This document shows, piece after piece, positions 1 to 64,000 of a DNA stretch of 64,000 nt (within the stretch, counting starts at the first letter, position 1; the number at the start of each line of letters is the position of its first letter). The DNA comes from Escherichia coli (GTDB taxonomy: Bacteria; Pseudomonadota; Gammaproteobacteria; Enterobacterales; Enterobacteriaceae): assembly GCF_030013595.1 (NCBI RefSeq), contig NZ_CP122768.1; one strand, 5' to 3'. Both the position numbers and the translations under genes were made by a program. The notes beneath the pieces are model-generated. The model was not told where the DNA came from. It saw only the letters and a list, made by a program, of their open reading frames with translations, and did no database searches.

Positions 1-373
1 CACAGTCAACCACCATGCGAATACGCTCTTCATTACCGATATTGCCAGGGTTAATACGCAGACAATCGACGCCGTATTCCGCTACTTTCAGCGCAATGCG
101 ATAGTCGAAGTGGATGTCAGCCACCAGCGGCACGTTAACCTGCTGTTTGATGAGTTTGAACGCTTCTGCCGCGTCCATCGTCGGTACTGAGACACGGACG
201 ATATCAGCGCCAACGCGTTCCAGCGCCTTGATTTGATTGACCGTTGCTTCGACGTCTGTCGTACGCGTATTGGTCATGGACTGTACGGCGATGGGAGCAC
301 CATCGCCAATCGGCACATTCCCAACGTAAATACGTGTTGATTTTCTACGTTGAATTGGAGCCTGGTTATGCAT
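1..373 (-). CDS. ispG: 4-hydroxy-3-methylbut-2-enyl diphosphate synthase IspG, N-terminal ~124 codons (gene runs off window start)
   Basis: Reverse-strand translation reads [23 protein letters not shown]...[20 protein letters not shown], start codon near 371-373; recognised as E. coli IspG/GcpE N-terminus. Confidence 0.85.
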
Positions 374-399
374 GAAAAATCTCCCGCGTTACCCGTCTG

Positions 400-1413
400 T
401 TACTGCGCCGGTGATTGTTCGGCATTGAGGGTCAGACGCGCAACCTGGTTAGTTCTGATAAAACGACTCAGATCGACAGGTTTCCCTTGATACTGGATCT
501 GTACTGCGGCAGGCGCACCAATTTTCAGTTTGTACGGTGCCTGGCCGGTTAAGTTCAAATTACCGTCTTTACGCTGCATACCGCTAAACAATTTTTTACC
601 GGTAGCATCAGTGACCTCCAGCCAACAATCGGCAGTAAAGTTCATCACCAGCGCATTCGGATCAGCCACCGGCGTGGTCACGCCAGCCTGATCGGTTGGC
701 AACGGCGCAGCACCATCTGGCGTTGTTGTTGCCGTTGGTGCCGGGGTCGCGGCGGTATCAACATTTGCCTGCGAAGGCGAAACAACCGCATTCTGTTGCG
801 GATCAACAGCTGGTGCTGGGGCAGTTACGGCAGGTGTTTGCGTGTTGGTTGCGGTAGTATCCACAGACGCTGGCGGCGTGGACGTTGTAGCCGGGTCTGT
901 AGTTGTCGACGTATTTAACGGAACACTCTGCCCCTGCTCGCTATTACTGCTTAGTTCCGCCGAAGATTGATCGGCCATAGTGGTGATCTCTTCCTGCTGA
1001 GCCTTGTGGTCTTGCCACCACCAGGCACCGCTCAGGCCAATGACAACAAACAACACCAGCCAGGTGAAGGTCATCAGCCAGCCGTCGCGTTTTTTGCGGC
1101 GTTTACCGAGGGAAAAACTCTGCATCGGCGCAACTTTTGCAGCCCGTAGTGGAGCCTGCTTTTCCAGCCCTGGCAGCAGTTCTTCTTCTGGAATATGTAC
1201 CAGACGCGCATAAGAGCGGATATATCCGCGCAGGAATGTTGAAGCAAGATCGGCGGGTGCCTTATCTTCTTCAATGTCGCGTACCGTGGAAACCTTCAGG
1301 CAAAGTCGCTCGGCAACGGCCTGCTGACTAAGTCCTAGTTGTTCGCGAGCATTACGCAGGCGAGCGCCGGTAGTAAGTGCTTCATTTTGGTCGTGCGTGG
1401 CTTCAGTATTCAT
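400..1413 (-). CDS. rodZ: cytoskeleton protein RodZ (HTH, TM segment, Pro/Thr-rich linker)
   Basis: ORF track 337 aa; HTH motif [12 protein letters not shown], low-complexity T/P/A linker; position downstream of ispG as in E. coli. Confidence 0.92.
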
Positions 1414-1697
1414 TCGCTGCAGGTACGTTTAAATGAGAATTGAGATGCCGGTGAACCATCATGCTCACCCACACCGCGAAACATCCGTTAAGTTAACCGT
1501 TATCATACAGTATAAGACCGTCTGTGTGCTCGTGACAAAGCCCACATTCACTAAGGCTAACTTACTGTTGCATCGTTACATACTGCCTTAAAGTCAGCAA
1601 AAACGCACCGTTAATATTGACCAGACAATTGCAACTTAATACTTCATTCATAAAAGATTACGCCACGGTACATAAAGTAACCGTGGCGTAATGGCTA

Positions 1698-2852
1698 TCA
1701 GACCGCTTTAATGTCGATGGCTTCACCCTGCATCCGTTTACGCAGAGTACGTTTCGTACGGTCGATAACATCGCCCGCCAACTGACCACAGGCAGCATCA
1801 ATGTCATCACCACGAGTTTTACGCACAATAGTGGTGAAACCGTAGCTCATCAGCACTTTTGAGAAACGGTCGATACGGCTGTTCGAACTGCGTCCATACG
1901 GCGCGCCCGGGAACGGGTTCCACGGGATCAGGTTGATCTTACACGGCGTATCTTTCAGCAGTTCCGCCAGTTGGTGCGCGTGTTCAGTGCCGTCGTTAAC
2001 GTGGTCAAGCATCACGTATTCAATAGTGACTCGGCCCTGATTGGCGTTGGATTTCTCCAGATAACGGCGCACCGCAGCAAGGAACGTTTCGATATTGTAC
2101 TTTTTGTTGATCGGCACAATTTCGTCACGAATTTCGTCGTTCGGCGCGTGCAGGGAAATTGCCAGTGCAACGTCGATCATATCGCCCAGTTTATCCAGCG
2201 CCGGAACTACACCGGAAGTGGAAAGCGTCACGCGACGTTTAGACAGGCCAAAACCGAAATCATCAAGCATGATTTCCATCGCCGGAACGACATTGTTCAG
2301 GTTGAGCAGCGGCTCGCCCATGCCCATCATCACTACGTTAGTGATTGGGCGCTGACCGGTGACTTTTGCTGCGCCGACGATTTTCGCTGCACGCCACACC
2401 TGGCCGATAATTTCCGATACCCGCAGGTTGCGGTTAAAGCCCTGCTGGGCGGTGGAACAGAATTTACACTCCAGCGCACACCCCACCTGCGAAGAGACGC
2501 AGAGCGTGGCACGGTCGTCTTCCGGGATATACACCGTTTCAACGCGCTGATCGCCAACGGCGATCGCCCATTTAATGGTGCCGTCAGATGAACGCTGTTC
2601 TTCAACCACTTCCGGTGCACGGATTTCCGCCACCTCTTTCAGTTTGCCGCGCAACACTTTATTGATGTCGGTCATCTCATCAAAGTTGTCGCAGCAATAG
2701 TGATACATCCACTTCATCACCTGATCGGCGCGGAAGGGTTTTTCACCTAAATCTTTAAAAAACTCCCGCATCTGCTGACGGTTGAGATCCAGCAGGTTGA
2801 TTTTTCCATCTTTCGTGGTGACGTTTTCAGGTGTGACTAATTGTTCAGACAT
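1698..2852 (-). CDS. rlmN: dual-specificity 23S rRNA/tRNA m2A methyltransferase RlmN (radical SAM)
   Basis: ORF track 384 aa; radical-SAM CxxxCxxC motif (CALECKFC); synteny. Confidence 0.93.
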
Positions 2853-3001
2853 ATGCTATTCCGGCCTCGTTATTACACGTTATGGCCCCTGGAGGGTTGA
2901 AAAAAGAAACGCCCCGGTGAGCGGCTGCTCGTCCGGGGGCGCTGCATTGTACAAATTCTGGCGCACGGATGCCACGTTTGCACGCGGCATTTACGAAATT
3001 A

Positions 3002-3433
3002 TTAACGGGTGCGCGGGCACACTTCGCCTTCGCCGAAGAAATAAGCGATTTCGCGAGCGGCAGATTCGACGGAATCAGAACCGTGGGTACCATTTTCGGT
3101 CAGGCTGTCAGCGTAATCAGCACGCAGAGTACCGGCCAGTGCGTTTGCCGGATTGGTCGCGCCCAGCAGATCGCGGTGACGCTGAACAGCATTTTCACCT
3201 TCCAGCACGGAAACCACGATCGGGCCAGAAGTCATGAATTCAACCAGGCCATCAAAGAACGGTTTTCCATCGTGTTCAGCATAAAAGCCACGAGCCTGTT
3301 CAACGGTCAGGTGCAGCATTTTGGTGCCGACAATTTTGAACCCTGCAGCTTCAAAGCGCGCAAAGATACTACCAATCACGTTTTTTGCTACCGCGTTCGG
3401 TTTGATGATGGAAAAAGTACGTTCAATAGCCAT
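3002..3433 (-). CDS. ndk: nucleoside diphosphate kinase
   Basis: ORF track 143 aa [15 protein letters not shown]...; canonical NDK sequence. Confidence 0.95.
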
Positions 3434-3581
3434 TTTTACCTCTGTAAATTGTTCTGTTGTTGTCTGTACCAGCGTACGAGATGGCGCGGATTATAATGAG
3501 CAACAGAGCCGTTGACTATTGATGAAGGTAACATTTTTTTAAAATAAACCTAGTTTAAGCAACAATCAGGGACAAAACAGA

Positions 3582-5894
3582 CTATTGCATGACAAATTTC
3601 ACTGTCGCGATTTGCCCCACCTCATCCATCACCAGCAATTGATAATCGCCTTTATCCATCAAATGCAGGGTCACGTTGTGCCCGCGTTCAGTTAACGGTT
3701 CGCCATTCAGAAACCACCAGCGTTCACCTGCCCCTCCACTTGATTGCAACGGCAAAGTCGCTTCCGCTGCGCCCGGTAAACGTTTAATAATCGCGCCATC
3801 GCGAACACCTGTCAGCTGCAGTGGGAGTTGTGCATCGTGACCGTATGGCGGGCAAATTGTCGAGGCCGGTGGTAAGCGCACAGCGCGGCGTTCTGATGCG
3901 GGCAACCAGGGTTCCAGCGGTAGCGGCCAGACATTTATCATTTCTTGTCGCGCCTGAGGGCAATCAGCGGCAACACGTTTACCGTTTTCATCCAGCCAGA
4001 TGGGGAAACGAATGCCATTAATGCCTTCCTGCTCCGGCAGTAATAGAGTTGGCGGCTGACTCCCGTCCAGCAGCCAGGTTGCCAGGCGGCGGCGACAGTT
4101 ACCGTCACCTTCCGGCAAAGACTGTCCGCCTGGCCAGCAGATAACGCCACGAGTGACTGAGTTCGGGCGCGGGTCTTCCGGCAGATTCGCACTGCGCGAC
4201 AGTAAGATATTATTGACCTGATTCAACAATGGTACGGCACTGGCAAAGCCAAACTGACCAACAACGGGCGTGCCGTCCGGTCTGCCAGTCCAGATCCCAA
4301 TAACATAGCGAGCGTTAACCCCAATCGCCCAGGCATCACGATAGCCATAGCTGGTGCCCGTTTTCCATGCCAGTGGGGCAACGCGCGGCAAGGCACCATC
4401 CGGCAAGGGTTGCGCTTCATCAGCCATAATCCGGCGAATGATCCACGCAGCCCCCGACGACATTAAAGGCCGTTCAAGCAGCGGATCGTCAGGCTGTAAG
4501 CGCAATTTACCTGCCTTGCCGTGGCGAGCAAACGCGGTATAGGCCGCCGCCATATCCCCCAGTTTTGCACCAGCGCCGCCGAGAATGAGCGAAAGATTCG
4601 GTGCAGCACCGTTGGGCAAATATAACGGCAATCCAACATTGCGTAACTTTGCAGCAAACCGTTTCGGCCCATAGGCTTCCAGCACCTGCACAGCTGGTAA
4701 ATTCAGCGAGCGCACCAGCGCCTCGCTCATGCTGATCGGGCCATGAAAACCGCTATCAAAGTTACCTGGTCGATAATCACCGGTGCGCCGGGGGACGTCT
4801 TGCAGCAGTGATGCCGGGTGGATCAATCCTTCATCCAGCGCCAGAGCGTAAACAAACGGTTTGAGCACCGATCCTGGCGATCGGATCGCATTGACCATAT
4901 CAACATGACCAAAGCGTGAATCATCGTTGAGATCAACCGAACCCACCCAGCCGCGAACACGCATATCGGTATGATCAACCACGATCATCGCCAGTGAGCT
5001 GCGCGGTGGTAATCGTCCTTTCCAGTTTTGCGCCAGTTCTTCCAGACGTCGTTGAAGACCGGCATCCAGCGTCGTAACGATTTTGTCGCTTTTGCTTTTA
5101 CCGAGCATCATGCGCGAAAACAGCGGTGCCAGTTGCGGCATTTGTCGGGGTGCCAGCCAGATGGGTTCTTCCCTTGACTCTTTTACCTGCTCACGGGACC
5201 ACACACCTTGCGCAGCCATCCGTTCGAGCACTTTATTACGCGCGGCTTCGGCACGCTCCGGCCAACGATCCGGGCGAAGACGGCTGGGCGCTTGCGGTAA
5301 CACCGCCAGCATTGCCGCCTCGGAATAGCTCAAATTTGCAGGCGACTTCCCGAGATAAGCCCAGCTTGCCGCACCGATCCCCTGTAACGTACCGCCAAAC
5401 GGGGCGCGGTCAAGATACAAGGTCAGAATTTCACGCTTAGACAGATGCCACTCCAGTTGCAACGCGCGCCAGAGCTGGCGAATTTTGCCGCCAAATGTTT
5501 TGGGGTGAGGATCAAGCAAACGAGCAACCTGCATAGTGAGCGTGCTGCCACCGGAAATAACCCTTCCCGAAGTGAGATCTTGCCATGCTGCGCGCGCCAC
5601 CGAGAATGGATTCACCCCCGGATGCTTCCAGAACCAGCGATCTTCATAATTGATCAGCGCTTCAAGGTAACGTGGAGAAACATCTTCGATTGTTACCGGA
5701 TAACGCCAGATGCCTTCCGCATCGGCAAAGCGCCAGAGCGGCGTCCCATCCTGCGCCACAACCACTCGTGCGGGATTGACTTCATGCAGCGGTAGAGGCC
5801 AGAGTTTATCTGCTCCCCACGCTGCAAGAAAAAGGAGAAATGGCGCAGCTGCCAGCGTTATCCAGCAGCCGCGTTTGGTTAACAAGCGAGGCAT
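3582..5894 (-). CDS. pbpC: penicillin-binding protein 1C (peptidoglycan glycosyltransferase)
   Basis: ORF track 770 aa; start codon immediately follows yfhM stop (TAA-ATG adjacency at 5892-5897). Confidence 0.92.
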   Translation of the reverse strand: MPRLLTKRGCWITLAAAPFLLFLAAWGADKLWPLPLHEVNPARVVVAQDGTPLWRFADAEGIWRYPVTIEDVSPRYLEALINYEDRWFWKHPGVNPFSVARAAWQDLTSGRVISGGSTLTMQVARLLDPHPKTFGGKIRQLWRALQLEWHLSKREILTLYLDRAPFGGTLQGIGAASWAYLGKSPANLSYSEAAMLAVLPQAPSRLRPDRWPERAEAARNKVLERMAAQGVWSREQVKESREEPIWLAPRQMPQLAPLFSRMMLGKSKSDKIVTTLDAGLQRRLEELAQNWKGRLPPRSSLAMIVVDHTDMRVRGWVGSVDLNDDSRFGHVDMVNAIRSPGSVLKPFVYALALDEGLIHPASLLQDVPRRTGDYRPGNFDSGFHGPISMSEALVRSLNLPAVQVLEAYGPKRFAAKLRNVGLPLYLPNGAAPNLSLILGGAGAKLGDMAAAYTAFARHGKAGKLRLQPDDPLLERPLMSSGAAWIIRRIMADEAQPLPDGALPRVAPLAWKTGTSYGYRDAWAIGVNARYVIGIWTGRPDGTPVVGQFGFASAVPLLNQVNNILLSRSANLPEDPRPNSVTRGVICWPGGQSLPEGDGNCRRRLATWLLDGSQPPTLLLPEQEGINGIRFPIWLDENGKRVAADCPQARQEMINVWPLPLEPWLPASERRAVRLPPASTICPPYGHDAQLPLQLTGVRDGAIIKRLPGAAEATLPLQSSGGAGERWWFLNGEPLTERGHNVTLHLMDKGDYQLLVMDEVGQIATVKFVMQ

Positions 5895-8800
5895 TTACGG
5901 TCTGACAATCAGCAAATCTTCAGCCGCGCCGGTCGCCCGCCATTGGGGAACATACATTGATTCCACCATCGGTTGCGGTACCTGATACGTTCCCGGCGTC
6001 ACCGCCCGCGCCAGATACACCAGCGTTACCGGTTGGTATTCATCAACGGCAACCGCCGCCACAAAGCGATCATCACGGAACTCAATGTGCTTAATGCTCG
6101 CCTGCTGCATCTGGTTCAGTAAGTTTTGCACTTCGCCACCACTTTGCTCCAGGCTGGCGCTACCGTTCGCCAGATTCTGGTTTTCCAGTTCCAGACCCGC
6201 AGGCAGCAGATCCACGACTAACGCATCCGGCACGCTGTTACTGGCTTTTACCTGCAACCAGACCAGCACCAGATCGCCGCTACGTAACGAGTCCAGCGAT
6301 TTACTCTTACCATCAGTACCAAGAATATGACGCTCGATTTGCAGCACATTGTTCGCCGGTAAAGGTGCGGATTGCGGATAACCGCTGGCATCCACACGCA
6401 GCCATAACGGCTGATCGCCACTGTTGGTCGCCTGCAAGGTGGCAAGTTGATCGCTATTCAGATTGCTGTTTAGCGTTTTCTCGCCTGTCAGCGGCTCAGC
6501 TGAGAAAGAGGTTTGCGCCTGCCATTTACCCGGTAAATCCTGAATCGTACGGGCAGCCAGGAACAACGCGTTGCTTTCCTGGGTCGATAGCCAGCGTTCA
6601 CCAAATGCCTGCTGCGAAAGCGTGTTCAGCAAAGTGTTCTGCTCATCGGGTAGCAGTTTATTTTCTTCCAGCAAGGAGAGCATCAACGCGTTGTCGCGCA
6701 GTGGACTACCGTAATCACCCAGCCATATCCGCTCATCACTATTACGCGGCGTTTTCAGCGCCAACGCAATTGCTTCTTCACCACGCGTCGCATCACCCAT
6801 GGTTTTCAGCGCAACGCCAAGTTGCAGCAGCGGTAAACCAGAAGCGGCATCTGCACGATGCTCCCAGATTTCACGCAGCGCACCCAGTGGAGCTTTTTGC
6901 TGACGGGCCAGCACCAGCGCAGCGTAAGACTGTACGGCGAATTTACTGGCTTTGAGATTATCCGCGTACGGGATCGACATCATGCCCGGATCTTGTAAAT
7001 AGCGCAGCAGACGCTCATTTCCCCGGTTAATGACGTCTGTCGGCACGCTGTACCCCTGCTCACCTGCGCGGACCAGGAAATCCATCACGTAAGCCGTCAG
7101 CCAGTACTCTTCGTCACCGTTTTTATCCCACAGCGCAAAGCCGCCGTTATCACGTTGCATTTGCAGCAAACGGGAAACGCCGATATCGACCGATGCACGG
7201 CGTTTCTCATCACTGTCGCCTTTGATGCCCAACGCCTGCAGTTGGGCTGCGTTGGTATAAAGTGACGGGAACAGGCCGCTGGCGGTTTGCTCAAGACACC
7301 CGTACGGATACGCTTTTAACTCTTTGATATAACGTGCGATGTTCAGCGGTGGTTTGCCGCTCAACAACAATTGCCCTTCCAGCGTAACAGGTGAGAAGTT
7401 TTGCAATCCATCCGCCGGAATCGCCCATGTCTCACCAGGCTGTAACGCCGTACCGTAATTAACCGTTTGTGCCGGGAACGCCGGACGGACGCCGATTTTC
7501 CACTGCTTATGCTGATCGGCAACGGTTTCACCCGGTAACGCTAACCCGCTAATGGTGGCCTGAATTTCTCCATCGCCATAACCCGGCAATGCTCGCACCG
7601 GGATAAACAGCGTAGTACGCACACCTGGCGCTAATTCAACGGCTGCGGGTGAAACGCTGACCAGTTCAAGCAAACCACTGGCGGTCAGGGCAACGTTCAG
7701 TTTTTGCGGTTTATCGGTAAGATTAGTGATATCCAGCGTCAGACGCGAGGTATCGCCACTCGCCATAAAGCGCGGCATGTTCAGTTCAGCAATCACAGGT
7801 GCGGCAACTATCACTTTGCTTTCGTTGCTACCGAAGTCATCTACCGTCCAGGCTTGCGCCATGACGCGCAATTCACCGTTAAAATCGCCAATCGGCAGTG
7901 TAACCGAGCCTTCGCCCTGTTCGTTGAGCGTTACCGGCAGCGCCTGCTGCGCGACAATATTGACGTGATTGACCGGCGGTTTACCACCACGTTTCAGCTC
8001 ATCACCATCGCCACCAAAACGCAGAGCTGCCAGACGCCCCTGACCTTCAATGACCTGACCGTAAATATCGTAAATGTCTGCACCATAGCGTTTCTGACCA
8101 AAGAACGCCTGCCACGGATCGGGGGTAACGTAATCAGTAATATTCAGCACACCGCTATCAACGGCAGACACCAGCACATTCACCTGTTTTGGCATCTCAC
8201 CATTTTTATTGCTGGCTTTAATTTTCACGGTTAATGGCTGATTGGGGCGCATTTTGGTGGGGGTTTCCAGCGCCAGATCGAGACGACGGTTTTCATCGCC
8301 AAGCGGCAGATGCAACACCCCAACTGCGCGTTTTGGCGTCGCAGAGCGAGATTTATCGCCAGGACGTACCACCAGCGTACTTAAATACAAATCATGACGA
8401 TTCCAGGTTTTATCGACCGGAATCGTCAGATCCAGCCCTTGAGCCGGAACATCAATCTCTTGCCACCACAGCGGCCCTTCACTGGACTCGACCATCGCAT
8501 AACCTTTACCCGCCGTTGGCGCGGCAATATGCAACTTAATGGTATCACCAGGGCGATAACTGGCTTTATCCAGTTTCAGCGTGACACGGTCGGGTCGCAC
8601 GGCACCGCTCCCGTCGCTGTTGTCCTGCCAGCTATAGCCAGCCCAGAAACGCACACTACTGACCGCTTCATTCGGCGCTTTGACTTCCAGACGATAAGCG
8701 CCCCACTCTACCGGGAAACTGACTTTACCGGTTTCATCTGCCTGAAGATCCAGAGTTTGTTCATTTTCAATCAGATCTTTTTGATCAAACTGTGACTGCC

Positions 8801-10856
8801 AGCCTTCATCTTCTGACCAGTTCCAGTAGTAATCGCGGCGTTCGCGAATCAGGCGCACCTGCAAGCCCGACACGGCTTTTTTCACGCCTTGCGCATCGCT
8901 ATAAACGATGTCAAAAGCGGCGTTACTGCCTTCATCAACAATGGGCTGTTTCACCGTGCTGTCAGTGCGATAATCGTAAACCGATTTCGAGGCGAACTGC
9001 GGACGGATCCCCGGCAATGCATCGGCAGGCCAGATAGCCTGCTCAGCGCGGCGCGTCACCGGGCGACCGCCCGATTCCAACAAACTACCCTGGAAAATAA
9101 CCTGTAATGGGGAATGCGTTTCCTTCCACTGGCTTTCTGTAGAAACTTCGCCACGCCCTTTATCATCCAGCGTCAACTGAACTTCATCCAGCGTGCGGGA
9201 AAGATTTTCGGCAGCTATATCGCCGAATTCGAAACCAGGTAAGGCTGACACAGCTTCACGCAGTGGGCGCAGGAAAAGTTGCCCTTGCAAAGTATTACCA
9301 TTAGCAGGCGCACCATACAGGTAGTACCCCACCACGGAAAATCTCACTTCATCTTTCGGCGTTAGCGGGGTTTTCTCACCAGTCAGATTCAGCGCCATGC
9401 GCTCTGGCATAAAATCTTCGACGTGGAAATCCCACATCCGGTACTGGTTATCGCCCGTGTTAGCACGAATATGCCACATACCGGTTGCCGCATTGCTATC
9501 GAGTGGCCAGGTAAAGTGGTAGAGGCCATTCTCCGGCTGACTAACGACGCTCCTGAGTACCTGCCCGTCGGGTTTAATCACGTCTAACTTGATGGGTTGA
9601 TCGGGCAATGCTTTTCCATCTGCATCACGCAATAAACCATTGAGGATGACTGTTTCACCAGGGCGATAAAGATCGCGCGGGCCAAACATGAAAAACTGTT
9701 TGCTATAGCCTGGCGCGCCAGCAATGTTAAATTCTGCTAAGTCCAGCGCCGGAAGTTTTAAATCGAGTAGCGTTGTCTGACCGTCTTTACGCGCCAGCAG
9801 TAATGCCGCGTTTTTATCATTTTCCAGCTGCACATGCCCCTGAGCATCACTGGTTGCCTGAGTCAGAGTCTGCCCTTTCTCATTTAATAAAGAGACTTCT
9901 ATTCCTTGCTGGGCCGCGCCGTTTTCCAGACTTTGGGTAAAGATATCCAGACGATTGTGATAACGGTGAGCTGAAACGCCGATATCACTTAACGTAAACA
10001 GCGTCGCGGGATTACTGTAATCGTAACGTCCAGCCTGATTCATCACAGCCAGATACACGCCTGCCTGCTGAAGCGGTTTGATATCACCCAGCGGCAGCAA
10101 TAATTTTTCACGGGTGTTACGCGCAGGATTGAGATCAAACCGTCCGGTATAAACCAGATCCGCCATCTGCAGCAGTTTTTCAGACTGCCAGTTCGCCAGC
10201 GAATTGCGGTATTCCCATTGGCTAATGAATGCAGGCAGAGATTCGGGCTTCACACGGAAGAAGTTAACATCAACATTGTTAACGTTGAGCGCCATTACCG
10301 GCAGCCCTTCAATAACTTTACCAGGTAACAACGAACCACGGCTGGCAAAACCGACGCTGGGTTGGATATCGCGGGTAGTTATAGTTTTTTCGTAATCTTT
10401 ACTGAAGGTTGCGTTGTTGAGTGCTTTGACCTCCTTGCCAATAGTGACGATCAAATCACGTTTCGGTTCGAGGTGGCGTAAACGCAACTCTTTAAGATTA
10501 TCTGACAGCTCCCAGGCACCATCCACTTTGCCGCTTTTCTTATCGACGACATGGATAACGCGTGAGAAATCCTGATCCGGGTCGAGAGGGATGGAGAATG
10601 TCAGCACCAGCGTGGCTGCGCCATCAAGTTGAACTTCAGAGAGATCCAGCAATGTCAGCGCCTTACCGGCACTCTGTTGGGCCAGTTTTTGTCGCTCCGG
10701 CGCGGAAAGTTTTGCTGAACTCACGTTTTCTGAAGAGGCCGCTTTAGTAACTTCAGAAGGCGCATCTTTTTTCACCGCTGTTGGCGCGTTATCGTTGTTG
10801 TCGCACCCTGCCAGCGCCAGCATTAGCATGCAGGCGGCTACGCGTAACTTTTTCAT
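5895..10856 (-). CDS. yfhM: alpha-2-macroglobulin family lipoprotein YfhM (ECAM)
   Basis: ORF track 1653 aa; lipoprotein signal MKKLRVAACMLMLALAGC; thioester motif CLEQ present; cotranscribed with pbpC. Confidence 0.92.
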   Translation of the reverse strand: MKKLRVAACMLMLALAGCDNNDNAPTAVKKDAPSEVTKAASSENVSSAKLSAPERQKLAQQSAGKALTLLDLSEVQLDGAATLVLTFSIPLDPDQDFSRVIHVVDKKSGKVDGAWELSDNLKELRLRHLEPKRDLIVTIGKEVKALNNATFSKDYEKTITTRDIQPSVGFASRGSLLPGKVIEGLPVMALNVNNVDVNFFRVKPESLPAFISQWEYRNSLANWQSEKLLQMADLVYTGRFDLNPARNTREKLLLPLGDIKPLQQAGVYLAVMNQAGRYDYSNPATLFTLSDIGVSAHRYHNRLDIFTQSLENGAAQQGIEVSLLNEKGQTLTQATSDAQGHVQLENDKNAALLLARKDGQTTLLDLKLPALDLAEFNIAGAPGYSKQFFMFGPRDLYRPGETVILNGLLRDADGKALPDQPIKLDVIKPDGQVLRSVVSQPENGLYHFTWPLDSNAATGMWHIRANTGDNQYRMWDFHVEDFMPERMALNLTGEKTPLTPKDEVRFSVVGYYLYGAPANGNTLQGQLFLRPLREAVSALPGFEFGDIAAENLSRTLDEVQLTLDDKGRGEVSTESQWKETHSPLQVIFQGSLLESGGRPVTRRAEQAIWPADALPGIRPQFASKSVYDYRTDSTVKQPIVDEGSNAAFDIVYSDAQGVKKAVSGLQVRLIRERRDYYWNWSEDEGWQSQFDQKDLIENEQTLDLQADETGKVSFPVEWGAYRLEVKAPNEAVSSVRFWAGYSWQDNSDGSGAVRPDRVTLKLDKASYRPGDTIKLHIAAPTAGKGYAMVESSEGPLWWQEIDVPAQGLDLTIPVDKTWNRHDLYLSTLVVRPGDKSRSATPKRAVGVLHLPLGDENRRLDLALETPTKMRPNQPLTVKIKASNKNGEMPKQVNVLVSAVDSGVLNITDYVTPDPWQAFFGQKRYGADIYDIYGQVIEGQGRLAALRFGGDGDELKRGGKPPVNHVNIVAQQALPVTLNEQGEGSVTLPIGDFNGELRVMAQAWTVDDFGSNESKVIVAAPVIAELNMPRFMASGDTSRLTLDITNLTDKPQKLNVALTASGLLELVSVSPAAVELAPGVRTTLFIPVRALPGYGDGEIQATISGLALPGETVADQHKQWKIGVRPAFPAQTVNYGTALQPGETWAIPADGLQNFSPVTLEGQLLLSGKPPLNIARYIKELKAYPYGCLEQTASGLFPSLYTNAAQLQALGIKGDSDEKRRASVDIGVSRLLQMQRDNGGFALWDKNGDEEYWLTAYVMDFLVRAGEQGYSVPTDVINRGNERLLRYLQDPGMMSIPYADNLKASKFAVQSYAALVLARQQKAPLGALREIWEHRADAASGLPLLQLGVALKTMGDATRGEEAIALALKTPRNSDERIWLGDYGSPLRDNALMLSLLEENKLLPDEQNTLLNTLSQQAFGERWLSTQESNALFLAARTIQDLPGKWQAQTSFSAEPLTGEKTLNSNLNSDQLATLQATNSGDQPLWLRVDASGYPQSAPLPANNVLQIERHILGTDGKSKSLDSLRSGDLVLVWLQVKASNSVPDALVVDLLPAGLELENQNLANGSASLEQSGGEVQNLLNQMQQASIKHIEFRDDRFVAAVAVDEYQPVTLVYLARAVTPGTYQVPQPMVESMYVPQWRATGAAEDLLIVRP

Positions 10857-11062
10857 TTTTCATCCCTGCCACAATGGCCCGTTAGCAACGTCGAATAATT
10901 ATTATGCGTGAGAATTTACGTTATGTAATTCAGTATCACGCCCATACAATCCGAATTTTAGTGAGAATTGTGGCTCAGACAGCCAAATCAGTCTCTTTTG
11001 CTTGTCGCTTTTCACTAAACATCCGACAATTTAGCCTAACCCCGGCAAAAATGGAGATGCCT

Positions 11063-11908
11063 ATGTCCACGACATGGTTTGTAGGAGCCGACTGGCTCGC
11101 CGAACATATTGATGACCCGGAAATTCAGATTATCGATGCCCGCATGGCGTCGCCTGGACAGGAAGATCGTAACGTTGCTCAGGAGTATCTGAATGGACAT
11201 ATTCCCGGCGCAGTGTTTTTTGATATCGAAGCGCTTTCTGATCACACTTCCCCGCTTCCGCACATGCTGCCGCGCCCGGAAACGTTCGCCGTGGCGATGC
11301 GTGAGTTAGGCGTTAACCAGGATAAGCACCTGATTGTCTATGACGAAGGTAATCTTTTCTCAGCCCCACGAGCATGGTGGATGCTGCGCACCTTTGGTGT
11401 AGAGAAAGTGTCGATTCTGGGGGGTGGACTTGCAGGCTGGCAGCGCGATGATCTGCTGTTAGAAGAAGGTGCAGTAGAGCTGCCGGAAGGAGAGTTTAAC
11501 GCCACGTTTAATCCTGAAGCCGTGGTGAAAGTCACCGATGTGTTATTGGCAAGCCATGAAAATACGGCGCAAATTATTGATGCCCGCCCGGCTGCACGTT
11601 TTAACGCAGAAGTTGATGAACCTCGCCCAGGTTTACGTCGCGGACATATTCCCGGCGCGTTTAACGTTCCGTGGACAGAACTGGTACGTGAAGGCGAACT
11701 AAAAACGACCGATGAACTGGATGCGATATTTTTTGGTCGCGGCGTAAGTTATGACAAACCTATTATCGTCAGTTGCGGTTCTGGTGTAACGGCAGCCGTG
11801 GTTTTGTTGGCACTCGCGACGCTGGATGTGCCAAACGTGAAACTGTACGACGGCGCATGGAGTGAATGGGGCGCACGGGCAGATTTACCGGTTGAGCCAT
11901 TGAAATAA
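11063..11908 (+). CDS. sseA: 3-mercaptopyruvate sulfurtransferase
   Basis: ORF track frame 10904..11908; start trimmed to MSTTWFVGADW (281 aa); rhodanese active-site CGSGVTA. Confidence 0.9.
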   Translation: MSTTWFVGADWLAEHIDDPEIQIIDARMASPGQEDRNVAQEYLNGHIPGAVFFDIEALSDHTSPLPHMLPRPETFAVAMRELGVNQDKHLIVYDEGNLFSAPRAWWMLRTFGVEKVSILGGGLAGWQRDDLLLEEGAVELPEGEFNATFNPEAVVKVTDVLLASHENTAQIIDARPAARFNAEVDEPRPGLRRGHIPGAFNVPWTELVREGELKTTDELDAIFFGRGVSYDKPIIVSCGSGVTAAVVLLALATLDVPNVKLYDGAWSEWGARADLPVEPLK

Positions 11909-11924
11909 GCTTTTTACAGGCAAT

Positions 11925-11953
11925 AAAAAACCGCCGAATTTGGCGGTTTTTTA
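11925..11953 (+). terminator. rho-independent terminator downstream of sseA
   Basis: Hairpin ccgccgaa/ttTggcgg followed by T-tract (aaaaaaccgccgaatttggcggttttttatt). Confidence 0.7.
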
Positions 11954-12099
11954 TTGCTGGTCTGGTTCGCGGCCTTTCCAGCAGGTTGACTTGTGTTGTC
12001 GGAGCAACGCAGGTGCTTCACAGCAAAGCAATACTCGCCAGTAACTCTCTTTTTGTCAAGCGAAAGAGAGTAATCATTGTTTATTTAGCGTATTATCGA

Positions 12100-12405
12100 C
12101 ACCGGCCCTTTCCGCCGTCTCGCAAACGGGCGCTGGCTTAAGGAAAGGATGTTCCATGGCCGTAAATGCAGGTGTTTCACAGCGCTTGCTATCGCGGCAA
12201 TATCGCCAGTGGTGCTGTCGTGATGCGGTCTTCGCATGGACCGCACAATGAAGATACGGTGCTTTTGTATCGTACTTATTGTTTCTGGTGCGCTGTTAAG
12301 CGAGGTAAATAATAACCGGAGTCTCTCCGGTAACAATTTACTGGTGGTTAACAAACTTCAGAGCAGCAAGTAAGCCCGAATGCCGCCCTTTGGGGCGGCA
12401 TATTT
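12100..12405 (+). ncRNA. ryfA: ryfA-type small RNA / timP mRNA, copy 1 (5' end not determined)
   Basis: Location between sseA and sseB where RyfA maps in E. coli; ends at hairpin gccgccc-tttg-gggcggc plus atatttt; contains small hydrophobic ORF. Confidence 0.45.
12236..12373 (+). CDS. timP: small hydrophobic protein, TimP-like type I toxin candidate (MDRTMKIRCFCIVLIVSGALLSEVNNNRSLSGNNLLVVNKLQSSK; may start at second Met)
   Basis: Own translation; ORF below the 60-aa track cutoff; hydrophobic TM-like core IRCFCIVLIVSGALL; position inside ryfA. Confidence 0.5.
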   Translation: MDRTMKIRCFCIVLIVSGALLSEVNNNRSLSGNNLLVVNKLQSSK

Positions 12406-12488
12406 TAGATTATCCGATGCTGTTTAAAGTCACGCAAAAAACCACCCCAGCGACGTTCATAGAATGGCGCAATATGTTCGGTAATAAA
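12395..12488 (-). pseudogene. duplicated 3'-terminal fragment of sseB (~30 codons) carried in repeat unit A
   Basis: Sequence ttagattatccgatgctgtttaaagtcacgcaaaaaaccaccccagcgacgttcatagaatggcgcaatatgttcggtaataaa is identical to the 3' end of sseB at 13083-13166. Confidence 0.8.
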
Positions 12489-12779
12489 ATAACCTAGCTT
12501 ATTAGTCCGAATTCAGACAAATATAAACAATTTTCGCTTAATATTAAAAATACTAACCAATAAAAGATATTACTTGAACATGTAATTTCACTTTCTTTAA
12601 ACAACAAAAAACCGCCAAAATCAGGCGGTTATTTGTTGCTGGTCTGGTTCGCGGCCTTTCCAGCAGATTGTATTACCGTAGTAATGCAAGCGCGTCTCAG
12701 CGGACACAATACTCGCCAGTAACTCTCTTTTTGTCAAGTAAAAGAGAGTTATTATTGTTCTGTTAGTGTATTATCCACT

Positions 12780-13085
12780 GCGGACCTTTCCGCCGTCTCG
12801 CAAGCGGGCGCTGGCTTAAGGAAAGGATGTTCCGCGACCGTTAGAGCAAGCGCGTCTCAGCGCTTGCTATCGCGGCAATATCGCCAGTGGTGCTGTCGTG
12901 ATGCGGTCTTCGCATGGACCGCACAATGAAGATACGGTGCTTTTGTATCGTACTTATTGTTTCTGGTGCGCTGTTAAGCGAGGTAAATAATAACCGGAGT
13001 CTCTCCGGTAACAATTTACTGGTGGTTAACAAACTTCAGAGCAGCAAGTAAGCCCGAATGCCGCCCTTTGGGGCGGCATATTTTA
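12780..13085 (+). ncRNA. ryfA: ryfA-type small RNA / timP mRNA, copy 2 (5' end not determined)
   Basis: Duplicate of copy 1; terminator hairpin 13060-13077 and T-tract overlap the sseB stop codon. Confidence 0.45.
12914..13051 (+). CDS. timP: small hydrophobic protein, TimP-like type I toxin candidate, copy 2 (identical 45-aa translation)
   Basis: Own translation of atggaccgcacaatgaagatacggtgcttttgtatcgta...agcagcaagtaa. Confidence 0.5.
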   Translation: MDRTMKIRCFCIVLIVSGALLSEVNNNRSLSGNNLLVVNKLQSSK

Positions 13086-13859
13086 GATTATCCGATGCTG
13101 TTTAAAGTCACGCAAAAAACCACCCCAGCGACGTTCATAGAATGGCGCAATATGTTCGGTAATAAAGTGGCTAATTCCTTTTTCCCCTTTTTTCACCTGA
13201 CAAATATCGATGGGTTCATCGCCAGGTAATGTATCGGTCGCTACACTTCCTGCCGCCTGAATAATTTCTTCGATATCACCATCGGCTTCAATGCCAATAA
13301 GTAAATTAGGCTGTGCCTCTTCGTTCTCTTTAATTGAACAAATAAAAGCACGCTTCACCGGCTTAATAGTTTTAAATAAGGTGGTGAGTGAATCAATCAT
13401 TTGTGCTGGTGGCTCTGCAACTTCCGATAATATCAGCGATTCACCGCCTTCCAGTACTTCCTGGCTGCTCAGCGGATTTCCTTCTTCACCAATCAGCAAA
13501 CTGATTTCACGCGGCATAAATTCTTTACCGGTTGGCAGTTTGGCATTAAGGAAGAGCGTTTCGCCAAGGGTCATCTCAAACAATGTGCGAACGGGCATTA
13601 CGACAAATGCCTGTTCGTCTTCAACCGCCTGTTGAAGTGCTTCTAACGAGGTGAAAAAAGGAATGACGCTGGTGCCGTCTTCTTTTTCCCAGTGCTGTAA
13701 ATCAAGCGCGCTATCTTCAACCACAGCCTCGCCCTTCGCCGCCGTACCAGGCACCCAGACGGTGGATTCCAGTAGCGTACGGAAAAAGGCCGGGCGGTGC
13801 GCCGGTTCGGTTGCTGCTTTTTCCAGCAGATCTTCAAGTTCGTTTTTTGTTTCGGACAT
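13083..13859 (-). CDS. sseB: SseB family protein (enhances serine sensitivity)
   Basis: ORF track 13083..13868; start trimmed to MSETKNELEDLL (258 aa). Confidence 0.9.
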   Translation of the reverse strand: MSETKNELEDLLEKAATEPAHRPAFFRTLLESTVWVPGTAAKGEAVVEDSALDLQHWEKEDGTSVIPFFTSLEALQQAVEDEQAFVVMPVRTLFEMTLGETLFLNAKLPTGKEFMPREISLLIGEEGNPLSSQEVLEGGESLILSEVAEPPAQMIDSLTTLFKTIKPVKRAFICSIKENEEAQPNLLIGIEADGDIEEIIQAAGSVATDTLPGDEPIDICQVKKGEKGISHFITEHIAPFYERRWGGFLRDFKQHRII

Positions 13860-13977
13860 AAGAACCACAATTCATTCAACGTTCGGGGCACAAGTGCCTG
13901 ATGCGCTACGCTTATCAGGCCTACAAGGGAATCTCAATCTATTGGATTTTCGCAATTTTGTAGGCCAAATAAGACGT

Positions 13978-15261
13978 TTACGCCGTTAACAGATTAGCAA
14001 TCGTGCGCACACCTAGCCCGGTCGCGCCCGCAGACCACTGTTCAACCGGCGATTTACGGTAAGTCGCCGAGCAGTCGATATGCAGCCAGCCTTGCTGATA
14101 GTTCTCAACAAAGTGCGACAGGAAGCCCGCCGCCGTGCTCGCGCCTGCCGGATACGCCGCGCTTCCGGTATTGTTCAGTTCCGCAAAGTTAGACGGCAGC
14201 TGGCTGCGGTGGAACTCCGCCAGCGGCAGACGCCAGAACGGTTCATTCTCCTGCGCGGCACTCGCCAGCAAGCGACCGGCAAGCGCATCGTCAAAACTGA
14301 ACAGCGCGTGATAATCATTACCCAGCGCAGTTTTCGCCGCCCCGGTGAGGGTCGCCGCATCAATGATCAGTTCCGGTTTCTGCGCACTGGCATCAATCAG
14401 GCCATCGGCCAGCACCAAACGCCCTTCGGCATCAGTGTTCATCACTTCAACTTTTTTACCGTTGCGATAGGTAATAATATCGCCCAGTTTGAACGCGTTG
14501 CCGCTGATCAGGTTATCCGCACAGCAGAGGAACAGCTTCACGCGCTTGTTCAGTCCGCGCGTAATGGCAAATGCCAGCGCCCCGGTAACCGTTGCCGCGC
14601 CGCCCATGTCCGACTTCATCGAGTCCATAAACGCAGTCTGTTTGATGCTGTAGCCGCCGGAGTCAAAAGTGATACCTTTACCTACCAGGCACGCGTACAC
14701 TGGCGCTTCTTTATCGCCTGTTGGGTTGTAATCCAGCGCCAGCAATACCGGGGAACGTTCTGAACCGCGCCCGACCGTGTGCAGCCCCATATAACCTTGA
14801 TCACGCAGATCTTCACCTTTGGTGATCCGATAAGTCACACGATCGCCCGCGACGTTGCTGATCAGATCAACAGCACGCTGTGCCAGTTGCGATGGTCCCA
14901 ATTCTTCTGCCGGTGCGTTGATGGTGTCACGCACCCAGTCGATGATCATCAGGCGGTTATCCAGTTCCTGCCGCTGGGCATCGTCCAGATCCGGCCACTC
15001 CACTTTACGCGTGCCTTTCGGGGCTTTGTAACCTTGCCAGAATGTCCAGCAGCGATCCGCATCCCAGCCTTCACCGCTTAACTGAACATGTTTGATGCCC
15101 AGACCGTCAATCTTGCGCGCCGCACGCTGGATCAGCCCCAGATCGTCTGCCCCGTTCAAATGCAGGGTAATGCCATCATTATTAATGCTGTAAGTCGCTT
15201 TTTCTCCCCAGCGCGCGTCGGCAGGTTGGGTAGAGAGGGTAATTTTCATCGCTTCTGTCAT
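13978..15261 (-). CDS. pepB: aminopeptidase B (M17 peptidase)
   Basis: ORF track 427 aa; M17 motif NTDAEGRL. Confidence 0.93.
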
Positions 15262-15319
15262 TTTAGTTATCCTTATTCGTTTAACAGCAAAACGGGCTAC
15301 CCCCAGGCAGCCCGTTCAT

Positions 15320-15520
15320 TTATTCGGCTTCGTCCAGCCAGACTAACAAAATCGCTTCGAGGATTTTCTCGTTGGATGCCTGCGGGTCGTCGTCGAAATC
15401 TTCCAGATCGCAAATCCACTGATGCATATCGGTGAATCGAACCGTTTTCGGATCAAGATCGGGATACGCATCGTACAGTGCTTCGCCAATTTCGCGGCTA
15501 TCGGTCCACTTAAGTCCCAT
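15320..15520 (-). CDS. iscX: Fe-S cluster assembly protein IscX
   Basis: ORF track 66 aa [17 protein letters not shown]... Confidence 0.93.
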
Positions 15521-15531
15521 ACTAACCTCTG

Positions 15532-15867
15532 TTAATGCTCACGCGCATGGTTGATAGTGTAACGCGGGATTTCGACCACTAAATCTTCGTCGGTAACGCG
15601 CGCCTGACAGCTTAAACGGCTTTCCGGCTCCAGTCCCCAGGCTTTGTCCAGCATGTCGTCTTCCTGCTCTGAGCTTTCCGGCAGCGAGTCAAAACCTTCG
15701 CGAACGATGCAGTGGCAGGTGGTGCAAGCACAGGATTTTTCACAGGCGTGTTCAATCTCGATACCGTTACGCAGCGCAACGTCGAGAATGGTTTCACCGC
15801 TATTAGCTTCCAGAACAGCGCCATCAGGACAGAGATCCTGATGAGGCAAAATAACAATCTTTGGCAT
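15532..15867 (-). CDS. fdx: [2Fe-2S] ferredoxin of the isc operon
   Basis: ORF track 111 aa [21 protein letters not shown]... Confidence 0.93.
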
Positions 15868-15868
15868 A

Positions 15869-17719
15869 TTAAACCTCGTCCACGGAATGGCCTTTCAGCG
15901 CACGACGAACCGACTGGTCCATGCGGCGAGCGGCGAAATCCTGGGTTTGTTTGTCTACGTTTTTAATCGCTTGTTCGATGGCGTCAACATCATCGCCCTG
16001 CGCCACTTCACTCAGGTGAGCGGCAGCATCGTCGATATCCTGACGTTCTGCGGCGCTTAACAGCGCGGCATCAGCAGCCAGCGCGCCGTGCAGACTTTCC
16101 AGCACACGCGCCGCTTCTACTTTTTGTTCTGCCAGCATACGGGCTTTTACGTCCTGCTCGGCATAGCTCATTGAGTCTTTGATCATCGAAGCGATTTCGC
16201 TATCGGTCAGACCGTAAGACGGTTTGACCTGAATAGACGCCTCAACGCCGGTGGATTTCTCCATCGCCGTCACGCTCAAAAGACCGTCGGCATCGACCTG
16301 GAACGTTACGCGAATATGCGCGCCGCCAGCCGGTAGCGCCGGGATACCACGCAGTGCAAAACGCGCCAGCGAGCGGCAGTCCTGCACCAGTTCACGTTCA
16401 CCCTGCATCACATGGATAGACATTGCCGTCTGACCATCTTTAAAGGTGGTGAAATCCTGGGCGCGGGCCACCGGAATCGTGGTATTACGCGGGATCACTT
16501 TCTCCACCAGGCCGCCCATGGTCTCGAGGCCCAGCGACAGCGGGATCACATCCAGCAACAGCATTTCGCTGTCCGGCTTGTTACCCACCAGAATATCCGC
16601 CTGAATCGCCGCGCCAATAGCGACGACTTTATCCGGGTCGATAGAAGTCAGCGGTGGACGACCGAAAAATTCGCCCACCCGTTCACGCACCAGCGGCACG
16701 CGGGTAGAACCGCCAACCATCACCACTTCCAGCACTTCATCAGCTTCTACACCCGCGTCTTTCAGCGCGCGACGACAAGCCAGTAAGGTTCGTTTTACCA
16801 GTGGCGCGATCAGTTCATTGAATTGTTCACGGCTGATTTCGCCCTGCCAGCCCGCAACGTTAACGGTCACGGAGTCCGCATCGCTCAGCGCGATTTTGGC
16901 TGCAATGGCGGCATCCAGCAGTTCACGCTGAACGCGGTTATCGCTACGATCAGGAATGCCCGCCTGCTCGCGAATATAATCCGCCAGCAGATGGTCGAAA
17001 TCATCGCCGCCGAGCGCGGAATCACCGCCGGTCGCCAGCACTTCAAACACGCCGCGACTTAAGCGCAGAATGGAAATATCAAACGTCCCGCCGCCGAGGT
17101 CATAAACAGCGATCACGCCTTCCTGACCGGAATCCAGCCCGTAGGCGATAGCCGCAGCGGTCGGTTCGTTAAGTAAGCGCAGAACATGCAACCCCGCCAG
17201 ACGCGCCGCGTCTTTGGTGCCCTGACGCTGGGCATCGTCAAAGTACGCCGGAACGGTGATAACGACACCATCCAGCTCGCCTGCCAGGGCTTCAGTTGCC
17301 CGCGCCGCCAGTGCTTTGAGGATGTCCGCAGAAACGCGCACCGGGTTCAGCAGCCCCGCCGCCGTTTCAATCATCGGCAGGCCGTTTTCGCTGGCCTGGA
17401 ATTGATAAGGCAGATGCGGATAGCGTTGCTGGATATCAGCCAGCGAGCGCCCCATCAGGCGTTTAACAGAACTAATGGTGTTGGCGGTATCGAGCGCGGC
17501 GTTAGTACGCGCGTCATAACCCACCGAATGCCCTTGCTGTTGATAGTGAACAACAGACGGCAGCAGGTGACGGCCTTCATGGTCGGCTAACGTTTCGGCC
17601 TGACCGCTGCGCACTGTCGCCACCAGCGAGTTGGTTGTGCCCAGGTCGATACCGGCCGCCAAACGACGCTGATGCGGCGCAGCACTCAAACCAGGTTCAC
17701 TAATTTGTAATAAGGCCAT
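15869..17719 (-). CDS. hscA: Fe-S cluster chaperone HscA (Hsp70 family)
   Basis: ORF track 15869..17773; start trimmed to [10 protein letters not shown] (616 aa); Hsp70 motif IDLGTTNS. Confidence 0.92.
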
Positions 17720-17735
17720 GTTTAGCTTCCAGAAA

Positions 17736-18251
17736 TTAAAAATCGAGCAGTTTTTCTTCGAGTTGTTCGGCACTGCTTCGCAGTTTATCGAGAAAACGCA
17801 GCTTACGCACGGTATCCGCCGCCGCGTCCCACGTCTCGTTGTCTAACTGTTCAACCATCAACTGATGGCGGGTATCAAACATCTTTTTCACACGTTTGAT
17901 AAAGCTTTCCAGCCGCGCTTCATCTTTCGCTTGTTCGATCTCGTCCAGTTCTTCGCGCAGCTCCAGCTGTTCCATCAGGAACGCGGTATCGCGCACAGTA
18001 TGCTGCTCGCTGGCGAGATCAAAACCGTGCAAAGAAAGCAAATATTCCGCGCGCATTAACGGATGACGCAGCGTTTGCCAGGCCTGGTTAATGGTTGCAG
18101 ATTGCTGTACGGCGGCGAGTTGTTCCGCCTGGCTTCCGCTGGCGAATTTATCAGGATGATACTGACGTTGTAGATCCTGAAAACGCAGGCTCAGCGCCTG
18201 GGTATCGAGTTGATAACGGGCAGGCAAGCCAAAGAGGGTGAAGTAATCCAT
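17736..18251 (-). CDS. hscB: Fe-S cluster co-chaperone HscB (J-domain)
   Basis: ORF track 171 aa [16 protein letters not shown]...HPD motif. Confidence 0.93.
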
Positions 18252-18346
18252 AACATTCTCAGGGCTGCGATCCGCCGCGATAACGGCGAATCAGGTAAAA
18301 CAAACCCCACGCGCAGGCGACCACGGTGGGGTTATCGGTATGCGCA

Positions 18347-18670
18347 TCAAACGTGGAAGCTTTCGCCGCAACCACACTCATCTTTGACGTTCGGGTTGGT
18401 GAATTTAAACCCTTCGTTCAGGCCTTCTTTTACGAAGTCCAGCTGCGTACCGTCCAGAAATTGCAGGCTTTTGCCATCGACCACGACTTTCACGCCTTTG
18501 TCTTCAAACACGATGTCTTCCGGCGTCGGTTCGTCAACAAATTCCAGTACATAAGCCATACCTGAACATCCGGAGGTTCTCACGCCCAGACGCAGGCCAA
18601 ACCCTTTGCCGCGGTTAGCCAGAAAGGTATTTACTCGCGCTGCTGCACTGTCGCTCAGTGTAATCGACAT
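18347..18670 (-). CDS. iscA: Fe-S cluster insertion protein IscA
   Basis: ORF track frame; start trimmed to MSITLSD (107 aa); C-terminal CGCGESF. Confidence 0.92.
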
Positions 18671-18686
18671 AACCAAACCTCAACTC

Positions 18687-19073
18687 TTATTTTGCTTCAC
18701 GTTTGCTTTTATAGTCCGCAATGGCGGCTTTGATCGCGTCTTCTGCCAGAATAGAACAGTGAATTTTCACCGGCGGCAGTTCAAGTTCTTCAGCAATATC
18801 GGTGTTTTTGATCGCCTGCGCTTCGTCGAGAGACTTCCCTTTCACCCATTCGGTGACCAGGGAGCTGGAAGCGATAGCAGAACCGCAGCCGTAAGTTTTA
18901 AAACGCGCGTCTTCAATGATACCTTCATCGTTGACTTTAATCTGCAACTTCATTACGTCGCCACAGGCCGGTGCACCCACCATGCCGCTGCCGACGTTCT
19001 CGTCGTTGTTGTCAAAGGAACCCACGTTACGCGGATTCTCGTAATGGTCGATAACTTTTTCGCTGTAAGCCAT
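18687..19073 (-). CDS. iscU: Fe-S cluster scaffold IscU
   Basis: ORF track 128 aa MAYSEKVIDHYENPRNVG...LPPVKIHCS. Confidence 0.95.
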   Translation of the reverse strand: MAYSEKVIDHYENPRNVGSFDNNDENVGSGMVGAPACGDVMKLQIKVNDEGIIEDARFKTYGCGSAIASSSLVTEWVKGKSLDEAQAIKNTDIAEELELPPVKIHCSILAEDAIKAAIADYKSKREAK

Positions 19074-19100
19074 TATAAATTCTCCTGATTCCGATACCGA

Positions 19101-20315
19101 TTAATGATGTGCCCATTCGATGCTGTTCAGATCCACGCCCTGCTTGTACATTTCCCACAGCGGAGAAAGGTCACGCAGACGACCGATGGATTTACGAACT
19201 AACTCGATGGTGTAGTCGATCTCTTCTTCAGTAGTAAAACGACCTAAAGAGAAACGGATAGAGCTATGTGCCAGCTCGTCGTTCAGCCCCTGCGCGCGCA
19301 GCACGTAGGACGGTTCGAGGCTTGCTGACGTACAGGCGGAACCTGAAGAAACCGCGAGGTCTTTCAGCGCCATAATCAGCGACTCACCTTCAACGTAGTT
19401 GAAGCTGACGTTGAGAATGTTCGGCGCACCGTGTTCCAGGTCACCGTTCAGGTAAACTTCTTCGATATCTTTGATGCCGTTCCACAGACGGTTACGCAGG
19501 CCGCGCAGACGTTCCATCTCGGTCGCCATCTCTTCTTTTGCGATGCGATAGGCTTCGCCCATACCAACGATCTGGTGAACAGGCAGAGTGCCGGAACGCA
19601 TACCGCGCTCGTGACCGCCGCCGTGCATTTGCGCTTCGATGCGTACGCGCGGTTTACGACGCACATACAGCGCACCGATACCTTTCGGGCCATAGATTTT
19701 GTGACCGGAGAATGACATCAGGTCAACTTTCAACTGGCTCAGGTCGATAGGCAGTTTGCCCACGCTCTGGGTTGCATCAACGTGATAGATAATGCCGCGA
19801 GCACGGCACATTTCGCCGATAGCCGCGATATCCTGCACCACGCCGATTTCGTTATTCACGTGCATGATAGAAACGAGGATGGTGTCGTCACGCATCGCTG
19901 CTTCAAGTTCTTTCAGGTCGATAATGCCATTACGCTGCGGTGCCAGGTAGGTGACTTCGAAACCTTCGCGCTCCAGCTGACGGCAGGTATCCAGTACCGC
20001 TTTGTGTTCGGTTTTACTGGTGATGATGTGCTTGCCTTTTTTCTGATAAAAGTTGGCTGCACCTTTGATCGCCAGGTTGTCAGATTCGGTTGCACCAGAG
20101 GTAAAGACGATTTCACGCGGGTCAGCGCCGACCAGATCGGCAATCTGATTACGGGCGATATCTACCGCTTCTTCAGCCTGCCAGCCGAAACGGTGAGAGC
20201 GGGAGGCCGGGTTACCAAAGGTTCCGTCCATCGTCATAAACTGCATCATTTTCTCGGCAACACGCGGGTCCACCGGCGTGGTTGCGGAGTAGTCGAGATA
20301 AATCGGTAATTTCAT
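19101..20315 (-). CDS. iscS: cysteine desulfurase IscS
   Basis: ORF track 19101..20339; start trimmed to [14 protein letters not shown] (404 aa); PLP motif SFSGHK. Confidence 0.93.
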
Positions 20316-20426
20316 TGCTCTATAAACTCCGTACATCACTCAATGCAAGGAACCAGGCTACCGGCTGGATGTACGACCGTGTTTACGGAGCGCGATACGC
20401 CCCGGCCTGATTCTGAATTCTTTTTA

Positions 20427-20915
20427 TTAAGCGCGTAACTTAACGTCGATCGCGTCTTGTGTGCGGGTGCGCGGCGCGTCGTGAGTATGCTGACGACCAG
20501 ACACATCCAGCACTTCCTGGTTATTAACCAGTTCGCCTAAAGTAATGTTGTTGAGAAAACCGGTGAGACGGTCGCTCAAATCACGCCACAGCGCGTGGGT
20601 CAGGCATTTATCGCCGCCCTGGCAGCCGCCTTTACCCTGACAACGGGTGGCATCTACAGATTCGTCAACGGCGCTAATCACTTCGCCAACGGCGATGCTG
20701 CTGGCATCTTTGCCTAACAGATAACCACCGCCTGGTCCACGTACGCTGGAAACCAGACCATTTTTACGCAGACGGGAAAACAGTTGTTCCAGATAAGAAA
20801 GGGAAATTCCCTGACGTTCGGAAATATCAGCCAACGGTACCGGGCCCGCTTCAGAGTTGAGCGCAACGTCAAGCATTGCGGTCACGGCATAGCGCCCTTT
20901 AGATGTCAGTCTCAT
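20427..20915 (-). CDS. iscR: Fe-S-containing transcriptional regulator IscR (Rrf2 family)
   Basis: ORF track 162 aa [19 protein letters not shown]... Confidence 0.95.
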
Positions 20916-20989
20916 GTCTTACTTCACCTCAAACTCGCCCCTGCCCGGGGTTTTTTATTGTAAAAGTGGGGGTATTGCATAGCAGGGTC

Positions 20990-21050
20990 AAGTCTGACAT
21001 TCCCGAGTAAATTGGTCAACTATTTACTTGACTGATTTAGTCGGGTATTT
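20990..21050 (-). promoter_or_regulatory. iscRSUA promoter region with candidate IscR type-1 boxes
   Basis: Reverse strand reads atacccgactaaatcagtcaagtaaatagttgaccaatttactcgggaatgtcagacttgacc, matching my recollection of the IscR-box pattern (ATAsyyGACTRwwwYAGTCrrsTAT) and a TTGACC -35-like hexamer. Confidence 0.55.
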
Positions 21051-21184
21051 AACCTTCAGTGCCATTTTTTTATCGTGGCGTTTGTACCTGTTGTCGGATG
21101 CGGTGTGAACACCTTATCCGACCTACGGTTCTGTACATTGTAGGCCTGATAAGACGCATTAAGCGTCGCATCAGGCAACCACTG

Positions 21185-21925
21185 TTATTCGGCCTTATTA
21201 CCTTTATTCTGCTGCTCTATAGAAGCCAGAATCCCGCGCAGGATATTCAATTCCTGGCTTTCCGGGCGCGCACGGGTAAACAGACGGCGCAATTTATTCA
21301 TCACCTGCCCCGGATGGTTTTCACGAATAAAACCGGTTGCCAGCAGCGTTTGTTCCAGATGACCATAAAAACGCTCCAGATCATCGACCAGCGGATACGG
21401 CGTCTCTTCATGCTCGACTTGTTCGCCATTTTCCTGAGTTGCCAGCCAGGCCATGCGCACTTCATAGGCAATAACCTGAACCGCCATCGCCAGGTTCAGC
21501 GAACTGTATTCCGGGTTCGCAGCAATCGCGACATGATAATGGCATTTCTGCAACTCTTCATTGGTCAAGCCAACACGCTCACGACCAAAAACCAGCGCCA
21601 CCGGGGTATTTGCCGCTTCAGCGACGCTTTTCAGACCGCATTCGCGCGGGTCGAGCATCGGCCACGGCAGCGTGCGGGAGCGTGCGCTGGTGCCCACCAC
21701 CAGGCTACAACCGGCTAACGCTTCGTCGAGCGTATCGACGATGTGAGCATTACCAATCACATCGCTGGCCCCTGCTGCCAGGGCAATCGCCTGGGAGTCA
21801 GGTTTCACCAGTGGATTAACCAGCCACAGATTGGTTAATCCCATTGTTTTCATGGCACGGGCAACAGAACCCATATTGCCGGTGTGTGACGTCTCCACCA
21901 GCACAATTCGAATATTTTGCAGCAT
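21185..21925 (-). CDS. trmJ: tRNA (Cm32/Um32) 2'-O-methyltransferase TrmJ
   Basis: ORF track 246 aa; SpoU-type MTase; synteny next to iscR. Confidence 0.92.
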
Positions 21926-22043
21926 TGTCTTTCTTCGTCTAAAGATTATTCGCGCATCTTATCATAAAACGAAGACAGATGCCGATCTCGCTGCTATACT
22001 CTGCGCCGTTTTCCCGTTCTTTAACATCCAGTGAGAGAGACCG

Positions 22044-22847
22044 ATGCATCCGATGCTGAACATCGCCGTGCGCGCAGCGCGCAAGGCGGGTAATTTAATT
22101 GCCAAAAACTATGAAACCCCGGACGCTGTAGAAGCGAGCCAGAAAGGCAGTAACGACTTCGTGACCAACGTAGATAAAGCTGCCGAAGCGGTGATTATCG
22201 ACACGATTCGTAAATCTTACCCACAGCACACCATCATCACCGAAGAAAGCGGTGAACTTGAAGGTACTGATCAGGATGTTCAATGGGTTATCGATCCACT
22301 GGATGGCACTACCAACTTTATCAAACGTCTGCCGCACTTCGCGGTATCTATCGCCGTTCGTATCAAAGGCCGCACTGAAGTTGCTGTGGTTTACGATCCT
22401 ATGCGTAACGAACTGTTCACCGCCACTCGCGGTCAGGGCGCACAGCTGAACGGCTACCGTCTGCGCGGCAGCACCGCTCGCGATCTCGACGGTACTATTC
22501 TGGCGACCGGCTTCCCGTTCAAAGCAAAACAGTACGCCACCACCTACATCAACATCGTCGGCAAACTGTTCAACGAATGCGCTGACTTCCGTCGTACCGG
22601 TTCTGCGGCGCTGGATCTGGCTTACGTTGCTGCGGGTCGCGTTGACGGTTTCTTTGAAATCGGTCTGCGTCCGTGGGATTTCGCCGCAGGCGAGCTGCTG
22701 GTTCGTGAAGCGGGCGGCATCGTCAGCGACTTCACCGGTGGTCATAACTACATGCTGACCGGTAACATCGTTGCTGGTAACCCGCGCGTTGTTAAAGCCA
22801 TGCTGGCGAACATGCGTGACGAGTTAAGCGACGCCCTGAAGCGTTAA
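22044..22847 (+). CDS. suhB: inositol monophosphatase SuhB
   Basis: ORF track 267 aa MHPMLNIAVRAARKAGN...; IMPase motif WVIDPLDGT. Confidence 0.94.
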   Translation: MHPMLNIAVRAARKAGNLIAKNYETPDAVEASQKGSNDFVTNVDKAAEAVIIDTIRKSYPQHTIITEESGELEGTDQDVQWVIDPLDGTTNFIKRLPHFAVSIAVRIKGRTEVAVVYDPMRNELFTATRGQGAQLNGYRLRGSTARDLDGTILATGFPFKAKQYATTYINIVGKLFNECADFRRTGSAALDLAYVAAGRVDGFFEIGLRPWDFAAGELLVREAGGIVSDFTGGHNYMLTGNIVAGNPRVVKAMLANMRDELSDALKR

Positions 22848-22991
22848 TGACTCTGGCGGGTGATGTCACTCACCCGCCCTCGCCTTTCAGGCGCTATTCC
22901 GAAATACTTCCTCACCGCTTTACTTTCTTTCGCCACTCTCCCACCATCTTTCCCCGATTAATGGATGATAAAGAAGTCGCAAGGAAAGGTT

Positions 22992-23846
22992 ATGGCGCTG
23001 CCAGTGAACAAACGCGTTCTCAAAATTCTGTTTATTCTCTTTGTTGTTGCCTTCTGCATTTATTTAATACCGCGCATCGCCATCAATTTTTTCTATTACC
23101 CTGACGACAAAATCTACGGTCCCGAACCCTGGTCGGCGGAATCCGTCGAATTTACGGCTAAGGACGGTACTCATCTGCAAGGCTGGTTTATCCCTTCTTC
23201 GACGGGCCCTGCTGATAACGCCATTGCTACCATTATTCATGCTCACGGCAATGCCGGAAATATGTCCGCCCACTGGCCGCTGGTCAGTTGGTTACCCGAG
23301 CGTAATTTCAACATTTTTATGTTTGATTATCGCGGGTTTGGTAAATCAAAAGGCACGCCGTCCCAGGCCGGATTGCTGGACGATACGCAAAGTGCCATCA
23401 ATGTGGTGCGCCATCGCAGTGATGTAAACCCACAACGGCTGGTGCTGTTCGGGCAGAGTATTGGCGGGGCGAATATTCTGGATGTTATTGGTCAGGGTGA
23501 TCGTGAAGGCATACGTGCGGTGATCCTCGACTCCACATTTGCCTCTTATGCGACCATCGCCAACCAGATGATTCCCGGCAGTGGCTACTTACTTGATGAG
23601 AGTTACAGCGGCGAAAATTACATCGCCAGCGTCAGCCCGATCCCGCTTTTACTCATTCACGGTAAAGCTGATCACGTTATCCCATGGCAGCACAGCGAAA
23701 AGTTGTATAGCCTGGCAAAAGAGCCAAAACGGTTGATCCTAATCCCGGATGGCGAACACATTGATGCTTTTTCCGATCGTCACGGCGATGTTTATCGCGA
23801 ACAGATGGTGGATTTTATCCTTAGCGCGTTGAATCCGCAGAACTAA
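22992..23846 (+). CDS. yfhR: alpha/beta hydrolase family membrane protein YfhR
   Basis: ORF track 22965..23846; start probably MALPVNKRVLK; GQSIGG nucleophile elbow. Confidence 0.85.
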   Translation: MALPVNKRVLKILFILFVVAFCIYLIPRIAINFFYYPDDKIYGPEPWSAESVEFTAKDGTHLQGWFIPSSTGPADNAIATIIHAHGNAGNMSAHWPLVSWLPERNFNIFMFDYRGFGKSKGTPSQAGLLDDTQSAINVVRHRSDVNPQRLVLFGQSIGGANILDVIGQGDREGIRAVILDSTFASYATIANQMIPGSGYLLDESYSGENYIASVSPIPLLLIHGKADHVIPWQHSEKLYSLAKEPKRLILIPDGEHIDAFSDRHGDVYREQMVDFILSALNPQN

Positions 23847-24036
23847 CCCATGATCGCTAGCACGATAATCATTCACAAAAACACCTTAAGACATGCTAAT
23901 CCACTGGTCAGAACAGTTTAAGATGAGAAAAATTCTGTGACGCTTGCCAACATTTCTGATGATTAGCATTCCCTTCGCCATTTCCCTGAGCAAACTTTAG
24001 CTATTCTTATCAATTATGCTTATGGGAGATCTACAG

Positions 24037-25317
24037 ATGATGCCTACGCTTGCTCCACCATCTGTCCTTTCGGCTCCCCAGCGCCGCTGCCAGATCTTGC
24101 TGACACTCTTTCAGCCGGGGTTGACCGCCACCACGGCAACTTTCAGCGAGCTTAATGGTGTGGATGATGATATTGCCAGTCTTGATATCAGCGAAACAGG
24201 ACGGGAGATCCTGCGCTATCATCAACTCACACTGACTACTGGTTATGACGGTAGCTACCGGGTTGAAGGTACAGTGCTTAACCAACGTTTGTGTTTATTT
24301 CACTGGCTACGACGTGGTTTCCGCCTGTGTCCGTCATTTATTACCAGCCATTTCACCCCCGCCCTGAAGAGTGAACTGAAGCGGCGCGGAATTGCGCGTA
24401 ACTTTTACGACGATACCAATCTACAAGCGTTAGTGAATCTCTGCTCCCGACGGCTGCAAAAACGCTTTGAAACGCGCGATATTCATTTCCTGTGTCTGTA
24501 TCTGCAATATTGTTTGCTGCAACACCACGCTGGAATTACGCCTCAGTTTAATCCGCTCCAACGTCGCTGGGCGGAATCCTGCCTTGAATTTCAGGTAGCG
24601 CAGGAAATTGGACGCCACTGGCAGCGTCGGGCGCTCCAGCCTGTACCGCCTGATGAGCCACTGTTTATGGCATTACTTTTTTCCATGTTGCGGGTTCCCG
24701 ATCCACTGCGGGATGCGCATCAGCGGGACAGACAACTGCGTAAGTCTATCAAACGTCTGGTAAACCATTTTCGTGAGCTGGGAAATGTTCGTTTTTATGA
24801 TGAACAGGGGTTATGCGATCAGCTTTATACCCACCTCGCCCAGGCGTTAAATCGCAGTTTGTTTGCCATCGGTATTGATAACACCCTGCCGGAAGAGTTC
24901 GCCCGCCTGTATCCACGCCTGGTGCGCACCACCCGCGCGGCGCTGGCCGGATTTGAAAGTGAATACGGCGTCCATCTTTCTGATGAGGAAAGCGGTCTGG
25001 TCGCGGTGATTTTTGGTGCCTGGCTAATGCAGGAAAACGACCTGCATGAGAAACAGATTATTCTACTGACCGGGAATGATAGCGAGCGAGAAGCGCAGAT
25101 TGAGCAGCAGCTACGCGAACTAACGTTACTGCCGCTCAACATTAAACATATGTCGGTAAAGGTATTTTTGCAGACAGGCGCTCCGCGCGGCGCGGCACTG
25201 ATTATTGCTCCTTATACCATGCCGTTACCGCTCTTTTCACCACCGCTGATCTATACGGACCTGACGCTGACAACACATCAACAGGAGCAGATCCGCAAAA
25301 TGCTCGAATCAGCATGA
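24037..25317 (+). CDS. csiE: stationary-phase inducible protein CsiE
   Basis: ORF track 24016..25317; start trimmed to MMPTLAPPSV (426 aa). Confidence 0.88.
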   Translation: MMPTLAPPSVLSAPQRRCQILLTLFQPGLTATTATFSELNGVDDDIASLDISETGREILRYHQLTLTTGYDGSYRVEGTVLNQRLCLFHWLRRGFRLCPSFITSHFTPALKSELKRRGIARNFYDDTNLQALVNLCSRRLQKRFETRDIHFLCLYLQYCLLQHHAGITPQFNPLQRRWAESCLEFQVAQEIGRHWQRRALQPVPPDEPLFMALLFSMLRVPDPLRDAHQRDRQLRKSIKRLVNHFRELGNVRFYDEQGLCDQLYTHLAQALNRSLFAIGIDNTLPEEFARLYPRLVRTTRAALAGFESEYGVHLSDEESGLVAVIFGAWLMQENDLHEKQIILLTGNDSEREAQIEQQLRELTLLPLNIKHMSVKVFLQTGAPRGAALIIAPYTMPLPLFSPPLIYTDLTLTTHQQEQIRKMLESA

Positions 25318-26448
25318 GGGAACAACTTTCGGGCGCAAAAACATTGCCGGAAGCGCCACCAGCGCCATCACCCAGAACACGCCGTGACCCAGATATTGAT
25401 ACAGGAAACCGGCGAAAACGGTCATGATCGCGATACTGCCGCCCATCGCGACGGCAGAGTAAACCGCCTGTAAACGGATGACTTCGCTACCCTGGCGAGC
25501 GGCAATATAGCGCATGGCGGCCAGGTGGCAGACCGTGAAGGTGCCGCAATGCAGAATTTGCACCACTATCAACCACGGCAACGCCGTCGTTGCTCCCATA
25601 ATGCCCCAGCGCACTACGCCGCAAATCGCTGAGATCAACAGCATATCGCGTGCACTACAACGGCGGAAAAGTTTATTACTCAGCGCAAAGATAATGACTT
25701 CCGCCACCACGCCCAGCGACCACAAATAGCCCACCGCCGAGGCCGAGTAGCCAGCAGCCTGCCAGTAAATGGCGCTAAAACCGTAATAGGCCGCATGCGC
25801 CCCCTGCAATAAACAAACGCAGGCCAGAAAGCGCCAGTTCTGGCGAACCAGCGCCAACCACGCTGACCAACCGGTGCTCTCCTGCTGGCGGCTTGCCCCT
25901 TGTGGCTGAATCGTCGGACGGATGAGAAAGCCGAGCAGCATGGATGCCACGCCCAACGTCAACAGCGCGAGGATCACCCGATAATCAAACATACTGACCA
26001 GTTTACCCGTCAACGCCGAGCCAATGACAAACGCCACCGAGCCCCACAGTCGCACTTTGCCGTAATCAAGCGGGAACTGCTTTTGCCACGTATTCGCCAG
26101 TGCATCGGTCAACGGTACCAGCGGTGAGAAAAAGAGGTTAAAGCCAATCATCACCAGCATCAGCCACGCTACGTGCGCCCCCGCCCAGAATGCGACAGCA
26201 AAGAGAAGTGTCAGCAGTGCCAGCACGCGCAAGGCGGAAATCAGGCGAGAAGGATCGCTGACGCGGGGCGCGATGAGCAAACTCCCGAGAAAACGGGCAA
26301 CCAGACCTGCCCCCAATAACAGGCCGATGGTTTCTGGCGTTAAACCAATCCCCTTAAGCCAGACGCTCCAGAAAGGTAGAAAAATGCCGTAACTAAAAAA
26401 GTATGTGAAATAGCCGAGCGCCAACCAGCGCGTGGATTGCAAAACCAT
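25309..26448 (-). CDS. hcaT: MFS transporter HcaT (3-phenylpropionate transporter candidate)
   Basis: ORF track 379 aa; 12-TM-like hydrophobic profile. Confidence 0.9.
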   Translation of the reverse strand: MVLQSTRWLALGYFTYFFSYGIFLPFWSVWLKGIGLTPETIGLLLGAGLVARFLGSLLIAPRVSDPSRLISALRVLALLTLLFAVAFWAGAHVAWLMLVMIGFNLFFSPLVPLTDALANTWQKQFPLDYGKVRLWGSVAFVIGSALTGKLVSMFDYRVILALLTLGVASMLLGFLIRPTIQPQGASRQQESTGWSAWLALVRQNWRFLACVCLLQGAHAAYYGFSAIYWQAAGYSASAVGYLWSLGVVAEVIIFALSNKLFRRCSARDMLLISAICGVVRWGIMGATTALPWLIVVQILHCGTFTVCHLAAMRYIAARQGSEVIRLQAVYSAVAMGGSIAIMTVFAGFLYQYLGHGVFWVMALVALPAMFLRPKVVPSC

Positions 26449-26607
26449 GAGTCCCTCCCGTCAGGAGGCGTTAGTCTGGGGTTAATCGAATGTTGGTGCA
26501 AGTTGAAAAATAAGAATATTCGAGCCTGCTTCCCGATGTCTGTAACACCAGTTCACAAGCACTAAAAAACTGCGATCCGCGACGCATGTTGCAAAAATAA
26601 TGCGTAA

Positions 26608-27498
26608 TTATGCCGTTACGCTTGCCAAACGTTCCTGCACAATGGCGATGAAATCGCGTAATGCCGGCTTCATCTCCCCTTTCTTCCACGCCATCAGTAA
26701 AGCAATGGAAGGCACATTTCCGGCAATGGGTCGAAATACCACCTGGCCGGTATTAAAATTATTCATATAACCGGGTATCAAAGTGACGCCCAGCCCCATC
26801 CCCACCAGATTCATGGTCACCAGAATATTCGTTGCTACCTGGACGATATTTGGCTGGCTGTTTTCTTGCGCAAACCACGCTTTAACGATCGGCGCAAGCG
26901 AACCGGAATACGCAGGATCAGTACTGACGAAATTCACGCCATCCAGTTGCGCGGCGGTGATCTCTTTTTCATGTGCTAAAGGGTGATCAACCGGTAACAC
27001 CACCACTAATGGTTCGTCAAAAAGCTCCAGATAATCAATCTCCGGGCTATAAACAGGATGGCGCATTAAGCCGACGTCGAGTTCACCACGGCGAATTTTT
27101 TCTTCCTGTTCCGTGGTGATTAAACTCACCAGCTCAATTAAGGTGTCTGGCTGTCTGAGACGAAACATCGGTAATACTTTTGGCAGTAAATTCACTTCCG
27201 CCGATGGCACAAAGCCAATGGTTAATTGTCTGTCTTCCTGAACAATTTTCCGCGCCCGTAATTTGGCATTTTCCGCTTGTTCGAGGATTGCCAGCGCGTC
27301 CTGGAGAAAACATTCTCCCGCCGCCGTCAACGCGACTTTGCGCTTATCCCTCACCAGCAACGGAACACCGACACAGTTTTCAAGATCGCGGATCTGGCTG
27401 CTTAACGAAGGCTGTGAGGTATGCAGTTTTTCCGCCGCACGGGTAAAGTTCAGTGCCTGCGCCACTGCGACGAAATAGCGTAAATGTCGTAGTTCCAT
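26608..27498 (-). CDS. hcaR: LysR-type regulator HcaR
   Basis: ORF track 26608..27591; start trimmed to MELRHLRYFVAVAQALNFTRAAEKL (LysR HTH). Confidence 0.9.
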   Translation of the reverse strand: MELRHLRYFVAVAQALNFTRAAEKLHTSQPSLSSQIRDLENCVGVPLLVRDKRKVALTAAGECFLQDALAILEQAENAKLRARKIVQEDRQLTIGFVPSAEVNLLPKVLPMFRLRQPDTLIELVSLITTEQEEKIRRGELDVGLMRHPVYSPEIDYLELFDEPLVVVLPVDHPLAHEKEITAAQLDGVNFVSTDPAYSGSLAPIVKAWFAQENSQPNIVQVATNILVTMNLVGMGLGVTLIPGYMNNFNTGQVVFRPIAGNVPSIALLMAWKKGEMKPALRDFIAIVQERLASVTA

Positions 27499-27597
27499 CA
27501 CCTTCCCCTTGTTATCGAAAAAACGTCTCAGCTGGTAGAAATTAACTATTTCACATATTAGCAACCAACCAGCAACATCCTTATAGCACAAAAATAG

Positions 27598-29509
<1,912 letters not shown>

Positions 29510-29510
<1 letters not shown>

Positions 29511-29830
29511 TGAATCGAATTTATGCGTGTCCCGTTGCGGATGTGCCGGAGGGTGAGGCTCTCCGGATCGATACCTCGCCCGTCATCGCCCTGTTCAACG
29601 TAGGCGGCGAGTTTTATGCCATTAACGATCGTTGCAGCCATGGTAATGCGTCGATGTCAGAAGGGTATCTGGAAGATGACGCCACGGTGGAGTGCCCGCT
29701 GCACGCCGCCAGTTTTTGCCTGAAAACGGGGAAAGCGTTATGCCTGCCCGCCACCGATCCGCTAACCACTTATCCAGTACACGTTGAAGGTGGTGACATC
29801 TTCATCGACTTACCGGAGGCGCAGCCATGA
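29510..29830 (+). CDS. hcaC: 3-phenylpropionate dioxygenase ferredoxin (Rieske)
   Basis: ORF track 106 aa; CSHGNA...CPLH. Confidence 0.92.
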
Positions 29831-30639
29831 GCGATCTGCATAACGAGTCCATCTTTATTACCGGCGGCGGATCGGGATTAGGCCTGGCGCTGGTCGAGCG
29901 ATTTATCGAAGAAGGCGCGCAGGTTGCCACGCTGGAACTGTCGGCGGCAAAAGTCGCCAGTCTGCGTCAGCGATTTGGCGAACATATTCTGGCGGTGGAA
30001 GGTAACGTGACCTGCTATGCCGATTATCAACGCGCGGTCGATCAGATCCTGACTCGTTCTGGCAAGCTGGATTGTTTTATCGGCAATGCGGGCATCTGGG
30101 ATCACAATGCCTCACTGGTTAATACTCCCGCAGAGACGCTCGAAACTGGCTTCCACGAGCTGTTTAACGTCAACGTACTCGGTTACCTGCTGGGCGCAAA
30201 AGCCTGCGCTCCGGCGTTAATCGCCAGTGAAGGCAGCATGATTTTCACACTGTCAAATGCCGCCTGGTATCCCGGCGGCGGTGGCCCGCTGTACACCGCC
30301 AGTAAACATGCCGCAACCGGACTTATTCGCCAACTGGCTTATGAACTGGCACCGAAAGTGCGGGTGAATGGCGTCGGCCCGTGTGGTATGGCCAGCGACC
30401 TGCGCGGCCCACAGGCGCTCGGGCAAAGTGAAACCTCGATAATGCAGTCTCTGACGCCGGAGAAAATTGCCGCCATTTTACCGCTGCAATTTTTCCCGCA
30501 ACCGGCGGATTTTACGGGTCCGTATGTGATGTTGGCATCGCGGCGCAATAATCGCGCATTAAGCGGTGTGATGATCAACGCTGATGCGGGTTTAGCGATT
30601 CGCGGCATTCGCCACGTAGCGGCTGGGCTGGATCTTTAA
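29827..30639 (+). CDS. hcaB: 2,3-dihydroxy-2,3-dihydrophenylpropionate dehydrogenase (SDR)
   Basis: ORF track 270 aa; SDR motifs [13 protein letters not shown]. Confidence 0.92.
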
Positions 30640-31851
<1,212 letters not shown>

Positions 31852-31947
31852 CCAGGATAATTAGCGAATATCTCAACGCCTGGGGCGTGGCGAGGTACCA
31901 GAGTGTGTATTACGTTTAAATCACATTATCTTGCAAAGGGATTGGTT

Positions 31948-32370
31948 ATGAACTCACTACGTTATTTTGATTTTGGTGCTGCCCGCCCCGTTTTGTTATT
32001 AATTGCCCGTATCGCCGTCATCTTAATTTTCATTATTTTTGGTTTTCCCAAAATGATGGGCTTTGACGGTACGGTCCAATATATGGCCTCGCTGGGCGCG
32101 CCGATGCCGATGCTGGCAGCTATTATTGCGGTAGTTATGGAAGTGCCCGCCGCGATATTAATCGTGCTTGGCTTTTTCACCCGTCCGCTGGCGGTGCTGT
32201 TTATTTTCTACACGCTGGGTACGGCGGTGATTGGTCACCATTACTGGGATATGACCGGCGATGCGGTTGGGCCAAATATGATTAATTTCTGGAAGAATGT
32301 CAGTATCGCTGGCGCATTCCTGCTGTTGGCAATTACCGGGCCGGGGGCAATTTCTCTCGATCGGCGTTAG
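31948..32370 (+). CDS. yphA: DoxX family inner membrane protein YphA
   Basis: ORF track 31903..32370; start trimmed to [15 protein letters not shown] (140 aa). Confidence 0.88.
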
Positions 32371-32378
32371 GAAAGATG

Positions 32379-32396
32379 CCGGATGCGGCGTGAACT
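32379..32396. repeat. left half of a REP palindromic unit (gccggatgcggcgtgaac), split by the IS insertion
   Basis: Joined with 33828-33844 it reconstitutes GCCGGATGCGGCGTGAACGCCTTATCCGGCC, the E. coli REP consensus as I recall it. Confidence 0.85.
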
Positions 32397-32859
32397 GAAC
32401 TGCACCCCAAATGTTGGACATAATCTGACATCTGAAGGTGCAGTTTATGAAACATTCATTTGAAGTAAAACTTGCCGCTGTAAATCATTACCTGGCTGGT
32501 CATGCAGGCATCATTTCTACGGCAAAACTCTTTCAACTTTCTCACACCAGCCTCTCACACTGGATTAATCTTTTTCTTCTTCACGGTCCTCGTGCACTGG
32601 ATTGCAGACACAAGCGTAGCTATTCTCCTGAAGATAAACTTTGCGTGGTTCTTTATGCTCTCGGGCATTCTGAGTCTCTACCCCGGGTAGCTGCCCGGTT
32701 TAACATTCCCAGCCACAACACGGTTAAAAACTGGATAAAAGGCTACCGCAAATCTGGTAATGAGGCCTTTATCAGGCGCAGGAAGGAGAAAAGCATGACC
32801 CGTTCTGATGATACCCATGAAAACGAGGCAAACATGACGCCGGAAGAGATGAAGAATGA

Positions 32860-33827
<968 letters not shown>

Positions 33828-33844
33828 GAACGCCTTATCCGGCC
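33828..33844. repeat. right half of the split REP (gaacgccttatccggcc)
   Basis: See 32379-32396. Confidence 0.85.
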
Positions 33845-33851
33845 ACTCAGC

Positions 33852-34052
33852 TCACTTCTTCGGTTGATCCTTTTTCGGCCTGTCGTCGTCATCGTCCCAC
33901 TTATCGTTGAAATCACGATGCGGGGGAAGCTCCGGCTTGTTGGCGAGAAATTTCTTATGGTCGACGCGCTTGAGATCTTTAATCACGTTCAGCAGGACGC
34001 CTACCAAAAAGACAATCACCAGAATCCACCAATATTTAGCCAGCCAGTCCAT
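33852..34052 (-). CDS. ypfN: small protein YpfN (UPF0370)
   Basis: ORF track 33852..34076; start trimmed to [21 protein letters not shown] (66 aa). Confidence 0.85.
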
Positions 34053-34079
34053 GCTTATTTCCTCTTGCAGAACCACTCA

Positions 34080-35207
34080 TCAGGCGACGAGCTGTTCCAT
34101 GATACGTTGATACATACGGGCAAGTAGCTGCAGGTCGGCAGCGTTCACACATTCATTAATTTTATGAATAGTGGCATTGACCGGCCCGAGTTCCACCACC
34201 TGCGCCCCCATGCGGGCAATAAAGCGCCCGTCGGACGTTCCGCCTGTGGTCAGTAGCTGCGGTTTAATTTCATTATAGTGCTCAACCGCGTTAACGACCG
34301 CATCCACCAGTTTACCTCGCGCGGTCAAAAATGGCTGCCCGGAAAGCCACCAATCCACCGTATAGCGCAGTTGATGTTTTTCAAGCAGGGCAAGTACCTG
34401 CGCTTTGATCATCTCATCAGTCAGTTCGGTACTGAAGCGGAAGTTAAACTGCACAAACAGTTCACCCGGAATAACGTTGTTACTGCCCGTTCCCGCCTGA
34501 ATATTGGCAATCTGCATACTGGTCGCCGGGAAGAATTCATTGCCCTGATCCCACTCAATAGCCACTAATTCATTAAGGAAAGGTGCTGCGCGATGTACCG
34601 GATTGTCAGCCAGATGTGGGTAGGCAACATGCCCCTGCACGCCATGAATGGTGAGGTTGCAGGTTAACGATCCGCGACGACCATTTTTCACCACATCACC
34701 TACCACTTCGATACTCGACGGTTCGCCAACCAGGCAGTAATCGAGACGCTCATTACGTGCCATCAACGCTTCGACGACTTTTACCGTACCGTTATGGGCA
34801 CTGGCTTCTTCATCAGAAGTGATCAGAAATGCCAGTCGCCCCGTATGGTTGGGATGTTGTGCGACAAAGCGTTCTGCCGCTACCACCATCGCCGCCAGCG
34901 AGCCTTTCATATCTGCCGCACCGCGCCCGAATAACATGCCATCACGAATGGTGGGTTCAAACGGCGGATTGATCCAACGATCGGCGTCGCCAGGCGGCAC
35001 CACGTCGGTATGCCCGGCAAAGGCCAACGTTTCACCTTGCCCACGCCATGCCCAAAAATTCTGCGTATCGGCAAAATCCATGCGTTCAACGGTAAAACCG
35101 ATCGCCTGCAAACGTTCAATCAACAAAGCCTGGCATCCTGCGTCATCAGGACTCAGGGAAGGGCGGCGAATAAGCTGTTGTGTCAGCTCAATAACCGGGC
35201 ACGACAT
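34080..35207 (-). CDS. dapE: succinyl-diaminopimelate desuccinylase
   Basis: ORF track 375 aa [26 protein letters not shown]... Confidence 0.94.
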
Positions 35208-35210
35208 AGA

Positions 35211-35585
<375 letters not shown>

Positions 35586-35947
35586 TTATGAGAATAAATA
35601 CTCATTTAAGAGTGAAAACATTTTGCCTGCAAATGATTATCAGGAAATATAACATTATCGAAGTATTCAAATTAACAACTATTAAATAATATTAAACATT
35701 TTTAACGTAAACATTAAGAATATTCATCTTGTTATCTGTCTGTATTTTAAACAGAATTAAATCAGTATTAGATGCCGTATGAATATCTCGAAATGTTGCT
35801 GTGTATCACATACAAATCATCACCGCAGGACCATAGTATTTACATAAGGTTTGTCCCCCGGAGGTAGTCATCGCAGCAATCGAGTAAATTAGCTTCACCA
35901 CGGTATATTGTTTCCGTAGAATACCCATAATTATAAGAGAGGTTGTT

Positions 35948-36007
35948 ATGATTGAACGTGAACTGGGGAACTGGAAAGACTTTATCGAAGTTATGCTTCG
36001 TAAGTAA
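35948..36007 (+). CDS. ypfM: small protein YpfM (19 aa, MIERELGNWKDFIEVMLRK)
   Basis: Own translation; SD gagagg 6-7 nt upstream; not in ORF track (below size cutoff). Confidence 0.7.
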   Translation: MIERELGNWKDFIEVMLRK

Positions 36008-36067
36008 TTCCTGAGACAAAGTACAAACAGCAAGAACCCGCTGAGCAGGTTCTTAATCGGAAAGTTG

Positions 36068-36102
36068 AAAAAGGCGACACATTGGCATGTCGCCTTTTTT
36101 AT
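36068..36102. terminator. bidirectional rho-independent terminator between ypfM (+) and acrD (-)
   Basis: aaaaaggcgacacattggcatgtcgccttttttatt: hairpin with A-tract on one side and T-tract on the other. Confidence 0.7.
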
Positions 36103-36105
36103 TGC

Positions 36106-39100
36106 TTATTCCGGGCGCGGCTTCAGCGGGAAGCGGCGGCGCACCAGCACAAAGAACAGCGGCACGAAGTAAATAGCCAGAATAGTGGCCGAAATCATCC
36201 CGCCCATTACGCCAGTACCCACCGCATGCTGACCACCGGAACCGGCACCCGTGCTGGTTGCCATTGGCAATACGCCGAAGATAAATGCCAGCGAGGTCAT
36301 CAGAATCGGGCGTAAACGCTGACGGCAGGCGTGGAGCGTCGCTTCAAACAGGTCGTGGCCTTTTTGGTTCATCTCGTTAGCAAACTCGACGATCAGGATG
36401 GCGTTTTTCGCCGATAAACCAATGACCGTTAACAGGCCCACCTGGAAGTAAACGTCGTTTTCCAGCCCGCGCATCCAGGTTGCCAGCAACGCGCCGATAA
36501 CCCCCAGCGGCACGACCAGCATTACCGAGAACGGCACCGACCAGCTTTCATACAGCGCCGCCAGACACAGGAATACCACCAGCAAGGAAATGGCGTACAG
36601 CGCCGGAGCCTGCGCGCCGGAAAGCCGCTCCTGATACGACATCGCCGTCCACTCCAGACCAAAGCCGTTTGGCAACTGCTTCACTAACGATTCCATAATA
36701 TCCATCGCCGTACCGGTACTGACCCCCGGTGCGGCTTCCCCAACAATCTCAACCGCAGAATAACCGTTATAGCGTTCCAGACGTGGCGAGCCTGTCTCCC
36801 AGCGTGAGGTCGCGAAAGCAGAGAAGGGCACCATGCCGCCATCTTTATTTCGGACATACCAGAGATTGATGTCATCTGGCAGCATGCGATACGGCGCAGC
36901 TGCCTGCACATAGACTTTCTTCACGCGACCGCGATCCATAAAGTCATTCACATAGCTCGAACCCCAGGCGGTTTGCAGTGTGTCGTTAATATCGTCGATA
37001 GCAACGCCCAGCGCCTGAGCTTTACGCTGGTCGATATCAATCTGCAACTGCGGACTGTCGTCGAGGCCGTTATGGCGCACACGGGTTAGCTCCGGGTTTT
37101 CCGCTGCCAGCGCCAGCAACTGGTTTCGTGCTGCCATCAGCGCATCGTGACCCGCTCCAGCGTGGTCCTGCAACTCCATATCAAAACCCGCAGAACTGCC
37201 AAGACCGCTAATTGCTGGCGGGCTGCTGGCGATAACGCGAGCTTCTTTAATCTTGTTAAACGCCTTCGTTGCACGTTCGATAATGGCAAACGAGGTGCCG
37301 GTCTTACTGTCGCGTTCGCTCCAGTCTTTCAGGCGGATAAACATTCGCGCCACGTTTTGCCCGTTACCCCCAGGGCCAGAACCAACGGTGGCAAACACCG
37401 ACATGATGTTGTCTTTTTCATGGGTGAAGTAGTATTTCTCGATTTGCTCAACGACTTTCAGGGTCTGTTGTTGGGTTGAACCGCTGGGCAACTGTACCGA
37501 GGTAGTAAACATGCCCCGGTCTTCCAGTGGCAAGAACGACGTCGGCAAACGCAGGAACAGGAACACCATGCCGCCAAGCAGCAGGACATAAATCACAATC
37601 CAGCGCAGGCTACGGTGGAGAATTTTCGCCACCCCTTTTTCGTAGCGTTCGGCGTTGCGGTTAAACATCTGGTTAAACCAGGCAAAAAAGCCTTTTTGCC
37701 CGTGATGCTCACCCTTTTTCAGAGGCTTAAGTAGCGTGGCACACAGAGCCGGAGTGAGGATCATCGCTACCAATACTGACAGCACCATCGCCGCAACAAT
37801 GGTAATAGAGAACTGGCGATAGATGGCACCGGTGGTGCCGCCGAAGAAGGCCATTGGTACAAATACCGCCGAAAGCACCATCGCAATCCCGACCAGTGCC
37901 CCCTGGATCTGCCCCATCGATTTACGTGTGGCTTCGCGAGGAGTGAGTCCTTCCTCACTCATAATACGTTCGACGTTTTCCACCACCACGATGGCATCAT
38001 CCACCAGCAGACCGATCGCCAGCACCATCGCGAACATGGTTAAGGTGTTGACGCTGTAACCGAAGGCGTAAAGCACGGAGAAGGTTCCCATCAACACCAC
38101 CGGCACGGCGATAGTGGGTATCAGCGTGGCGCGGAAGTTTTGCAGGAACAGATACATAACGAGGAAAACCAGGGCGATAGCTTCCAGCAGCGTTTTCACC
38201 ACGTCTTCAATGAAGGCTTTAACAAACGAGGTGGTTTCATACGCCACCTTGTATTCCAGTCCATGCGGGAAATACTGCGCCAGCTCGTCAAGACGATTGA
38301 GCACCAGCTCCGCTGTCGTCATTTCGTTCGCGCCGGAGGCCAGTTTCACCCCCAGCCCGGAGGCTGGCTTACCATTGAAGCGGCTAAGATAATCGTATTT
38401 CTCCGCCCCCATTTCGACGGTGGCGACATCGCCCAGCCTTACCTCTGAGCCGTCCTGATTCACCCGCAAGGTGATATCGCGGAACTGTTCTGGTGTTTGC
38501 AGCAGTGACTGGGCGTTAATGGTGGCGTTGAGCGCCTGCTTATCGACGGAAGGCGTACCACCAAGTTGCCCAACCGCAATCTGCGCGTTCTGTGACTCAA
38601 TGGCATCAGTGACATCTTTAGCCGTCATCTGGAAACTGTTGAGTTTCGCCGGGTCCAGCCAGATACGCATGGAATATTGCGAACCATAGGCATCGATATC
38701 CCCGACGCCATTCACGCGGCTTAACGGATCCTGAATATTACTGGCAACGTAATCGGCAATATCCTGTTTATCCATCGAACCATCGGTAGAGACGAAGGCA
38801 ATGGTCAGAATGTTGGTATCGCCGGTTTTACGCACCGTCACGCCCTGATTTTGCACCGCCTGCGGTAACTTTCGCATGGCTGATTGCAGCTGGTTTTGTA
38901 CTTGCTGCACGGCTTCGTCCGGATCGGTGCCTGCTTTAAAACTTAAAGTGACAGATGCCTGGCCGGTGCCACTGCTCTGAGACGACATATACATCAGATT
39001 ATCGAGACCGGTCATATTTTGCTCGATAACCTGGGTCACGGTGTTTTCCAGCGTCTGGGCCGATGCGCCGGGATAGTTAGCGGTCACTCGCACATTCGGT

Positions 39101-39219
39101 GGCGCGAGATCGGGGTATTGTTCAACGGGCAATGAAAAAATCGCCAGGGTCCCTGTCAGACACAACAGGATTGCCAGCACCCAGGCAAAAATGGGGCGAT
39201 CAATAAAGAAATTCGCCAT
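36106..39219 (-). CDS. acrD: RND multidrug efflux pump AcrD (aminoglycoside efflux)
   Basis: ORF track 1037 aa [23 protein letters not shown]... Confidence 0.93.
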
Positions 39220-39382
39220 TAAAAGAGGACCTCGTGTTTCTGCGTATCGTTGTAGGCTTGACTTGCTTCACTGTAGCGGCAAGGTACGAGCCAATCGTGG
39301 AGAAAAAAAGGAGTTAATGTAAATTATCATGCCCTTTTATAGTGAACCTAAAGTGCCAGTATTCTTTGGTCAGTCGGAGGCA

Positions 39383-41083
39383 TTACATCAGCTGGCTTTC
39401 CTCACCCTCCGCAGAGCGAAAGCTAATACTCACTAACGTGCCGCCGCCGGAAGGTTGTGAAAAAGTCAGCGTCCCACCCAGCCGTTCCGCGCGTTCGCGC
39501 ATGATATTCAGACCATAATGGCCTTCGGGTTCTTTCGGTTCACCGATGCCAATCCCGTTGTCGCGAATATAGACCGTGTGATTGCCATCCGGCGCAGTGA
39601 CGCAGCTAACGGCGATTTCGCTGGCGTTGGCGTGCTTCATCGCATTCAGCACCGCTTCGCGAATAATTTGCAACAAATGCACCTGCATTTGCGCATCCAG
39701 CGCCAGGGTTGGCAGACGGCAGTCGAGGGTCAGTTTAGCGCTGGTTTGATTTTGTAACGTATCCAGCATTTCACGTAGCGCAGAGGGGAGATCTGCCTGC
39801 TGCAGCGTCAGGCGGAAAGTAGTTAACAGCTCGCGTAACTGCCGATAAGCATCATTCAACGCTTGGGAAAAATCGGCCATGATACTTTGTGCGGTGGCGT
39901 TATCTTCCGGTATCGAACGCTTCAGTAACGTCAACTGGATACGTAAGTAAGAAAGTACCTGAGCCAGCGAGTCGTGCAATTCGCGGGCGATGGTCGCACG
40001 TTCTTCCATCAACAATAACTGCTGAAAATGCTTCTGCGCCTGATTAAAGTACAAACCGCGTCCCAGCATCGACGAAACACTGTTAAGCAGCGGTTCTGAT
40101 GATGAAACGTGACTATTTTGCCAGTGCAGTTCGCCGTAAACCGTCTCTTGCATTGTCACCGGTAAAATCTGCATCGGCAATTCCGGGTTTGGTTTCCCTT
40201 CGCTAATCCGCCAGTTTTCACCGACATTTAACTCCAGATATTCAGCCGCTTCGTTGTCGCGAACAATCTGCAAAATATGGCGGAAACAATGCACATCAAT
40301 CTGGCTGGTGTTCAGCGCCTGCGAACACTGATACAACACCTCCAGGCGACGCTTGGCCTCGTGGAGATCGCGGGTCTTTTCTTCTACTGACGCCTCCAGC
40401 GAACGGTACAATTTATGCAGCTCGCTCGACATCTGGTTAAAGGTTTTGGCAAGCAGGCCAAGCTCATTCGGCAGGCTGGTATCCAGCGGTGGCGAGTCGA
40501 ACTGCCCGTGTTCAATACGCTGACTGGCGGTAACCAGCTGATTCAGCGGGGCAACCACCTGATGGCGTATGCGGCGCAAAGTAAAAAAGACCAGCGTGAA
40601 AATACCGATGCCGCCAGCCAGGGAAATTGCCACCACCAGCAGCATTTTGCGTTCAGCGTAGTGCTGTAAAGCCAGCACGAACAGGTCTATCTGATTAACA
40701 TAATTATTAATATTGGCCTGATACCACGGCAAGTCGCCCTTGCTGAGCCGATTATTCATCTCCAGCCAGTTGGCATTCAGATGCGCATAGCGGGTTTTTA
40801 CTGCCTCTGGCACATACCAGACGTTGAGATTGGTTAATACCGGTGAATGCAGTGCCTGCTGAAATAACTGGCGATGTGCATTGAGTTGTGGACTGCCACT
40901 TTGCAAGTCGTAGCCCAGGCGGTAACTCTGCATACGCAGCGATCCGGCAATATTGATAGCCTCAGCATCGCGCAAACTGCTCGCCAGAGTTAGCAGAGCG
41001 ATACCCGTGGAAAGAATCGACAGCAGGACAATGTAAAAAAAGGCCCGGGCCAGACTGGCCGAGACGGGTCGTTTAACAATCAC
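39383..41083 (-). CDS. narQ: nitrate/nitrite sensor histidine kinase NarQ
   Basis: ORF track 39383..41098; HAMP plus HisKA_3 (ELHDSLAQ) plus ATPase domain; exact start uncertain. Confidence 0.88.
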   Translation of the reverse strand: MIVKRPVSASLARAFFYIVLLSILSTGIALLTLASSLRDAEAINIAGSLRMQSYRLGYDLQSGSPQLNAHRQLFQQALHSPVLTNLNVWYVPEAVKTRYAHLNANWLEMNNRLSKGDLPWYQANINNYVNQIDLFVLALQHYAERKMLLVVAISLAGGIGIFTLVFFTLRRIRHQVVAPLNQLVTASQRIEHGQFDSPPLDTSLPNELGLLAKTFNQMSSELHKLYRSLEASVEEKTRDLHEAKRRLEVLYQCSQALNTSQIDVHCFRHILQIVRDNEAAEYLELNVGENWRISEGKPNPELPMQILPVTMQETVYGELHWQNSHVSSSEPLLNSVSSMLGRGLYFNQAQKHFQQLLLMEERATIARELHDSLAQVLSYLRIQLTLLKRSIPEDNATAQSIMADFSQALNDAYRQLRELLTTFRLTLQQADLPSALREMLDTLQNQTSAKLTLDCRLPTLALDAQMQVHLLQIIREAVLNAMKHANASEIAVSCVTAPDGNHTVYIRDNGIGIGEPKEPEGHYGLNIMRERAERLGGTLTFSQPSGGGTLVSISFRSAEGEESQLM

Positions 41084-41288
41084 ACGCGTCTTCTCCACAA
41101 AAAATCATTAATGTTCCAGTTCGCTGAAACGCAATTTAGTCAGTGATGGGATTATTTGATCTGCCACAGTTTATCGCGAAATAGTTACTTATTCTGGGCA
41201 CATGAACATTGCCGATTCCCCTGTAAGTCGGGTAATAACAACACTCATATAAAGAATAAGGTTTTTACAACCAAAAAAGAAGGTCGTT

Positions 41289-43268
41289 ATGAATCGTTTT
41301 ATTATGGCCAACAGTCAGCAATGTCTGGGTTGTCATGCTTGTGAAATCGCCTGTGTCATGGCTCACAATGATGAGCAACATGTCTTGAGCCAACACCATT
41401 TTCATCCCCGAATTACGGTTATCAAACATCAGCAGCAACGTAGTGCCGTGACCTGTCACCATTGCGAAGATGCGCCCTGCGCCCGTAGCTGCCCTAATGG
41501 CGCAATCAGCCACGTTGATGACAGCATTCAGGTCAATCAGCAAAAGTGTATTGGCTGTAAATCCTGCGTGGTGGCCTGTCCATTTGGTACGATGCAAATC
41601 GTCCTGACACCCGTCGCGGCGGGCAAAGTAAAAGCCACGGCGCATAAATGCGACCTTTGTGCAGGGCGCGAAAACGGTCCTGCCTGTGTCGAGAATTGCC
41701 CGGCGGACGCGCTGCAACTGGTCACTGACGCCGCACTCTCTGGCATGGCGAAATCCCGCCGCTTGCGCACCGCACGTCAGGAGCATCAACCGTGGCATGC
41801 CAGTACCGCGGCACAAGAAATGCCGGTAATGAGTAAAGTCGAGCAAATGCAGGCAACGCCCGCGCGTGGCGAGCCGGATAAACTGGCGATTGAAGCGCGC
41901 AAAACCGGTTTTGATGAAATTTATCTGCCATTCCGTGCCGATCAGGCACAACGGGAAGCCTCGCGCTGCCTTAAGTGCGGCGAGCACAGCGTTTGTGAAT
42001 GGACCTGCCCGCTGCATAACCATATTCCACAGTGGATTGAACTGGTGAAAGCCGGAAACATCGACGCCGCCGTCGAGCTTTCTCACCAGACCAACACCCT
42101 GCCGGAAATTACCGGACGCGTTTGTCCGCAAGACCGTTTGTGTGAAGGTGCCTGTACTATTCGCGATGAGCACGGCGCAGTAACTATCGGCAACATTGAA
42201 CGCTACATTTCAGATCAGGCGTTGGCGAAAGGTTGGCGTCCTGACTTAAGCCATGTCACCAAAGTGGACAAGCGGGTGGCGATTATCGGTGCGGGTCCGG
42301 CAGGGCTGGCCTGTGCGGATGTTCTGACCCGCAATGGCGTGGCGGTGACGGTGTACGATCGCCATCCAGAAATCGGTGGCTTGCTCACTTTCGGCATTCC
42401 TTCTTTCAAACTGGATAAATCCCTGTTGGCACGCCGTCGGGAAATCTTCAGCGCGATGGGGATTCACTTCGAACTCAATTGTGAAGTGGGTAAAGATGTC
42501 TCTTTGGATTCGCTTTTGGAACAATACGACGCGGTCTTCGTTGGCGTAGGCACTTACCGTTCCATGAAAGCGGGTTTACCCAATGAAGATGCGCCGGGCG
42601 TTTATGACGCCCTGCCGTTCCTCATCGCCAACACTAAACAGGTGATGGGACTCGAAGAGCTACCGGAAGAGCCGTTTATCAATACCGCCGGACTCAACGT
42701 CGTGGTACTGGGCGGCGGCGACACCGCGATGGACTGTGTGCGTACCGCGCTGCGCCACGGCGCGAGTAACGTCACCTGCGCTTATCGTCGTGATGAAGCT
42801 AACATGCCAGGCTCGAAGAAAGAGGTGAAGAACGCCCGCGAAGAGGGGGCCAACTTCGAATTTAACGTCCAGCCGGTGGCGCTTGAGCTGAATGAGCAAG
42901 GTCACGTTTGCGGAATTCGTTTCCTGCGCACACGTCTTGGCGAGCCGGATGCCCAGGGGCGTCGGCGTCCAGTACCGGTGGAAGGCAGTGAATTTGTCAT
43001 GCCAGCCGACGCGGTGATTATGGCGTTTGGCTTCAATCCACACGGGATGCCGTGGCTGGAGTCGCACGGTGTAATGGTAGACAAATGGGGCCGCATCATC
43101 GCGGATGTGGAAAGCCAGTACCGTTACCAGACCACGAATCCGAAAATCTTCGCCGGTGGTGACGCCGTGCGTGGTGCGGATCTGGTGGTTACCGCAATGG
43201 CAGAAGGACGTCATGCTGCACAGGGGATTATTGACTGGCTGGGGGTAAAATCAGTCAAATCTCACTGA
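41289..43268 (+). CDS. aegA: Fe-S / FAD-dependent oxidoreductase AegA (GltD-like)
   Basis: ORF track 659 aa; multiple CxxCxxCxxxC ferredoxin motifs and Rossmann GAGPAG. Confidence 0.92.
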   Translation: MNRFIMANSQQCLGCHACEIACVMAHNDEQHVLSQHHFHPRITVIKHQQQRSAVTCHHCEDAPCARSCPNGAISHVDDSIQVNQQKCIGCKSCVVACPFGTMQIVLTPVAAGKVKATAHKCDLCAGRENGPACVENCPADALQLVTDAALSGMAKSRRLRTARQEHQPWHASTAAQEMPVMSKVEQMQATPARGEPDKLAIEARKTGFDEIYLPFRADQAQREASRCLKCGEHSVCEWTCPLHNHIPQWIELVKAGNIDAAVELSHQTNTLPEITGRVCPQDRLCEGACTIRDEHGAVTIGNIERYISDQALAKGWRPDLSHVTKVDKRVAIIGAGPAGLACADVLTRNGVAVTVYDRHPEIGGLLTFGIPSFKLDKSLLARRREIFSAMGIHFELNCEVGKDVSLDSLLEQYDAVFVGVGTYRSMKAGLPNEDAPGVYDALPFLIANTKQVMGLEELPEEPFINTAGLNVVVLGGGDTAMDCVRTALRHGASNVTCAYRRDEANMPGSKKEVKNAREEGANFEFNVQPVALELNEQGHVCGIRFLRTRLGEPDAQGRRRPVPVEGSEFVMPADAVIMAFGFNPHGMPWLESHGVMVDKWGRIIADVESQYRYQTTNPKIFAGGDAVRGADLVVTAMAEGRHAAQGIIDWLGVKSVKSH

Positions 43269-43335
43269 TAGCCTGCGCAGACAAACCCGGCTTCACAGCG
43301 TAAGATAATTGTTCATTTCGCGCTGTGGAGTCGGT

Positions 43336-43911
43336 ATGACGCAACAAATCACCCTCATTAAAGACAAAATTCTCTCCGATAACTATTTCACCCTGCACAA
43401 CATTACTTACGATCTCACGCGCAAAGATGGCGAAGTTATCCGCCATAAACGTGAAGTTTACGATCGCGGTAATGGTGCAACGATCCTCCTGTACAACGCG
43501 AAGAAAAAGACCGTGGTTCTGATTCGTCAGTTCCGTGTCGCTACCTGGGTTAATGGCAATGAAAGCGGGCAGCTGATCGAAACCTGCGCCGGGCTGCTGG
43601 ATAACGACGAACCGGAAGTGTGCATTCGCAAAGAAGCGATTGAAGAGACGGGCTATGAAGTGGGCGAAGTGCGCAAATTATTTGAACTGTATATGTCGCC
43701 AGGCGGTGTGACTGAGCTAATCCACTTTTTTATCGCCGAATACAGTGACAATCAGCGCGCTAACGCCGGTGGCGGTATCGAAGATGAAGATATTGAAGTG
43801 CTCGAGCTGCCGTTCAGCCAGGCGCTGGAGATGATCAAAACCGGCGAGATACGTGACGGTAAGACGGTGTTATTGCTTAACTATTTGCAAACGTCACATT
43901 TAATGGACTGA
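43336..43911 (+). CDS. nudK: GDP-mannose pyrophosphatase NudK (Nudix)
   Basis: ORF track 43309..43911; start trimmed to [11 protein letters not shown] (191 aa); Nudix box present. Confidence 0.88.
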
Positions 43912-44036
43912 AAAATAACAATAATATTTCGTTGTTTATTATTGGCTCAATCCGATAAATCCGATTGAGCCGCGCTACCTGCGCAACGAAGATACGACTT
44001 GTGCTGTTTGTTTGAACTTCTGGGGTCGTACCGTCC

Positions 44037-45080
44037 ATGCGCTATCGCATTTTCCTTCTCTTTTTTTTCGCTTTGTTGCCGACGTCTTTGGTGTGGGCGG
44101 CACCAGCGCAACGGGCGTTTTCCGACTGGCAGGTCACCTGTAATAACCAAAACTTCTGCGTGGCGCGTAATACGGGCGATCATAACGGACTGGTGATGAC
44201 CCTGAGCCGCAGCGCCGGGGCGCATACGGATGCCGTTTTACGTATTGAGCGCGGCGGGTTGAAGTCGCCGGATGCGTCTGAAGGGGAGATAGCGCCACGG
44301 CTGCTGTTAGATGGCGAGCCGTTGGCGTTAAGTGGTGACAAGTGGCGGATTTCACCATGGTTATTAGTAACCGATGATACGGCAACCATCACCGCGTTTT
44401 TGCAGATGATTCAGGAAGGGAAGGCGATCACCTTACGCGACGGCAATCAGACCATTTCTCTGAGTGGCTTAAAAGCGGCGTTGTTGTTTATAGATGCTCA
44501 GCAAAAGCGCGTTGGCAGTGAAACCGCGTGGATAAAGAAAGGGGATGAACCGCCGCTCAGCGTACCGCCCGCGCCTGCGCTGAAAGAGGTCGCGGTGGTT
44601 AACCCAACGCCGACGCCACTCTCACTCGAAGAACGCAACGATTTGCTGGATTATGGAAACTGGCGGATGAATGGTCTGCGCTGCTCGCTTGATCCGTTAC
44701 GTCGTGAGGTGAATGTCACTGCGCTGACCGATGATAAAGCGCTGATGATGATTAGCTGTGAGGCAGGGGCCTATAACACCATTGATTTGGCATGGATTGT
44801 GTCGCGTAAAAAGCCACTGGCCTCGCGCCCGGTTCGGTTACGTTTGCCGTTCAACAGCGGTCAGGAGACGAATGAACTGGAACTGATGAACGCAACATTC
44901 GATGAAAAATCGCGTGAACTGGTGACCTTAGCAAAAGGGCGCGGATTAAGCGATTGTGGCATTCAGGCGCGCTGGCGCTTTGACGGTCAGCGTTTTCGCC
45001 TGGTGCGTTACGCCGCAGAACCCACCTGTGATAACTGGCATGGGCCAGACGCCTGGCCCACGTTATGGATCACCCGTTAA
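44037..45080 (+). CDS. ypfG: DUF1176 family exported protein YpfG
   Basis: ORF track 347 aa with signal peptide MRYRIFLLFFFALLPTSLVWA. Confidence 0.88.
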   Translation: MRYRIFLLFFFALLPTSLVWAAPAQRAFSDWQVTCNNQNFCVARNTGDHNGLVMTLSRSAGAHTDAVLRIERGGLKSPDASEGEIAPRLLLDGEPLALSGDKWRISPWLLVTDDTATITAFLQMIQEGKAITLRDGNQTISLSGLKAALLFIDAQQKRVGSETAWIKKGDEPPLSVPPAPALKEVAVVNPTPTPLSLEERNDLLDYGNWRMNGLRCSLDPLRREVNVTALTDDKALMMISCEAGAYNTIDLAWIVSRKKPLASRPVRLRLPFNSGQETNELELMNATFDEKSRELVTLAKGRGLSDCGIQARWRFDGQRFRLVRYAAEPTCDNWHGPDAWPTLWITR

Positions 45081-45097
45081 ACAAAATCCCAGATGCG

Positions 45098-45162
45098 CCC
45101 CTAAAAAGCGCACGGACCGTCCCCTCGCCCCTCTGGGGAGAGGGTTAGGGTGAGGGGAACAT
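45098..45162. repeat. GC-rich palindromic intergenic repeat (Box C-like) between ypfG and tktB
   Basis: cgtcccctcgcccctctggggagagggttagggtgaggggaaca; near-identical copy at 59844-59892. Confidence 0.55.
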
Positions 45163-45182
45163 ACAGCATCCGGCGATCACCA

Positions 45183-47186
45183 TCAGGCACCTTTCACTCC
45201 CAGCACCTTATGCGCTTTTGCCACAATATTCTCGGCGGTAAAGCCAAAGAACGGGAACAGCTTATCTGCCGGAGCAGATTCCCCATAGCCGGTCATCCCG
45301 ACAATTGCCCCTTTCAGACCAACATATTTGTACCAGTAATCGGCGATGCCTGCTTCCACCGCCACGCGAGCCGCAACGTTAGAAGGCAACACCGACTCGC
45401 GATATTCCTCATCCTGGGCGTCGAAAATATCGGTCGAGGGCAGGGAAACTACGCGTACATTGCGACCTTCTCCTGCTAATTTCTCTGCCGCTTGCAGGGT
45501 GATTTCCATCTCTGAACCGGTGGCAATCAGAATAATATCCGGCTTGCCGCCGCTGTCTTTCAGCACATAACCACCACGAGCAATCTCTTTAACCTGATCC
45601 GGCGTACGTTCCACCTGGGCCAGATTCTGCCTTGAGAGGATCAGTGCCGTCGGTCCGTTGTGGCGCTCAACGGCCAGCTTCCAGCCCACCGCTGCTTCCA
45701 CCTGATCGCACGGTCGCCAGGTGCTGAAATTTGGCGTTAAGCGCAGACTGGCCAGTTGCTCAACAGCCTGGTGCGTCGGACCATCTTCGCCCAGACCAAT
45801 TGAGTCGTGGGTATAAACCATAATCTGCCGCGCTTTCATCAGTGCCGCCATCCGCGCGGCGTTACGGGCGTATTCAACAAACATCAGGAACGTCGCGGTA
45901 TACGGCACAAAGCCGCCGTGGTGCGCAATGCCGTTGGCGATAGCGGTCATGCCAAATTCACGCACCCCGTAGTGAATGTAGTTGCCCGCCGGATCTTCCT
46001 TCAGCGACACAGAACCTTTCCAGATGGTGAGGTTGCTGGGAGCCAGATCCGCCGAACCGCCGAGCAACTCAGGAAGCAATGGCCCGTATGCGTTAAGCGT
46101 ATTTTGCGAAGCCTTACGGGTAGCGATTTTCGCCGGATTCGCCTGTAATTCATTGATATATTTCTGAGTCGTTTTCTCCCAGTCCTTCGGTAAACCACCG
46201 CTCATCCGACGGGTAAACTCTTCTGCCAGTTGCGGATGAGCCTTTTTATAGGCGGCAAACTTCTCATTCCAGCTCTGCTGCGCTTTTTCGCCTTTTTCGC
46301 GGGCATCCCAGGCGTGATAAATCTCTTTAGGGATCTCAAATGGCGGATGGTGCCAGCCCAGTTTTTGCCGTGCCAGCGCCACTTCTTCTTCCCCCAGTGG
46401 TGCGCCGTGCGCCTCTTCCTTACCTGCTTTATTCGGCGAACCAAAGCCAATCACCGTACGGCAGATAATGAGCGACGGCTTATCTTTCACGCTTTGCGCT
46501 TCAAGGAGCGCTTCCTTCACCGCCTGCGGATCGTGGCCGTCGATCTCGTGGATCACATGCCAGTGATAGGCTTCAAAACGTTTTGCTGTATCGTCGGTAA
46601 ACCAGCCTTCGGTTTCACCGTCGATGGAAATACCGTTATGATCGTAAAAACCAATCAGTTTGCCCAGCCCCAGCGTGCCCGCCAGCGAACAGACTTCGTG
46701 GGAAATACCTTCCATCAGGCAACCGTCGCCCATAAACACATAGGTGAAGTGATCGACAATTTCATGATCCGGCTGGTTAAACTGCGCCGCCAGTGTACGC
46801 TCTGCTATCGCCAGCCCGACGGCGTTCGCCAAACCTTGTCCAAGTGGACCGGTGGTGGTTTCAACACCTGGCGTATAACCAATCTCCGGGTGACCTGGGG
46901 TTTTTGAATGCAACTGACGGAAGTTCTTCAGCTCTTCCAGCGGCAGGTCGTAACCAGTTAGATGCAGCAAACTGTAGAGCAGCATCGACGCGTGACCGTT
47001 GGAAAGAATAAAGCGGTCGCGATCATACCAGGTTGGGTCGGTAGGGTTATGTTTAAGAAAATCGTTCCACAGCACTTCGGCAATATCAGCCATGCCCATC
47101 GGCGCGCCGGGATGACCAGAATTGGCTTTTTGTACCGCATCCATACTGAGTGCGCGAATCGCATTGGCAAGGTCTTTTCGGGACAT
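45183..47186 (-). CDS. tktB: transketolase 2
   Basis: ORF track 45183..47249; start trimmed to [27 protein letters not shown] (667 aa). Confidence 0.93.
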
Positions 47187-47205
47187 ATAACACTCCGTGG
47201 CTGGT

Positions 47206-48156
47206 TTATAGTTTGGCGGCAAGAAGATCTTCCAGTTTGCGTTGATCAACGGCGAACAGACGAATGCCTTCAGACAGTTTTTCTACCGCCATCGCATCCT
47301 GATTGTGCTCCCAACGGAACTCCGCTTCGCTCATGGGAGCTGGGCGTGGGAACGTCTGAGAAGGTGGGATTAATTTACGTACCACTGGCGAAACTTTTTC
47401 CTGTAGCTCCTTCAGCAAATTCGGTGCGATAGTCAGTCGGTCGCAGCCGGTTAAGGCGAGGATTTGTTCGGTGCGACGGAAGCTCGCGCCCATCACAATG
47501 GTTTCATAGTGGTGTTGCTTATAGTAGTCGTAGATATTGCGTACTGATTTAACGCCCGGATCTTCTTCCACCACATACGGGTCCATCGGCTTGCGTGCCT
47601 GATACCAGTCATAAATACGCCCGACAAACGGCGAAATCAGAAAAACGCCTGCTTCTGCACAGGCCCGCGCCTGTGCAAAAGAAAACAGCAGCGTCAGGTT
47701 GCAGTTAATACCTTCTTTTTCCAGCTCTTCTGCCGCGCGAATTCCTTCCCAGGTTGAAGCCAGCTTGATCAAAATACGTGATTTCTCAACGCCTTGTTGC
47801 TGATACAAGTCCACCAGATGGCGCGCCTTCTCAATACTCTTTTCTTTATCAAAAGAGAGGCGTGCATCAACTTCTGTTGACACGCGACCGGGTACGATTT
47901 TGAGAATTTCAGCACCGAAATTGACCGCCAGTTTGTCACACGCTGCGACCACCTGTTGTTCCTGGGTCTTGCCATTTTTTTTACCCCAGGCGATAGCATC
48001 GTCTATTAAATGCTCATATTGTGATAATCCGGCAGCCTTGAGTAACAGCGAAGGATTGGTGGTGGCATCCTGGGGATGATAATGGCGAATGGACTCAATA
48101 TCGCCGCTGTCTGCCACGACAGTAGTGAACTGTTTGATGCCGTCTAACTCGTTCAT
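47206..48156 (-). CDS. talA: transaldolase A
   Basis: ORF track 316 aa [23 protein letters not shown]... Confidence 0.93.
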
Positions 48157-48444
48157 AGGAAATACTCCTTGAAAAGTAAAGTGTTAGATGAGTGCGTTAA
48201 TTCACACTTCTGAGAAATTTCGCTAAACGCATCAAAAAAGCATAGCAGACAGGCATGGTATTGCTGGATTAAGCAGGTAACATCAGTGTTATAGGATTAT
48301 TACCAAAACATTATATTAATGGTGAGAGTTTGGACTTGCTCAAAGTCTGTAGACTCCGGCAAGGTAATAATGTGCGCCACGTTGTGGGCAGGGGCTGTTG
48401 CCCACACACTTTATTTGTGAACGTTACGTGAAAGGAACAACCAA

Positions 48445-50724
48445 ATGGATGACCAGTTAAAACAAAGTGCACTTGATTTCCATGAATTTCCAGTTCCAGG
48501 GAAAATCCAGGTTTCTCCAACCAAGCCTCTGGCAACGCAGCGCGATCTGGCGCTGGCCTACTCACCAGGCGTTGCCGCACCTTGTCTTGAAATCGAAAAA
48601 GACCCGTTAAAAGCCTACAAATATACCGCGCGCGGTAACCTGGTGGCGGTGATCTCTAACGGTACGGCGGTGCTGGGGTTAGGCAACATTGGCGCGCTGG
48701 CAGGCAAACCGGTGATGGAAGGCAAGGGCGTTCTGTTTAAGAAATTCGCCGGGATTGATGTATTTGACATTGAAGTTGATGAACTCGACCCGGACAAATT
48801 TATTGAAGTCGTCGCCGCGCTCGAACCGACCTTCGGCGGCATCAACCTCGAAGACATTAAAGCGCCAGAATGTTTCTATATTGAACAGAAACTGCGCGAG
48901 CGAATGAATATTCCGGTATTCCACGACGATCAGCACGGCACGGCAATCATCAGCACTGCCGCCATCCTCAACGGTTTGCGCGTGGTGGAGAAAAACATCT
49001 CTGACGTGCGGATGGTGGTTTCCGGCGCGGGTGCCGCAGCAATCGCCTGTATGAACCTGCTGGTAGCGCTGGGTCTGCAAAAACATAACATCGTGGTTTG
49101 CGATTCAAAAGGCGTTATCTATCAGGGCCGTGAGCCAAACATGGCGGAAACCAAAGCCGCATATGCGGTGGTGGATGACGGCAAACGTACCCTCGATGAT
49201 GTGATTGAAGGCGCGGATATTTTCCTGGGATGTTCCGGCCCGAAAGTGCTGACCCAGGAAATGGTGAAGAAAATGGCCCGTGCGCCAATGATCCTGGCGC
49301 TGGCGAACCCGGAACCGGAAATTCTGCCGCCGCTGGCGAAAGAAGTGCGTCCGGATGCCATCATCTGTACCGGCCGTTCCGACTACCCGAACCAGGTGAA
49401 CAACGTTCTTTGCTTCCCGTTCATCTTCCGTGGCGCGCTGGACGTTGGCGCAACCGCCATCAACGAAGAGATGAAACTGGCGGCGGTACGCGCGATTGCA
49501 GAACTGGCCCATGCGGAACAGAGTGAAGTGGTGGCTTCAGCTTATGGCGATCAGGATCTGAGCTTTGGTCCGGAATACATCATTCCAAAACCGTTTGATC
49601 CGCGCTTGATCGTTAAGATCGCTCCTGCGGTCGCTAAAGCAGCGATGGAGTCCGGCGTGGCGACGCGTCCGATTGCTGATTTCGACGTCTACATCGACAA
49701 GCTGACGGAGTTCGTTTACAAAACCAACCTGTTTATGAAGCCGATTTTTTCCCAGGCTCGCAAAGCGCCGAAGCGCGTCGTTCTGCCGGAAGGTGAAGAG
49801 GCGCGCGTTCTGCATGCCACTCAGGAACTGGTAACGCTGGGGCTGGCGAAACCGATCCTTATCGGGCGTCCGAATGTGATCGAAATGCGCATTCAGAAAC
49901 TGGGCTTGCAGATCAAAGCGGGCGTTGATTTTGAGATCGTCAATAACGAATCCGATCCGCGCTTTAAAGAGTACTGGACCGAATACTTCCAGATCATGAA
50001 GCGTCGCGGTGTCACTCAGGAACAGGCGCAGCGTGCATTGATCAGTAACCCGACAGTGATCGGCGCAATCATGGTTCAGCGTGGCGAAGCCGATGCAATG
50101 ATCTGCGGTACGGTGGGCGATTATCATGAACATTTTAGCGTGGTGAAAAATGTCTTTGGTTATCGCGATGGCGTTCACACCGCAGGTGCCATGAACGCGC
50201 TGCTGCTGCCGAGTGGTAACACCTTTATTGCCGATACATACGTTAATGACGAACCAGACGCAGAAGAGCTGGCGGAGATCACCTTGATGGCGGCAGAAAC
50301 TGTCCGTCGTTTCGGTATTGAACCGCGCGTTGCTCTATTGTCGCACTCCAACTTTGGTTCTTCTGACTGCCCGTCTTCGAGCAAAATGCGTCAGGCGCTG
50401 GAACTGGTCAGGGAACGTGCACCAGAACTGATGATTGATGGTGAAATGCACGGCGATGCAGCGCTGGTGGAAGCGATTCGCAGCGACCGTATGCCGGACA
50501 GCCCTTTGAAAGGTTCCGCTAATATTCTGGTGATGCCGAACATGGAAGCTGCCCGCATTAGTTACAACTTATTGCGCGTTTCCAGCTCGGAAGGTGTGAC
50601 TGTCGGCCCGGTGCTGATGGGGGTGGCGAAACCGGTTCACGTGTTAACGCCGATCGCATCGGTACGTCGTATCGTCAACATGGTGGCGCTGGCTGTGGTT
50701 GAAGCGCAAACCCAACCGCTGTAA
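48445..50724 (+). CDS. maeB: NADP-dependent malic enzyme (malic enzyme domain fused to PTA-like domain)
   Basis: ORF track 759 aa [23 protein letters not shown]... Confidence 0.94.
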
Positions 50725-50741
50725 TTCATTCTTAACTCTCA

Positions 50742-50775
50742 CGCTTACCCTGAATATTCAGGGTAAGCGGTTTTC
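50742..50775 (+). terminator. rho-independent terminator downstream of maeB
   Basis: Hairpin cgcttaccctgaa-tatt-cagggtaagcg followed by gttttcc. Confidence 0.7.
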
Positions 50776-50779
50776 CTGA

Positions 50780-51016
50780 AATATATTAGTAAAGCTTATT
50801 ACTGAGTTTACGAATAATAAAAAAAGCAGTATATGAAATATCTCGATATTATTTTATTTATATTCATGCGTCGCATATGAAAGTTTATTCATAACAGTAA
50901 ATATCTCTCCATTCTTAGTGATCTACCTCACCTTTTAAACGCGCTTGCCGAATTTTGTTATTTACTCTGACGAAAAATTGTCACGATACACGAAAGTTTT
51001 TCACAGGCGGCGACTC
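50780..51016 (+). promoter_or_regulatory. AT-rich upstream region of the eut operon (expected main eut promoter)
   Basis: AT-rich 240 bp directly upstream of eutS; no specific boxes called. Confidence 0.35.
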
Positions 51017-51352
51017 ATGGATAAAGAACGCATCATTCAGGAATTTGTGCCCGGTAAACAGGTCACACTGGCGCATCTCATCGCGCATCCCGGCGAGGAA
51101 CTGGCGAAGAAAATCGGCGTTCCTGATGCGGGCGCAATCGGCATTATGACGCTAACTCCCGGCGAAACGGCGATGATCGCCGGTGATTTAGCACTAAAAG
51201 CCGCCGATGTGCATATCGGTTTTCTCGACCGTTTTAGCGGCGCGTTGGTGATTTATGGCTCGGTGGGTGCAGTAGAAGAAGCGTTATCACAAACCGTCAG
51301 CGGTTTAGGGCGTTTATTAAATTATACGCTTTGTGAAATGACCAAAAGTTAA
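51017..51352 (+). CDS. eutS: ethanolamine-utilization microcompartment shell protein EutS
   Basis: ORF track 50945..51352; start trimmed to [15 protein letters not shown] (111 aa). Confidence 0.9.
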
Positions 51353-51364
51353 TACGAGGCATTC

Positions 51365-51844
51365 ATGAAACGAATTGCGTTTGTGGGTACCGTCGGGGCA
51401 GGAAAAACAACGTTATTTAATGCGTTGCAGGGAGATTATACCCTCGCCAGAAAAACGCAGGCCGTAGAATTTAATGATAAGGGTGATATTGATACGCCGG
51501 GTGAATATTTTAGCCATCCCCGCTGGTATCACGCCTTAATTACCACGCTACAGGATGTGGACATGCTGATCTATGTCCACGGCGCGAATGACCCGGAAAG
51601 TCGGTTGCCTGCCGGGTTGCTGGATATTGGCGTCAGCAAACGGCAAATCGCCGTCATCAGTAAAACGGACATGCCAGATGCTGACGTCGCCGCAACGCGA
51701 AAGTTATTGCTTGAGACGGGCTTCGAAGAGCCGATTTTCGAGCTAAACAGCTACGACCCGCAAAGCGTGCAGCAACTGGTGGATTATCTGGCATCTCTCA
51801 CCAAACAGGAGGAAGCAGGTGAAAAAACTCATCACAGCGAATGA
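51365..51844 (+). CDS. eutP: EutP (P-loop GTPase-like, acetate kinase activity)
   Basis: ORF track 159 aa; Walker A GTVGAGKTT. Confidence 0.92.
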   Translation: MKRIAFVGTVGAGKTTLFNALQGDYTLARKTQAVEFNDKGDIDTPGEYFSHPRWYHALITTLQDVDMLIYVHGANDPESRLPAGLLDIGVSKRQIAVISKTDMPDADVAATRKLLLETGFEEPIFELNSYDPQSVQQLVDYLASLTKQEEAGEKTHHSE

Positions 51845-52520
51845 TATTCGTGAAGCACACGCGCGCGGCGAACAGGCAATGTCCGTGGTTCTGCGCGCCA
51901 GCATTATTACCCCGGAAGCCCGTGAAGTGGCAGATCTACTGGGTTTTACCATCACTGAATGTGATGAATCGACCCCGGTAACGGCGTCCGTTCCCGCCTG
52001 CGTGCCAGCCGATAAAACCGAAAGCCAGCGTATCCGCGAAACCATCATCGCCCAGCTACCGGAAGGCCAGTTTACCGAAAGCCTGGTCGCGCAGCTGATG
52101 GAAAAAGTGATGAAGGAAAAACAGTCACTGGAGCAGGGTGCAATGCAGCCGAGTTTCAAATCGGTTACCGGCAAAGGCGGCATCAAAGTGATTGATGGCA
52201 GCAGCGTCAAGTTTGGTCGTTTTGACGGCGCACAGCCACACTGCGTCGGATTAACGGATCTGGTCACCGGAGACGACGGCAGCAGCATGGCCGCTGGTTT
52301 TATGCAGTGGGAGAACGCCTTCTTCCCGTGGACCCTGAACTATGACGAAATCGACATGGTACTGGAAGGGGAACTGCACGTTCGCCACGAAGGCGAAACC
52401 ATGATCGCCAAAGCAGGCGACGTGATGTTTATCCCGAAAGGCTCCAGCATCGAATTTGGTACGACATCCAGCGTGAAATTCCTGTATGTCGCCTGGCCGG
52501 CTAACTGGCAATCCCTATGA
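51819..52520 (+). CDS. eutQ: EutQ (cupin-fold acetate kinase)
   Basis: ORF track 233 aa; overlaps eutP 3' end. Confidence 0.92.
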   Translation: MKKLITANDIREAHARGEQAMSVVLRASIITPEAREVADLLGFTITECDESTPVTASVPACVPADKTESQRIRETIIAQLPEGQFTESLVAQLMEKVMKEKQSLEQGAMQPSFKSVTGKGGIKVIDGSSVKFGRFDGAQPHCVGLTDLVTGDDGSSMAAGFMQWENAFFPWTLNYDEIDMVLEGELHVRHEGETMIAKAGDVMFIPKGSSIEFGTTSSVKFLYVAWPANWQSL

Positions 52521-53320
52521 AAGATTTCATCACCGAAGCATGGCTAAGAGCGAACCATACGCTCAGCGAAGGCGCAGAGATCCATCTCCCTGCGGACAGT
52601 CGCCTGACGCCCTCTGCCCGGGAGCTACTGGAAAGCCGCCATCTGCGCATCAAGTTTATTGACGAGCAGGGCCGCCTGTTTGTTGACGATGAACAGCAGC
52701 AGCCGCAGCCCGTTCACGGGCTGACCAGTAGCGATGAACATCCGCAGGCGTGCTGCGAACTGTGCCGCCAGCCGGTGGCAAAAAAGCCGGACACTCTGAC
52801 TCACCTGTCGGCGGAAAAAATGGTCGCCAAAAGCGATCCGCGCCTCGGTTTTCGCGCGGTTCTCGACAGCACCATTGCGCTGGCAGTGTGGCTGCAAATT
52901 GAACTGGCAGAACCGTGGCAGCCGTGGCTGGCGGACATCCGCTCGCGTCTTGGCAATATTATGCGTGCCGATGCGCTGGGGGAACCGCTGGCCTGCCAGG
53001 CGATTGTCGGGCTTTCTGACGAAGATCTGCATCGGCTTTCTCACCAGCCGCTGCGCTATCTTGGTCACGATCATCTGGTGCCGGAAGCCAGCCACGGGCG
53101 CGATGCGGCGTTACTCAATCTGCTACGCACCAAAGTGCGGGAAACCGAAACCGTAGCGGCGCAGGTATTTATCACCCGCAGCTTTGAAGTATTACGCCCG
53201 GACATCTTGCAGGCGCTGAACCGCCTTTCCAGCACGGTCTACGTGATGATGATCCTGAGCGTAGCGAAACAACCGCTAACGGTGAAGCAGATCCAACAAC
53301 GACTGGGGGAAACGCAATGA
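52517..53320 (+). CDS. eutT: EutT corrinoid adenosyltransferase
   Basis: ORF track 267 aa; 4-bp overlaps with eutQ and eutD. Confidence 0.92.
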
Positions 53321-54333
53321 TTATTGAACGTTGTCGTGAACTGGCGTTGCGAGCGCCCGCCAGAGTGGTTTTTCCGGATGCGTTAGATCAACGTGTGCTG
53401 AAAGCCGCGCAATATTTACATCAACAAGGTCTGGCAACGCCCATTCTGGTCGCCAGCCCGTTTGAACTTCGTCAGTTTGCGCTCAGTCATGGCGTGGCGA
53501 TGGACGGGGTTCAGGTTATTGATCCACAGAGCAATCTTGCTATGCGGGAAGCGTTTGCGCAGCGTTGGTTGGCCCGTGCGGGCGAAAAAACGCCGCCGGA
53601 TGCGCTGGAAAAACTCACCGATCCGCTGATGTTCGCTGCCGCAATGGTCAGCGCCGGGATAGCGGATGTCTGTATCGCGGGCAATCTCTCTTCCACGGCG
53701 AATGTGCTGCGTGCCGGATTACGCATTATTGGCTTACAGCCAGGCTGTAAAACGCTCTCCTCCATTTTCCTGATGCTGCCACAGTACAGTGGCCCCGCAT
53801 TGGGCTTTGCCGATTGCAGCGTAGTGCCACAGCCGACGGCGGCGCAACTGGCGGATATCGCGCTTGCCAGCGCCGAAACCTGGCGCGCCATCACCGGAGA
53901 AGAACCGCGCGTGGCGATGTTGTCGTTTTCCAGTAACGGCAGCGCCCGTCACCCCTGCGTTGCCAACGTCCAGCAGGCGACAGAAATCGTCCGTGAGCGC
54001 GCGCCGCAGTTGGTAGTCGATGGCGAGTTGCAGTTTGACGCCGCCTTCGTGCCGGAAGTGGCGGCGCAAAAAGCGCCTGCCAGCCCGCTACAAGGCAAGG
54101 CCAATGTGATGGTTTTTCCGTCGCTGGAAGCCGGAAATATTGGCTACAAAATCGCACAACGACTCGGCGGATATCGTGCCGTCGGGCCATTGATACAAGG
54201 GCTTGCCGCGCCGATGCACGATCTCTCTCGTGGTTGTAGCGTGCAGGAAATTATCGAGCTGGCGCTGGTGGCAGCTGTGCCGCGTCAGACAGAAGTGAAC
54301 CGCGAAAGCAGTTTACAAACACTGGTTGAATGA
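53317..54333 (+). CDS. eutD: EutD phosphotransacetylase
   Basis: ORF track 338 aa; PTA family. Confidence 0.92.
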
Positions 54334-54371
54334 ACGGTCCCGTTCTGGACCCTGATAAAGAGGAAAGCACA

Positions 54372-54665
54372 ATGGAAGCATTAGGAATGATCGAAACCCG
54401 GGGCCTGGTTGCACTGATTGAGGCTTCTGACGCGATGGTGAAAGCTGCGCGCGTCAAGCTGGTTGGTGTTAAGCAGATTGGCGGCGGCCTGTGTACTGCC
54501 ATGGTTCGTGGTGATGTTGCAGCCTGTAAAGCCGCGACCGACGCAGGTGCTGCAGCGGCACAGCGTATCGGCGAGCTGGTATCTGTACACGTTATCCCGC
54601 GTCCGCACGGCGACCTGGAAGAAGTCTTCCCGATCGGCCTGAAAGGCGATAGCAGCAACCTGTAA
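54372..54665 (+). CDS. eutM: microcompartment shell protein EutM (BMC-H)
   Basis: ORF track 54330..54665; start trimmed to [26 protein letters not shown] (97 aa). Confidence 0.92.
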
Positions 54666-54771
54666 TCACCCTGTGTGACGTCGATTCGGGCGTCACGCTC
54701 TCTCCTTTTTCAGTTTACCTTCCGCGGAGGGTAGGGGGAGCTTTTACCTGAAATACGCCACGGAGGCGGGT

Positions 54772-55059
54772 ATGAAACTGGCAGTCGTCACTGGACAAAT
54801 TGTTTGTACCGTACGCCATCACGGACTGGCGCATGACAAATTGCTGATGGTGGAAATGATTGATCCACAAGGTAATCCTGACGGGCAATGCGCCGTCGCC
54901 ATCGACAATATTGGCGCGGGAACCGGGGAGTGGGTGTTACTGGTGAGTGGCAGTTCCGCCCGCCAGGCGCATAAAAGCGAAACGTCACCGGTCGATCTGT
55001 GCGTGATTGGCATCGTCGATGAGGTGGTGTCTGGCGGTCAGGTAATTTTCCACAAATAA
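54772..55059 (+). CDS. eutN: microcompartment vertex protein EutN (BMC-P)
   Basis: ORF track 95 aa MKLAVVTGQIVCTVRHHGL... Confidence 0.92.
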   Translation: MKLAVVTGQIVCTVRHHGLAHDKLLMVEMIDPQGNPDGQCAVAIDNIGAGTGEWVLLVSGSSARQAHKSETSPVDLCVIGIVDEVVSGGQVIFHK

Positions 55060-55070
55060 GGCAGAACATC

Positions 55071-56474
55071 ATGAATCAACAGGATATTGAACAGGTGGTG
55101 AAAGCGGTACTGCTGAAAATGCAAAGCAGTGACACGCCGCCCGCCGCCCTTCATGAGATGGGTGTTTTCGCGTCCCTGGATGACGCCGTTGCGGCAGCCA
55201 AAGTCGCCCAGCAAGGGTTAAAAAGCGTGGCAATGCGCCAGTTAGCCATTGCTGCCATTCGTGAGGCAGGCGAAAAACACGCCAGAGATTTAGCGGAACT
55301 TGCCGTCAGTGAAACCGGCATGGGGCGCGTCGAAGATAAATTTGCCAAAAACGTCGCTCAGGCGCGCGGCACACCAGGCGTTGAGTGCCTCTCTCCGCAA
55401 GTGCTGACGGGCGACAACGGCCTGACTTTAATTGAAAACGCGCCCTGGGGCGTGGTGGCTTCGGTGACGCCTTCCACTAACCCGGCGGCAACCGTAATTA
55501 ACAACGCCATCAGCCTGATTGCCGCGGGCAACAGCGTCATTTTTGCCCCGCATCCGGCGGCGAAAAAAGTCTCCCAGCGGGCGATTACGCTGCTCAACCA
55601 GGCGATTGTTGCCGCAGGCGGGCCGGAAAACTTACTGGTTACTGTGGTCAATCCGGATATCGAAACCGCGCAACGTTTGTTCAAGTTTCCGGGTATCGGC
55701 CTTTTGGTGGTGACCGGCGGCGAAGCGGTAGTGGAAGCGGCGCGTAAACACACCAATAAACGTCTGATTGCCGCGGGCGCTGGCAACCCACCGGTAGTGG
55801 TGGATGAAACCGCCGACCTCGCCCGTGCCGCTCAGTCCATCGTCAAAGGCGCTTCTTTCGATAACAACATCATTTGTGCCGACGAAAAGGTACTGATTGT
55901 TGTTGATAGCGTAGCCGATGAACTGATGCGTCTGATGGAAGGCCAGCACGCGGTGAAACTGACCGCAGAGCAGGCGCAGCAGCTGGAACCGGTGTTGCTG
56001 AAAAATATCGACGAGCGCGGAAAAGGCACCGTCAGCCGTGACTGGGTTGGTCGCGATGCGGCGAAAATCGCGGCGGCAATCGGCCTTAAAGTTCCGGAAC
56101 AAACGCGACTGCTGTTTGTAGAAACCACCGCAGAACATCCGTTTGCCGTGACCGAACTGATGATGCCGGTGCTGCCCGTCGTGCGTGTCGCCAACGTGGC
56201 GGATGCCATTGCGCTGGCGGTGAAACTGGAAGGCGGTTGCCACCACACGGCGGCAATGCACTCGCGCAACATCGAGAACATGAACCAGATGGCGAACGCC
56301 ATTGATACCAGCATCTTCGTTAAGAACGGACCGTGCATTGCCGGGCTGGGGCTGGGCGGGGAAGGCTGGACCACCATGACCATCACCACGCCAACCGGTG
56401 AAGGGGTAACCAGCGCGCGTACGTTTGTCCGTCTGCGTCGCTGTGTATTAGTCGATGCGTTTCGCATTGTTTAA
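55071..56474 (+). CDS. eutE: EutE acetaldehyde dehydrogenase (acetylating)
   Basis: ORF track 467 aa; ALDH fold. Confidence 0.92.
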   Translation: MNQQDIEQVVKAVLLKMQSSDTPPAALHEMGVFASLDDAVAAAKVAQQGLKSVAMRQLAIAAIREAGEKHARDLAELAVSETGMGRVEDKFAKNVAQARGTPGVECLSPQVLTGDNGLTLIENAPWGVVASVTPSTNPAATVINNAISLIAAGNSVIFAPHPAAKKVSQRAITLLNQAIVAAGGPENLLVTVVNPDIETAQRLFKFPGIGLLVVTGGEAVVEAARKHTNKRLIAAGAGNPPVVVDETADLARAAQSIVKGASFDNNIICADEKVLIVVDSVADELMRLMEGQHAVKLTAEQAQQLEPVLLKNIDERGKGTVSRDWVGRDAAKIAAAIGLKVPEQTRLLFVETTAEHPFAVTELMMPVLPVVRVANVADAIALAVKLEGGCHHTAAMHSRNIENMNQMANAIDTSIFVKNGPCIAGLGLGGEGWTTMTITTPTGEGVTSARTFVRLRRCVLVDAFRIV

Positions 56475-56484
56475 GGAGTAACAG

Positions 56485-56910
56485 ATGGCGCACGACGAAC
56501 AATGGCTCACCCCGCGTCTGCAAACGGCGGCAACGCTGTGTAACCAGACGCCTGCCGCAACGGAATCTCCGCTGTGGCTGGGGGGGGATCTGGGCACCTG
56601 CGATGTGGTGTCGATGGTTGTCGACCGCGACGGTCAGCCGGTGGCGGTATGCCTCGACTGGGCCGATGTGGTCCGCGACGGCATCGTCTGGGATTTCTTC
56701 GGTGCGGTCACCATTGTTCGTCGCCATCTCGACACCCTCGAGCAGCAATTCGGTCGCCGTTTTAGCCATGCGGCGACCTCATTTCCTCCAGGTACGGACC
56801 CGCGTATTTCCATCAACGTGCTGGAATCTGCCGGGCTGGAAGTGAGCCATGTGCTGGATGAGCCAACCGCAGTCGCGGATCTGCTGCAACTGGACAACGC
56901 AGGCGTAGTG
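56485..56910 (+). pseudogene. eutJ: eutJ 5' portion (142 codons), interrupted by IS10
   Basis: Reading frame MAHDEQWLTPRL...LQLDNAGVV runs straight into the IS10 outside end at 56911. Confidence 0.9.
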
Positions 56911-58239
56911 CTGATGAATCCCCTAATGATTTTGGTAAAAATCATTAAGTTAAGGTGGATACACATCTTGTCATATGATCAAATGGTTTCGCGAAAAATC
57001 AATAATCAGACAACAAGATGTGCGAACTCGATATTTTACACGACTCTCTTTACCAATTCTGCCCCGAATTACACTTAAAACGACTCAACAGCTTAACGTT
57101 GGCTTGCCACGCATTACTTGACTGTAAAACTCTCACTCTTACCGAACTTGGCCGTAACCTGCCAACCAAAGCGAGAACAAAACATAACATCAAACGAATC
57201 GACCGATTGTTAGGTAATCGTCACCTCCACAAAGAGCGACTCGCTGTATACCGTTGGCATGCTAGCTTTATCTGTTCGGGCAATACGATGCCCATTGTAC
57301 TTGTTGACTGGTCTGATATTCGTGAGCAAAAACGACTTATGGTATTGCGAGCTTCAGTCGCACTACACGGTCGTTCTGTTACTCTTTATGAGAAAGCGTT
57401 CCCGCTTTCAGAGCAATGTTCAAAGAAAGCTCATGACCAATTTCTAGCCGACCTTGCGAGCATTCTACCGAGTAACACCACACCGCTCATTGTCAGTGAT
57501 GCTGGCTTTAAAGTGCCATGGTATAAATCCGTTGAGAAGCTGGGTTGGTACTGGTTAAGTCGAGTAAGAGGAAAAGTACAATATGCAGACCTAGGAGCGG
57601 AAAACTGGAAACCTATCAGCAACTTACATGATATGTCATCTAGTCACTCAAAGACTTTAGGCTATAAGAGGCTGACTAAAAGCAATCCAATCTCATGCCA
57701 AATTCTATTGTATAAATCTCGCTCTAAAGGCCGAAAAAATCAGCGCTCGACACGGACTCATTGTCACCACCCGTCACCTAAAATCTACTCAGCGTCGGCA
57801 AAGGAGCCATGGGTTCTAGCAACTAACTTACCTGTTGAAATTCGAACACCCAAACAACTTGTTAATATCTATTCGAAGCGAATGCAGATTGAAGAAACCT
57901 TCCGAGACTTGAAAAGTCCTGCCTACGGACTAGGCCTACGCCATAGCCGAACGAGCAGCTCAGAGCGTTTTGATATCATGCTGCTAATCGCCCTGATGCT
58001 TCAACTAACATGTTGGCTTGCGGGCGTTCATGCTCAGAAACAAGGTTGGGACAAGCACTTCCAGGCTAACACAGTCAGAAATCGAAACGTACTCTCAACA
58101 GTTCGCTTAGGCATGGAAGTTTTGCGGCATTCTGGCTACACAATAACAAGGGAAGACTTACTCGTGGCTGCAACCCTACTAGCTCAAAATTTATTCACAC
58201 ATGGTTACGCTTTGGGGAAATTATGAGGGGATCTCTCAG
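56911..58239 (+). mobile_element. IS10 (complete, 1329 bp) inserted in eutJ, flanked by 9-bp target duplication GGCGTAGTG
   Basis: Outside end CTGATGAATCCCCTAATGATTTTGGTAAAAATCATTAAG at 56911; inside end ...GGGGATCTCTCAG at 58239; direct repeat ggcgtagtg at 56902-56910 and 58240-58248. Confidence 0.95.
57018..58226 (+). CDS. IS10 transposase (402 aa)
   Basis: ORF track MCELDILHDSLYQFCPELHLKRLNSLTLACHALLDCK..., recognised as IS10/Tn10 transposase. Confidence 0.95.
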   Translation: MCELDILHDSLYQFCPELHLKRLNSLTLACHALLDCKTLTLTELGRNLPTKARTKHNIKRIDRLLGNRHLHKERLAVYRWHASFICSGNTMPIVLVDWSDIREQKRLMVLRASVALHGRSVTLYEKAFPLSEQCSKKAHDQFLADLASILPSNTTPLIVSDAGFKVPWYKSVEKLGWYWLSRVRGKVQYADLGAENWKPISNLHDMSSSHSKTLGYKRLTKSNPISCQILLYKSRSKGRKNQRSTRTHCHHPSPKIYSASAKEPWVLATNLPVEIRTPKQLVNIYSKRMQIEETFRDLKSPAYGLGLRHSRTSSSERFDIMLLIALMLQLTCWLAGVHAQKQGWDKHFQANTVRNRNVLSTVRLGMEVLRHSGYTITREDLLVAATLLAQNLFTHGYALGKL

Positions 58240-58659
58240 GGCGTAGTGGATATCGGCGGCGGCACTACCGGCATTGCCATCGTGAAAAAGGGCAAGGTGA
58301 CGTACTCGGCGGATGAAGCCACTGGCGGACATCACATCTCTCTGACTCTCGCCGGAAATCGCCGTATTTCGCTGGAAGAGGCGGAGCAGTACAAGCGCGG
58401 TCACGGTGAAGAGATTTGGCCTGCGGTGAAACCGGTGTACGAAAAAATGGCGGACATTGTCGCCCGGCATATTGAAGGGCAGGGCATTACTGATTTATGG
58501 CTGGCGGGCGGCTCCTGTATGCAACCGGGCGTGGCGGAACTGTTTTGCAAACAATTCCCGGCGTTACAGGTGCATCTACCGCAGCACAGTTTGTTTATGA
58601 CCCCGCTGGCGATCGCCAGTAGCGGGCGAGAGAAAGCGGAGGGGATCTATGCAAAATGA
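58240..58659 (+). pseudogene. eutJ: eutJ 3' portion, continues in frame after the IS10 and its target duplication
   Basis: GVVDIGGGTTGIAIV... to stop; 426 + 420 - 9 bp = 837 bp, the expected 278-aa EutJ length. Confidence 0.9.
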
Positions 58660-59836
58660 ATTGCAGACCGCGCTCTTTCAGGCGTTCGATACCCTGAATC
58701 TGCAACGGGTAAAAACATTTAGCGTTCCACCAGTGACGCTTTGCGGTCCGGGCGCGATGAGCAGTTGCGGGCAGCAAGCGCAAACGCGTGGGCTGAAACA
58801 TCTGTTCGTGATGGCAGACAGCTTTTTGCATCAGGCGGGGATGACCGCCGGGCTGACGCGTAGCCTGGCCGTTAAAGGTATCGCCATGACGCTCTGGCCA
58901 TGTCCGGTGGGCGAACCGTGCATCACCGACGTGTGTGCAGCCGTGGCGCAGTTGCGTGAATCGGGTTGCGATGGGGTGATCGCGTTTGGCGGCGGCTCGG
59001 TGCTGGATGCAGCAAAAGCCGTGGCGTTGCTGGTGACGAACCCGGATAGCACGCTGGCAGAGATGTCAGAAACCAGCGTTCTGCAACCGCGCCTGCCGTT
59101 GATTGCCATTCCAACTACCGCCGGAACCGGTTCTGAAACCACCAACGTAACGGTGATTATCGACGCGGTGAGCGGGCGCAAGCAGGTGTTAGCCCACGCC
59201 TCGCTGATGCCGGATGTGGCGATTCTCGACGCTACGCTGACCGAAGGCGTGCCGTCGCATGTCACGGCGATGACCGGTATCGACGCGTTAACCCATGCTA
59301 TTGAAGCGTACAGCGCGCTGAACGCTACACCGTTTACCGACAGCCTGGCGATTGGCGCAATCGCGATGATTGGTAAATCACTGCCGAAAGCGGTGGGCTA
59401 CGGTCATGACCTTGCCGCGCGCGAGAGCATGTTGCTGGCTTCATGCATGGCGGGAATGGCGTTTTCCAGTGCGGGGCTTGGGTTATGCCACGCGATGGCG
59501 CATCAGCCAGGGGCGGCGCTGCATATTCCGCACGGTCTGGCGAACGCTATGTTGCTGCCAACGGTGATGGAATTTAACCGGATGGTTTGTCGTGATCGGT
59601 TTAGCTTGGTTGGTCGGGCGCTGCGAACTAAAAAATCCGACGATCGTGACGCTATTAACGCGGTAAGTGAGCTGATTGCGGAAGTCGGGATTGGTAAACG
59701 ACTGGGCGATATTGGTGCGACATCTGCGCATTACGGCGCATGGGCGCAGGCCGCGCTGGAAGATATTTGTCTGCGCAGCAACCCGCGTACCGCCAGCCTG
59801 GAGCAGATTGTCGGCCTGTACGCAGCGGCGCAATAA
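58649..59836 (+). CDS. eutG: EutG iron-dependent alcohol dehydrogenase
   Basis: ORF track 395 aa; Fe-ADH family; intact but downstream of IS10 (probably polar). Confidence 0.9.
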   Translation: MQNELQTALFQAFDTLNLQRVKTFSVPPVTLCGPGAMSSCGQQAQTRGLKHLFVMADSFLHQAGMTAGLTRSLAVKGIAMTLWPCPVGEPCITDVCAAVAQLRESGCDGVIAFGGGSVLDAAKAVALLVTNPDSTLAEMSETSVLQPRLPLIAIPTTAGTGSETTNVTVIIDAVSGRKQVLAHASLMPDVAILDATLTEGVPSHVTAMTGIDALTHAIEAYSALNATPFTDSLAIGAIAMIGKSLPKAVGYGHDLAARESMLLASCMAGMAFSSAGLGLCHAMAHQPGAALHIPHGLANAMLLPTVMEFNRMVCRDRFSLVGRALRTKKSDDRDAINAVSELIAEVGIGKRLGDIGATSAHYGAWAQAALEDICLRSNPRTASLEQIVGLYAAAQ

Positions 59837-59843
59837 AAGTGTA

Positions 59844-59957
59844 CGGACAGTCCCCTCGCCCCTTTGGGGAGAGGGTTAGGGTGAGGGGAACAGAGTCGCG
59901 CCGGTGCAAACAATTACCCTCACCCCGGCCCCTCGGCTTCCAGAGTGAGGGAAAAAC
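59844..59957. repeat. pair of inverted Box C-like GC-rich repeats between eutG and eutH
   Basis: cccctcgcccctttggggagagggttagggtgaggggaa and inverted partner ttaccctcaccccggcccctcggcttccagagtgaggg; related to 45098-45162. Confidence 0.55.
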
Positions 59958-60005
59958 CCACTTTCAGCATTGGCAATAAATAACAACTAACAGGGAGTAA
60001 AGGCG

Positions 60006-61232
60006 ATGGGAATTAACGAAATCATCATGTACATCATGATGTTCTTTATGCTGATAGCTGCCGTAGACAGGATCCTGTCGCAGTTCGGCGGTTCTGCTCG
60101 TTTCCTCGGTAAGTTCGGTAAAAGTATCGAAGGATCCGGCGGGCAGTTTGAAGAAGGCTTTATGGCGATGGGCGCACTGGGCCTGGCGATGGTTGGTATG
60201 ACCGCGCTGGCACCTGTTCTGGCCCACGTACTCGGACCGGTGATTATCCCGGTTTACGAAATGCTCGGTGCAAACCCGTCAATGTTCGCCGGAACACTGC
60301 TGGCGTGCGATATGGGCGGGTTCTTCCTCGCCAAAGAGCTGGCGGGCGGCGACGTAGCAGCGTGGCTATACTCTGGGTTAATTCTCGGGTCGATGATGGG
60401 GCCAACGATTGTGTTTTCCATTCCGGTGGCGCTCGGCATTATCGAACCTTCTGACCGTCGTTATCTGGCGCTCGGCGTGCTGGCGGGCATTGTGACCATT
60501 CCGATTGGCTGTATTGCTGGTGGTCTGGTTGCTATGTACTCCGGTGTGCAGATCAACGGTCAGCCGGTGGAATTCACCTTTGCGCTGATCCTGATGAACA
60601 TGATCCCGGTACTTATCGTTGCGGTGCTGGTGGCGCTGGGGCTGAAATTCATCCCGGAAAAAATGATCAACGGCTTCCAGATCTTCGCCAAATTCCTCGT
60701 TGCATTGATCACCCTCGGTCTTGCTGCCGCGGTAGTGAAATTCCTCCTTGGCTGGGAACTGATCCCGGGCCTTGATCCTATCTTTATGGCCCCTGGCGAC
60801 AAACCCGGTGAAGTGATGCGCGCCATTGAAGTTATCGGTTCTATCTCCTGCGTTCTGTTAGGGGCGTATCCGATGGTGCTGCTGCTGACCCGCTGGTTTG
60901 AAAAACCGCTGATGAGCGTCGGTAAAGTGCTGAATATGAACAACATCGCGGCAGCCGGCATGGTGGCAACGCTTGCCAACAACATCCCGATGTTCGGCAT
61001 GATGAAGCAGATGGATACCCGCGGCAAAGTCATCAACTGCGCCTTCGCCGTTTCCGCTGCTTTCGCCCTGGGCGACCACTTAGGCTTCGCCGCTGCCAAC
61101 ATGAACGCCATGATTTTCCCGATGATTGTCGGCAAATTGATCGGCGGCGTAACGGCGATTGGCGTGGCGATGATGCTGGTGCCAAAAGAAGACGCGACCG
61201 CGGCTAAAACCGAAGCGGAGGCACAATCGTGA
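60006..61232 (+). CDS. eutH: EutH ethanolamine permease
   Basis: ORF track 408 aa; polytopic membrane protein. Confidence 0.92.
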   Translation: MGINEIIMYIMMFFMLIAAVDRILSQFGGSARFLGKFGKSIEGSGGQFEEGFMAMGALGLAMVGMTALAPVLAHVLGPVIIPVYEMLGANPSMFAGTLLACDMGGFFLAKELAGGDVAAWLYSGLILGSMMGPTIVFSIPVALGIIEPSDRRYLALGVLAGIVTIPIGCIAGGLVAMYSGVQINGQPVEFTFALILMNMIPVLIVAVLVALGLKFIPEKMINGFQIFAKFLVALITLGLAAAVVKFLLGWELIPGLDPIFMAPGDKPGEVMRAIEVIGSISCVLLGAYPMVLLLTRWFEKPLMSVGKVLNMNNIAAAGMVATLANNIPMFGMMKQMDTRGKVINCAFAVSAAFALGDHLGFAAANMNAMIFPMIVGKLIGGVTAIGVAMMLVPKEDATAAKTEAEAQS

Positions 61233-62632
61233 ACACTCGCCAGCTACTGAGCGTCGGTATCGATATCGGCACCACCACCACCCAGGTGATTTTCTCCCAC
61301 CTGGAGCTGGTTAACCGTGCGGCGGTGTCGCAGGTGCCGCGCTACGAATTCATCAAACGCGAAATTAGCTGGCAAAGCCCGGTGTTCTTTACCCCTGTCG
61401 ATAAACAGGGTGGTTTAAAAGAAGCGGAACTGAAAACCTTAATCCTCGAGCAATATCAGGCTGCGGGCATTGCGCCGGAAAGCGTTGATTCTGGTGCCAT
61501 CATTATCACCGGTGAAAGCGCAAAAACCCGCAACGCTCGCCCGGCGGTGATGGCGCTCTCCCGGTCGCTGGGCGATTTTGTCGTCGCCAGCGCCGGGCCG
61601 CATCTTGAATCCGTGATCGCCGGACACGGTGCCGGGGCGCAAACCCTTTCTGAACAACGGCTGTGTCGGGTCCTGAATATCGATATCGGCGGTGGCACCG
61701 CGAACTACGCCCTGTTCGATGCCGGAAAAATCAGCGGCACTGCCTGCCTCAACGTCAGCGGTCGCCTGCTGGAAACCGACAGCCAGGGGCGCGTGGTTTA
61801 CGCTCATAAACCGGGGCAGATGATTGTGGATGAGTGCTTCGGTGCCGGTACTGACGCCCGTTCGCTGACTGGCGGGCAGCTGGTGCAGGTTACCCGCCGG
61901 ATGGCAGAGCTGATTGTCGAAGTGATTGACGGAACGCTCTCGCCGCTCGCGCAGGCATTGATGCAAACCGATTTGCTGCCCGCAGGTGTTACGCCCGAAA
62001 TCATTACGCTTTCTGGCGGGGTAGGCGAATGTTATCGCCACCAGCCCACCGACCCGTTCTGTTTTGCCGATATCGGCCCGCTTCTGGCAACGGCGCTGCA
62101 TGACCATCCGCGTCTGCGTGAGATGAACGTGCAGTTTCCGGCGCAAACCGTGCGCGCCACGGTGATTGGCGCGGGTGCTCATACCCTTTCGCTCTCTGGC
62201 AGCACAATCTGGCTGGAGGGCGTACAACTGCCGCTGCGCAATTTGCCAGTGGCGATCCCGATTGATGAAACGGATCTGGTCAGTGCCTGGCAACAGGCGC
62301 TGATTCAACTGGATCTTTGCCCCAAAACTGACGCGTACGTGCTGGCGCTTCCCGCCTCGCTGCCTGTGCGTTACGCCGCGGTACTGACGGTCATCAACGC
62401 GCTGGTCGATTTCGTCGCGCGTTTTCCGAATCCGCATCCCCTGCTGGTGGTGGCCGGGCAGGACTTTGGTAAAGCTCTGGGCATGTTGTTGCGCCCACAG
62501 CTACAACAACTCCCGTTGGCAGTCATTGACGAAGTGATTGTCCGCGCGGGGGACTATATCGACATTGGTACGCCTCTTTTTGGCGGATCGGTTGTGCCGG
62601 TGACGGTGAAATCACTCGCATTTCCTTCCTGA
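61229..62632 (+). CDS. eutA: EutA ethanolamine ammonia-lyase reactivase
   Basis: ORF track 467 aa MNTRQLLSVGIDIGTTTTQV... Confidence 0.92.
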   Translation: MNTRQLLSVGIDIGTTTTQVIFSHLELVNRAAVSQVPRYEFIKREISWQSPVFFTPVDKQGGLKEAELKTLILEQYQAAGIAPESVDSGAIIITGESAKTRNARPAVMALSRSLGDFVVASAGPHLESVIAGHGAGAQTLSEQRLCRVLNIDIGGGTANYALFDAGKISGTACLNVSGRLLETDSQGRVVYAHKPGQMIVDECFGAGTDARSLTGGQLVQVTRRMAELIVEVIDGTLSPLAQALMQTDLLPAGVTPEIITLSGGVGECYRHQPTDPFCFADIGPLLATALHDHPRLREMNVQFPAQTVRATVIGAGAHTLSLSGSTIWLEGVQLPLRNLPVAIPIDETDLVSAWQQALIQLDLCPKTDAYVLALPASLPVRYAAVLTVINALVDFVARFPNPHPLLVVAGQDFGKALGMLLRPQLQQLPLAVIDEVIVRAGDYIDIGTPLFGGSVVPVTVKSLAFPS

Positions 62633-62643
62633 GGGAACGACTT

Positions 62644-63456
62644 ATGAAACTAAAGACCACATTGTTCGGCAATGTATATCAGTTTAAGGATGTAAAAGAG
62701 GTGCTGGCTAAAGCCAACGAACTGCGTTCGGGGGATGTGCTGGCGGGCGTTGCTGCGGCAAGTTCACAGGAGCGCGTGGCGGCAAAGCAGGTGTTGTCGG
62801 AAATGACCGTAGCGGACATCCGCAATAATCCGGTGATTGCCTATGAAGATGACTGCGTGACGCGGCTGATTCAGGACGACGTTAACGAAACGGCCTATAA
62901 CCAGATTAAAAACTGGAGCATCAGCGAACTGCGTGAGTATGTGCTGAGCGATGAAATCAGCGTGGACGACATTGCCTTTACCCGCAAAGGGCTGACCTCG
63001 GAAGTGGTGGCGGCGGTAGCGAAGATTTGCTCCAACGCGGACCTGATCTACAGCGCGAAGAAAATGCCGGTGATCAAAAAGGCCAATACCACCATCGGTA
63101 TTCCGGGCACCTTTAGCGCCCGTTTGCAGCCGAACGATACCCGTGACGACGTGCAAAGTATCGCCGCGCAAATCTACGAAGGGCTTTCCTTCGGGGTGGG
63201 CGATGCGGTGATTGGCGTTAACCCGGTGACTGACGACGTGGAAAACTTAAGCCGCGTGTTGGATACCATTTATGGCGTGATCGACAAATTCAACATCCCA
63301 ACTCAGGGCTGCGTACTGGCGCACGTCACCACCCAGATCGAAGCGATCCGTCGTGGCGCACCAGGCGGGCTGATTTTCCAGAGTATCTGTGGCAGCGAAA
63401 AAGGGCTGAAAGAGTTTGGCGTAGAGCTGGCGATGCTCGATGAAGCACGCGCAGTG
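62644..63456 (+). pseudogene. eutB: eutB 5' portion (271 codons of ~453) truncated by second IS10
   Basis: MKLKTTLFGNVYQFKDVKEVLAKANELRSGD... reads into IS10 inside end at 63457 (the ORF-track tail RDPLIISPKRNHV is IS10-encoded). Confidence 0.9.
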
Positions 63457-64000
63457 CTGAGAGATCCCCTCATAATTTCCCCAAAGCGTAACCATGTGTG
63501 AATAAATTTTGAGCTAGTAGGGTTGCAGCCACGAGTAAGTCTTCCCTTGTTATTGTGTAGCCAGAATGCCGCAAAACTTCCATGCCTAAGCGAACTGTTG
63601 AGAGTACGTTTCGATTTCTGACTGTGTTAGCCTGGAAGTGCTTGTCCCAACCTTGTTTCTGAGCATGAACGCCCGCAAGCCAACATGTTAGTTGAAGCAT
63701 CAGGGCGATTAGCAGCATGATATCAAAACGCTCTGAGCTGCTCGTTCGGCTATGGCGTAGGCCTAGTCCGTAGGCAGGACTTTTCAAGTCTCGGAAGGTT
63801 TCTTCAATCTGCATTCGCTTCGAATAGATATTAACAAGTTGTTTGGGTGTTCGAATTTCAACAGGTAAGTTAGTTGCTAGAACCCATGGCTCCTTTGCCG
63901 ACGCTGAGTAGATTTTAGGTGACGGGTGGTGACAATGAGTCCGTGTCGAGCGCTGATTTTTTCGGCCTTTAGAGCGAGATTTATACAATAGAATTTGGCA
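63457..64000 (-). mobile_element. second IS10 copy, inverted relative to the first, partial (runs off window end)
   Basis: Inside end CTGAGAGATCCCCTCATAATTTCCCCAAAGCGTAACCATGTGTGAATAAATTTTGAGC at 63457; same sequence as reverse complement of 58180-58239. Confidence 0.93.
63470..64000 (-). CDS. IS10 transposase, C-terminal part (truncated by window end)
   Basis: ORF track 63470..63988 translation identical to the C-terminal 172 aa of the transposase at 57018-58226. Confidence 0.93.
   Translation of the reverse strand, partial: CQILLYKSRSKGRKNQRSTRTHCHHPSPKIYSASAKEPWVLATNLPVEIRTPKQLVNIYSKRMQIEETFRDLKSPAYGLGLRHSRTSSSERFDIMLLIALMLQLTCWLAGVHAQKQGWDKHFQANTVRNRNVLSTVRLGMEVLRHSGYTITREDLLVAATLLAQNLFTHGYALGKL

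Follow-up and report, generated by a model that had tools for sequence, protein, structure and literature searches.

The yfhM-pbpC locus

The locus is the chromosomal yfhM-pbpC operon of Escherichia coli, carried on the minus strand of the window (the whole 64,000-nt stretch of contig NZ_CP122768.1 that was analyzed). According to the open reading frame (ORF) list and translations, yfhM (positions 5895 to 10856, including the stop codon) encodes ECAM, an alpha-2-macroglobulin (A2M) lipoprotein of 1,653 amino acids, and pbpC (3582 to 5894, including the stop codon) encodes PBP1C, of 770 amino acids. These gene identities, lengths, and coordinates, first given in a preliminary description of this DNA, hold up against the ORF list, the translations, Pfam and NCBIfam profiles, and an alignment with K-12. 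In the RefSeq annotation of K-12 MG1655, pbpC (b2519) lies at 2645013 to 2647325 and yfhM (b2520) at 2647326 to 2652287, with gene order, strand relation, TAA-ATG abutment, flanking genes (sseA and ndk), and protein lengths all as here. The proteins are 98% identical to those of K-12 and align without gaps, with 26 amino acid substitutions in YfhM and 12 in PbpC. The same abutment is annotated by RefSeq in HCP5S3_I2, the closest strain (100% identical). The segment differs from K-12 in adjoining an IS1397-associated rearrangement breakpoint, approximately 26 kb away.

YfhM contains the Pfam domains bMG1, MG2, bMG3, bMG5, bMG6, BRD, A2M, TED, CUB, and bMG10 and matches PDB entries 4rtd, 4ziq, and 5a42. 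Against K-12 YfhM, 1,627 of 1,653 residues are identical with 0 gaps, and neither a frameshift nor an internal stop is found. The thioester motif and lipoprotein signal expected of this protein are in place: CLEQ at residues 1187 to 1190 (7287 to 7298, minus strand; identical in K-12), and, from translation and motif search, the signal peptide MKKLRVAACMLMLALAG followed by cysteine (10803 to 10856, minus strand), ending in the lipobox LAGC (10803 to 10814). The residue at +2 is Asp, which in a lipoprotein is an inner membrane retention signal. ECAM is predicted to be a periplasmic A2M anchored to the inner membrane via lipid-modified Cys18, and in the literature it traps proteases which cut its bait region, here the Pfam PF07703 domain at residues 759 to 905 (8142 to 8582, minus strand). 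Lipobox, CxEQ thioester, bait region, and an immediately downstream pbpC are likewise seen in type I bacterial A2Ms (the class of Budd et al. 2004; Salmonella Sa-A2M, PDB 4u48). Type II A2Ms (Pseudomonas aeruginosa MagD and E. coli YfaS) share the macroglobulin fold family and periplasmic location with YfhM, whereas MagD, encoded in the six-gene operon magABCDEF without pbpC, has neither the lipobox cysteine nor CxEQ (PMC3735191); unlike MagD, YfhM shows all three type I features.

PbpC scores 1,561 bits against the NCBIfam equivalog NF008414 (cutoff, 1,121) and 912 bits against TIGR02073, with Pfam domains Transgly, Transpeptidase, and BiPBP_C. The protein is intact, motif search recovering the full set of glycosyltransferase and transpeptidase motifs on the minus strand: EDRWFWKHPG (5616 to 5645), SVLK (4860 to 4871), SLN (4701 to 4709), and KTG (4356 to 4364). 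Its sequence points to a class A penicillin-binding protein that is anchored in the membrane at its N terminus and bears BiPBP_C as an additional domain at its C terminus, and PBP1C is described in the literature as a peptidoglycan glycosyltransferase.

The pairing of A2M with PBP1C and the repair hypothesis attached to it are established (PMC3328433, PMC4498604, PMC7554673, PMC3735191), as the preliminary description had itself stated of the pairing, so that the operon junction is already known; the one new detail here is a conserved RNA hairpin just within pbpC. The same description had called the module defense-like, a term which stands only for the proposed antiprotease role, since neither YfhM nor PbpC matches any of the PADLOC anti-phage models. 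The window also harbors timP, a type I toxin gene, in two copies.

The stop-start junction and its conservation

The minus strand reads ...gtcaga ccg TAA ATG cct cgc..., with the yfhM TAA at 5897 to 5895 and the pbpC ATG at 5894 to 5892. The junction (5892 to 5897) is therefore without any spacer, on the evidence of sequence, ORF list, and RefSeq annotation alike, and the two genes share a reading frame. A spacing of 0 nt is unremarkable in itself, as 5 of 22 same-strand neighbor pairs in the colinear half of the window are found at −4, −1, −4, +1, and 0. The last 22 nt of yfhM, directly upstream of the pbpC ATG (5895 to 5916, minus strand), contain no Shine-Dalgarno sequence: pairing with the 3′ end of 16S rRNA reaches at best +0.4 kcal/mol, compared with −6.0 (yfhM), −7.1 (ndk), and −5.9 (rlmN), and is weaker than that of 95% of 22-nt windows within yfhM. 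A scan of the coding strand near the junction returned no promoter-like or terminator-like consensus site. In the minimum-energy fold of this strain, predicted stems enclose the stop-start (z = −2.9); outside Escherichia these stems are not conserved, with 66 to 79% of cells paired and almost no covariation.

In 25 of 25 species representing Escherichia, Citrobacter, and Salmonella, the stop is followed directly by ATG, with TAG in place of TAA in a single species. Codons 2 to 6 of pbpC vary freely among these species despite the fixed junction, and the precise spacing of 0 nt may in part be due to a mere lack of indels, because there are none in this stretch either. In 15 other Enterobacterales the spacer is 3 to 13 nt, some pairs also being in different frames, which brings the spacing to 0 to 13 nt in all 40 Enterobacterales loci. 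From these comparisons, it is the conservation of the junction, and not the 0-nt spacing itself, that appears to exceed chance. On a broader scale, 72 of 80 pbpC loci, drawn from 80 species, have an A2M gene upstream in the same orientation, and among type I loci only the three genera above show the exact 0-nt junction. Outside Enterobacterales, the pbpC frame usually opens tens to hundreds of nucleotides past the A2M stop; in Xanthomonadales-type loci tight spacing is loosened to this extent or absent in most cases, and two Lysobacter loci carry an insert of approximately 2.4 kb between the genes.

A conserved hairpin in the 5′ coding region of pbpC

Nucleotides +22 to +51 of pbpC (5844 to 5873, minus strand) are predicted to form the hairpin CGCGGCUGCUGG-AUAACG-CUGGCAGCUGCG, with a stem of 11 to 12 bp that starts 22 nt after the A of ATG and a folding energy of −20 to −21 kcal/mol. 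No other perfect hairpin in pbpC is as well conserved: over 26 species, pairing is kept in 94% of cells, and compensatory double changes occur at 6 of 11 pairs. Buttiauxella, Franconibacter, and Pantoea have a hairpin of different sequence at +18 to +24. The stability of the pbpC hairpin is unexceptional (7th of 47 genes, with 10% of operon sliding windows folding equally well), approximately 70% of cells still pair when the partners are slid by 3 nt, and comparison with synonymous recodings gives a median z of only −1.65; the hairpin partly follows from the encoded amino acids.

Stem-loops in early coding sequence can activate initiation, as described for the translation-activating stem-loop (TASL) of fepA mRNA (PMC11979758, PMC7534054). 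The predicted fepA stem-loop (Jagodnik, Chiaruttini and Guillier 2017) spans +17 to +47, and in both genes the 5′ edge lies approximately 20 nt past the start codon, immediately beyond the stretch covered by an initiating ribosome. The pbpC stem is perfect, GC-rich, and near −20 kcal/mol, whereas the fepA fold is imperfect and near −12 kcal/mol; moreover, the pbpC stem comes after an internal start that directly adjoins a stop codon and is devoid of a Shine-Dalgarno sequence, rather than after a 5′ untranslated region. The pbpC stem is not known to have an activity or a small-RNA partner. The hairpin could serve in ribosome positioning or as an attenuator.

Synthesis of PBP1C and the role of the pair

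Termination-reinitiation coupling is the best-supported mechanism for pbpC, as far as can be inferred from sequence, and we consider it probable that yfhM and pbpC form one operon in which PBP1C arises mostly in this way, with possible help from the hairpin. A single mRNA would start in the 206-nt divergent intergenic region between sseA and yfhM, where a sigma-70-like match (ATTACA-17-CATAAT, minus strand, 10901 to 10929) agrees with the consensus at 9 of 12 positions, such sites being no more numerous than in shuffled sequence. Ribosomes finishing YfhM at TAA would reinitiate on the adjacent ATG and supply most PBP1C, at a lower rate than YfhM, and the hairpin, just past the footprint of the ATG-bound ribosome, may help to hold it on a start without a Shine-Dalgarno sequence. 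The coupling suggested in the preliminary description is a reasonable inference, strengthened by the missing Shine-Dalgarno sequence, the workable spacing, and its retention throughout the Enterobacterales set. In native E. coli pairs reinitiation is limited to very short distances (+2 nt costs 5 to 70%, +14 nt costs 40 to 80%, and +38 nt abolishes it), and the pbpC spacing falls within the working range (PMC10666635). Coupled pairs such as hyfH-hyfI and menD-menH (Huber et al. 2019, 2023) are, as here, codirected with stop and start within a few nucleotides; their commonest geometries are −4 (ATGA) and −1 (TAATG), compared with 0 for yfhM-pbpC. Coupling was strict in four of five native overlapping pairs, and removal of the Shine-Dalgarno sequence cut reinitiation in four of five tested pairs (PMC6728339), so a junction lacking one may reinitiate poorly. 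Most tested pairs have an intragenic Shine-Dalgarno sequence, in contrast to yfhM-pbpC, for which coupling is predicted.

A doubtful alternative is that pbpC is translated independently, the abutment reflecting ordinary genome compaction and free 30S subunits initiating de novo at a start that is unstructured and lacks a Shine-Dalgarno sequence. The hairpin, at a fepA-like distance from the start, could then act as a TASL-type roadblock, a mechanism described for de novo initiation (PMC11979758, PMC7534054), and translation of yfhM would carry little weight. One of the five native overlapping pairs, bioBF, does initiate de novo although its Shine-Dalgarno sequence is very weak (PMC6728339), and the distant pbpC frames outside Enterobacterales must self-initiate. 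However, pbpC has no Shine-Dalgarno sequence whatever, its start sits between predicted stems in this strain, and the 0- to 13-nt spacing is held in every Enterobacterales locus.

It is unlikely, although compatible with coupling, that the hairpin is instead an intraoperon attenuator or a 3′-end stabilizer of a yfhM-only transcript, with RNA polymerase stopping or pausing just inside pbpC unless a ribosome is close behind, or with a processed mRNA ending at the stem; YfhM would then be made in a much larger amount than PBP1C. The GC-rich stem does lie 22 nt past the yfhM stop and is followed by U-rich transmembrane-helix codons, and PbpC is absent from the proteins quantified in a deep proteome of E. 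coli. By a d'Aubenton-Carafa-type score, which is rough in that it places modern energy parameters in the 1990 formula, Pantoea, Mangrovibacter, and Buttiauxella, with a U run directly after the stem, reach +2 to +31, but the window and all Escherichia loci, where the tail is poor (CCAUUUCU, 4 U in 8), score only −4 to −20. The terminator scan did not flag the hairpin, and no yfhM or pbpC 3′ end is listed in the supplementary data examined from two Term-seq papers, which low expression could explain.

That pbpC is expressed mainly from its own promoter inside yfhM, e.g., an RpoE-dependent one, leaving the genes only loosely linked, appears improbable. Genomic SELEX with RpoE holoenzyme yielded a peak inside yfhM (type D, "pbpC < yfhM > sseA"; PMC5493296), which leaves room for a pbpC-proximal promoter; yet the peak, located within the 5′ portion of the 5-kb yfhM, represents no more than binding in vitro, while GGAACTT-N15-17-TCNAA is unmatched anywhere in the window and the coding strand of the 3′ half of yfhM has no sigma-70-like site. 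Finally, stop codon readthrough to a functional YfhM-PBP1C fusion, suggested by identical frames with one stop codon between them, is very unlikely, as the stop is retained in all 25 species with a 0-nt junction, other Enterobacterales have different frames or a gap, and the topology would be wrong: YfhM is periplasmic, and the PBP1C N terminus must, from its known topology, start in the cytoplasm if its single anchor helix is to bring the catalytic domains to the periplasmic side.

According to later papers, Budd et al. (2004) proposed that the pair combines a protease trap with glycan-strand repair upon outer membrane breach, and we retain this logic for yfhM-pbpC as a hypothesis. The wide spacing usual outside Enterobacterales indicates that tight coupling is not required for the partnership. 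In E. coli, if reinitiation supplies most PBP1C, production of the enzyme would be confined to the times and places of YfhM synthesis.

The yfhM-pbpC junction and its two products

The minus strand at 5960-5820 includes ...GAT TTG CTG ATT GTC AGA CCG TAA ATG CCT CGC TTG TTA ACC..., in which the yfhM stop codon (TAA, 5897-5895) directly abuts the pbpC start codon (ATG, 5894-5892). The mechanical ORF list agrees with this direct read, placing the 1653-aa yfhM ORF at 5895..10856 (-) and the 770-aa pbpC ORF at 3582..5894 (-), and the abutment claimed in the preliminary description is thus borne out. Because the spacer is 0 nt, the two genes lie in one reading frame; they are co-directed, with adjacent stop and start, as in gene pairs classed as coupled. 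The 7.7 kb surrounding the junction is 100% identical in E. coli strain HCP5S3_I2, and at least 80% of this region is found in 5423 of 5426 complete E. coli genomes, chromosomal every time. RefSeq annotates the same abutment in both HCP5S3_I2 and K-12 MG1655, naming the products alpha-2-macroglobulin (yfhM) and peptidoglycan glycosyltransferase PbpC (pbpC). What had been read from the sequence is a textbook-annotated E. coli operon, read correctly and already known; the literature agrees with the preliminary description that the pairing is not new (PMC3328433, PMC4498604, PMC3735191).

YfhM (ECAM) displays the sequence features of a type I bacterial alpha-2-macroglobulin (A2M), namely a lipobox, the domain series, a CxEQ motif, and a characterized close relative. 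Its signal peptide, MKKLRVAACMLMLALAG, precedes Cys18 of the lipobox LAGC (residues 15-18, cleaved as LAG/C), with Asp at +2, and its only CLEQ, at residues 1187-1190 in the thioester domain, aligns to the CLEQ of the K-12 protein. The alignment to K-12 YfhM is ungapped, with 1627 of 1653 residues identical and neither a frameshift nor an internal stop. Pfam matches, all over cut-off, comprise bMG1, A2M_bMG2, bMG3, MG2, bMG5, bMG6, A2M_BRD, A2M, TED_complement, CUB_A2MG, and bMG10, and full-length matches are obtained to the ECAM structures 4rtd, 4ziq, and 5a42 in the PDB (3600+ bits), as well as to 4u48 from Salmonella. Proteins of this type carry a lipobox and CxEQ and often adjoin pbpC (PMC3328433, PMC4498604, PMC3735191). 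For K-12 ECAM, two of these sources describe thioester formation and protease trapping after bait cleavage as demonstrated (PMC3328433, PMC4498604). In addition, we observe that yfhM codons 5-25, which encode the signal peptide (~10782-10844, -), fold at -25.8 kcal/mol, ranking 2nd of 47 genes.

PbpC is 758/770 identical to its K-12 counterpart without a gap, and scores 1561.5 bits against the NCBIfam equivalog NF008414 (cut-off 1121) and 912.5 bits against TIGR02073 (cut-off 494.2). Its GT51 domain (Pfam Transgly, E = 3e-51) contains EDRWFWKHPG at 84-93 (EDxxFxxHxG) and GGSTLTMQ at 115, followed by a predicted transpeptidase-fold domain (Pfam Transpeptidase, E = 2e-12) with SVLK at 342, SLN at 396, and KTG at 511 (SxxK/SxN/KTG). 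A C-terminal BiPBP_C domain (PF06832, residues 687-767, E = 2e-17) sets PBP1C apart from PBP1A and PBP1B. The best 120 homologue matches listed were confined to near-identical clusters from Citrobacter and E. coli. In one of the protein clusters, with 10805 PbpC sequences from E. coli, the representative is 758 aa long and covers 98% of the 770-aa query, so that at least some deposited annotations of PbpC do not have the extent of the RefSeq gene call. No role is known for PBP1C in laboratory conditions, and it cannot substitute for PBP1A and PBP1B (PMC7554673); the first phenotype reported for it is that its overproduction supports LdtD-dependent labelling (PMC6131605).

The pair had also been called the only defence-like module in the window. 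This description stands only in the sense of an anti-protease idea, as in the proposal that the later literature credits to Budd et al. (2004), in which protease trapping goes together with repair of the cell wall (PMC3328433, PMC4498604, PMC3735191). No PADLOC-DB family matches YfhM or PbpC at E <= 0.01, and an anti-phage role was set aside for want of a matching model.

The first half of the window (1-32395) shares its gene order with most E. coli (rodZ...pbpC-yfhM...isc...hca...yphA) and is 99.94% identical to HCP5S3_I2. In the interval ~32378-33750 (+), a REP-like sequence is followed, from ~32396, by a copy of the IS3-family element IS1397, past which lie ypfN, dapE, acrD, narQ, aegA, tktB, talA, maeB, and eut. 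On the K-12 map we take the ypfN-to-eut genes to be oppositely oriented and some 78 kb distant. What the window crosses is therefore either an IS1397-associated inversion breakpoint or an assembly join; in the event of an inversion, yfhM-pbpC would be inside the inverted segment. Separately, a tandem duplication of ~680 bp (~90% identity; ~11921-12488 and ~12602-13166), containing timP, which encodes a type I toxin, together with a 3' sseB fragment, leaves timP in two copies in the sseA-sseB interval, versus one timP/ryfA plus timR at this site in K-12.

Spacing of the pair and proposed coupling of pbpC translation

We compared 80 pbpC loci retrieved by a contig scan of one genome per species. 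All 25 loci from Escherichia, Citrobacter, and Salmonella have an A2M gene upstream on the same strand at 0 nt (TAA-ATG, with one TAG-ATG), and this junction is kept while pbpC codons 2-6 vary freely. The 15 loci from other Enterobacterales (Buttiauxella, Franconibacter, Mangrovibacter, Pantoea, and one uncultured) likewise all have the A2M gene, at 3-13 nt. Among the Xanthomonadales, Methylococcaceae, and other non-Enterobacterales, 32 of 40 loci have an A2M gene upstream on the same strand at variable spacing, one of the remaining 8 having just 284 nt of sequence ahead of pbpC. Of the 32, the majority have a pbpC frame that opens only tens to hundreds of nucleotides past the A2M stop, the spacers in high-GC Xanthomonadales being lower bounds since their pbpC start codons are not fixable. 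A2M-pbpC adjacency is thus widespread, with tight spacing an Enterobacterales trait and exact abutment that of one sub-clade. This pattern, in which the pairing reaches much further than its tight junction, argues for a functional link between A2M and PBP1C at the level of co-expression that does not require obligatory co-translational assembly.

Several individual loci deserve mention. In two Lysobacter spp., ~2.4-2.5 kb with long ORFs separates the A2M gene from pbpC (L054, 1498-4001; L066, 1598-4001; locus coordinates), and several further Xanthomonadales loci have gaps of 0.5-0.9 kb. A locus labelled Bacillus subtilis SK7B5 (L070, JAHREJ010000001.1) carries an A2M-pbpC pair whose identity and junction coordinates equal those of Stenotrophomonas maltophilia (L072), and this assembly is probably contaminated or mislabelled. 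Finally, E. coli NCTC9100 (L086, NZ_LR134239.1, locus positions 3501-3720), among the very few complete E. coli genomes with yfhM but without pbpC, has a natural deletion of pbpC and ndk, such that rlmN follows yfhM; homology across the junction stops at pbpC +19, just short of the hairpin described below.

In E. coli, no Shine-Dalgarno sequence precedes pbpC. Paired with the 16S rRNA 3' end, the 22 nt ahead of its ATG reach +0.4 kcal/mol at best, poorer than 95% of the 22-nt windows within yfhM; calculated in the same way, yfhM reaches -6.0, ndk -7.1, and rlmN -5.9. The 0-nt spacing by itself is ordinary, as 5 of the 22 same-strand neighbor pairs in the window are at -4, -1, -4, +1, and 0. 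Subunits of complexes are enriched among tightly spaced gene pairs in general. The yfhM-pbpC geometry is permissive for reinitiation, which in native E. coli pairs loses 5-70% at +2 nt and 40-80% at +14 nt and all but disappears at +38 nt (PMC10666635). Strict coupling was found in 4/5 overlapping E. coli pairs tested, but removal of the Shine-Dalgarno sequence lowered reinitiation in 4/5 pairs (PMC6728339). The genes are also termed an operon in the literature (PMC4498604). The missing Shine-Dalgarno, the permissive spacing, and the tight spacing kept in Enterobacterales together support the translational coupling proposed in the preliminary description, and we infer that termination-reinitiation is the best reading for E. 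coli yfhM-pbpC.

It is possible that pbpC initiates independently of yfhM translation, as does one tested E. coli pair (PMC6728339) and as non-enterobacterial pbpC genes must, because their frame opens far past the A2M stop. Expression of pbpC from a promoter inside yfhM is hinted at solely by an in vitro genomic SELEX peak of the RpoE (sigma-24) holoenzyme within yfhM, at K-12 W3110 coordinate 2649866 (PMC5493296). The RpoE consensus GGAACTT-N15-17-TCNAA has 0 matches across the window, and this promoter motif was dropped; a coding-strand consensus scan near the junction, a weak type of evidence, likewise returned no promoter-like or terminator-like site. A YfhM-PBP1C readthrough fusion can be excluded for practical purposes, given that the stop is conserved and that frame and spacing differ in other genera, and its topology would presumably also be wrong.

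A conserved hairpin early in pbpC

Folding of 110 nt around the TAA-ATG junction yielded two elements. The first, two stems on either side of TAA-ATG that might hide the start codon (own fold, z = -2.9), was rejected as not conserved outside Escherichia, with 66-79% pairing in 26 species and almost no covariation. The second is a GC-rich hairpin of 11-12 bp, CGCGGCUGCUGG-AUAACG-CUGGCAGCUGCG, at 5873-5844 (-), corresponding to pbpC +22..+51, with its arms at 5873-5862 and 5855-5844. Across 26 species pairing is kept in 94% of its cells, and both sides have changed in 6 of its 11 pairs; the pair in columns 88/105, for example, changes from U-A to G-C, G-U, or C-G in E. albertii, two Citrobacter groups, and Salmonella. 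In a shuffle control, 0-2 of 500 shuffles matched the observed pairing or covariation, although the species are related and these counts are not probabilities.

The comparison of this element covered the Enterobacterales loci. Uninterrupted stems of 8-12 bp, extending to as many as 14 pairs in the full fold, occur at +18..+24 in Buttiauxella, Franconibacter, and Pantoea, where the arms have other sequences and encode other residues; the Mangrovibacter stem lies at +38. In total, a stem is detectable in 35 Enterobacterales loci, and in 30 of them it lies at +18..+24. A whole-gene scan (2.3 kb, 39 species) shows the hairpin to be by far the best-conserved perfect one, present in 28/39 species, with the next position reaching 11/39. 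An Rfam search of 5600-6100 returned no match at E <= 1.

The hairpin is notable for its conservation only and not for its stability: it ranks 7/47 when codons 5-25 of each gene are compared, and 10% of the 63-nt windows across the operon are equally stable, so that we do not consider it a stability outlier. Synonymous recodings of the region retain much of the folding energy, at about -14 to -24 kcal/mol. That the hairpin is purely a by-product of the protein sequence is only partly true, as the native sequence is more stable than its recodings in 37 of 41 species, yet the median z is -1.65, with 17/41 below -2. Its arms are also 3-nt periodic, partners slid by 3 nt still pairing in ~70% of cells. 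With these caveats regarding stability, recoding, and the 3-nt slide, the element appears to share with translation-activating stem-loops (TASLs) the conservation of structure over sequence.

Candidate roles of the hairpin and consequences for PBP1C

The pbpC hairpin (+22..+51) resembles the predicted stem-loop of fepA (+17..+47) in its early-coding position. It begins within the ~17-25 nt past the start codon that characterize TASLs, and its 5' edge falls just outside the footprint of a ribosome on the pbpC ATG. The fepA TASL is thought to act as a roadblock positioning the 30S subunit (PMC11979758, PMC7534054), and by analogy the pbpC hairpin is a candidate TASL-like ribosome positioner.

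Another candidate role is that of an attenuator, or of a 3'-end stabilizer where the transcript covers yfhM alone. A U run directly follows the stem in Pantoea, Mangrovibacter, and Buttiauxella, with a terminator-like score. The Escherichia tail, CCAUUUCU, is however a poor U tract with 4 U in 8; the score in Escherichia is negative, at a rough -14 in this window, and the terminator scan of the window did not flag the hairpin. An intrinsic (Rho-independent) terminator in E. coli is accordingly rejected on its poor U tail and the negative scan. In the supplementary data consulted from two Term-seq papers, no 3' ends are listed for pbpC or yfhM. In a deep E. coli proteome table PbpC has zero values (unquantified), which fits low expression and decides nothing.

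More speculatively, the junction, the missing Shine-Dalgarno sequence, and the hairpin might form a single cis-regulatory device in Enterobacterales that switches between success and failure of reinitiation, a scheme we consider rather unlikely as it stands. On success, ribosomes coming off YfhM would re-initiate and melt the hairpin, and pbpC would be transcribed and translated. On failure, no reinitiation would occur, the hairpin would form, and the transcript would end or be protected there. If true, PBP1C would be held at a low ratio to ECAM and made strictly together with it, at the same membrane site. In the literature consulted we found no description of a coding-sequence hairpin serving termination-reinitiation in native bacterial gene pairs.

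Discussion of an A2M-PBP1C partnership goes back to 2004, and the abutment itself changes nothing in this respect. What is added to the known picture, namely the conserved hairpin at +22 and the way the junction differs between lineages, is small and makes coupling testable. As a candidate RNA element within a coding sequence, acting in reinitiation or attenuation, the hairpin can be tested cheaply. PBP1C synthesis is probably slaved to ECAM translation, in which case pbpC phenotypes should be sought in yfhM-inducing conditions and polar effects on pbpC should be expected from yfhM mutations.

Follow-up and report, generated by a model that had tools for sequence, protein, structure and literature searches.

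A tandem arrangement, very probably of two timPR type I toxin-antitoxin cassettes, between sseA and sseB of Escherichia coli

The interval between sseA and sseB on the Escherichia coli contig NZ_CP122768.1 (assembly GCF_030013595.1) very probably contains a tandem pair of complete timPR type I toxin-antitoxin cassettes. The stretch of this contig that was analysed, 64,000 nucleotides long, is called the window in what follows. Each cassette would produce, rightwards, a ~305-nt timP mRNA encoding the 41-amino-acid inner-membrane toxin TimP and, leftwards from a 77-bp divergent promoter region, a ~95-100-nt RNA, TimR. The 5′ end of TimR is expected, as in Salmonella, to pair with the 5′ side and loop of stem-loop 2 (SL2) of timP and so block translation. 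TimR-A would silence timP-A and TimR-B would silence timP-B, with little cross-talk; from this model we infer expression of all four RNAs and functional orthogonality of A and B.

The locus is an ordinary one: both the toxin-antitoxin family and its tandem arrangement are known, and annotation pipelines already recognise them. Tandem ryfA copies have been published for Shigella dysenteriae, and RefSeq annotates two timP genes in similar E. coli; in the nearest genome, 99.2% identical over 1321 nt, RefSeq calls ‘timP (x2)’ and an sseB pseudogene.

Layout of the two units

The array consists of direct repeats, unit A (11925-12488) and unit B (12607-13166), spaced by 678-682 nt. Its features are as follows.

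11064..11908, plus strand: sseA, flanking the array on the left (ORF list and RefSeq annotation of homologous loci)
11925..12024, minus strand: timR-A sRNA, ~100 nt (ends match K-12 timR b4811, both 20-nt end sequences, at 11925 and 12005)
12025..12101, no strand: putative divergent promoter region of unit A, 77 bp (read from sequence)
12102..12406, plus strand: ryfA-A, i.e. timP-A mRNA, 305 nt (Rfam RF00126, 311.1 bits, full length)
12248..12373, plus strand: timP-A CDS, 41 aa, MKIRCFCIVLIVSGALLSEVNNNRSLSGNNLLVVNKLQSSK (NCBIfam NF040796 toxic_TimP, 80.4 bits; same ORF annotated by RefSeq in strain HCP5S3_I2)
12380..12401, plus strand: timP-A intrinsic terminator (9-bp stem with 7 G-C pairs, then a T run)
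12405..12488, minus strand: sseB′ fragment, last 27 codons and stop of sseB (identical to 13083-13166, 84 nt)
12489..12606, no strand: AT-rich inter-unit spacer, 118 nt, 24% G+C (composition; occurs in K-12)
12607..12701, minus strand: timR-B sRNA, ~95 nt (homology to timR-A, 78% identical columns)
12780..13084, plus strand: ryfA-B, i.e. timP-B mRNA, 305 nt (RF00126, 310.4 bits, full length)
12926..13051, plus strand: timP-B CDS, 41 aa, protein identical to TimP-A (NF040796, 80.4 bits)
13083..13859, minus strand: intact sseB (ORF list, 777-nt RefSeq homologues, start and stop codons checked)

A repeat finder returned a 300-nt pair (12029-12328 and 12707-13006, 92% identity) and a 64-nt pair (11925-11988 and 12607-12670, 84%). 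Pairwise alignment of the whole units gave 94% column identity, with a run of 309 nt that is 100% identical (12180-12488 and 12858-13166). A repeat of this length and identity is not due to chance. Divergence is limited to two patches, at about 11985-12030 versus 12665-12706 and about 12156-12179 versus 12834-12857. The first-pass annotation had described two repeated units with identical stretches and with divergent middles and 5′ ends, at essentially these coordinates, and had read them as a tandem duplication of the ryfA locus; the repeat finder, the alignment and the two full-length ryfA matches bear it out.

Both ryfA matches far exceed the gathering score of RF00126 (80), and both open reading frames exceed the NF040796 cutoff (45 bits). 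The two ryfA copies differ at 14 of 305 positions (95.4% identity), 11 of these falling within nt 55-78. They had been taken for sibling sRNAs; the sibling relationship stands, but ryfA is now understood as the TimP toxin mRNA (PMC7667032, PMC11228461).

In both units the sequence predicts a divergent sRNA of ~100 nt directly upstream of timP, with its own promoter and terminator. On the minus strand, timR-A would be transcribed from a perfect −35 element TTGACA (12059-12054) and a −10 element GAGTAT (12036-12031), separated by 17 nt, and its 3′ end is a bidirectional terminator shared with sseA. The putative promoter of timR-B has the same two hexamers (12737-12732 and 12714-12709), and an intrinsic terminator lies at 12630-12610. 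For timP, unit A has a plus-strand −10 element, TATTAT, at 12091-12096; inspection of the unit sequence gave no clear −35 element. An inverted repeat (12044-12071) lies inside the promoter region of unit A. The K-12 reference for timR, b4811, is L001 1246-1345. The K-12 names RyfB and RyfC were considered for timR genes and rejected, both belonging to ShoB/OhsC.

Unit A ends in a copy of the 3′ end of sseB. Positions 12405-12488 and 13083-13166 both translate to FITEHIAPFYERRWGGFLRDFKQHRII*, and RefSeq annotates the fragment as an sseB pseudogene in related genomes. A duplication boundary inside sseB had been noted earlier and holds, while the copied length is 84 nt and not ~95 bp. The array probably arose by duplication of the segment from just after the sseA stop codon to 84 nt inside sseB, and would later have been reshaped by recombination among specificity alleles. 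In the lineage of the window, the 3′ part of unit B was probably copied recently onto unit A by gene conversion. Unit A of the window matches unit B of HCP5S3 at 301 of 302 nt; the two units of HCP5S3 differ from each other at 11 sites. The spacer has no counterpart beside sseB. In a MAFFT alignment it faintly resembles the timP leader, which may be chance.

Pairing of TimR seeds with timP leaders

The two divergent patches coincide with the 5′ seed of TimR and with its binding site in SL2, and both covary within each unit.

12006..12024, minus strand: TimR-A seed, RNA nt 1-19, GCUGUGAAGCACCUGCGUU (complementarity to timP-A mRNA)
12165..12183, plus strand: predicted TimR-A binding site in timP-A SL2, type A, the ‘TGTTT’ variable region of Fris (pairing; SL2 position from the Rfam structure line and PMC11228461)
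12686..12701, minus strand: TimR-B seed, GCUGAGACGCGCUUGC (complementarity to timP-B mRNA)
12846..12861, plus strand: predicted TimR-B binding site in timP-B SL2, type B, the ‘CGCGT’ variable region of Fris (pairing, alignment)

Duplexes were computed with the seed alone; long-range calculations (TimR nt 1-40 against mRNA nt 1-140) gave inflated and uninformative duplexes. The TimR-A seed forms 19 contiguous pairs, two of them G-U, with nt 64-82 of timP-A mRNA (−36.2 kcal/mol), and the TimR-B seed 16 contiguous Watson-Crick pairs with nt 67-82 of timP-B mRNA (−35.9 kcal/mol), values that take no account of target accessibility or of alternative timP conformations. The non-cognate duplexes are weaker, −19.9 kcal/mol for TimR-A with timP-B and −24.6 kcal/mol for TimR-B with timP-A, and their longest contiguous runs are 9-11 pairs. 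Predicted discrimination between cognate and non-cognate duplexes in the window is thus 11-16 kcal/mol; shuffled seeds average −13 to −15 kcal/mol (sd 3). SL2 itself folds with −10.9 and −17.3 kcal/mol. TimR-B may repress timP-A to some extent through the 11 contiguous pairs that it retains.

Since the patches covary within units, what most likely distinguishes the copies is the antitoxin that controls each of them, and not their trans targets. The divergent middles had been ascribed to different targets or regulation; the seed and SL2 covariation favours regulation and speaks against different targets. What had been labelled sibling sRNAs would accordingly be relabelled as toxin mRNAs, and their variable region as an antitoxin docking site.

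The timPR pair of Salmonella enterica (Andresen 2020, PMC7667032; Eleftheraki & Holmqvist 2024, PMC11228461; NAR 2026, PMC13000454) belongs to the same RF00126 and NF040796 families, has the same divergent timR-timP order and sseA/sseB neighbourhood, and the 5′ end of its TimR likewise complements 16-19 nt of leader stem-loop 2, where the TimR site was located (PMC11228461). There the 18-nt pairing has been established with compensatory mutations and by translation in vitro, and TimP overexpression is toxic and is rescued by TimR through base pairing (PMC7667032). Salmonella differs in having one cassette, with STM2534 between sseA and timP, where the window has two cassettes with different seeds. 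E. coli TimP would also be toxic; the E. coli data are equivocal (PMC8205139, PMC13188913).

Paired ryfA1/ryfA2 siblings had been named for Shigella in the first-pass annotation and are indeed described in S. dysenteriae, together with ryfB1/ryfB2 (Fris 2017, PMC5333039). They too lie in tandem between sseA and sseB; the copies are ~95% identical, their differences cluster in a ‘variable region’, and each is preceded by a divergent RNA of ~100 nt. RyfB1 lowers RyfA1 and not RyfA2, a result on RNA levels only (PMC5333039). Primers and probes (ryfA1, GCAGGCCCCCCACAGTG; RyfB1 seed, CACTGTGGGGTGCCTGCG) identify the Shigella array as [CCCCC/C type][TGTTT/A type], whereas the window has [TGTTT/A][CGCGT/B]. 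On this difference in alleles and their order, the idea that the window itself is S. dysenteriae DNA was rejected. RyfB1 with RyfA2 is thus a C seed on an A target (−22.7 kcal/mol); in the same calculation the non-cognate pairs of the window give −18.4 and −11.6 kcal/mol. That paper treats RyfA as a non-coding sRNA and not as part of toxin-antitoxin cassettes with matched seeds (PMC5333039).

Other multi-copy type I families of E. coli with copy-specific antitoxins, in tandem or as dispersed paralogous cassettes, are Ibs/Sib, ZorO/OrzO and Ldr/Rdl. In each of them a small antisense RNA tells the mRNA of its own toxin from the others by a short, variable stretch of base pairing. They are said to have been described by Fozo (2008), Han (2010), Wen (2014) and Kawano (2002). 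Sib is fully cis-antisense; TimR resembles OrzO, IstR and AgrB in its divergent gene and short seed. Unlike in these families, timP has no processing requirement and has a pseudoknot switch in its place. The A and B leaders of the window, driving an identical toxin within one strain, and types A-D across E. coli as a species offer natural specificity variants for studying how a seed of 16-19 nt discriminates between targets in this switch.

Specificity across loci and arrays

A contig scan for further loci with the pattern GCGGTCNNNGCANNGACCGCAC returned mostly unrelated GC-rich palindromes among the matches listed, and about 12 enterobacterial loci were usable. A 13x13 matrix was built from the four E. 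coli types and nine loci from Superficieibacter, Yersinia, Rahnella and Erwinia. In each of the 13 rows and each of the 13 columns the cognate partner ranked first (mean cognate −35.9, mean non-cognate −19.9 kcal/mol), and the observed mean was reached in none of 100,000 permutations.

Such matching bears on the reading of RyfA-A and RyfA-B as mainly trans-acting sibling RNAs, possibly dual-function, whose SL2 divergence reflects different mRNA targets and whose levels TimR tunes. We consider it improbable, if the least so of the alternatives, and it is compatible with the toxin-antitoxin reading. In UPEC CFT073, ryfA alleles with a destroyed TimP ORF still complement stress, fimbrial and motility phenotypes (PMC8205139); ompC mRNA disappears from S. 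dysenteriae when RyfA1 is overproduced (PMC5333039); and in APEC virulence depends on ryfA, while loss of timR has little effect (PMC13188913). Across APEC and UPEC, timR-deletion phenotypes are mild or none and RyfA phenotypes ORF-independent (PMC13188913, PMC8205139). Against this, the variable patch matches the neighbouring timR seed base for base in every type examined, a match that co-evolution with the antitoxin predicts and that an unrelated trans target would not lead one to expect. From Escherichia to Yersinia the ORF is moreover conserved as a recognised protein family (NF040796), and no known trans target is complementary to SL2.

Arrays from 25 genomes were sampled. For all 42 timP genes a cognate timR (−27 kcal/mol or better) was present in the same array, the strongest non-cognate pair being −22.7 kcal/mol. 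The cognate timR was adjacent in 38 of the 42; the remaining four adjoin a non-cognate timR, so the ‘cassette’ is not always the functional unit. Specificities are mixed in varied order; types A, B and C occur in intact form as cassettes, D in a solo timR and one non-adjacent toxin, and no specificity is repeated among the timR genes of one array (14 multi-unit arrays).

With about even confidence we propose the following general picture. The sseA-sseB interval of E. coli would be a recombining array of one to three mutually orthogonal timPR units, with at least four specificities: A (TGTTT), B (CGCGT), C (CACCC/CCCCC) and D, which is absent from the published list. Selection against unsilenced toxin would preserve a cognate timR also where the toxin gene of the same cassette has been deleted. 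The TimR of K-12 (b4811) would then be a relic of a lost first cassette, controlling a timP that sits beside a non-cognate orphan timR (probably the ECS011/IS129 RNA), and the Rfam ‘IS128’ would be a mere inter-cassette scar.

It might instead be supposed that the duplication is redundant, with cross-reacting antitoxins and seed differences that are neutral allelic variation joined by recombination, and so no orthogonality. The units do recombine and convert freely, and the TimR-B duplex with timP-A is well above shuffled background. Yet a 6-nt change in the 18-nt Salmonella site abolishes control (PMC7667032), and here 8-12 positions differ; the Shigella C-on-A duplex, a stronger predicted non-cognate pair and the one pair with experimental support, is without effect on RNA levels. 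The lack of repeated specificities also argues against redundancy, as do the K-12-type and E300010-type loci, in which a distal cognate timR is kept although a non-cognate one adjoins the toxin. We regard redundancy as quite unlikely.

Population distribution and the K-12 locus

At least two intact units were found in 156 of 5,426 complete E. coli genomes, and some complete genomes carry three. A decayed two-unit locus occurs in another 1,689 of the 5,426, K-12 included. The number of B/B units, ~2,846, is an approximation by subtraction; identity bands did not split B/B from the B/A hybrids of K-12 in trimmed BLAST alignments. For the ancestral state in Escherichia the evidence consists of two outgroup genomes, each with a single C/C unit.

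These counts make it hardly credible that the second copy in the window is an assembly artefact from mis-joined or duplicated contig ends. Short-read assemblies with the strain's exact YfhM do break ~270 nt past sseA, i.e. the region is hard to assemble. However, the units differ at defined patches and have a unique spacer between them, the 156 complete genomes with the same junction come from many laboratories, and a decayed version is found in K-12.

That K-12 has a single ryfA, as stated in the first-pass annotation, is correct; the implication that it represents an unduplicated state is not, since remnants of a first unit are present. What K-12 retains is the timR of that unit, 16 nt of the unit's ryfA, 13 nt of the sseB copy and the spacer; a deletion of 357 bp lies in between. 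K-12 has a decayed two-cassette locus whose functional antitoxin would not be the one adjoining the toxin. A non-adjacent functional antitoxin would be relevant to ‘timR’ and ‘ryfA’ deletions in K-12, UPEC and APEC, and the decayed locus may help to explain inconsistent timR phenotypes between strains.

The Rfam family IS128 (RF00125), which stands for a predicted intergenic sRNA of K-12, has a full-length match in the window at 12438-12648 (212.2 bits). This match is the cassette junction, comprising the sseB′ remnant, the spacer and the timR-B terminator, and the consensus of the model includes the K-12 deletion junction. Strand-specific Northern blots of K-12 detected no IS128 RNA and did detect an antisense RNA of ~95-100 nt (PMC3175480), whose size and strand fit a B-type timR.

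Two timPR cassettes between sseA and sseB

In this Escherichia coli window, the direct repeats that the first-pass annotation had read as a tandem ryfA duplication were recovered by a repeat finder (92% over 300 nt and 84% over 64 nt, spacing 678-682 nt) and by pairwise alignment of unit A (11925-12488) with unit B (12607-13166; 94% identical columns). Positions 12180-12488 and 12858-13166 form a 309-nt run without any difference. Unit A does end, as had been proposed, in a copy of the sseB 3' end: these 84 nt (sseB') match sseB's last 27 codons plus stop. The AT-rich inter-unit spacer (12489-12606, 24% G+C) lacks a counterpart on the sseB side.

Features of the locus
11064-11908 (+): sseA
11925-12024: timR-A
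12102-12406: ryfA RNA, unit A; full-length Rfam match, 311 bits (gathering score 80)
12607-12701: timR-B, by homology to timR-A
12780-13084: ryfA RNA, unit B; full-length Rfam match, 310 bits (gathering score 80)
13083-13859 (-): sseB
13978-15261 (-): pepB

In Salmonella, ryfA is the mRNA of the toxin gene timP, and the divergently transcribed TimR base-pairs through its 5' end to an 18-nt stretch of the timP leader, as proven by compensatory mutations and in vitro translation (PMC7667032); the TimR site is in stem-loop 2 (SL2), and binding breaks a pseudoknot required for translation (PMC11228461). In K-12, RefSeq places ryfA, timP and timR (b4811, an ncRNA on the minus strand) adjoining sseA; the ends of b4811 locate to 11925 and 12024, and timR-A was therefore placed there. 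Each timR has a perfect -35 (TTGACA), a 17-nt spacer, a -10 (GAGTAT) and an intrinsic terminator. The 77-bp divergent promoter region contains a palindrome, ACTCTCTTT-N10-AAAGAGAGT (12044-12071 and 12722-12749), which overlaps the timR -35, is kept in A-type and B-type units and takes a different arrangement in C-type ones; some regulator may use it as an operator.

The two units are thus timPR type I toxin-antitoxin cassettes whose predicted antitoxin specificities differ, a better label than sibling sRNAs; of the two options first raised, different targets or different regulation, the second is the likelier. Such tandem arrangements are published and annotated, and the window adds a new allelic member. 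Orthogonal cassette arrays, the K-12 relic and the IS128 scar described below are a modest, testable extension.

Matched seeds and targets

The units do diverge in the middle and near the 5' end: the middle patch corresponds to SL2 (5' side and loop), the 5' patch is the TimR seed on the opposite strand, and the two covary. Of 305 ryfA positions 14 differ, 11 of them within nt 55-78. The units share the SL2 3' half, and folding of SL2 is predicted for each (-10.9 and -17.3 kcal/mol); inspection by eye shows mainly transitions among the changes in the 5' half, so that stem pairing would survive via G-U wobble. The TimR-A seed GCUGUGAAGCACCUGCGUU forms 19 contiguous pairs with timP-A (two being G-U) and the TimR-B seed GCUGAGACGCGCUUGC 16 Watson-Crick pairs with timP-B, against 9-11 at most for non-cognate combinations. 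When the duplex calculation was restricted to the seeds, cognate pairs reached -36.2 and -35.9 kcal/mol, the non-cognate ones -19.9 and -24.6, and shuffled controls a mean of -13 to -15 (sd 3).

The same held in a 13x13 duplex matrix of the four E. coli types and nine timPR loci from Superficieibacter, Yersinia, Rahnella and Erwinia that were usable among the matches listed by an otherwise noisy scan. The cognate partner was strongest in 13/13 rows and 13/13 columns (cognate mean -35.9; non-cognate mean -19.9, sd 6.3), and no permutation of 100,000 equalled the observed cognate mean. In Yersinia pekkanenii, a single genome has timPR at three loci, one per contig, with a matched seed/target pair that differs from locus to locus, so multi-copy diversification also occurs outside Escherichia.

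Fris 2017 (PMC5333039) reported for S. dysenteriae a tandem ryfA1/ryfA2 pair, 95% identical, together with ryfB1/ryfB2, four versions of the variable region, and lowering of RyfA1 by RyfB1 with RyfA2 unaffected. Their primers show a C-type unit adjoining sseA, then an A-type; the window has A then B, and its allele pair therefore differs. In a single calculation the C-seed/A-target duplex (-22.7) was stronger than the window's non-cognate pairs (-18.4, -11.6), which makes the predicted orthogonality of the A and B antitoxins plausible. UPEC and APEC studies argue for further, ORF-independent regulatory roles of RyfA (PMC8205139, PMC13188913), so a dual-function RNA is possible and compatible with the cassette reading.

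Arrays in other E. coli genomes

Arrays typed by hand in 25 genomes (timR type/timP type per unit; dash, timP absent)
[A][B]: window and HCP5S3_I2
[B][A]: 2 genomes
[C][A], S. dysenteriae order: 6
[C][B]: 1
[C][A][B]: 1
[C][B][A]: 1
[C][A][B-timR/C-timP]: 1
Single A, B or C: 6
[A/-][B/A], K-12 type: 2
[D/-][B/B]: 2
[D/-][A'/D]: 1

Across these genomes, 42/42 timP genes have a cognate timR in the same array (-27 kcal/mol or better; best non-cognate pair -22.7), adjacent in 38/42, and no array carries the same timR type twice. Cognate antitoxins always present and specificities unrepeated make a suggestive pattern, short of proven because the genomes are not phylogenetically independent.

Three tandem units with two sseB' fragments occur in 19KM1831, MEW and PapM-32-1; in 19KM1831 the third unit joins a B-type timR to a C-type timP, and unit 1 supplies the timR cognate to that timP. 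Type D (seed GACGAGAUACACUUGC; SCU-313 locus L134, 584-700; E300010 locus L135, 584-1110) falls outside the four variable regions of Fris 2017. A solo D-type timR, with spacer, is present in 392 genomes, 39 of which also contain a D-type timP, preceded by an A'-type timR that is non-cognate to it. An IS200/IS605 tnpA abuts the E300010 array.

The closest genome, HCP5S3_I2, is 99.2% identical to the window across 1321 nt. Downstream of SL2 its two units show 11 differences over 302 nt, and four residues separate its TimP proteins; in the window the same 302 nt are identical save the last position, just beyond the shared repeat, and TimP-A equals TimP-B. The most economical reading is that unit B recently converted unit A; the tract would have ended before reaching the specificity region.

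Counts in 5,426 complete E. coli genomes
At least two intact units (contiguous junction of timP 3' end, sseB', spacer and next timR): 156 (2.9%)
K-12 deletion junction: 1,689 (31%)
cis A/A unit: 402
cis C/C unit: 579
B-type timR unit, K-12 hybrids included: 4,535
B/B unit: ~2,846, by subtraction

Draft genomes may under-count two-unit arrays, since in two short-read assemblies with the window's exact YfhM contigs stop ~270 nt past sseA, where the repeated cassette begins, consistent with repeat collapse. The divergent SCPM-O-B-8794 (E. coli) and E1V33 (Escherichia sp.) have a single C/C unit straight after sseA, a weak hint that one type C unit was ancestral.

A proposed K-12 relic and minor features

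The first-pass annotation gave K-12 a single ryfA. One ryfA/timP is indeed annotated, but the locus is not unduplicated, since first-unit remnants flank a 357-bp deletion: timR-A and the first 16 nt of ryfA-A lie to its left, and 13 nt from the end of sseB' to its right. After these come the spacer, a B-type timR and a timP with type-A SL2. The cognate antitoxin of this timP is therefore predicted to be the annotated TimR, 400 bp upstream, which leaves the adjacent timR as an orphan. The Rfam family 'IS128' matches full-length across the unit junction (12438-12648; about 1470-1680 in K-12 locus L001); the family would represent the scar that separates the cassettes, and the K-12 deletion junction is part of its consensus. 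Shinhara 2011, with strand-specific data, did not see IS128 RNA in K-12 but saw an antisense RNA of ~95-100 nt (ECS011/IS129), which fits the orphan B-type timR.

Elsewhere in the window, an RNA-OUT match (56956-57025, minus strand; 98.8 bits, gathering score 41) points to a copy of IS10 around 57 kb, and an iscRS stability element (20317-20426, minus strand; 132 bits) fits its position next to the isc operon, which follows pepB downstream.

Follow-up and report, generated by a model that had tools for sequence, protein, structure and literature searches.

Results

The inverted repeat most probably belongs to the divergent timR/timP promoter region

The perfect inverted repeat upstream of timP in Escherichia coli is most probably a DNA feature of the non-transcribed, divergent timR/timP promoter region and not an RNA hairpin. 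By sequence criteria, the element is shown to be the untranscribed core of the antitoxin promoter: the loop corresponds to the timR −35, the left arm to the −35-proximal 9–12 bp of the timR spacer, and the right arm to the DNA 3–14 bp upstream of the timR −35, a stretch that doubles as roughly positions −41 to −30 of the timP promoter. The palindrome lies wholly in the 80-bp gap between the TimR and timP starts (−21 to −48 relative to the TimR1 5' end), with its dyad centre at −34.5 of timR and −46.5 of timP. As it is located outside both RNAs and around the timR −35, no RNA structure is expected from it. The palindrome pinpoints the timR (ryfB) promoter and fixes both RNA boundaries in the duplicated locus.

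The locus represents the timP/timR (ryfA/ryfB) type I toxin–antitoxin module known from enterobacteria, which is tandemly duplicated here between sseA and sseB. In the window, i.e., the whole 64-kb stretch of DNA that was analyzed, Rfam family RF00126 identified two full-length ryfA RNAs (12102–12406, 311 bits; 12780–13084, 310 bits). It is known from Salmonella that ryfA encodes TimP, and that TimR is a divergent, adjacent, and non-overlapping sRNA, which uses its 5' end to pair with the timP 5' UTR and thereby blocks translation (Andresen 2020, PMC7667032). RNA-seq of S. dysenteriae revealed divergent, non-overlapping transcripts of ~100 nt, RyfB1 and RyfB2, upstream of each tandem ryfA (Fris 2017, PMC5333039), and RyfA was detected as a single ~300-nt band in northern blots of UPEC (PMC8205139). 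For STnc2070, we found no mention in the literature beyond Andresen 2020. Plus-strand positions 12006–12024 are a near-copy of 12165–12183, so that a minus-strand RNA running leftward from 12024 is complementary to the timP1 5' UTR; likewise, the TimR2 seed (12683–12701) matches the timP2 5' UTR at ~12843–12861. This seed–target match in both units indicates that each unit encodes the TimR that is cognate to its timP, with the two sRNAs ending at the bidirectional terminators 11920–11957 and 12610–12630, respectively. An arrangement with two timP genes is uncommon among the records examined and was found for few of the matches listed, e.g., H1 (99.2% identity) and H8; the whole 1.3-kb query was matched at an identity of at least 99% by only two genomes.

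Both palindrome copies carry, on the minus strand, the sequence TTGACA–17 nt–GAGTAT, i.e., a sigma-70-type promoter. The 5' ends of the Salmonella RNAs read CTACGGTGTGCCTGCGTTGC (TimR) and GGCCCTTTCC (timP; Andresen 2020 Table S2, PMC7667032), and the homology arm of the Salmonella timR deletion oligo reads ATCATA-TTGACA-TTTGCTCCCTTAAAAGG-GAGTAT-TAATC (PMC7667032). This TimR 5' end served there for cloning and for T7 templates. We placed the timP and TimR 5' ends by homology to the Salmonella ends combined with promoter conservation, which yields TimR +1 positions at 12023 and 12701, ~7 nt past GAGTAT, and timP +1 positions at 12104 and 12782 (Table 1). A consensus promoter scan did not report PtimR, as GAGTAT scores only 3/6 against TATAAT. 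For timP, no TTGACA-like hexamer is present in the window sequence 16–18 bp from its TATTAT. A genomic SELEX peak for the RpoS–RNA polymerase holoenzyme has been assigned to the sseA > ryfA spacer at K-12 coordinate 2651536 (PMC5493296, table row 129). An annotation of the timR (ryfB) promoter is absent from the RefSeq records examined. The RpoS peak would presumably fall near the unit-1 timR/truncated timP promoter region, and not at ryfA itself.

Table 1. Coordinates of the palindrome copies, transcripts, and promoter elements in the window.
Feature	Position	Strand	Basis or remark
Copy 1 left arm, ACTCTCTTT	12044–12052	none	Within the 17-bp spacer of the timR1 promoter
Copy 1 loop, TTGTCAAGCG	12053–12062		Between the arms; window sequence
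Copy 1 right arm, AAAGAGAGT	12063–12071	none	Just upstream of the timR1 −35; equals −41 to −33 of the timP1 promoter
Copy 2 left arm, TAACTCTCTTTT	12720–12731	none	Repeat search (I16) and folding
Copy 2 right arm, AAAAGAGAGTTA	12740–12751	none	Repeat search (I16) and folding
timR1 −35 hexamer TTGACA	12054–12059	−	Within the palindrome loop; as in Salmonella PtimR oligo EHO-1349
timR1 −10 hexamer GAGTAT	12031–12036	−	17 bp from the −35; Salmonella hexamer identical
timR2 −35 hexamer TTGACA	12732–12737	−	Orthologue conservation
timR2 −10 hexamer GAGTAT	12709–12714	−	Orthologue conservation
TimR1 (RyfB-like) sRNA, ~100 nt	11922–12023	−	5' end by homology to Salmonella TimR +1; 3' end at the bidirectional terminator 11920–11957
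TimR1 seed	12006–12024	−	Direct repeat D5 on the plus strand, 17/19 identical; both differences yield G–U pairs
TimR1 target in the timP1 5' UTR	12165–12183	+	Repeat D5; Andresen 2020 (PMC7667032)
TimR2 sRNA	12604–12701	−	Seed 12683–12701; minus-strand terminator 12630–12610
timP1 −10 hexamer TATTAT	12091–12096	+	Same hexamer directly before timP +1 in Salmonella oligo EHO-1348
timP1 (ryfA) mRNA	12104–12406	+	5' end by homology to Salmonella +1 GGCCC; Rfam RF00126
timP1 ORF, 41 aa plus stop	12248–12373	+	Matches annotated TimP proteins, 98% identity
timP2 (ryfA) mRNA	12782–13084	+	Rfam RF00126 at 12780–13084, 310 bits
timP2 ORF	12926–13051	+	Two timP CDS annotated in a 99.2%-identical E. coli record

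Sequence and rarity of the two copies

Copy 1 of the palindrome is a perfect 9-bp inverted repeat with a 10-nt loop at 12044–12071 of the window sequence. The first-pass annotation had correctly recognized both the sequence and the perfect repeat, but had assigned it to 12025–12065, i.e., with a start 19 nt too far left and an end 6 nt short of the right-arm end. The second copy that it had pointed out is indeed present at 12720–12751 and is stronger than copy 1, with perfect arms of 12 bp and a loop of 8 nt. The location upstream of each timP-like ORF could be confirmed as well, as the right arm of copy 1 ends 177 nt before the timP1 ATG (12248) and 33 nt before the timP mRNA 5' end. Its description of a stem preserved amid diverging neighbours applies only in part: the 9-nt core of the right arm is identical between the units and its flanks differ, but the block identical between the units is the 31-nt sequence aatactcgccagtaactctctttttgtcaag, which spans the timR core promoter in full (−10, −35, and the spacer that holds the left arm) and not the stem in particular. 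Furthermore, both copies are located in one 678-bp tandem duplication (D1) and are therefore not independent.

The pattern CTCTCTTT-N6–12-AAAGAGAG occurs at two places in the whole 64 kb, which are the two copies, compared to an expectation of 0, and the dyad exceeds dinucleotide shuffles of the 83-nt intergenic region (p ≤ 0.01). As such, perfect repeats of 9 bp or longer are no rarity: the window contains 15, vs. ~1.9 in shuffles, and many of them resemble terminator hairpins. Apart from a weak dyad-like site at 47834–47860, which lies inside an ORF of 316 aa and is probably due to chance, no further dyad sites were found in the 64-kb window.

The palindrome lies outside the mapped RNAs

Folding of copy 1 as RNA yielded −11.5 kcal/mol for the plus strand (z −3.6) and −8.8 kcal/mol for the minus strand (z −2.4); the respective values for copy 2 were −15.9 kcal/mol (z −7.5) and −13.3 kcal/mol (z −4.9). 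The stem would accordingly be stable on either strand if single-stranded; however, the interval is located outside the mapped RNAs. The first-pass annotation had considered two RNA roles, neither of which is supported. With regard to a part of the divergent antitoxin sRNA, TimR1 starts at 12023 and runs leftward, which leaves the palindrome upstream, where it holds the −35; moreover, the arms lack complementarity to the timP mRNA, with no match of ≤ 1 mismatch to the mRNAs at 12104–12406 and 12782–13084, and the real seed is 12006–12024. With regard to a structure in the timP 5' UTR, the RF00126 matches start only at 12102 and 12780, the Salmonella +1 aligns to 12104, and the ~300-nt band in UPEC agrees with the 305-nt ryfA RNA. 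Taken together, RNAs of ~300 nt (RyfA) and ~100 nt (RyfB) fit the mapped boundaries and leave no room for a 28–32-nt hairpin in either of them. We therefore consider it very improbable that the palindrome acts as an RNA hairpin, either in the timP 5' leader or in a longer TimR isoform, that controls toxin translation or antitoxin stability. The stable predicted fold, especially of copy 2, would speak for such a hairpin, as would a weak plus-strand promoter-like match at copy 2 (TTGTCA-16-TATTGT), but a start from this promoter would be downstream of the stem, and the stem shows neither covariation nor conservation beyond the Escherichia alleles A and C, where only one-sided changes occur (see below).

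Both copies were also listed by a plus-strand terminator scan, and a weak intrinsic terminator or insulator could shield timP from read-through from sseA (copy 1) or from the upstream timP unit (copy 2). This function is even less probable, as the stem contains only three G–C pairs and lacks a true T-tract behind it (tails AATCATTGTT and ATTGTTCTGT), strong terminators are present further upstream (11920–11957 and 12380–12401/12610–12630), and the element is not conserved in orthologues. Equally hard to credit is a supercoiling-dependent cruciform, which would make the timR −35 inaccessible and render transcription of the antitoxin dependent on DNA topology. The perfect, A/T-rich arms would suit such a model, and copy 2 reaches −11.9 kcal/mol as single-stranded DNA (z −4.1); however, the arms are short (9–12 bp) around a loop of 8–10 nt, copy 1 folds only marginally as DNA (z −1.7), and the element is lineage-specific.

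The timR promoter is conserved in orthologues, whereas the arms are not

Orthologous regions were collected from a genome scan (15 usable loci), a scan of metagenomes for a motif conserved in TimR (69 loci), and look-ups of Escherichia TimP variants and E. coli records. The pattern used for the genome scan, GCGGTCNNNGCANNGACCGCAC, proved too generic, with 105 of the 120 loci being unrelated G+C-rich palindromes, and the 15 Enterobacterales loci were those that could be used. The TimP protein search reached Escherichia and Shigella only and hence yielded no Salmonella or Klebsiella loci; the Salmonella sequence was taken from published oligos and a Salmonella-like metagenome contig (L130). The resulting 33 unique promoter regions represent at least seven genera and include several species of Escherichia, Salmonella-like sequences, Citrobacter, Superficieibacter, Yersinia, Erwinia, and metagenome lineages.

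The sequence TTGAC(A/T)-17 nt-[G/C]A[N][T/A]AT was found on the minus strand in all 33 unique orthologues, with TTGAC, the −10 positions A2, A5, and T6, and the 17-nt spacing being invariant. Three Rahnella sequences, which a distance filter had placed outside this set, show the same motif and spacing. The spacer and the upstream DNA, which correspond to the arms, vary freely across the 33 orthologues. The footprint of the timR promoter thus accounts for the apparent conservation of the loop and its left neighbourhood. Conservation of this kind shows, at the level of sequence, that the palindrome DNA would serve to recruit RNA polymerase for TimR transcription. In the proposed mechanism, RNA polymerase would bind at TTGACA-17-GAGTAT and transcribe TimR, whose 5' end would then pair with the timP 5' UTR and block toxin translation.

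A significant dyad (p ≤ 0.01) was present in the Escherichia alleles A and C only. Other lineages yielded p-values between 0.03 and 1.0, and the best repeats of other genera are located elsewhere in the region; these per-lineage values are consistent with no general enrichment of inverted repeats at the timR promoters of other genera. The first-pass annotation had proposed to look for covariation and had named a stem that is neither covarying nor conserved in orthologous loci as evidence against its reading, and this is what we observed for the stem. Watson–Crick pairing at the stem-homologous columns amounted to 26.6% in the 21 sequences other than A/C, compared to 26.5% under the null (p = 0.5), and RNAalifold returned 0 consensus pairs for the orthologue alignment. 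In the full alignment, 58.9% of the cells were paired vs. 43.6% in shuffles; this excess stems from ten related A/C rows that had supplied the structure, and the covariation signal was rejected, as it vanishes once these rows are removed. Variants of the arms are one-sided in each case (L140, L136, L065, and L131): L140 carries a T>C change in the left arm, L136 two changes in the right arm, and E. whittamii and L131 are changed on one side each, and compensatory changes are missing within A/C. The diverged alleles A and C do not differ at any of the 18 core arm positions, which is compatible with constraint though not significant (0.92^18 = 0.22, given that the aligned repeat D1, arms included, diverges by 8%).

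Promoter alleles in Escherichia

Three promoter alleles were distinguished. Allele A is represented by copy 2 of the window and by unit 2 of K-12, and allele C by copy 1 of the window and unit 1 of K-12. Allele B, which is found in O157:H7, E. albertii, and cryptic clades, has no perfect dyad; its repeat is imperfect and wide (TACTCTCTTT ... AAACAGAGTA, 24-nt gap, p ~0.15), with the left arm overlapping the −10. Among 5426 complete E. coli genomes, 4713 carry the A/C-type region, at 6489 places in total and often twice per genome as in K-12, and 570 carry allele B. No annotated features were found under the A/C and allele B matches in these genomes.

Several further observations relate to promoter and unit structure. 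The −10 regions generally read GnGTATTAT for timP and GAGTAT for timR. In allele B, the −10 regions of the two divergent promoters form an inverted repeat of 9 bp, ~50 bp apart, with AATACTCTC belonging to timR and GAGAGTATT to timP (L200, O157:H7, 425–510; L193, E. albertii). Based on these sequences, the timR and timP promoters look as if they were mirror paralogues. K-12 (L199 656–1290; compare window 11956–12406 and 12638–13084) contains two timR genes and one timP. Its unit 1 consists of TimR with the allele C seed, the palindrome, the timP promoter, and 16 nt of timP, followed by a deletion. The two palindrome copies of K-12 are located at L199 746–773 and 1064–1095. The surviving timP adjoins the TimR of unit 2; its 5' UTR target is AATGCAGGTGTTTCACAGC, which pairs with the distal TimR of unit 1 (two G–U pairs) and not with the adjacent TimR (five mismatches). 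As the target fits the unit-1 TimR, it appears that control of the K-12 toxin lies with the more distant antitoxin copy.

Five separate lineages, namely E. marmotae (L190–L192), C. amalonaticus (L077), Y. aleksiciae (L113), Y. similis (L068), and a metagenome sequence (L151), lack the ~160 bp that separate the TimR seed from the timP target. The deletion joins the TimR body to timP sequence downstream of the target, and both promoters are lost. Since the target and the complement of the seed form a direct repeat on one strand, recombination between them seems to inactivate the module repeatedly.

Additional features of the duplicated locus

A 3'-terminal part of sseB, for which the E. coli record with 99.2% identity lists a partial sseB pseudogene, is located between the timP units (window 12405–12497, corresponding to L198 1106–1198), which indicates that the 678-bp duplication took in the end of sseB. 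The interunit gap is filled by a full-length match to Rfam IS128 (RF00125, 212 bits; window 12438–12648, plus strand), which overlaps with the terminator of TimR2 on the other strand. The earlier prediction of an IS128 sRNA may reflect in part TimR and its bidirectional terminator. Regarding TimR itself, no family of Rfam 15 was matched at its gathering score in this region. The 3' two-thirds of TimR1 (11922–12003, minus strand) gave a sub-threshold match to AgrB (32.7 bits compared to a gathering score of 40; E 0.0036), which serves as the antitoxin sRNA to dinQ in a type I system. Conservation of the TimR stem GCTGGTC-GGT..GCGGCCTT-CCAGC extends from Escherichia to Erwinia. Finally, a promoter-like sequence (TTGTTA-16-TATTAT) is found antisense to each timP ORF (12309–12336 and 12987–13014, minus strand), adjoining the conserved ACCGGAGAGACTCCGGT hairpin within the ORF. 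These matches could mark an antisense transcript, or be due to chance in A/T-rich coding sequence.

Discussion

The locus is already known and well studied, and the palindrome is mostly ordinary. Given its position in the DNA between the two transcription starts, the question is whether its perfect symmetry serves a purpose. We lean slightly towards the view that the symmetry is an incidental product of the local rearrangement of an older quasi-palindrome, which would affect promoter strength at most. This is favoured by the persistence of the module in lineages without the dyad (O157:H7, E. albertii allele B), by the sequence ATACTCYCTTTT at the −10, which is common to allele B and the Salmonella/Citrobacter group, and by the CTCTTTT block of A/C, which lies beside the −35 and complements the older right-arm motif AAA[G/C]AGAGT. 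Judging from the sequences, a quasi-palindrome seems to have been rearranged locally to place this block in A/C. Derivation of allele A from allele B by mere inversion of the spacer was rejected, as the reverse complement does not match; a block swap or a template switch is a candidate for the origin of allele A.

Alternatively, the dyad could be a putative operator for a dimeric transcription factor, centred as described above, which we regard as rather unlikely. The same doubt applies to its more specific form, a putative Escherichia-specific operator, at which a regulator would shut off TimR at the −35 and possibly activate the −35-less timP promoter. Perfect arms of 9–12 bp with a gap of 8–10 bp, centred on a −35, have the look of a repressor operator, and the inverted repeat does overlap a core promoter element. 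A dimer bound over the timR −35, next to a timP promoter that lacks a −35, could lower the antitoxin and perhaps raise the toxin. Furthermore, allele B retains its imperfect repeat despite a rearranged geometry. Transcriptional control of timR and timP is regarded in the field as expected but unknown (PMC11228461). An OmpR motif has been predicted somewhere in −100 to +10 of K-12 ryfA, and deletion of ompR resulted in modestly lower reporter activity in one condition (PMC12266141), which would agree with an operator if the motif overlapped the dyad. However, the half-sites are not kept wherever the module is, and the dyad is missing in allele B (570/5426, including O157:H7) and in other genera; this restriction to the A/C lineage weakens the operator reading. 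Natural variants that break one arm exist (L140 and L136), and the 64-kb window offers no second site beyond the weak coding-region match. In a comparison by eye, no convincing match to the LexA, IHF, CpxR, PhoP, or OmpR consensus was seen in the sequence. If the dyad were an operator, one factor would shift the TimR:timP ratio, which would provide a transcriptional trigger that lets TimP be made and a first handle on when E. coli lowers TimR. Strains with allele B, such as O157:H7, would then have lost or never had this input and could serve as a natural control.

With regard to known systems, perfect arms of 9–12 bp around a centre of 8–10 bp between divergent genes are reminiscent of repressor operators that overlap a −35, e.g., those of TetR-family intergenic regions. 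Unlike these, the palindrome has no adjacent regulator gene, and its half-sites are limited to one allele group. The LexA-controlled systems tisB-istR1 and dinQ-agrB resemble timP/timR in that divergent toxin and antitoxin genes share a short regulatory region; in those systems, a dyad operator sets the toxin:antitoxin ratio, and the 3' part of TimR shows the aforementioned sub-threshold match to AgrB. However, there is no LexA box (CTGT-N8-ACAG) at the palindrome, and the repressor of tisB-istR1 and dinQ-agrB acts on the toxin promoter, whereas the dyad described here lies on the antitoxin −35. Salmonella also differs from Escherichia, as its palindrome CTCCCTT-(TT)-AAGGGAG is located inside the timR spacer and abuts the −10; this repeat is not significant alone (p ~0.2; L130; oligo EHO-1349, PMC7667032 Table S2). 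A palindrome around the timR −35 is not mentioned in Andresen 2020, Fris 2017, the 2024 PNAS, 2026 NAR, 2021 PLoS Pathog, or 2026 AEM papers. [quoted passage not shown] The tandem duplication resembles that of ryfA1/ryfA2 in S. dysenteriae; unlike in Shigella, however, the two copies of the window differ in seed and target beyond the 5-nt 'variable region' reported there.

Follow-up and report, generated by a model that had tools for sequence, protein, structure and literature searches.

Within a 64,000-nucleotide window of an Escherichia coli genome (GCF_030013595.1, contig NZ_CP122768.1), the region between sseA and sseB, which is also the context of ryfA in K-12, contains a tandem repeat. 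The two units, 11921-12488 and 12602-13166, are 91% identical over 570 aligned columns, and each carries a ryfA RNA with a small ORF in its 3' part and a divergent TimR-like sRNA gene (Table 1). The first-pass annotation had described two identical 45-codon ORFs on the plus strand, at 12236-12373 and 12914-13051, and these were confirmed, both translating to MDRTMKIRCFCIVLIVSGALLSEVNNNRSLSGNNLLVVNKLQSSK followed by the stop codon. As it had also pointed out, they are missing from the ORF track; both were listed once the minimum length was lowered to 20 aa, and their absence is therefore an effect of the length threshold only.

Table 1. Features of the two units between sseA and sseB (positions in the 64,000-nt window).
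Feature	Position	Strand	Remarks
Bidirectional intrinsic terminator of sseA (+) and TimR-1 (-)	11920-11957	.	19+19 nt inverted repeat, 95% complementary
TimR-1 (RyfB-like sRNA, ~100 nt)	11925-12024 (about)	-	putative partner of timP-1, TGTTT class; 95% to K-12 timR b4811
Divergent promoter region, unit 1	12031-12096	.	read from sequence
Putative TimR-1 promoter	-10 GAGTAT 12031-12036 (ATACTC on +); -35 TTGACA 12054-12059 (TGTCAA on +)	-	
Putative timP-1 -10 TATTAT	12091-12096	+	
ryfA-1/timP-1 mRNA	12102-12406	+	RF00126 311.1 bits, full length 1-296; TGTTT class, 'ryfA2-type' of Fris et al.
Candidate pseudoknot sites, timP-1	CGCUGGC 12131-12137; GCCAGUG 12205-12211	+	
SL2 of timP-1	12168-12189	+	variable TGTTT at 12173-12177
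SL4 of timP-1	12225-12244	+	GCGGUCUUCGCAUGGACCGC
timP-1 CDS	12248-12373	+	41 aa; NF040796 toxic_TimP 80.4 bits, profile 1-40/40
timP-1 terminator	12380-12401	+	
Duplicated 3' end of sseB (pseudogene fragment)	12403-12488	-	carried with unit 1; identical to 13081-13166
AT-rich unrepeated filler between units, 113 nt	12489-12601	.	outside self-match; core of Rfam 'IS128' match
TimR-2 (RyfB-like sRNA, ~95 nt)	12607-12702 (about)	-	putative partner of timP-2, CGCGT class; 5' end by alignment to TimR-1
TimR-2 terminator	12630-12610	-	
Divergent promoter region, unit 2	12709-12774	.	read from sequence
Putative TimR-2 promoter	-10 12709-12714; -35 TTGACA 12732-12737	-	
Putative timP-2 -10 TATTAT	12769-12774	+	
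ryfA-2/timP-2 mRNA	12780-13084	+	RF00126 310.4 bits, full length; CGCGT class, 'ryfA1-like' of Fris et al.
Candidate pseudoknot sites, timP-2	12809-12815 and 12883-12889	+	
Variable CGCGT in SL2 of timP-2	12851-12855	+	
SL4 of timP-2	12903-12922	+	
timP-2 CDS	12926-13051	+	41 aa; same protein as timP-1
timP-2 terminator	13058-13079	+	

The proposed similarity to TimP was borne out, and assignment of the ORF product to this family is supported by the family model NF040796 (toxic_TimP), against which the two ORF products scored 80.0 and 80.4 bits for a curated cutoff of 45. A homologue search, which through its word index reached Escherichia and Shigella only, returned 60 proteins from these two genera, nearly all named TimP. 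The timP-2 protein matches the TimP of copy 2 in strain HCP5S3_I2 exactly. The 45-aa reading from the first ATG, also used for strain CFT073 (PMC8205139), is probably four residues too long. The alignment to the family model spans residues 5-44 of the 45-aa ORF, and timP as annotated in RefSeq/PGAP and in K-12 (b4812) is 126 nt long and encodes 41 aa, the same length as timP-1. Because both the model and the existing annotation begin there, the likely start of timP is the second ATG, 12 nt downstream of the first. Shine-Dalgarno strength was dropped as a guide to this choice, pairing to the anti-Shine-Dalgarno sequence being weak and uninformative at both codons (-2.4 versus -3.0 kcal/mol). 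Read from the second ATG, TimP begins with MKIR followed by CFCIVLIVSGALL and has a hydrophobic segment at residues ~3-17, where the 11-residue Kyte-Doolittle mean rises to 2.9. It should be noted that a real 41-aa gene was recovered here from the raw sequence after a length-thresholded ORF track had missed it.

The ORF track instead shows antisense ORFs of 63 and 89 aa, and the earlier view that they are spurious is reasonable: they differ in length between the two copies, are unannotated in the near-identical strain HCP5S3_I2 and match no NCBIfam model significantly (the 89-aa ORF gave no hit, the 63-aa ORF one at chance level, E = 0.14 and 11 bits against a cutoff of 280). Similarly, nothing significant was found in NCBIfam for a 30-codon out-of-frame ORF.

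Both ryfA transcripts match Rfam family RF00126, whose gathering score is 80, and all helices of the family are retained in the two copies with the exception of one short 3-bp helix. The predicted folds are stable, with minimum free energies of -125.9 kcal/mol (z = -6.2) for the timP-1 mRNA and -134.1 kcal/mol (z = -6.9) for the timP-2 mRNA, and the SL2 and SL4 hairpins are present in the minimum free energy and centroid folds of both. The CGCUGGC and GCCAGUG elements are predicted to pair over 7 bp and probably match, with an offset of 1-2 nt, the positions G33/C34 and G102/C103 of the Salmonella leader (PMC13000454).

For the divergent antitoxin sRNA promoter, which the first-pass annotation had suggested looking for upstream of each copy, both units offer a promoter-like TTGACA-17-GAGTAT motif, accompanied by an intrinsic terminator and by a 5' seed of 16-17 nt. 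A palindrome is present in the divergent promoter region of both units. These motifs were picked out by visual inspection with the K-12 transcript ends as a guide, and their promoter function may be deduced from those ends. A strict sigma-70 consensus scan called no TimR or timP promoter; those of unit 1 were missed because one hexamer matches only 3 of 6 positions. Transcript ends were placed by alignment, and K-12 timR (b4811) ends at the position equivalent to the terminator shared by sseA and TimR-1. The TimR-1 RNA folds with a 3' terminator hairpin and U-run (z = -3.2). A sub-threshold Rfam match to AgrB overlaps TimR-1; this and the other sub-threshold matches over terminator regions (rimP leader, RNAI, Leu/Phe leaders) were treated as chance hits driven by the terminators.

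Complementarity links each TimR to the leader of its own unit. In unit 1, the TimR-1 5' end, which is the reverse complement of 12009-12024, can form a 16-bp duplex with the 5' arm of SL2 in timP-1, one of the pairs being G-U. In unit 2, positions 12686-12702 are an exact direct repeat of 12846-12862, and the minus-strand TimR-2 is therefore fully complementary to SL2 of timP-2, over 17 of 17 nt. The predicted duplex of TimR-1 reaches -41.8 kcal/mol with its own leader compared to -30.0 with the other, and that of TimR-2 -45.2 compared to -33.8, so that cognate duplexes are predicted to be more stable by 11-12 kcal/mol. The variable region of SL2 is TGTTT in copy 1 and CGCGT in copy 2, TimR covaries with it, and three such classes were found across five genomes. 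From these matching differences, each antitoxin should preferentially control its own toxin mRNA.

The description 'duplicated type I toxin-antitoxin locus' thus fits, both units having TimP, a ryfA RNA and a divergent TimR. Very probably, the sseA-sseB region holds a tandem pair of type I toxin-antitoxin modules of the timPR (ryfA/ryfB) kind, both complete, each predicted to prefer its cognate partner, and with 3' parts that have undergone gene conversion. Homology, RNA family membership, module anatomy, complementarity with covariation, and distribution in the population were established directly from sequence. Transcription, repression by TimR, translation and membrane toxicity would be carried over from the work in Salmonella and Shigella dysenteriae. 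Each module would then produce, by divergent transcription, a timP mRNA of ~305 nt and a TimR sRNA of ~100 nt. The mRNA would comprise a structured 146-nt leader (SL1-SL4), the 41-codon ORF and an intrinsic terminator, and its product would be a small, signal-peptide-like hydrophobic protein of the inner membrane. By homology with Salmonella, the Shine-Dalgarno sequence would be locked in SL4, translation of timP would depend on an SL1-SL3 pseudoknot, and binding of the TimR 5' end to the SL2 loop would hold the mRNA untranslatable. TimR-1 and TimR-2 would each favour their own timP mRNA through the TGTTT and CGCGT forms of SL2 and the matching changes in TimR.

The closest characterised system is timPR of Salmonella Typhimurium (Andresen et al. 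2020; Eleftheraki & Holmqvist 2024; Eleftheraki et al. 2026), which belongs to the same RF00126 and NF040796 families. Translation and toxicity of TimP have been established in Salmonella only, where its inner-membrane localisation and repression by TimR are documented as well, and TimR-like sRNAs are conserved across enterobacteria (PMC7667032). The E. coli modules share with it a divergent sRNA that does not overlap timP and is complementary at its 5' end to SL2 in the leader, an SL4 over the Shine-Dalgarno sequence and complementary pseudoknot sites in SL1 and SL3 (PMC11228461, PMC13000454), as well as an N-terminal signal-like hydrophobic segment. By contrast, the Salmonella locus consists of one module, encodes a TimP of 38 aa and has STM2534 as an additional gene separating sseA from timP, whereas the present locus has two tandem modules and encodes a TimP of 41 aa that differs in its C-terminal half.

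The tandem arrangement itself is already known, annotated and published, and the finding is correct but ordinary: the twins ryfA1/ryfA2 and ryfB1/ryfB2 were described for S. dysenteriae in 2017 (Fris et al., PMC5333039), RefSeq names two timP genes at this site in HCP5S3_I2, a strain nearly identical to the window, and timP, ryfA and timR have this same setting in the K-12 and PGAP annotations. As in S. dysenteriae, where the tandem ryfA genes are about 95% identical, the two copies differ mainly around a 5-nt variable region (TGTTT versus GC-rich), CGCGT being one of the four types listed by Fris et al. (PMC5333039), and a divergent sRNA of ~100 nt lies upstream of each copy, its complementarity overlapping the variable region. 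The two loci differ in that the present one belongs to an E. coli of commensal type, closely related to an isolate from a pig, and has a perfectly identical 3' stretch of 309 nt. In S. dysenteriae, RyfA1 and RyfA2 are both expressed, RyfB1 and RyfB2 were seen by RNA-seq, and RyfB1 reduces RyfA1 and leaves RyfA2 unaffected (PMC5333039).

E. coli has other type I toxin-antitoxin systems in several copies (ldrABCD/rdl, ibs/sib, zorO-orzO), likewise composed of a small hydrophobic toxin and an antisense or divergent sRNA antitoxin. Sib/Ibs and Zor/Orz are paralogous modules, arranged in tandem or dispersed, in which the antitoxin picks its own toxin mRNA by a few variable nucleotides. Their sequences, and those of ldr, are unrelated to timPR, and unlike their antitoxins TimR is trans-encoded beside its target gene with no overlap. 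Moreover, timP is activated by a structural switch and not by mRNA processing (PMC11228461, PMC13000454). The zorO-orzO pair has been offered as an analogy for the ryfA siblings (PMC5333039).

A different function has been attributed to these RNAs. Fris et al. (PMC5333039) read them as non-coding, and the ryfA genes of E. coli and Shigella could mainly or additionally specify base-pairing 'sibling sRNAs', RyfA1 and RyfA2, that act on stress resistance, fimbriae, ompC and virulence, with an untranslated or irrelevant ORF and with TimR/RyfB regulating one sRNA by another. The ryfA phenotypes of E. coli and Shigella are indeed reported as peptide-independent (PMC8205139, PMC13188913, PMC5333039): in uropathogenic CFT073, every phenotype was restored by ryfA alleles whose ORF had been destroyed (PMC8205139); in S. 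dysenteriae, no protein was obtained from a ryfA1 leader-gfp fusion, and overproduction of RyfA1 abolished the ompC transcript without slowing growth (PMC5333039); in avian pathogenic E. coli, loss of ryfA has phenotypes and deletion of timR has little effect (PMC13188913). RyfA is also reported to be bound by ProQ (PMC10664665). No detection of the TimP peptide has been reported in E. coli or Shigella, and the weak Shine-Dalgarno pairing and the confinement of all differences between the copies to the leader, with none in the ORF, are compatible with this view. The 30-aa ORF tested in S. dysenteriae (PMC5333039) appears, however, to lie in a different frame of the present sequence. Several points speak against an irrelevant ORF: it is undisrupted in the two copies and in almost every E. 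coli genome, its product fits a curated protein family model, the hydrophobic N-terminal part is kept across enterobacteria (PMC7667032), and the leader retains the translation-control elements of Salmonella, namely SL4 over the Shine-Dalgarno sequence and the pseudoknot sites. Toxin and sRNA roles are not mutually exclusive, and we regard the riboregulatory reading as rather unlikely.

Identity between the two units is unevenly distributed. They are 100% identical over 12180-12488/12858-13166 (309 nt) and only about 81% identical in the ~260 nt upstream; the ryfA transcripts are 95.4% identical, with all 14 differences among 305 positions in the first 78 nt (12102-12179). A simple recent duplication was ruled out by this divergence of the 5' parts and by other strains in which the order of the two classes is reversed. 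Comparison with HCP5S3_I2 narrows down the event: one flank has 0 differences in 11.9 kb (100% identity) and the other 6 scattered ones in 19.3 kb (99.97%), the spacer and the remainder of the locus match throughout, and copy 1 has 10 differences within 144 nt, every one corresponding to the copy-2 base. The twin ryfA genes had suggested S. dysenteriae as the origin of the window, an idea discarded in view of these E. coli flanks, in a genome collection that contained no Shigella. The perfect identity of the ORFs is either a local gene-conversion-like homogenisation or an assembly artefact. In the latter case, reads of one copy would have corrected the other during assembly or polishing, and the true genome would resemble HCP5S3_I2, with two TimP variants 4 residues apart. 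Short-read polishing can homogenise an exact repeat of 309 nt spaced 678 nt apart, and the clustering of the changes in one stretch of copy 1 is as an artefact would leave it; true gene conversion gives the same pattern, however, and the tract stops inside the repeat, with the diverged 5' parts correctly kept separate and the remainder of the locus matching the sister strain exactly. An artefact seems unlikely, and we favour a recent intra-locus gene conversion as the reason why the two units agree perfectly in their toxin ORFs and in all sequence downstream of SL2. As judged from these comparisons, the locus is a pair of modules with diverged antitoxin/target specificity and recently homogenised 3' parts, and no fresh exact copy.

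The array varies among strains. About 3% of complete E. coli genomes have 2-3 ryfA copies (estimated roughly from 176 additional ryfA matches), and the inter-unit spacer, part of a 212-bit match to RF00125 (IS128) at 12438-12648, was found in 2240 of 5426 complete genomes, many genomes being devoid of it altogether. The annotations of HCP5S3_I2, 19KM1831 and IR53017 list the sseB fragment as a pseudogene for an incomplete SseB. K-12 has the same genes (ryfA, timP b4812 and timR b4811) in the same sseA-sseB context, in a decayed 1.5-unit version: the TimR of unit 1 and the timP of unit 2 align at ~95% to its timR and timP, and it lacks the equivalent of 12119-12474, a 356-nt deletion that removed timP-1 and therefore placed the annotated timR 400 nt from ryfA. 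That one of the present units is likewise a decaying, non-functional remnant heading to a K-12-like state is quite improbable, for despite the loss of one timP from most E. coli genomes, the deletion of copy 1 in K-12 and the frequent loss of the spacer, both units are complete here (promoter motifs, TimR with terminator, equal full-length ryfA score, intact ORF with terminator) and transcripts of the two RyfA siblings are known from S. dysenteriae (PMC5333039).

A broader and more tentative reading, which we consider possible but short of probable, is that the sseA-sseB spacer is a recombining array of 1-3 timPR modules with at least three orthogonal TimR/SL2 classes (TGTTT, CGCGT and CACCC), in which conversion would homogenise the toxin ORF and stop at the specificity determinant, while shuffling and deletion would leave orphan or mismatched antitoxins. 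Mismatches of this kind were found in unit 3 of 19KM1831 and in K-12, which has a distal cognate TimR and, adjoining ryfA, a TimR-like gene of the CGCGT class that does not match that ryfA. If selection maintains the array, it would offer a natural case of antitoxin-target co-diversification insulating paralogous type I modules; if this reading is true, the K-12 reference annotation lacks a second TimR-like sRNA gene. The discovery value of the locus is small, since the family, the antitoxin, the mechanism and the tandem arrangement are all in the literature, and RefSeq already names these genes in a strain that is nearly identical. The three-class TimR-SL2 covariation and the conversion tract ending at the specificity region may nevertheless be of interest for the evolution of type I systems and for work on ryfA in pathogenic E. 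coli. In strains with two or three modules, a single ryfA or timR deletion would leave the other copies in place. Finally, the 1.5-unit structure of K-12 accounts for the existence of an 'IS128' family in Rfam and for the 400 nt that separate timR from ryfA.

Judged from its sequence, the region between sseA and sseB is a tandem timPR (ryfA/ryfB) type I toxin-antitoxin array, already known and already annotated. The first-pass annotation, which had proposed a duplicated type I toxin-antitoxin locus, was essentially right, each timP (the toxin gene inside the ryfA mRNA) having its own divergent gene resembling that of the antitoxin sRNA TimR (RyfB). The two repeat units (11921-12488 and 12602-13166) are 91% identical over 570 columns, and the neighbouring genes yfhM, sseA, sseB and pepB form the ryfA context of K-12, where ryfA (b4440), timP (b4812, 126 nt) and timR (b4811) are annotated. 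Identity between the ryfA copies is 95.4%, and the 14 mismatches among 305 positions all fall within the first 78 nt. The 5-nt variable region of stem-loop 2 (SL2) of the timP leader, which defines the class of a unit, reads TGTTT in copy 1 (12173-12177) versus CGCGT in copy 2 (12851-12855).

Features of the two timPR units (gathering score of RF00126, 80)
Feature	Position	Strand	Description
TimR-1	11925-12024	-	upstream of timP-1; 95% alignment to K-12 timR
ryfA-1	12102-12406		Rfam RF00126 full-length match, 311.1 bits
timP-1 CDS as annotated	12248-12373	+	41 aa
inter-unit filler	12489-12601		113 nt, AT-rich; separates the repeat units
TimR-2	about 12607-12702	-	upstream of timP-2; TimR/RyfB-like
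ryfA-2	12780-13084		Rfam RF00126 full-length match, 310.4 bits
timP-2 CDS as annotated	12926-13051	+	41 aa

This arrangement is the same as that of Shigella dysenteriae, in which ryfA1 and ryfA2 lie in tandem (95% identical) with variable regions of the TGTTT, CGCGT, CCCCC or CACCC type and divergent RyfB1 and RyfB2 of about 100 nt, RyfB1 lowering RyfA1 but not RyfA2 (PMC5333039). In Salmonella, ryfA is the mRNA for the toxic inner-membrane protein TimP and is repressed by TimR, and timP is flanked by TimR-like sRNAs with leader-complementary 5' ends in all enterobacteria examined there (Andresen et al., PMC7667032). The Shine-Dalgarno sequence is trapped in SL4, initiation requires an SL1-SL3 pseudoknot, and TimR binding to SL2 breaks this pseudoknot, favouring the inactive fold (PMC11228461, PMC13000454). 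The leaders described here likewise form SL2 and SL4 in both the MFE and centroid folds (z = -6.2 and -6.9) and carry mutually complementary 7-mers, CGCUGGC and GCCAGUG, whose positions would be those of the Salmonella pseudoknot sites.

The twin ORFs reported initially were confirmed, since translation of 12236-12373 and of 12914-13051 gives the same product, MDRTMKIRCFCIVLIVSGALLSEVNNNRSLSGNNLLVVNKLQSSK followed by a stop codon, an identity far beyond chance. They are indeed missing from the ORF track, but only through its size threshold, as mechanical ORF calling at a minimum of 20 aa lists both. Their description as TimP-like also stands: the 40-position TimP family profile matches residues 5-44, the ORFs lie inside ryfA, and nearly all of 60 Escherichia/Shigella homologues, mostly of 41 aa, are named TimP. 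The profile alignment, the length of K-12 timP and that of the homologues led to the 41-aa coding regions of the table; the frame proposed earlier was thus correct, with the probable start codon lying 12 nt further downstream. The 45-aa reading from the upstream ATG was used for CFT073 by Bessaiah et al. (PMC8205139). Both ATGs pair weakly with the anti-Shine-Dalgarno sequence, so that sequence alone does not decide the start. However, because SL4, which holds the Shine-Dalgarno sequence in the Salmonella model, here (12225-12244) contains the upstream ATG itself, the downstream one would be favoured. We agree that the antisense 89- and 63-aa ORFs are spurious, as an NCBIfam search gave nothing significant and they are unannotated in the sister strain E. 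coli HCP5S3_I2.

The divergent antitoxin promoter anticipated for each copy was found in both units as a promoter-like TTGACA-17-GAGTAT element, back-to-back with the timP -10 TATTAT, with an intrinsic terminator at the end of each TimR. Each TimR 5' end is complementary to the SL2 5' arm and loop of its own timP leader, over 17 of 17 nt in unit 2 (12686-12702 = 12846-12862) and over 16 bp including one G-U in unit 1 (12009-12024 vs 12168-12183). Predicted duplex energies are -41.8 and -45.2 kcal/mol for the cognate pairs and -30.0 and -33.8 kcal/mol for the crossed ones. A palindrome of 28-36 nt (ACTCTCTTT...AAAGAGAGT) lies between the TimR and timP promoters (12044-12071 and 12718-12753), with the TimR -35 TTGACA in its loop in each unit; this palindrome might bind a regulator or form a hairpin. 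TimR-1 also gives a sub-threshold Rfam match to AgrB (11922-12003, minus strand; 32.7 bits where the gathering score is 40, E = 0.004), for which the terminator hairpin is probably responsible. AgrB serves as antitoxin sRNA in another type I system, dinQ-agrB.

HCP5S3_I2 (pig faeces, UK) is 100% identical to the window over 1-11900 and 99.97% identical over 13109-32395 (6 scattered mismatches), and its RefSeq annotation has two timP genes with a partial sseB between them. At the locus exactly 10 differences were found, all in copy 1 (12300-12443), and all 10 turn copy 1 into the copy-2 base. They change four residues of TimP-1: in HCP5S3_I2, TimP-1 ends ...LLTEV...VVNNLQNSR and TimP-2 ...LLSEV...VVNKLQSSK. 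Since every clustered difference makes copy 1 equal to copy 2, the perfect ORF identity would reflect either gene conversion within the locus, very recent and at least 144 nt long, or, alternatively, homogenisation of the copies during polishing or assembly. The stretch identical between the copies spans 309 nt, with its boundary just 3' of the SL2 loop.

TimP translation and toxicity have been shown in Salmonella only (PMC7667032). Because the E. coli and Shigella evidence opposes them or is absent, ryfA in Escherichia may have two roles or act mainly as a riboregulator. In S. dysenteriae, gfp fused to the ryfA1 leader was silent, and overproducing RyfA1 did not inhibit growth (PMC5333039); in CFT073, ryfA phenotypes were complemented by alleles with a disrupted ORF (PMC8205139); and in APEC, timR loss had minimal effect (PMC13188913). 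The silent fusion may nevertheless not bear on TimP: Fris et al. (2017) gave 30 aa as the size of the ORF they tested (PMC5333039), and the sole 30-codon ORF in ryfA here, at 12898-12990 on the plus strand (12166-12312 in copy 1), is in a frame different from timP, so that, judging by length only, their negative result may have missed TimP.

A single ryfA query hit 5425 of the 5426 complete E. coli genomes, at 5601 places in total and at no more than three in any one genome. The 176 extra places suggest more than one copy in roughly 3% of genomes, an estimate only, as partial matches may make up some of them. Three timP genes are annotated in 19KM1831 and two in IR53017. K-12 carries 1.5 units (1340-2160 of its locus = window 11908-13084): it has lost timP-1 and most of the sseB fragment through a 356-nt deletion (window 12119-12474), and TimR-1, the filler and unit 2 are kept. 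The deletion explains why the annotated timR (b4811), which is the unit-1 TimR, lies 400 nt from ryfA. An unannotated CGCGT-class TimR-like gene lies directly upstream of ryfA, a mismatched pair as the K-12 SL2 belongs to the TGTTT class.

When ten units and the remnant of K-12 unit 1, taken from five genomes, were aligned, three TimR/SL2 classes emerged (TGTTT, CGCGT and CACCC), with changes matched on both partners. 19KM1831 has three tandem units (1600-3500 of its locus), including a CACCC class in which TimR seed and SL2 covary. In K-12 unit 2 and in 19KM1831 unit 3, where a CACCC-class timP sits beside a CGCGT-class TimR, the neighbouring TimR is non-cognate and the cognate one lies elsewhere in the array. 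These alignments indicate old modules that have diverged and that recombination has reshuffled. A fresh duplication was rejected, given that the 5' ~260 nt of the two units are only about 81% identical and that the class order in IR53017 is opposite to that of the window. The residual interest is modest and lies in the specificity classes, predicted to be orthogonal, in a putative conversion tract that stops at the specificity determinant, and in K-12, where the array has decayed and a second TimR-like gene is unannotated.

It should also be noted that an Rfam 'IS128 RNA' match (RF00125, 212 bits; 12438-12648, plus strand) coincides with the junction of the two units, spanning the tail of the duplicated sseB 3' fragment, the filler (its core) and the TimR-2 terminator. 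As this core occurs in 2240 of 5426 complete E. coli genomes, its patchy distribution reflects array structure. Further downstream, similarity to HCP5S3_I2 ends at 32395, near yphA/yphB of that strain; the different content beyond, including an IS10 RNA-OUT match (56956-57025, minus strand) adjoining a 402-aa ORF (57018-58226), suggests that 32396-64000 represents an island, acquired by insertion or replacement. The isc operon region carries an expected housekeeping feature, the iscR stability element (RF01517, 132 bits; 20317-20426, minus strand).

Follow-up and report, generated by a model that had tools for sequence, protein, structure and literature searches.

Two ryfA repeat units lie in tandem between sseA and sseB in the Escherichia coli DNA analysed here (a stretch of 64,000 nt, referred to as the window), and the 116 nt that separate them raise the question of what this DNA is, where it came from and whether it does anything. 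A preliminary description, made from the sequence alone, had placed this spacer at 12489–12604, where we also find it, and had proposed that it was either a remnant of the event that created the duplication or a promoter for the second ryfA copy.

Organisation of the sseA–sseB locus

The gene order in the window is yfhM, sseA, the repeats, sseB and pepB. The features of the array and its borders are as follows:

11063–11908, plus strand: sseA, 3-mercaptopyruvate sulfurtransferase (ORF; annotated in the near-identical NZ_CM149870.1); left border of the array
11921–12025, minus strand: timR1/ryfB1-like antitoxin sRNA gene of unit 1, its ends placed by homology with K-12 ECS011
11925–11955, no single strand: terminator T1, a two-way hairpin ending sseA (plus) and the timR1-like sRNA (minus) (inverted repeat I3, 95%; terminator scan)
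12102–12406, plus strand: ryfA1, the timP1 mRNA (Rfam RF00126, 311 bits; timP annotated in NZ_CM149870.1)
12248–12373, plus strand: timP1 ORF
12380–12401: ryfA1 terminator hairpin (terminator scan)
12405–12488, minus strand: sseB' relic, repeating the final 84 nt of sseB (identical to 13083–13166); right end of repeat unit 1
12489–12604, no strand assigned: the spacer, inter-unit junction DNA and core of Rfam RF00125 'IS128'
12506–12524, no strand assigned: most conserved spacer block, TCCGAATTC(A/G)GACAAATAT, containing the near-palindrome TCCGAATTCAGA
12520–12547, minus strand: promoter-like site (TTAATA, 16 nt, TATATT), a consensus match only
12600–12703, minus strand: timR2/ryfB2-like antitoxin sRNA gene of unit 2, homologue of K-12 ECS011/IS129
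12610–12630, no single strand: terminator T2, with which unit 2 begins, paralogous to T1 (repeat D2, 84% to 11925–11988; terminator scan, both strands)
12769–12774, plus strand: ryfA2 -10 box, TATTAT
12780–13084, plus strand: ryfA2, the timP2 mRNA (Rfam RF00126, 310 bits; annotation)
12926–13051, plus strand: timP2 ORF
13083–13859, minus strand: sseB (ORF; annotation; Pfam SseB domains on homologues); right border of the array

The two ryfA repeat units of the preliminary description are borne out by the Rfam matches listed above and by a repeat search, which returned 300 nt at 92% (12029–12328 and 12707–13006, spacing 678 nt). In a global alignment the final 306 nt of both units are identical (12183–12488 and 12861–13166), and the first ~275 nt are only ~80–85% alike. 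The repeat period of ~680 bp consists of the spacer, the two-way terminator, timR (minus strand), ryfA/timP (plus strand) and the 84-nt relic of the sseB 3' end, which is annotated as a partial SseB pseudogene in NZ_CM149870.1; only the first unit, next to sseA, has no spacer.

Around the spacer lies a system already known, the ryfA/timP–TimR (RyfA1/2–RyfB1/2) type I toxin-antitoxin module. Passages of PMC7667032 describe ryfA as the mRNA of TimP, a small toxic membrane protein, repressed by the divergently encoded sRNA TimR, and passages of PMC5333039 describe a tandem ryfA1 and ryfA2 in Shigella dysenteriae, each preceded by a divergent transcript of ~100 nt (ryfB1, ryfB2), which is also the layout of the window. 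Minus-strand positions 12006–12024 pair with 12165–12183 of ryfA1 over 19 nt (17 Watson-Crick and 2 G-U pairs) and 12686–12702 pair with 12846–12862 of ryfA2 at 17 of 17 positions, whereas cross-pairs between the units were weak in an ungapped complementarity scan, so that each unit appears self-contained, with a toxin mRNA and its cognate sRNA. RNAduplex on the whole RNAs did not discriminate the sRNA/target pairs.

The spacer was described as very AT-rich compared with its flanks, and it is: it has 23.3% GC, compared with 47.6% in unit 1 (11909–12488), 49.4% in 12605–13082 and 52.9% across the whole window. Equally AT-rich stretches of 116 nt begin at 146 of 63,885 places in the window, clustered at three sites. 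The further statement that the spacer has no counterpart in either repeat unit holds for ~12489–12590, for which local alignments are at chance, but not for its last ~14 nt (12591–12604), which align with the 15 nt 3' of the sseA stop codon (repeat family D3, 76%); the truly unique part is therefore ~12489–12590. Likewise, a terminator-like hairpin does follow the spacer (12610–12630), but it is no additional feature: unit 2 begins with it, and its paralogue in unit 1 is the sseA terminator at 11925–11955.

Distribution of the spacer and structural classes of the locus

BLAST searches of 5426 complete E. coli genomes placed the spacer in 2241 of them, at 2248 places, all chromosomal, and every copy examined sits between sseA and sseB. 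The copies are mostly 80–90% identical to the window allele, with at least 99% identity in only three genomes. The ryfA core was found at 5602 places in 5425 genomes. From ~25 loci examined in detail, together with junction-specific queries of 60–70 nt, the following structural classes were distinguished:

Class A, ~3185 genomes: a single unit, without the spacer
Class B/C, ~157 genomes: two or three full units, with the same junction of sseB' (84 nt) and spacer
Class D, ~1690 genomes (2241 - 157 - 395): K-12-like relic, with the first ryfA deleted and the spacer kept
Class E, 395 genomes: the first terminator, a third timR type, ~56 nt and then the spacer from its position 7–9

A query with the K-12 deletion junction matched up to 1839 genomes, a figure that includes some joined two-piece hits of class B.

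The left junction, at which the 84-nt sseB' relic meets the spacer, is identical across the full-unit loci examined (the window/L002, L003, L013, L017 and L032, and twice in L006, which has three units). In the three-unit strain 19KM1831 the spacer is present at both junctions, the two copies differing at about five positions. True single-unit loci in E. coli ETEC4067, E. whittamii, Escherichia sp. E1V33, three Citrobacter and Salmonella lack the spacer, and several other genera have no ryfA module at this locus. Among metagenomes, 12 contigs matched a two-block spacer pattern, and each of them represents this same locus; a scan of genome contigs with a ryfA core pattern, which was overly strict, returned six loci, none of them from E. 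albertii, E. fergusonii or Shigella. An IS1 sits inside the spacer in L019, and an IS200/IS605 tnpA lies at the locus in L015.

Because the spacer is carried by multi-unit and relic loci and is absent from single-unit loci, it marks the duplication junction and has been copied with the ~680-bp repeat. The proposal that it is a remnant of the duplication event is thus upheld in substance, the more so as the spacer of all full-unit loci examined starts at a constant point after the 84-nt sseB relic. The preliminary description had added that an identical spacer at single-copy ryfA loci would make it ordinary intergenic sequence, and at first sight this is what is found, since K-12 and ~1700 other genomes with one ryfA carry it (87–88% identity). 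These carriers are, however, degenerate two-unit loci from which ryfA1 has been lost by a 357-bp deletion, and the apparent refutation is not real.

The K-12 state and the IS128 RNA family

The spacer had been described as of unknown origin, and indeed no source was found, but the sequence is not new: it is already catalogued as Rfam RF00125, the K-12 'IS128' RNA. The RF00125 model matches 12438–12648 on the plus strand over its whole length (positions 1–209 of 209) with 212.2 bits, against a gathering score of 80, and the match lies in the sseA–sseB intergenic region upstream of ryfA, the genomic place of the family.

Alignment with K-12 gives the order first terminator, timR1, ryfA1 promoter, 18 nt of ryfA1, the 357-bp deletion, 11 nt of the sseB' relic, the spacer (87% identical) and then the whole of a second unit; the K-12 equivalent of 12489–12590 lies at about 2,653,563–2,653,679 of U00096.3. 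In the K-12 coordinates (supplement of PMC3175480), which fit this order, IS128 begins at the orphan ryfA1 promoter, spans the spacer and ends at the second terminator, with ryfA next. ECS011/IS129, the homologue of timR2, lies on the strand opposite to IS128; its read sequence matches 12600–12703 in reverse complement, and it was detected by northern blot at ~95–100 nt (PMC3175480). For IS128 itself, the same study recorded 0 reads and no signal in K-12 from a strand-specific northern probe inside the spacer, and its authors suggested that IS128 is an artefact or condition-specific. In an overexpression screen, the columns listed show no phenotype for IS128 (PMC4606813), and an RNA-seq study listed it as differentially expressed, down in transition/stationary phase (PMC4676190). 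IS128 is variably present across strains, which was interpreted as repeated secondary loss (PMC3318445); this fits collapse of the array by recombination between units.

The window thus shares with K-12 IS128 its sequence family, its location between sseA and ryfA and its 3' end at the hairpin 12610–12630. It differs at the 5' end, which in K-12 is the orphan ryfA1 promoter with 18 nt of ryfA1, whereas in the window ryfA1 is intact with its own terminator. The first ~51 positions of the model fall on the sseB' relic of the window (12438–12488) with poor matches, and no promoter is found there: 12438–12488 follows directly after the ryfA1 terminator, and no promoter-like site lies on the plus strand. 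By score and place the window sequence is a member of RF00125, but it lacks the traits of an RNA gene, namely a promoter in front and a conserved structure.

One small point is new here, the link between 'IS128' and the duplication junction. For annotators, this long-standing K-12 'sRNA gene' becomes the place where two tandem ryfA/timP units were joined, read from a ryfA1 promoter that has lost its gene; the presence or absence of IS128 in blocks across E. coli would then follow from unit collapse or relic retention. With this link comes the observation that the only ryfA of K-12 has better complementarity to the distal relic timR1 than to the adjacent timR2, and the design of timR deletion experiments in E. 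coli is affected by the best-matching sRNA of K-12 being a distal relic. A second unit or its relic is present in ~41% of E. coli genomes. The significance for general biology is small.

Source of the spacer DNA

Smith-Waterman and other local comparisons of the spacer with the sseA 3' end, the continuation of sseB, ryfA, the ryfA 3' end with sseB' and the upstream part of the unit all gave scores no better than dinucleotide shuffles. Three candidate sources gained no clear support. Further decayed sseB shares GACAAATAT by eye, but Smith-Waterman at the syntenic position against dinucleotide shuffles was not significant. A decayed ryfA 3' end with sseB' was suggested by AGTCCGAAT against AGCCCGAAT, again by eye, and the resemblance is at chance. 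For the decayed 3' end of sseA, local tests were at chance, and when the comparison was extended into the gene, between 31 and over 2000 of 3000 shuffles scored as high, according to the pair of sequences. A test anchored at the right edge, in which the last 41 nt of the spacer were compared with unit 1, did stand out, its score being reached by 14 to 20 of 3000 shuffles for two alleles, but only because of the last 15 nt of the spacer.

Wider searches were also made. An nhmmer profile built from 13 allele rows found nothing elsewhere in the window, and in the sseA–sseB loci of Citrobacter, Salmonella, Enterobacter, Kosakonia, Intestinirhabdus, Trabulsiella, Kluyvera and Superficieibacter it found nothing with E < 1 except a match of 4.3 bits in Salmonella. 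This match is to the spacer between the sseA stop codon and the timR terminator, on the right strand, and its score was reached by one of 2000 shuffles. Pairwise Smith-Waterman scores against the same Salmonella spacer were reached by 4 to 64 of 1000 shuffles according to the allele, and by 4 to 8 of 1000 for two alleles. BLAST found no match in 50,697 phage records or, one mislabelled chromosome excepted, in 72,556 plasmid records, and no place in the 5426 E. coli genomes beyond one copy per genome (two in multi-unit arrays).

These results bear most directly on the idea that the spacer is old local DNA, consisting of a decayed sseA 3' end and an sseA-to-terminator spacer of the kind seen in Salmonella (~95 nt from stop codon to timR terminator), in which case the duplicated segment would have begun in or just after sseA. 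Such an origin is possible, but we consider it unlikely. The alignment of the last 14 nt with the 15 nt after the sseA stop codon, the anchored test, and the Salmonella profile match in the right place and orientation, with its Smith-Waterman counterpart for two alleles, all speak for it, as do motifs recognised by eye in common with Salmonella and Citrobacter (TAAATTC...TTTAAGCA). Against this, significant similarity to sseA stops at the last 15 nt, and the E. coli sseA end scores no better than chance in local tests. The Salmonella match is tiny, post hoc and dependent on the alignment method. In single-unit Escherichia and Citrobacter, sseA is followed by no comparable spacer, and the left 60–70 nt of the E. 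coli spacer have no match of any kind.

Tests for function of the spacer

The preliminary description reported no ORF in the spacer. A 37-codon ORF with a TTG start does lie on the minus strand (12494–12607), but it is not kept among alleles, being broken by one-base indels in those of K-12, L006b and L014–L016, and these exclude coding. The spacer RNA did not fold better than shuffled sequences (z = -0.35 for the plus strand and -1.13 for the minus strand), and RNAalifold on 13 alleles gave 0 compensatory pairs and a covariation term of +0.3, only the terminator hairpin being well formed. Mean pairwise divergence in the spacer was 0.099, higher than the 0.068 measured at four-fold degenerate sites in neighbouring sseB, a comparison of few sites (108 spacer sites and 82–84 four-fold sites). 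The spacer diverges at about the synonymous rate and shows, overall, no sign of purifying selection.

The part of the spacer with a clear role is its right edge (12600–12604; the last 5–10 nt), which on sequence grounds would belong to the U-tract of the timR2 terminator. The terminator scan placed this intrinsic terminator on the minus strand at 12630–12600, as AACCGCCTGATTTTGGCGGTT (hairpin, 12630–12610) followed by TTTTGTTGTT (tail, 12609–12600), and the predicted timR2 RNA (12715–12596, minus strand) folds with z = -3.0 and ends in the terminal hairpin.

Two blocks stand out from the general divergence. The block at 12506–12524, within which lies the near-palindrome TCCGAATTCRGA, is the same in 13 of 13 allele rows (12 loci) except at one A/G position, including P276M, the most divergent allele (21–30% diverged), and a second block at 12561–12572 is likewise unaltered in P276M. 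With one such allele, the unchanged blocks could reflect either constraint or mosaic recombination. A promoter scan of the spacer gave no site on the plus strand and the one minus-strand consensus match listed above; four promoter-like sites were found in the 1.5-kb region against 2.3 expected, so that such sites are not above chance.

A function of its own, whether as the IS128 sRNA on the plus strand, as a minus-strand promoter for an antisense RNA against the 3' end of ryfA1 (or K-12 'C0614') or as a protein-binding site at TCCGAATTCRGA, is somewhat harder to sustain than old local DNA, and we doubt it. In its favour are the 212-bit match to RF00125, the two conserved blocks, the first of which contains the -10 box of the minus-strand promoter-like site, the reported stationary-phase decrease of IS128 (PMC4676190), and the K-12 transcript C0614, a minus-strand RNA with a few reads whose place is immediately downstream of the promoter-like site (supplement of PMC3175480). 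Yet IS128 had neither reads nor a strand-specific probe signal (PMC3175480), its overexpression was without phenotype in the columns listed (PMC4606813), the spacer has no stable or covarying structure, its divergence is at or above the synonymous rate, and the promoter-like sites are no more frequent than chance allows. In the window, plus-strand transcription from upstream would end at the ryfA1 terminator, and ~59% of E. coli genomes do without the spacer altogether. The most specific version, a candidate promoter or operator on the minus strand marked by 12506–12524 (TCCGAATTCRGA with the TATATT -10 box) and 12561–12572 and driving an RNA antisense to the ryfA1/timP1 3' end, is a long shot. 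If it were true, the antisense RNA of K-12 would be the little-known 'C0614', running into timR1, and a second RNA layer would control the toxin array.

Unlikely alternatives: foreign DNA and a ryfA2 promoter

The spacer might instead be the last trace of a larger foreign insertion (a mobile element, an islet or a phage scar) that came to lie between the two units and was later deleted, which we regard as improbable. Its GC content is very low for the genome, no local source was found, and the locus attracts insertions, as the IS1 in the L019 spacer and the IS200/IS605 tnpA of L015 attest. However, the phage records, the plasmid records (the mislabelled chromosome aside) and the remainder of the 5426 E. 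coli genomes contain no match, and no larger insert was present at this position among the loci examined in detail. No repeat family other than D3 occurs in or flanking the spacer, and hence it has no terminal inverted repeats; the traits of a mobile or miniature inverted-repeat element were looked for, and neither copies at multiple places nor an inverted repeat at the spacer ends was found.

The weakest proposal, that the spacer is a promoter or upstream activating region of ryfA2, is barely credible: although it lies upstream of ryfA2 and is AT-rich like UP elements, the ryfA2 promoter is inside unit 2, with a start at 12780 and a -10 box at 12769–12774 that are matched in unit 1 (12102 and 12091–12096), and the spacer, which has no plus-strand promoter-like site, ends 175 nt upstream of that start, past the oppositely transcribed timR2 and the two-way terminator, while single-unit strains share the identical promoter sequence and have no spacer.

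Proposed history of the junction

The spacer is, we think, probably the inter-unit junction of a tandem timR–timP array between sseA and sseB, which arose once and has since been passively carried, mostly without function; that it arose once and is about neutral is judged from the ~25 loci examined in detail and from BLAST counts rather than from a phylogeny. In the founding event, an end 84 nt inside sseB would have been joined to a point ~15 nt upstream of the sseA/timR terminator, and ~100 nt of AT-rich DNA, for which no source was found, would have been caught between the joined ends. Unequal crossing-over between units could then copy the spacer (three units having two spacers) or remove it (on collapse to one unit), and internal deletions of the first ryfA would leave it behind, as in the K-12 state, where the orphan ryfA1 promoter, the spacer and the next terminator would together make up what was formerly predicted as the sRNA gene 'IS128'. 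Apart from its right edge, the spacer would be unconstrained filler between the ryfA1 terminator and the end of timR2, as its sequence and folding suggest. As no source for the ~100 unique nt was found, 'filler' is a description and not a demonstrated mechanism.

Three observations count against passive filler. Simple decay of local DNA would lead one to expect a GC content above 23%, the blocks 12506–12524 and 12561–12572, unaltered in P276M, could point to constraint or to mosaic recombination, and IS128 was listed as differentially expressed in one RNA-seq study (PMC4676190).

Comparison with known systems

Other tandem type I toxin-antitoxin loci of E. coli are the ldr/rdl LDR repeats, ibs/sib and zorO-orzO/zorP-orzP. 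These too are modules of a small toxin mRNA and an antisense-type sRNA that have been multiplied in tandem, with copy numbers that vary between strains and with unit-specific pairing of sRNA and target.

The closest known arrangement is the ryfA1/ryfA2–ryfB1/ryfB2 locus of Shigella dysenteriae (Fris et al. 2017, PMC5333039), which, in the passages searched, has in common with the window a tandem pair of ryfA genes of ~300 nt. The same passages, and those of the report on Salmonella timP/TimR (Andresen et al. 2020, PMC7667032), describe a divergent sRNA of ~100 nt with 16–19 nt complementary to the 5' region of ryfA, as in the window; neither set of passages contains the inter-unit sequence or a link to IS128. 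Salmonella timP/TimR differs from the window in having one unit and no spacer, whereas relative to the tandem units of S. dysenteriae the spacer is the DNA that lies between two such units.

Possible gene conversion and antitoxin pairing among the timR-timP units

Alignment of the two tandem timR-timP (ryfB-ryfA) units of the window revealed 100% identity over their 3' 306 nt (12183-12488 and 12861-13166) and just ~80–85% similarity over the 5' 275 nt, with a sharp boundary lying immediately 3' of the sRNA target site. This long identity with its abrupt edge suggests that the toxin-coding half alone has recently undergone gene conversion. The antitoxin pairing sequence is specific to each unit, pairing across units being weak: in unit 1 the sRNA (12006-12024) and its target (12165-12183) pair over 19 nt, including two G-U pairs, and in unit 2 the corresponding segments (12686-12702 and 12846-12862) pair at 17 of 17 positions. 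The sole ryfA of K-12 (locus L001) carries a target of the unit-1 type; its best pairing partner is the relic unit's distal timR1, not the adjacent timR2 (ECS011/IS129).

An array of three units with three different timR types was present in E. coli 19KM1831 (L006, 1526-3468), where the target of the third ryfA fits the timR of the first unit and no target anywhere in the array matches the third timR. These mismatched partners suggest that target regions in this array have been shuffled by gene conversion.

Structural variation at the sseA-sseB locus

The K-12-like locus of E. coli P276M (L005, 1484-2142) has a spacer allele 21–30% diverged from the other alleles and a ryfA cut after ~167 nt, with ~135 bp of unrelated sequence in place of the remainder; the annotation gives its sseB as frameshifted. 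In E. coli 1604D011 (L003, ~673-706), the sseA terminator has its left half (17 nt, AATAAAAAACCGCCGAA) duplicated in tandem. Escherichia whittamii (L010) possesses one unit, a ‘type 2’ timR/ryfA pair immediately 3' of sseA, and an insert of ~170 bp (~3258-3429), a putative ERIC/IRU-like repeat, separates the ryfA terminator from the sseB stop. Insertion sequences were also found within this small locus in some strains:

L019, 1413-2110: IS1, within the spacer at its right end, after spacer position 97
L015, 607-1065: IS200/IS605 transposase gene, between sseA and the relic unit

Other features of the window

Two further RNA elements in the window were matched in Rfam:

20317-20426, minus strand: iscRS stability element (132 bits)
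56956-57025, minus strand: RNA-OUT, the IS10 antisense RNA (98.8 bits)

Given the RNA-OUT match, an IS10-type element is probably present in the window. When the whole 64 kb was scanned in 116-nt windows, GC contents of 30% or less were reached, besides the spacer, only at ~35523-35825 and 50739-50947, both within or bordering gaps between long ORFs; the lowest value at these two places was 18%, at 35645.

Distribution of the module across genera

The sseA-sseB loci were compared across genera (L037, L024, L040, L022, L038, L039). The ryfA/timP module was absent between sseA and sseB in Trabulsiella (genes 31 bp apart), in Intestinirhabdus (56 bp) and in one Citrobacter group, where the 90-bp gap is REP-like, while Enterobacter, Kluyvera and Superficieibacter carry an RpiR-like gene in its place. 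Since it is missing from the gap in these genera, the ryfA/timP module itself has the appearance of an insertion confined to some genera.
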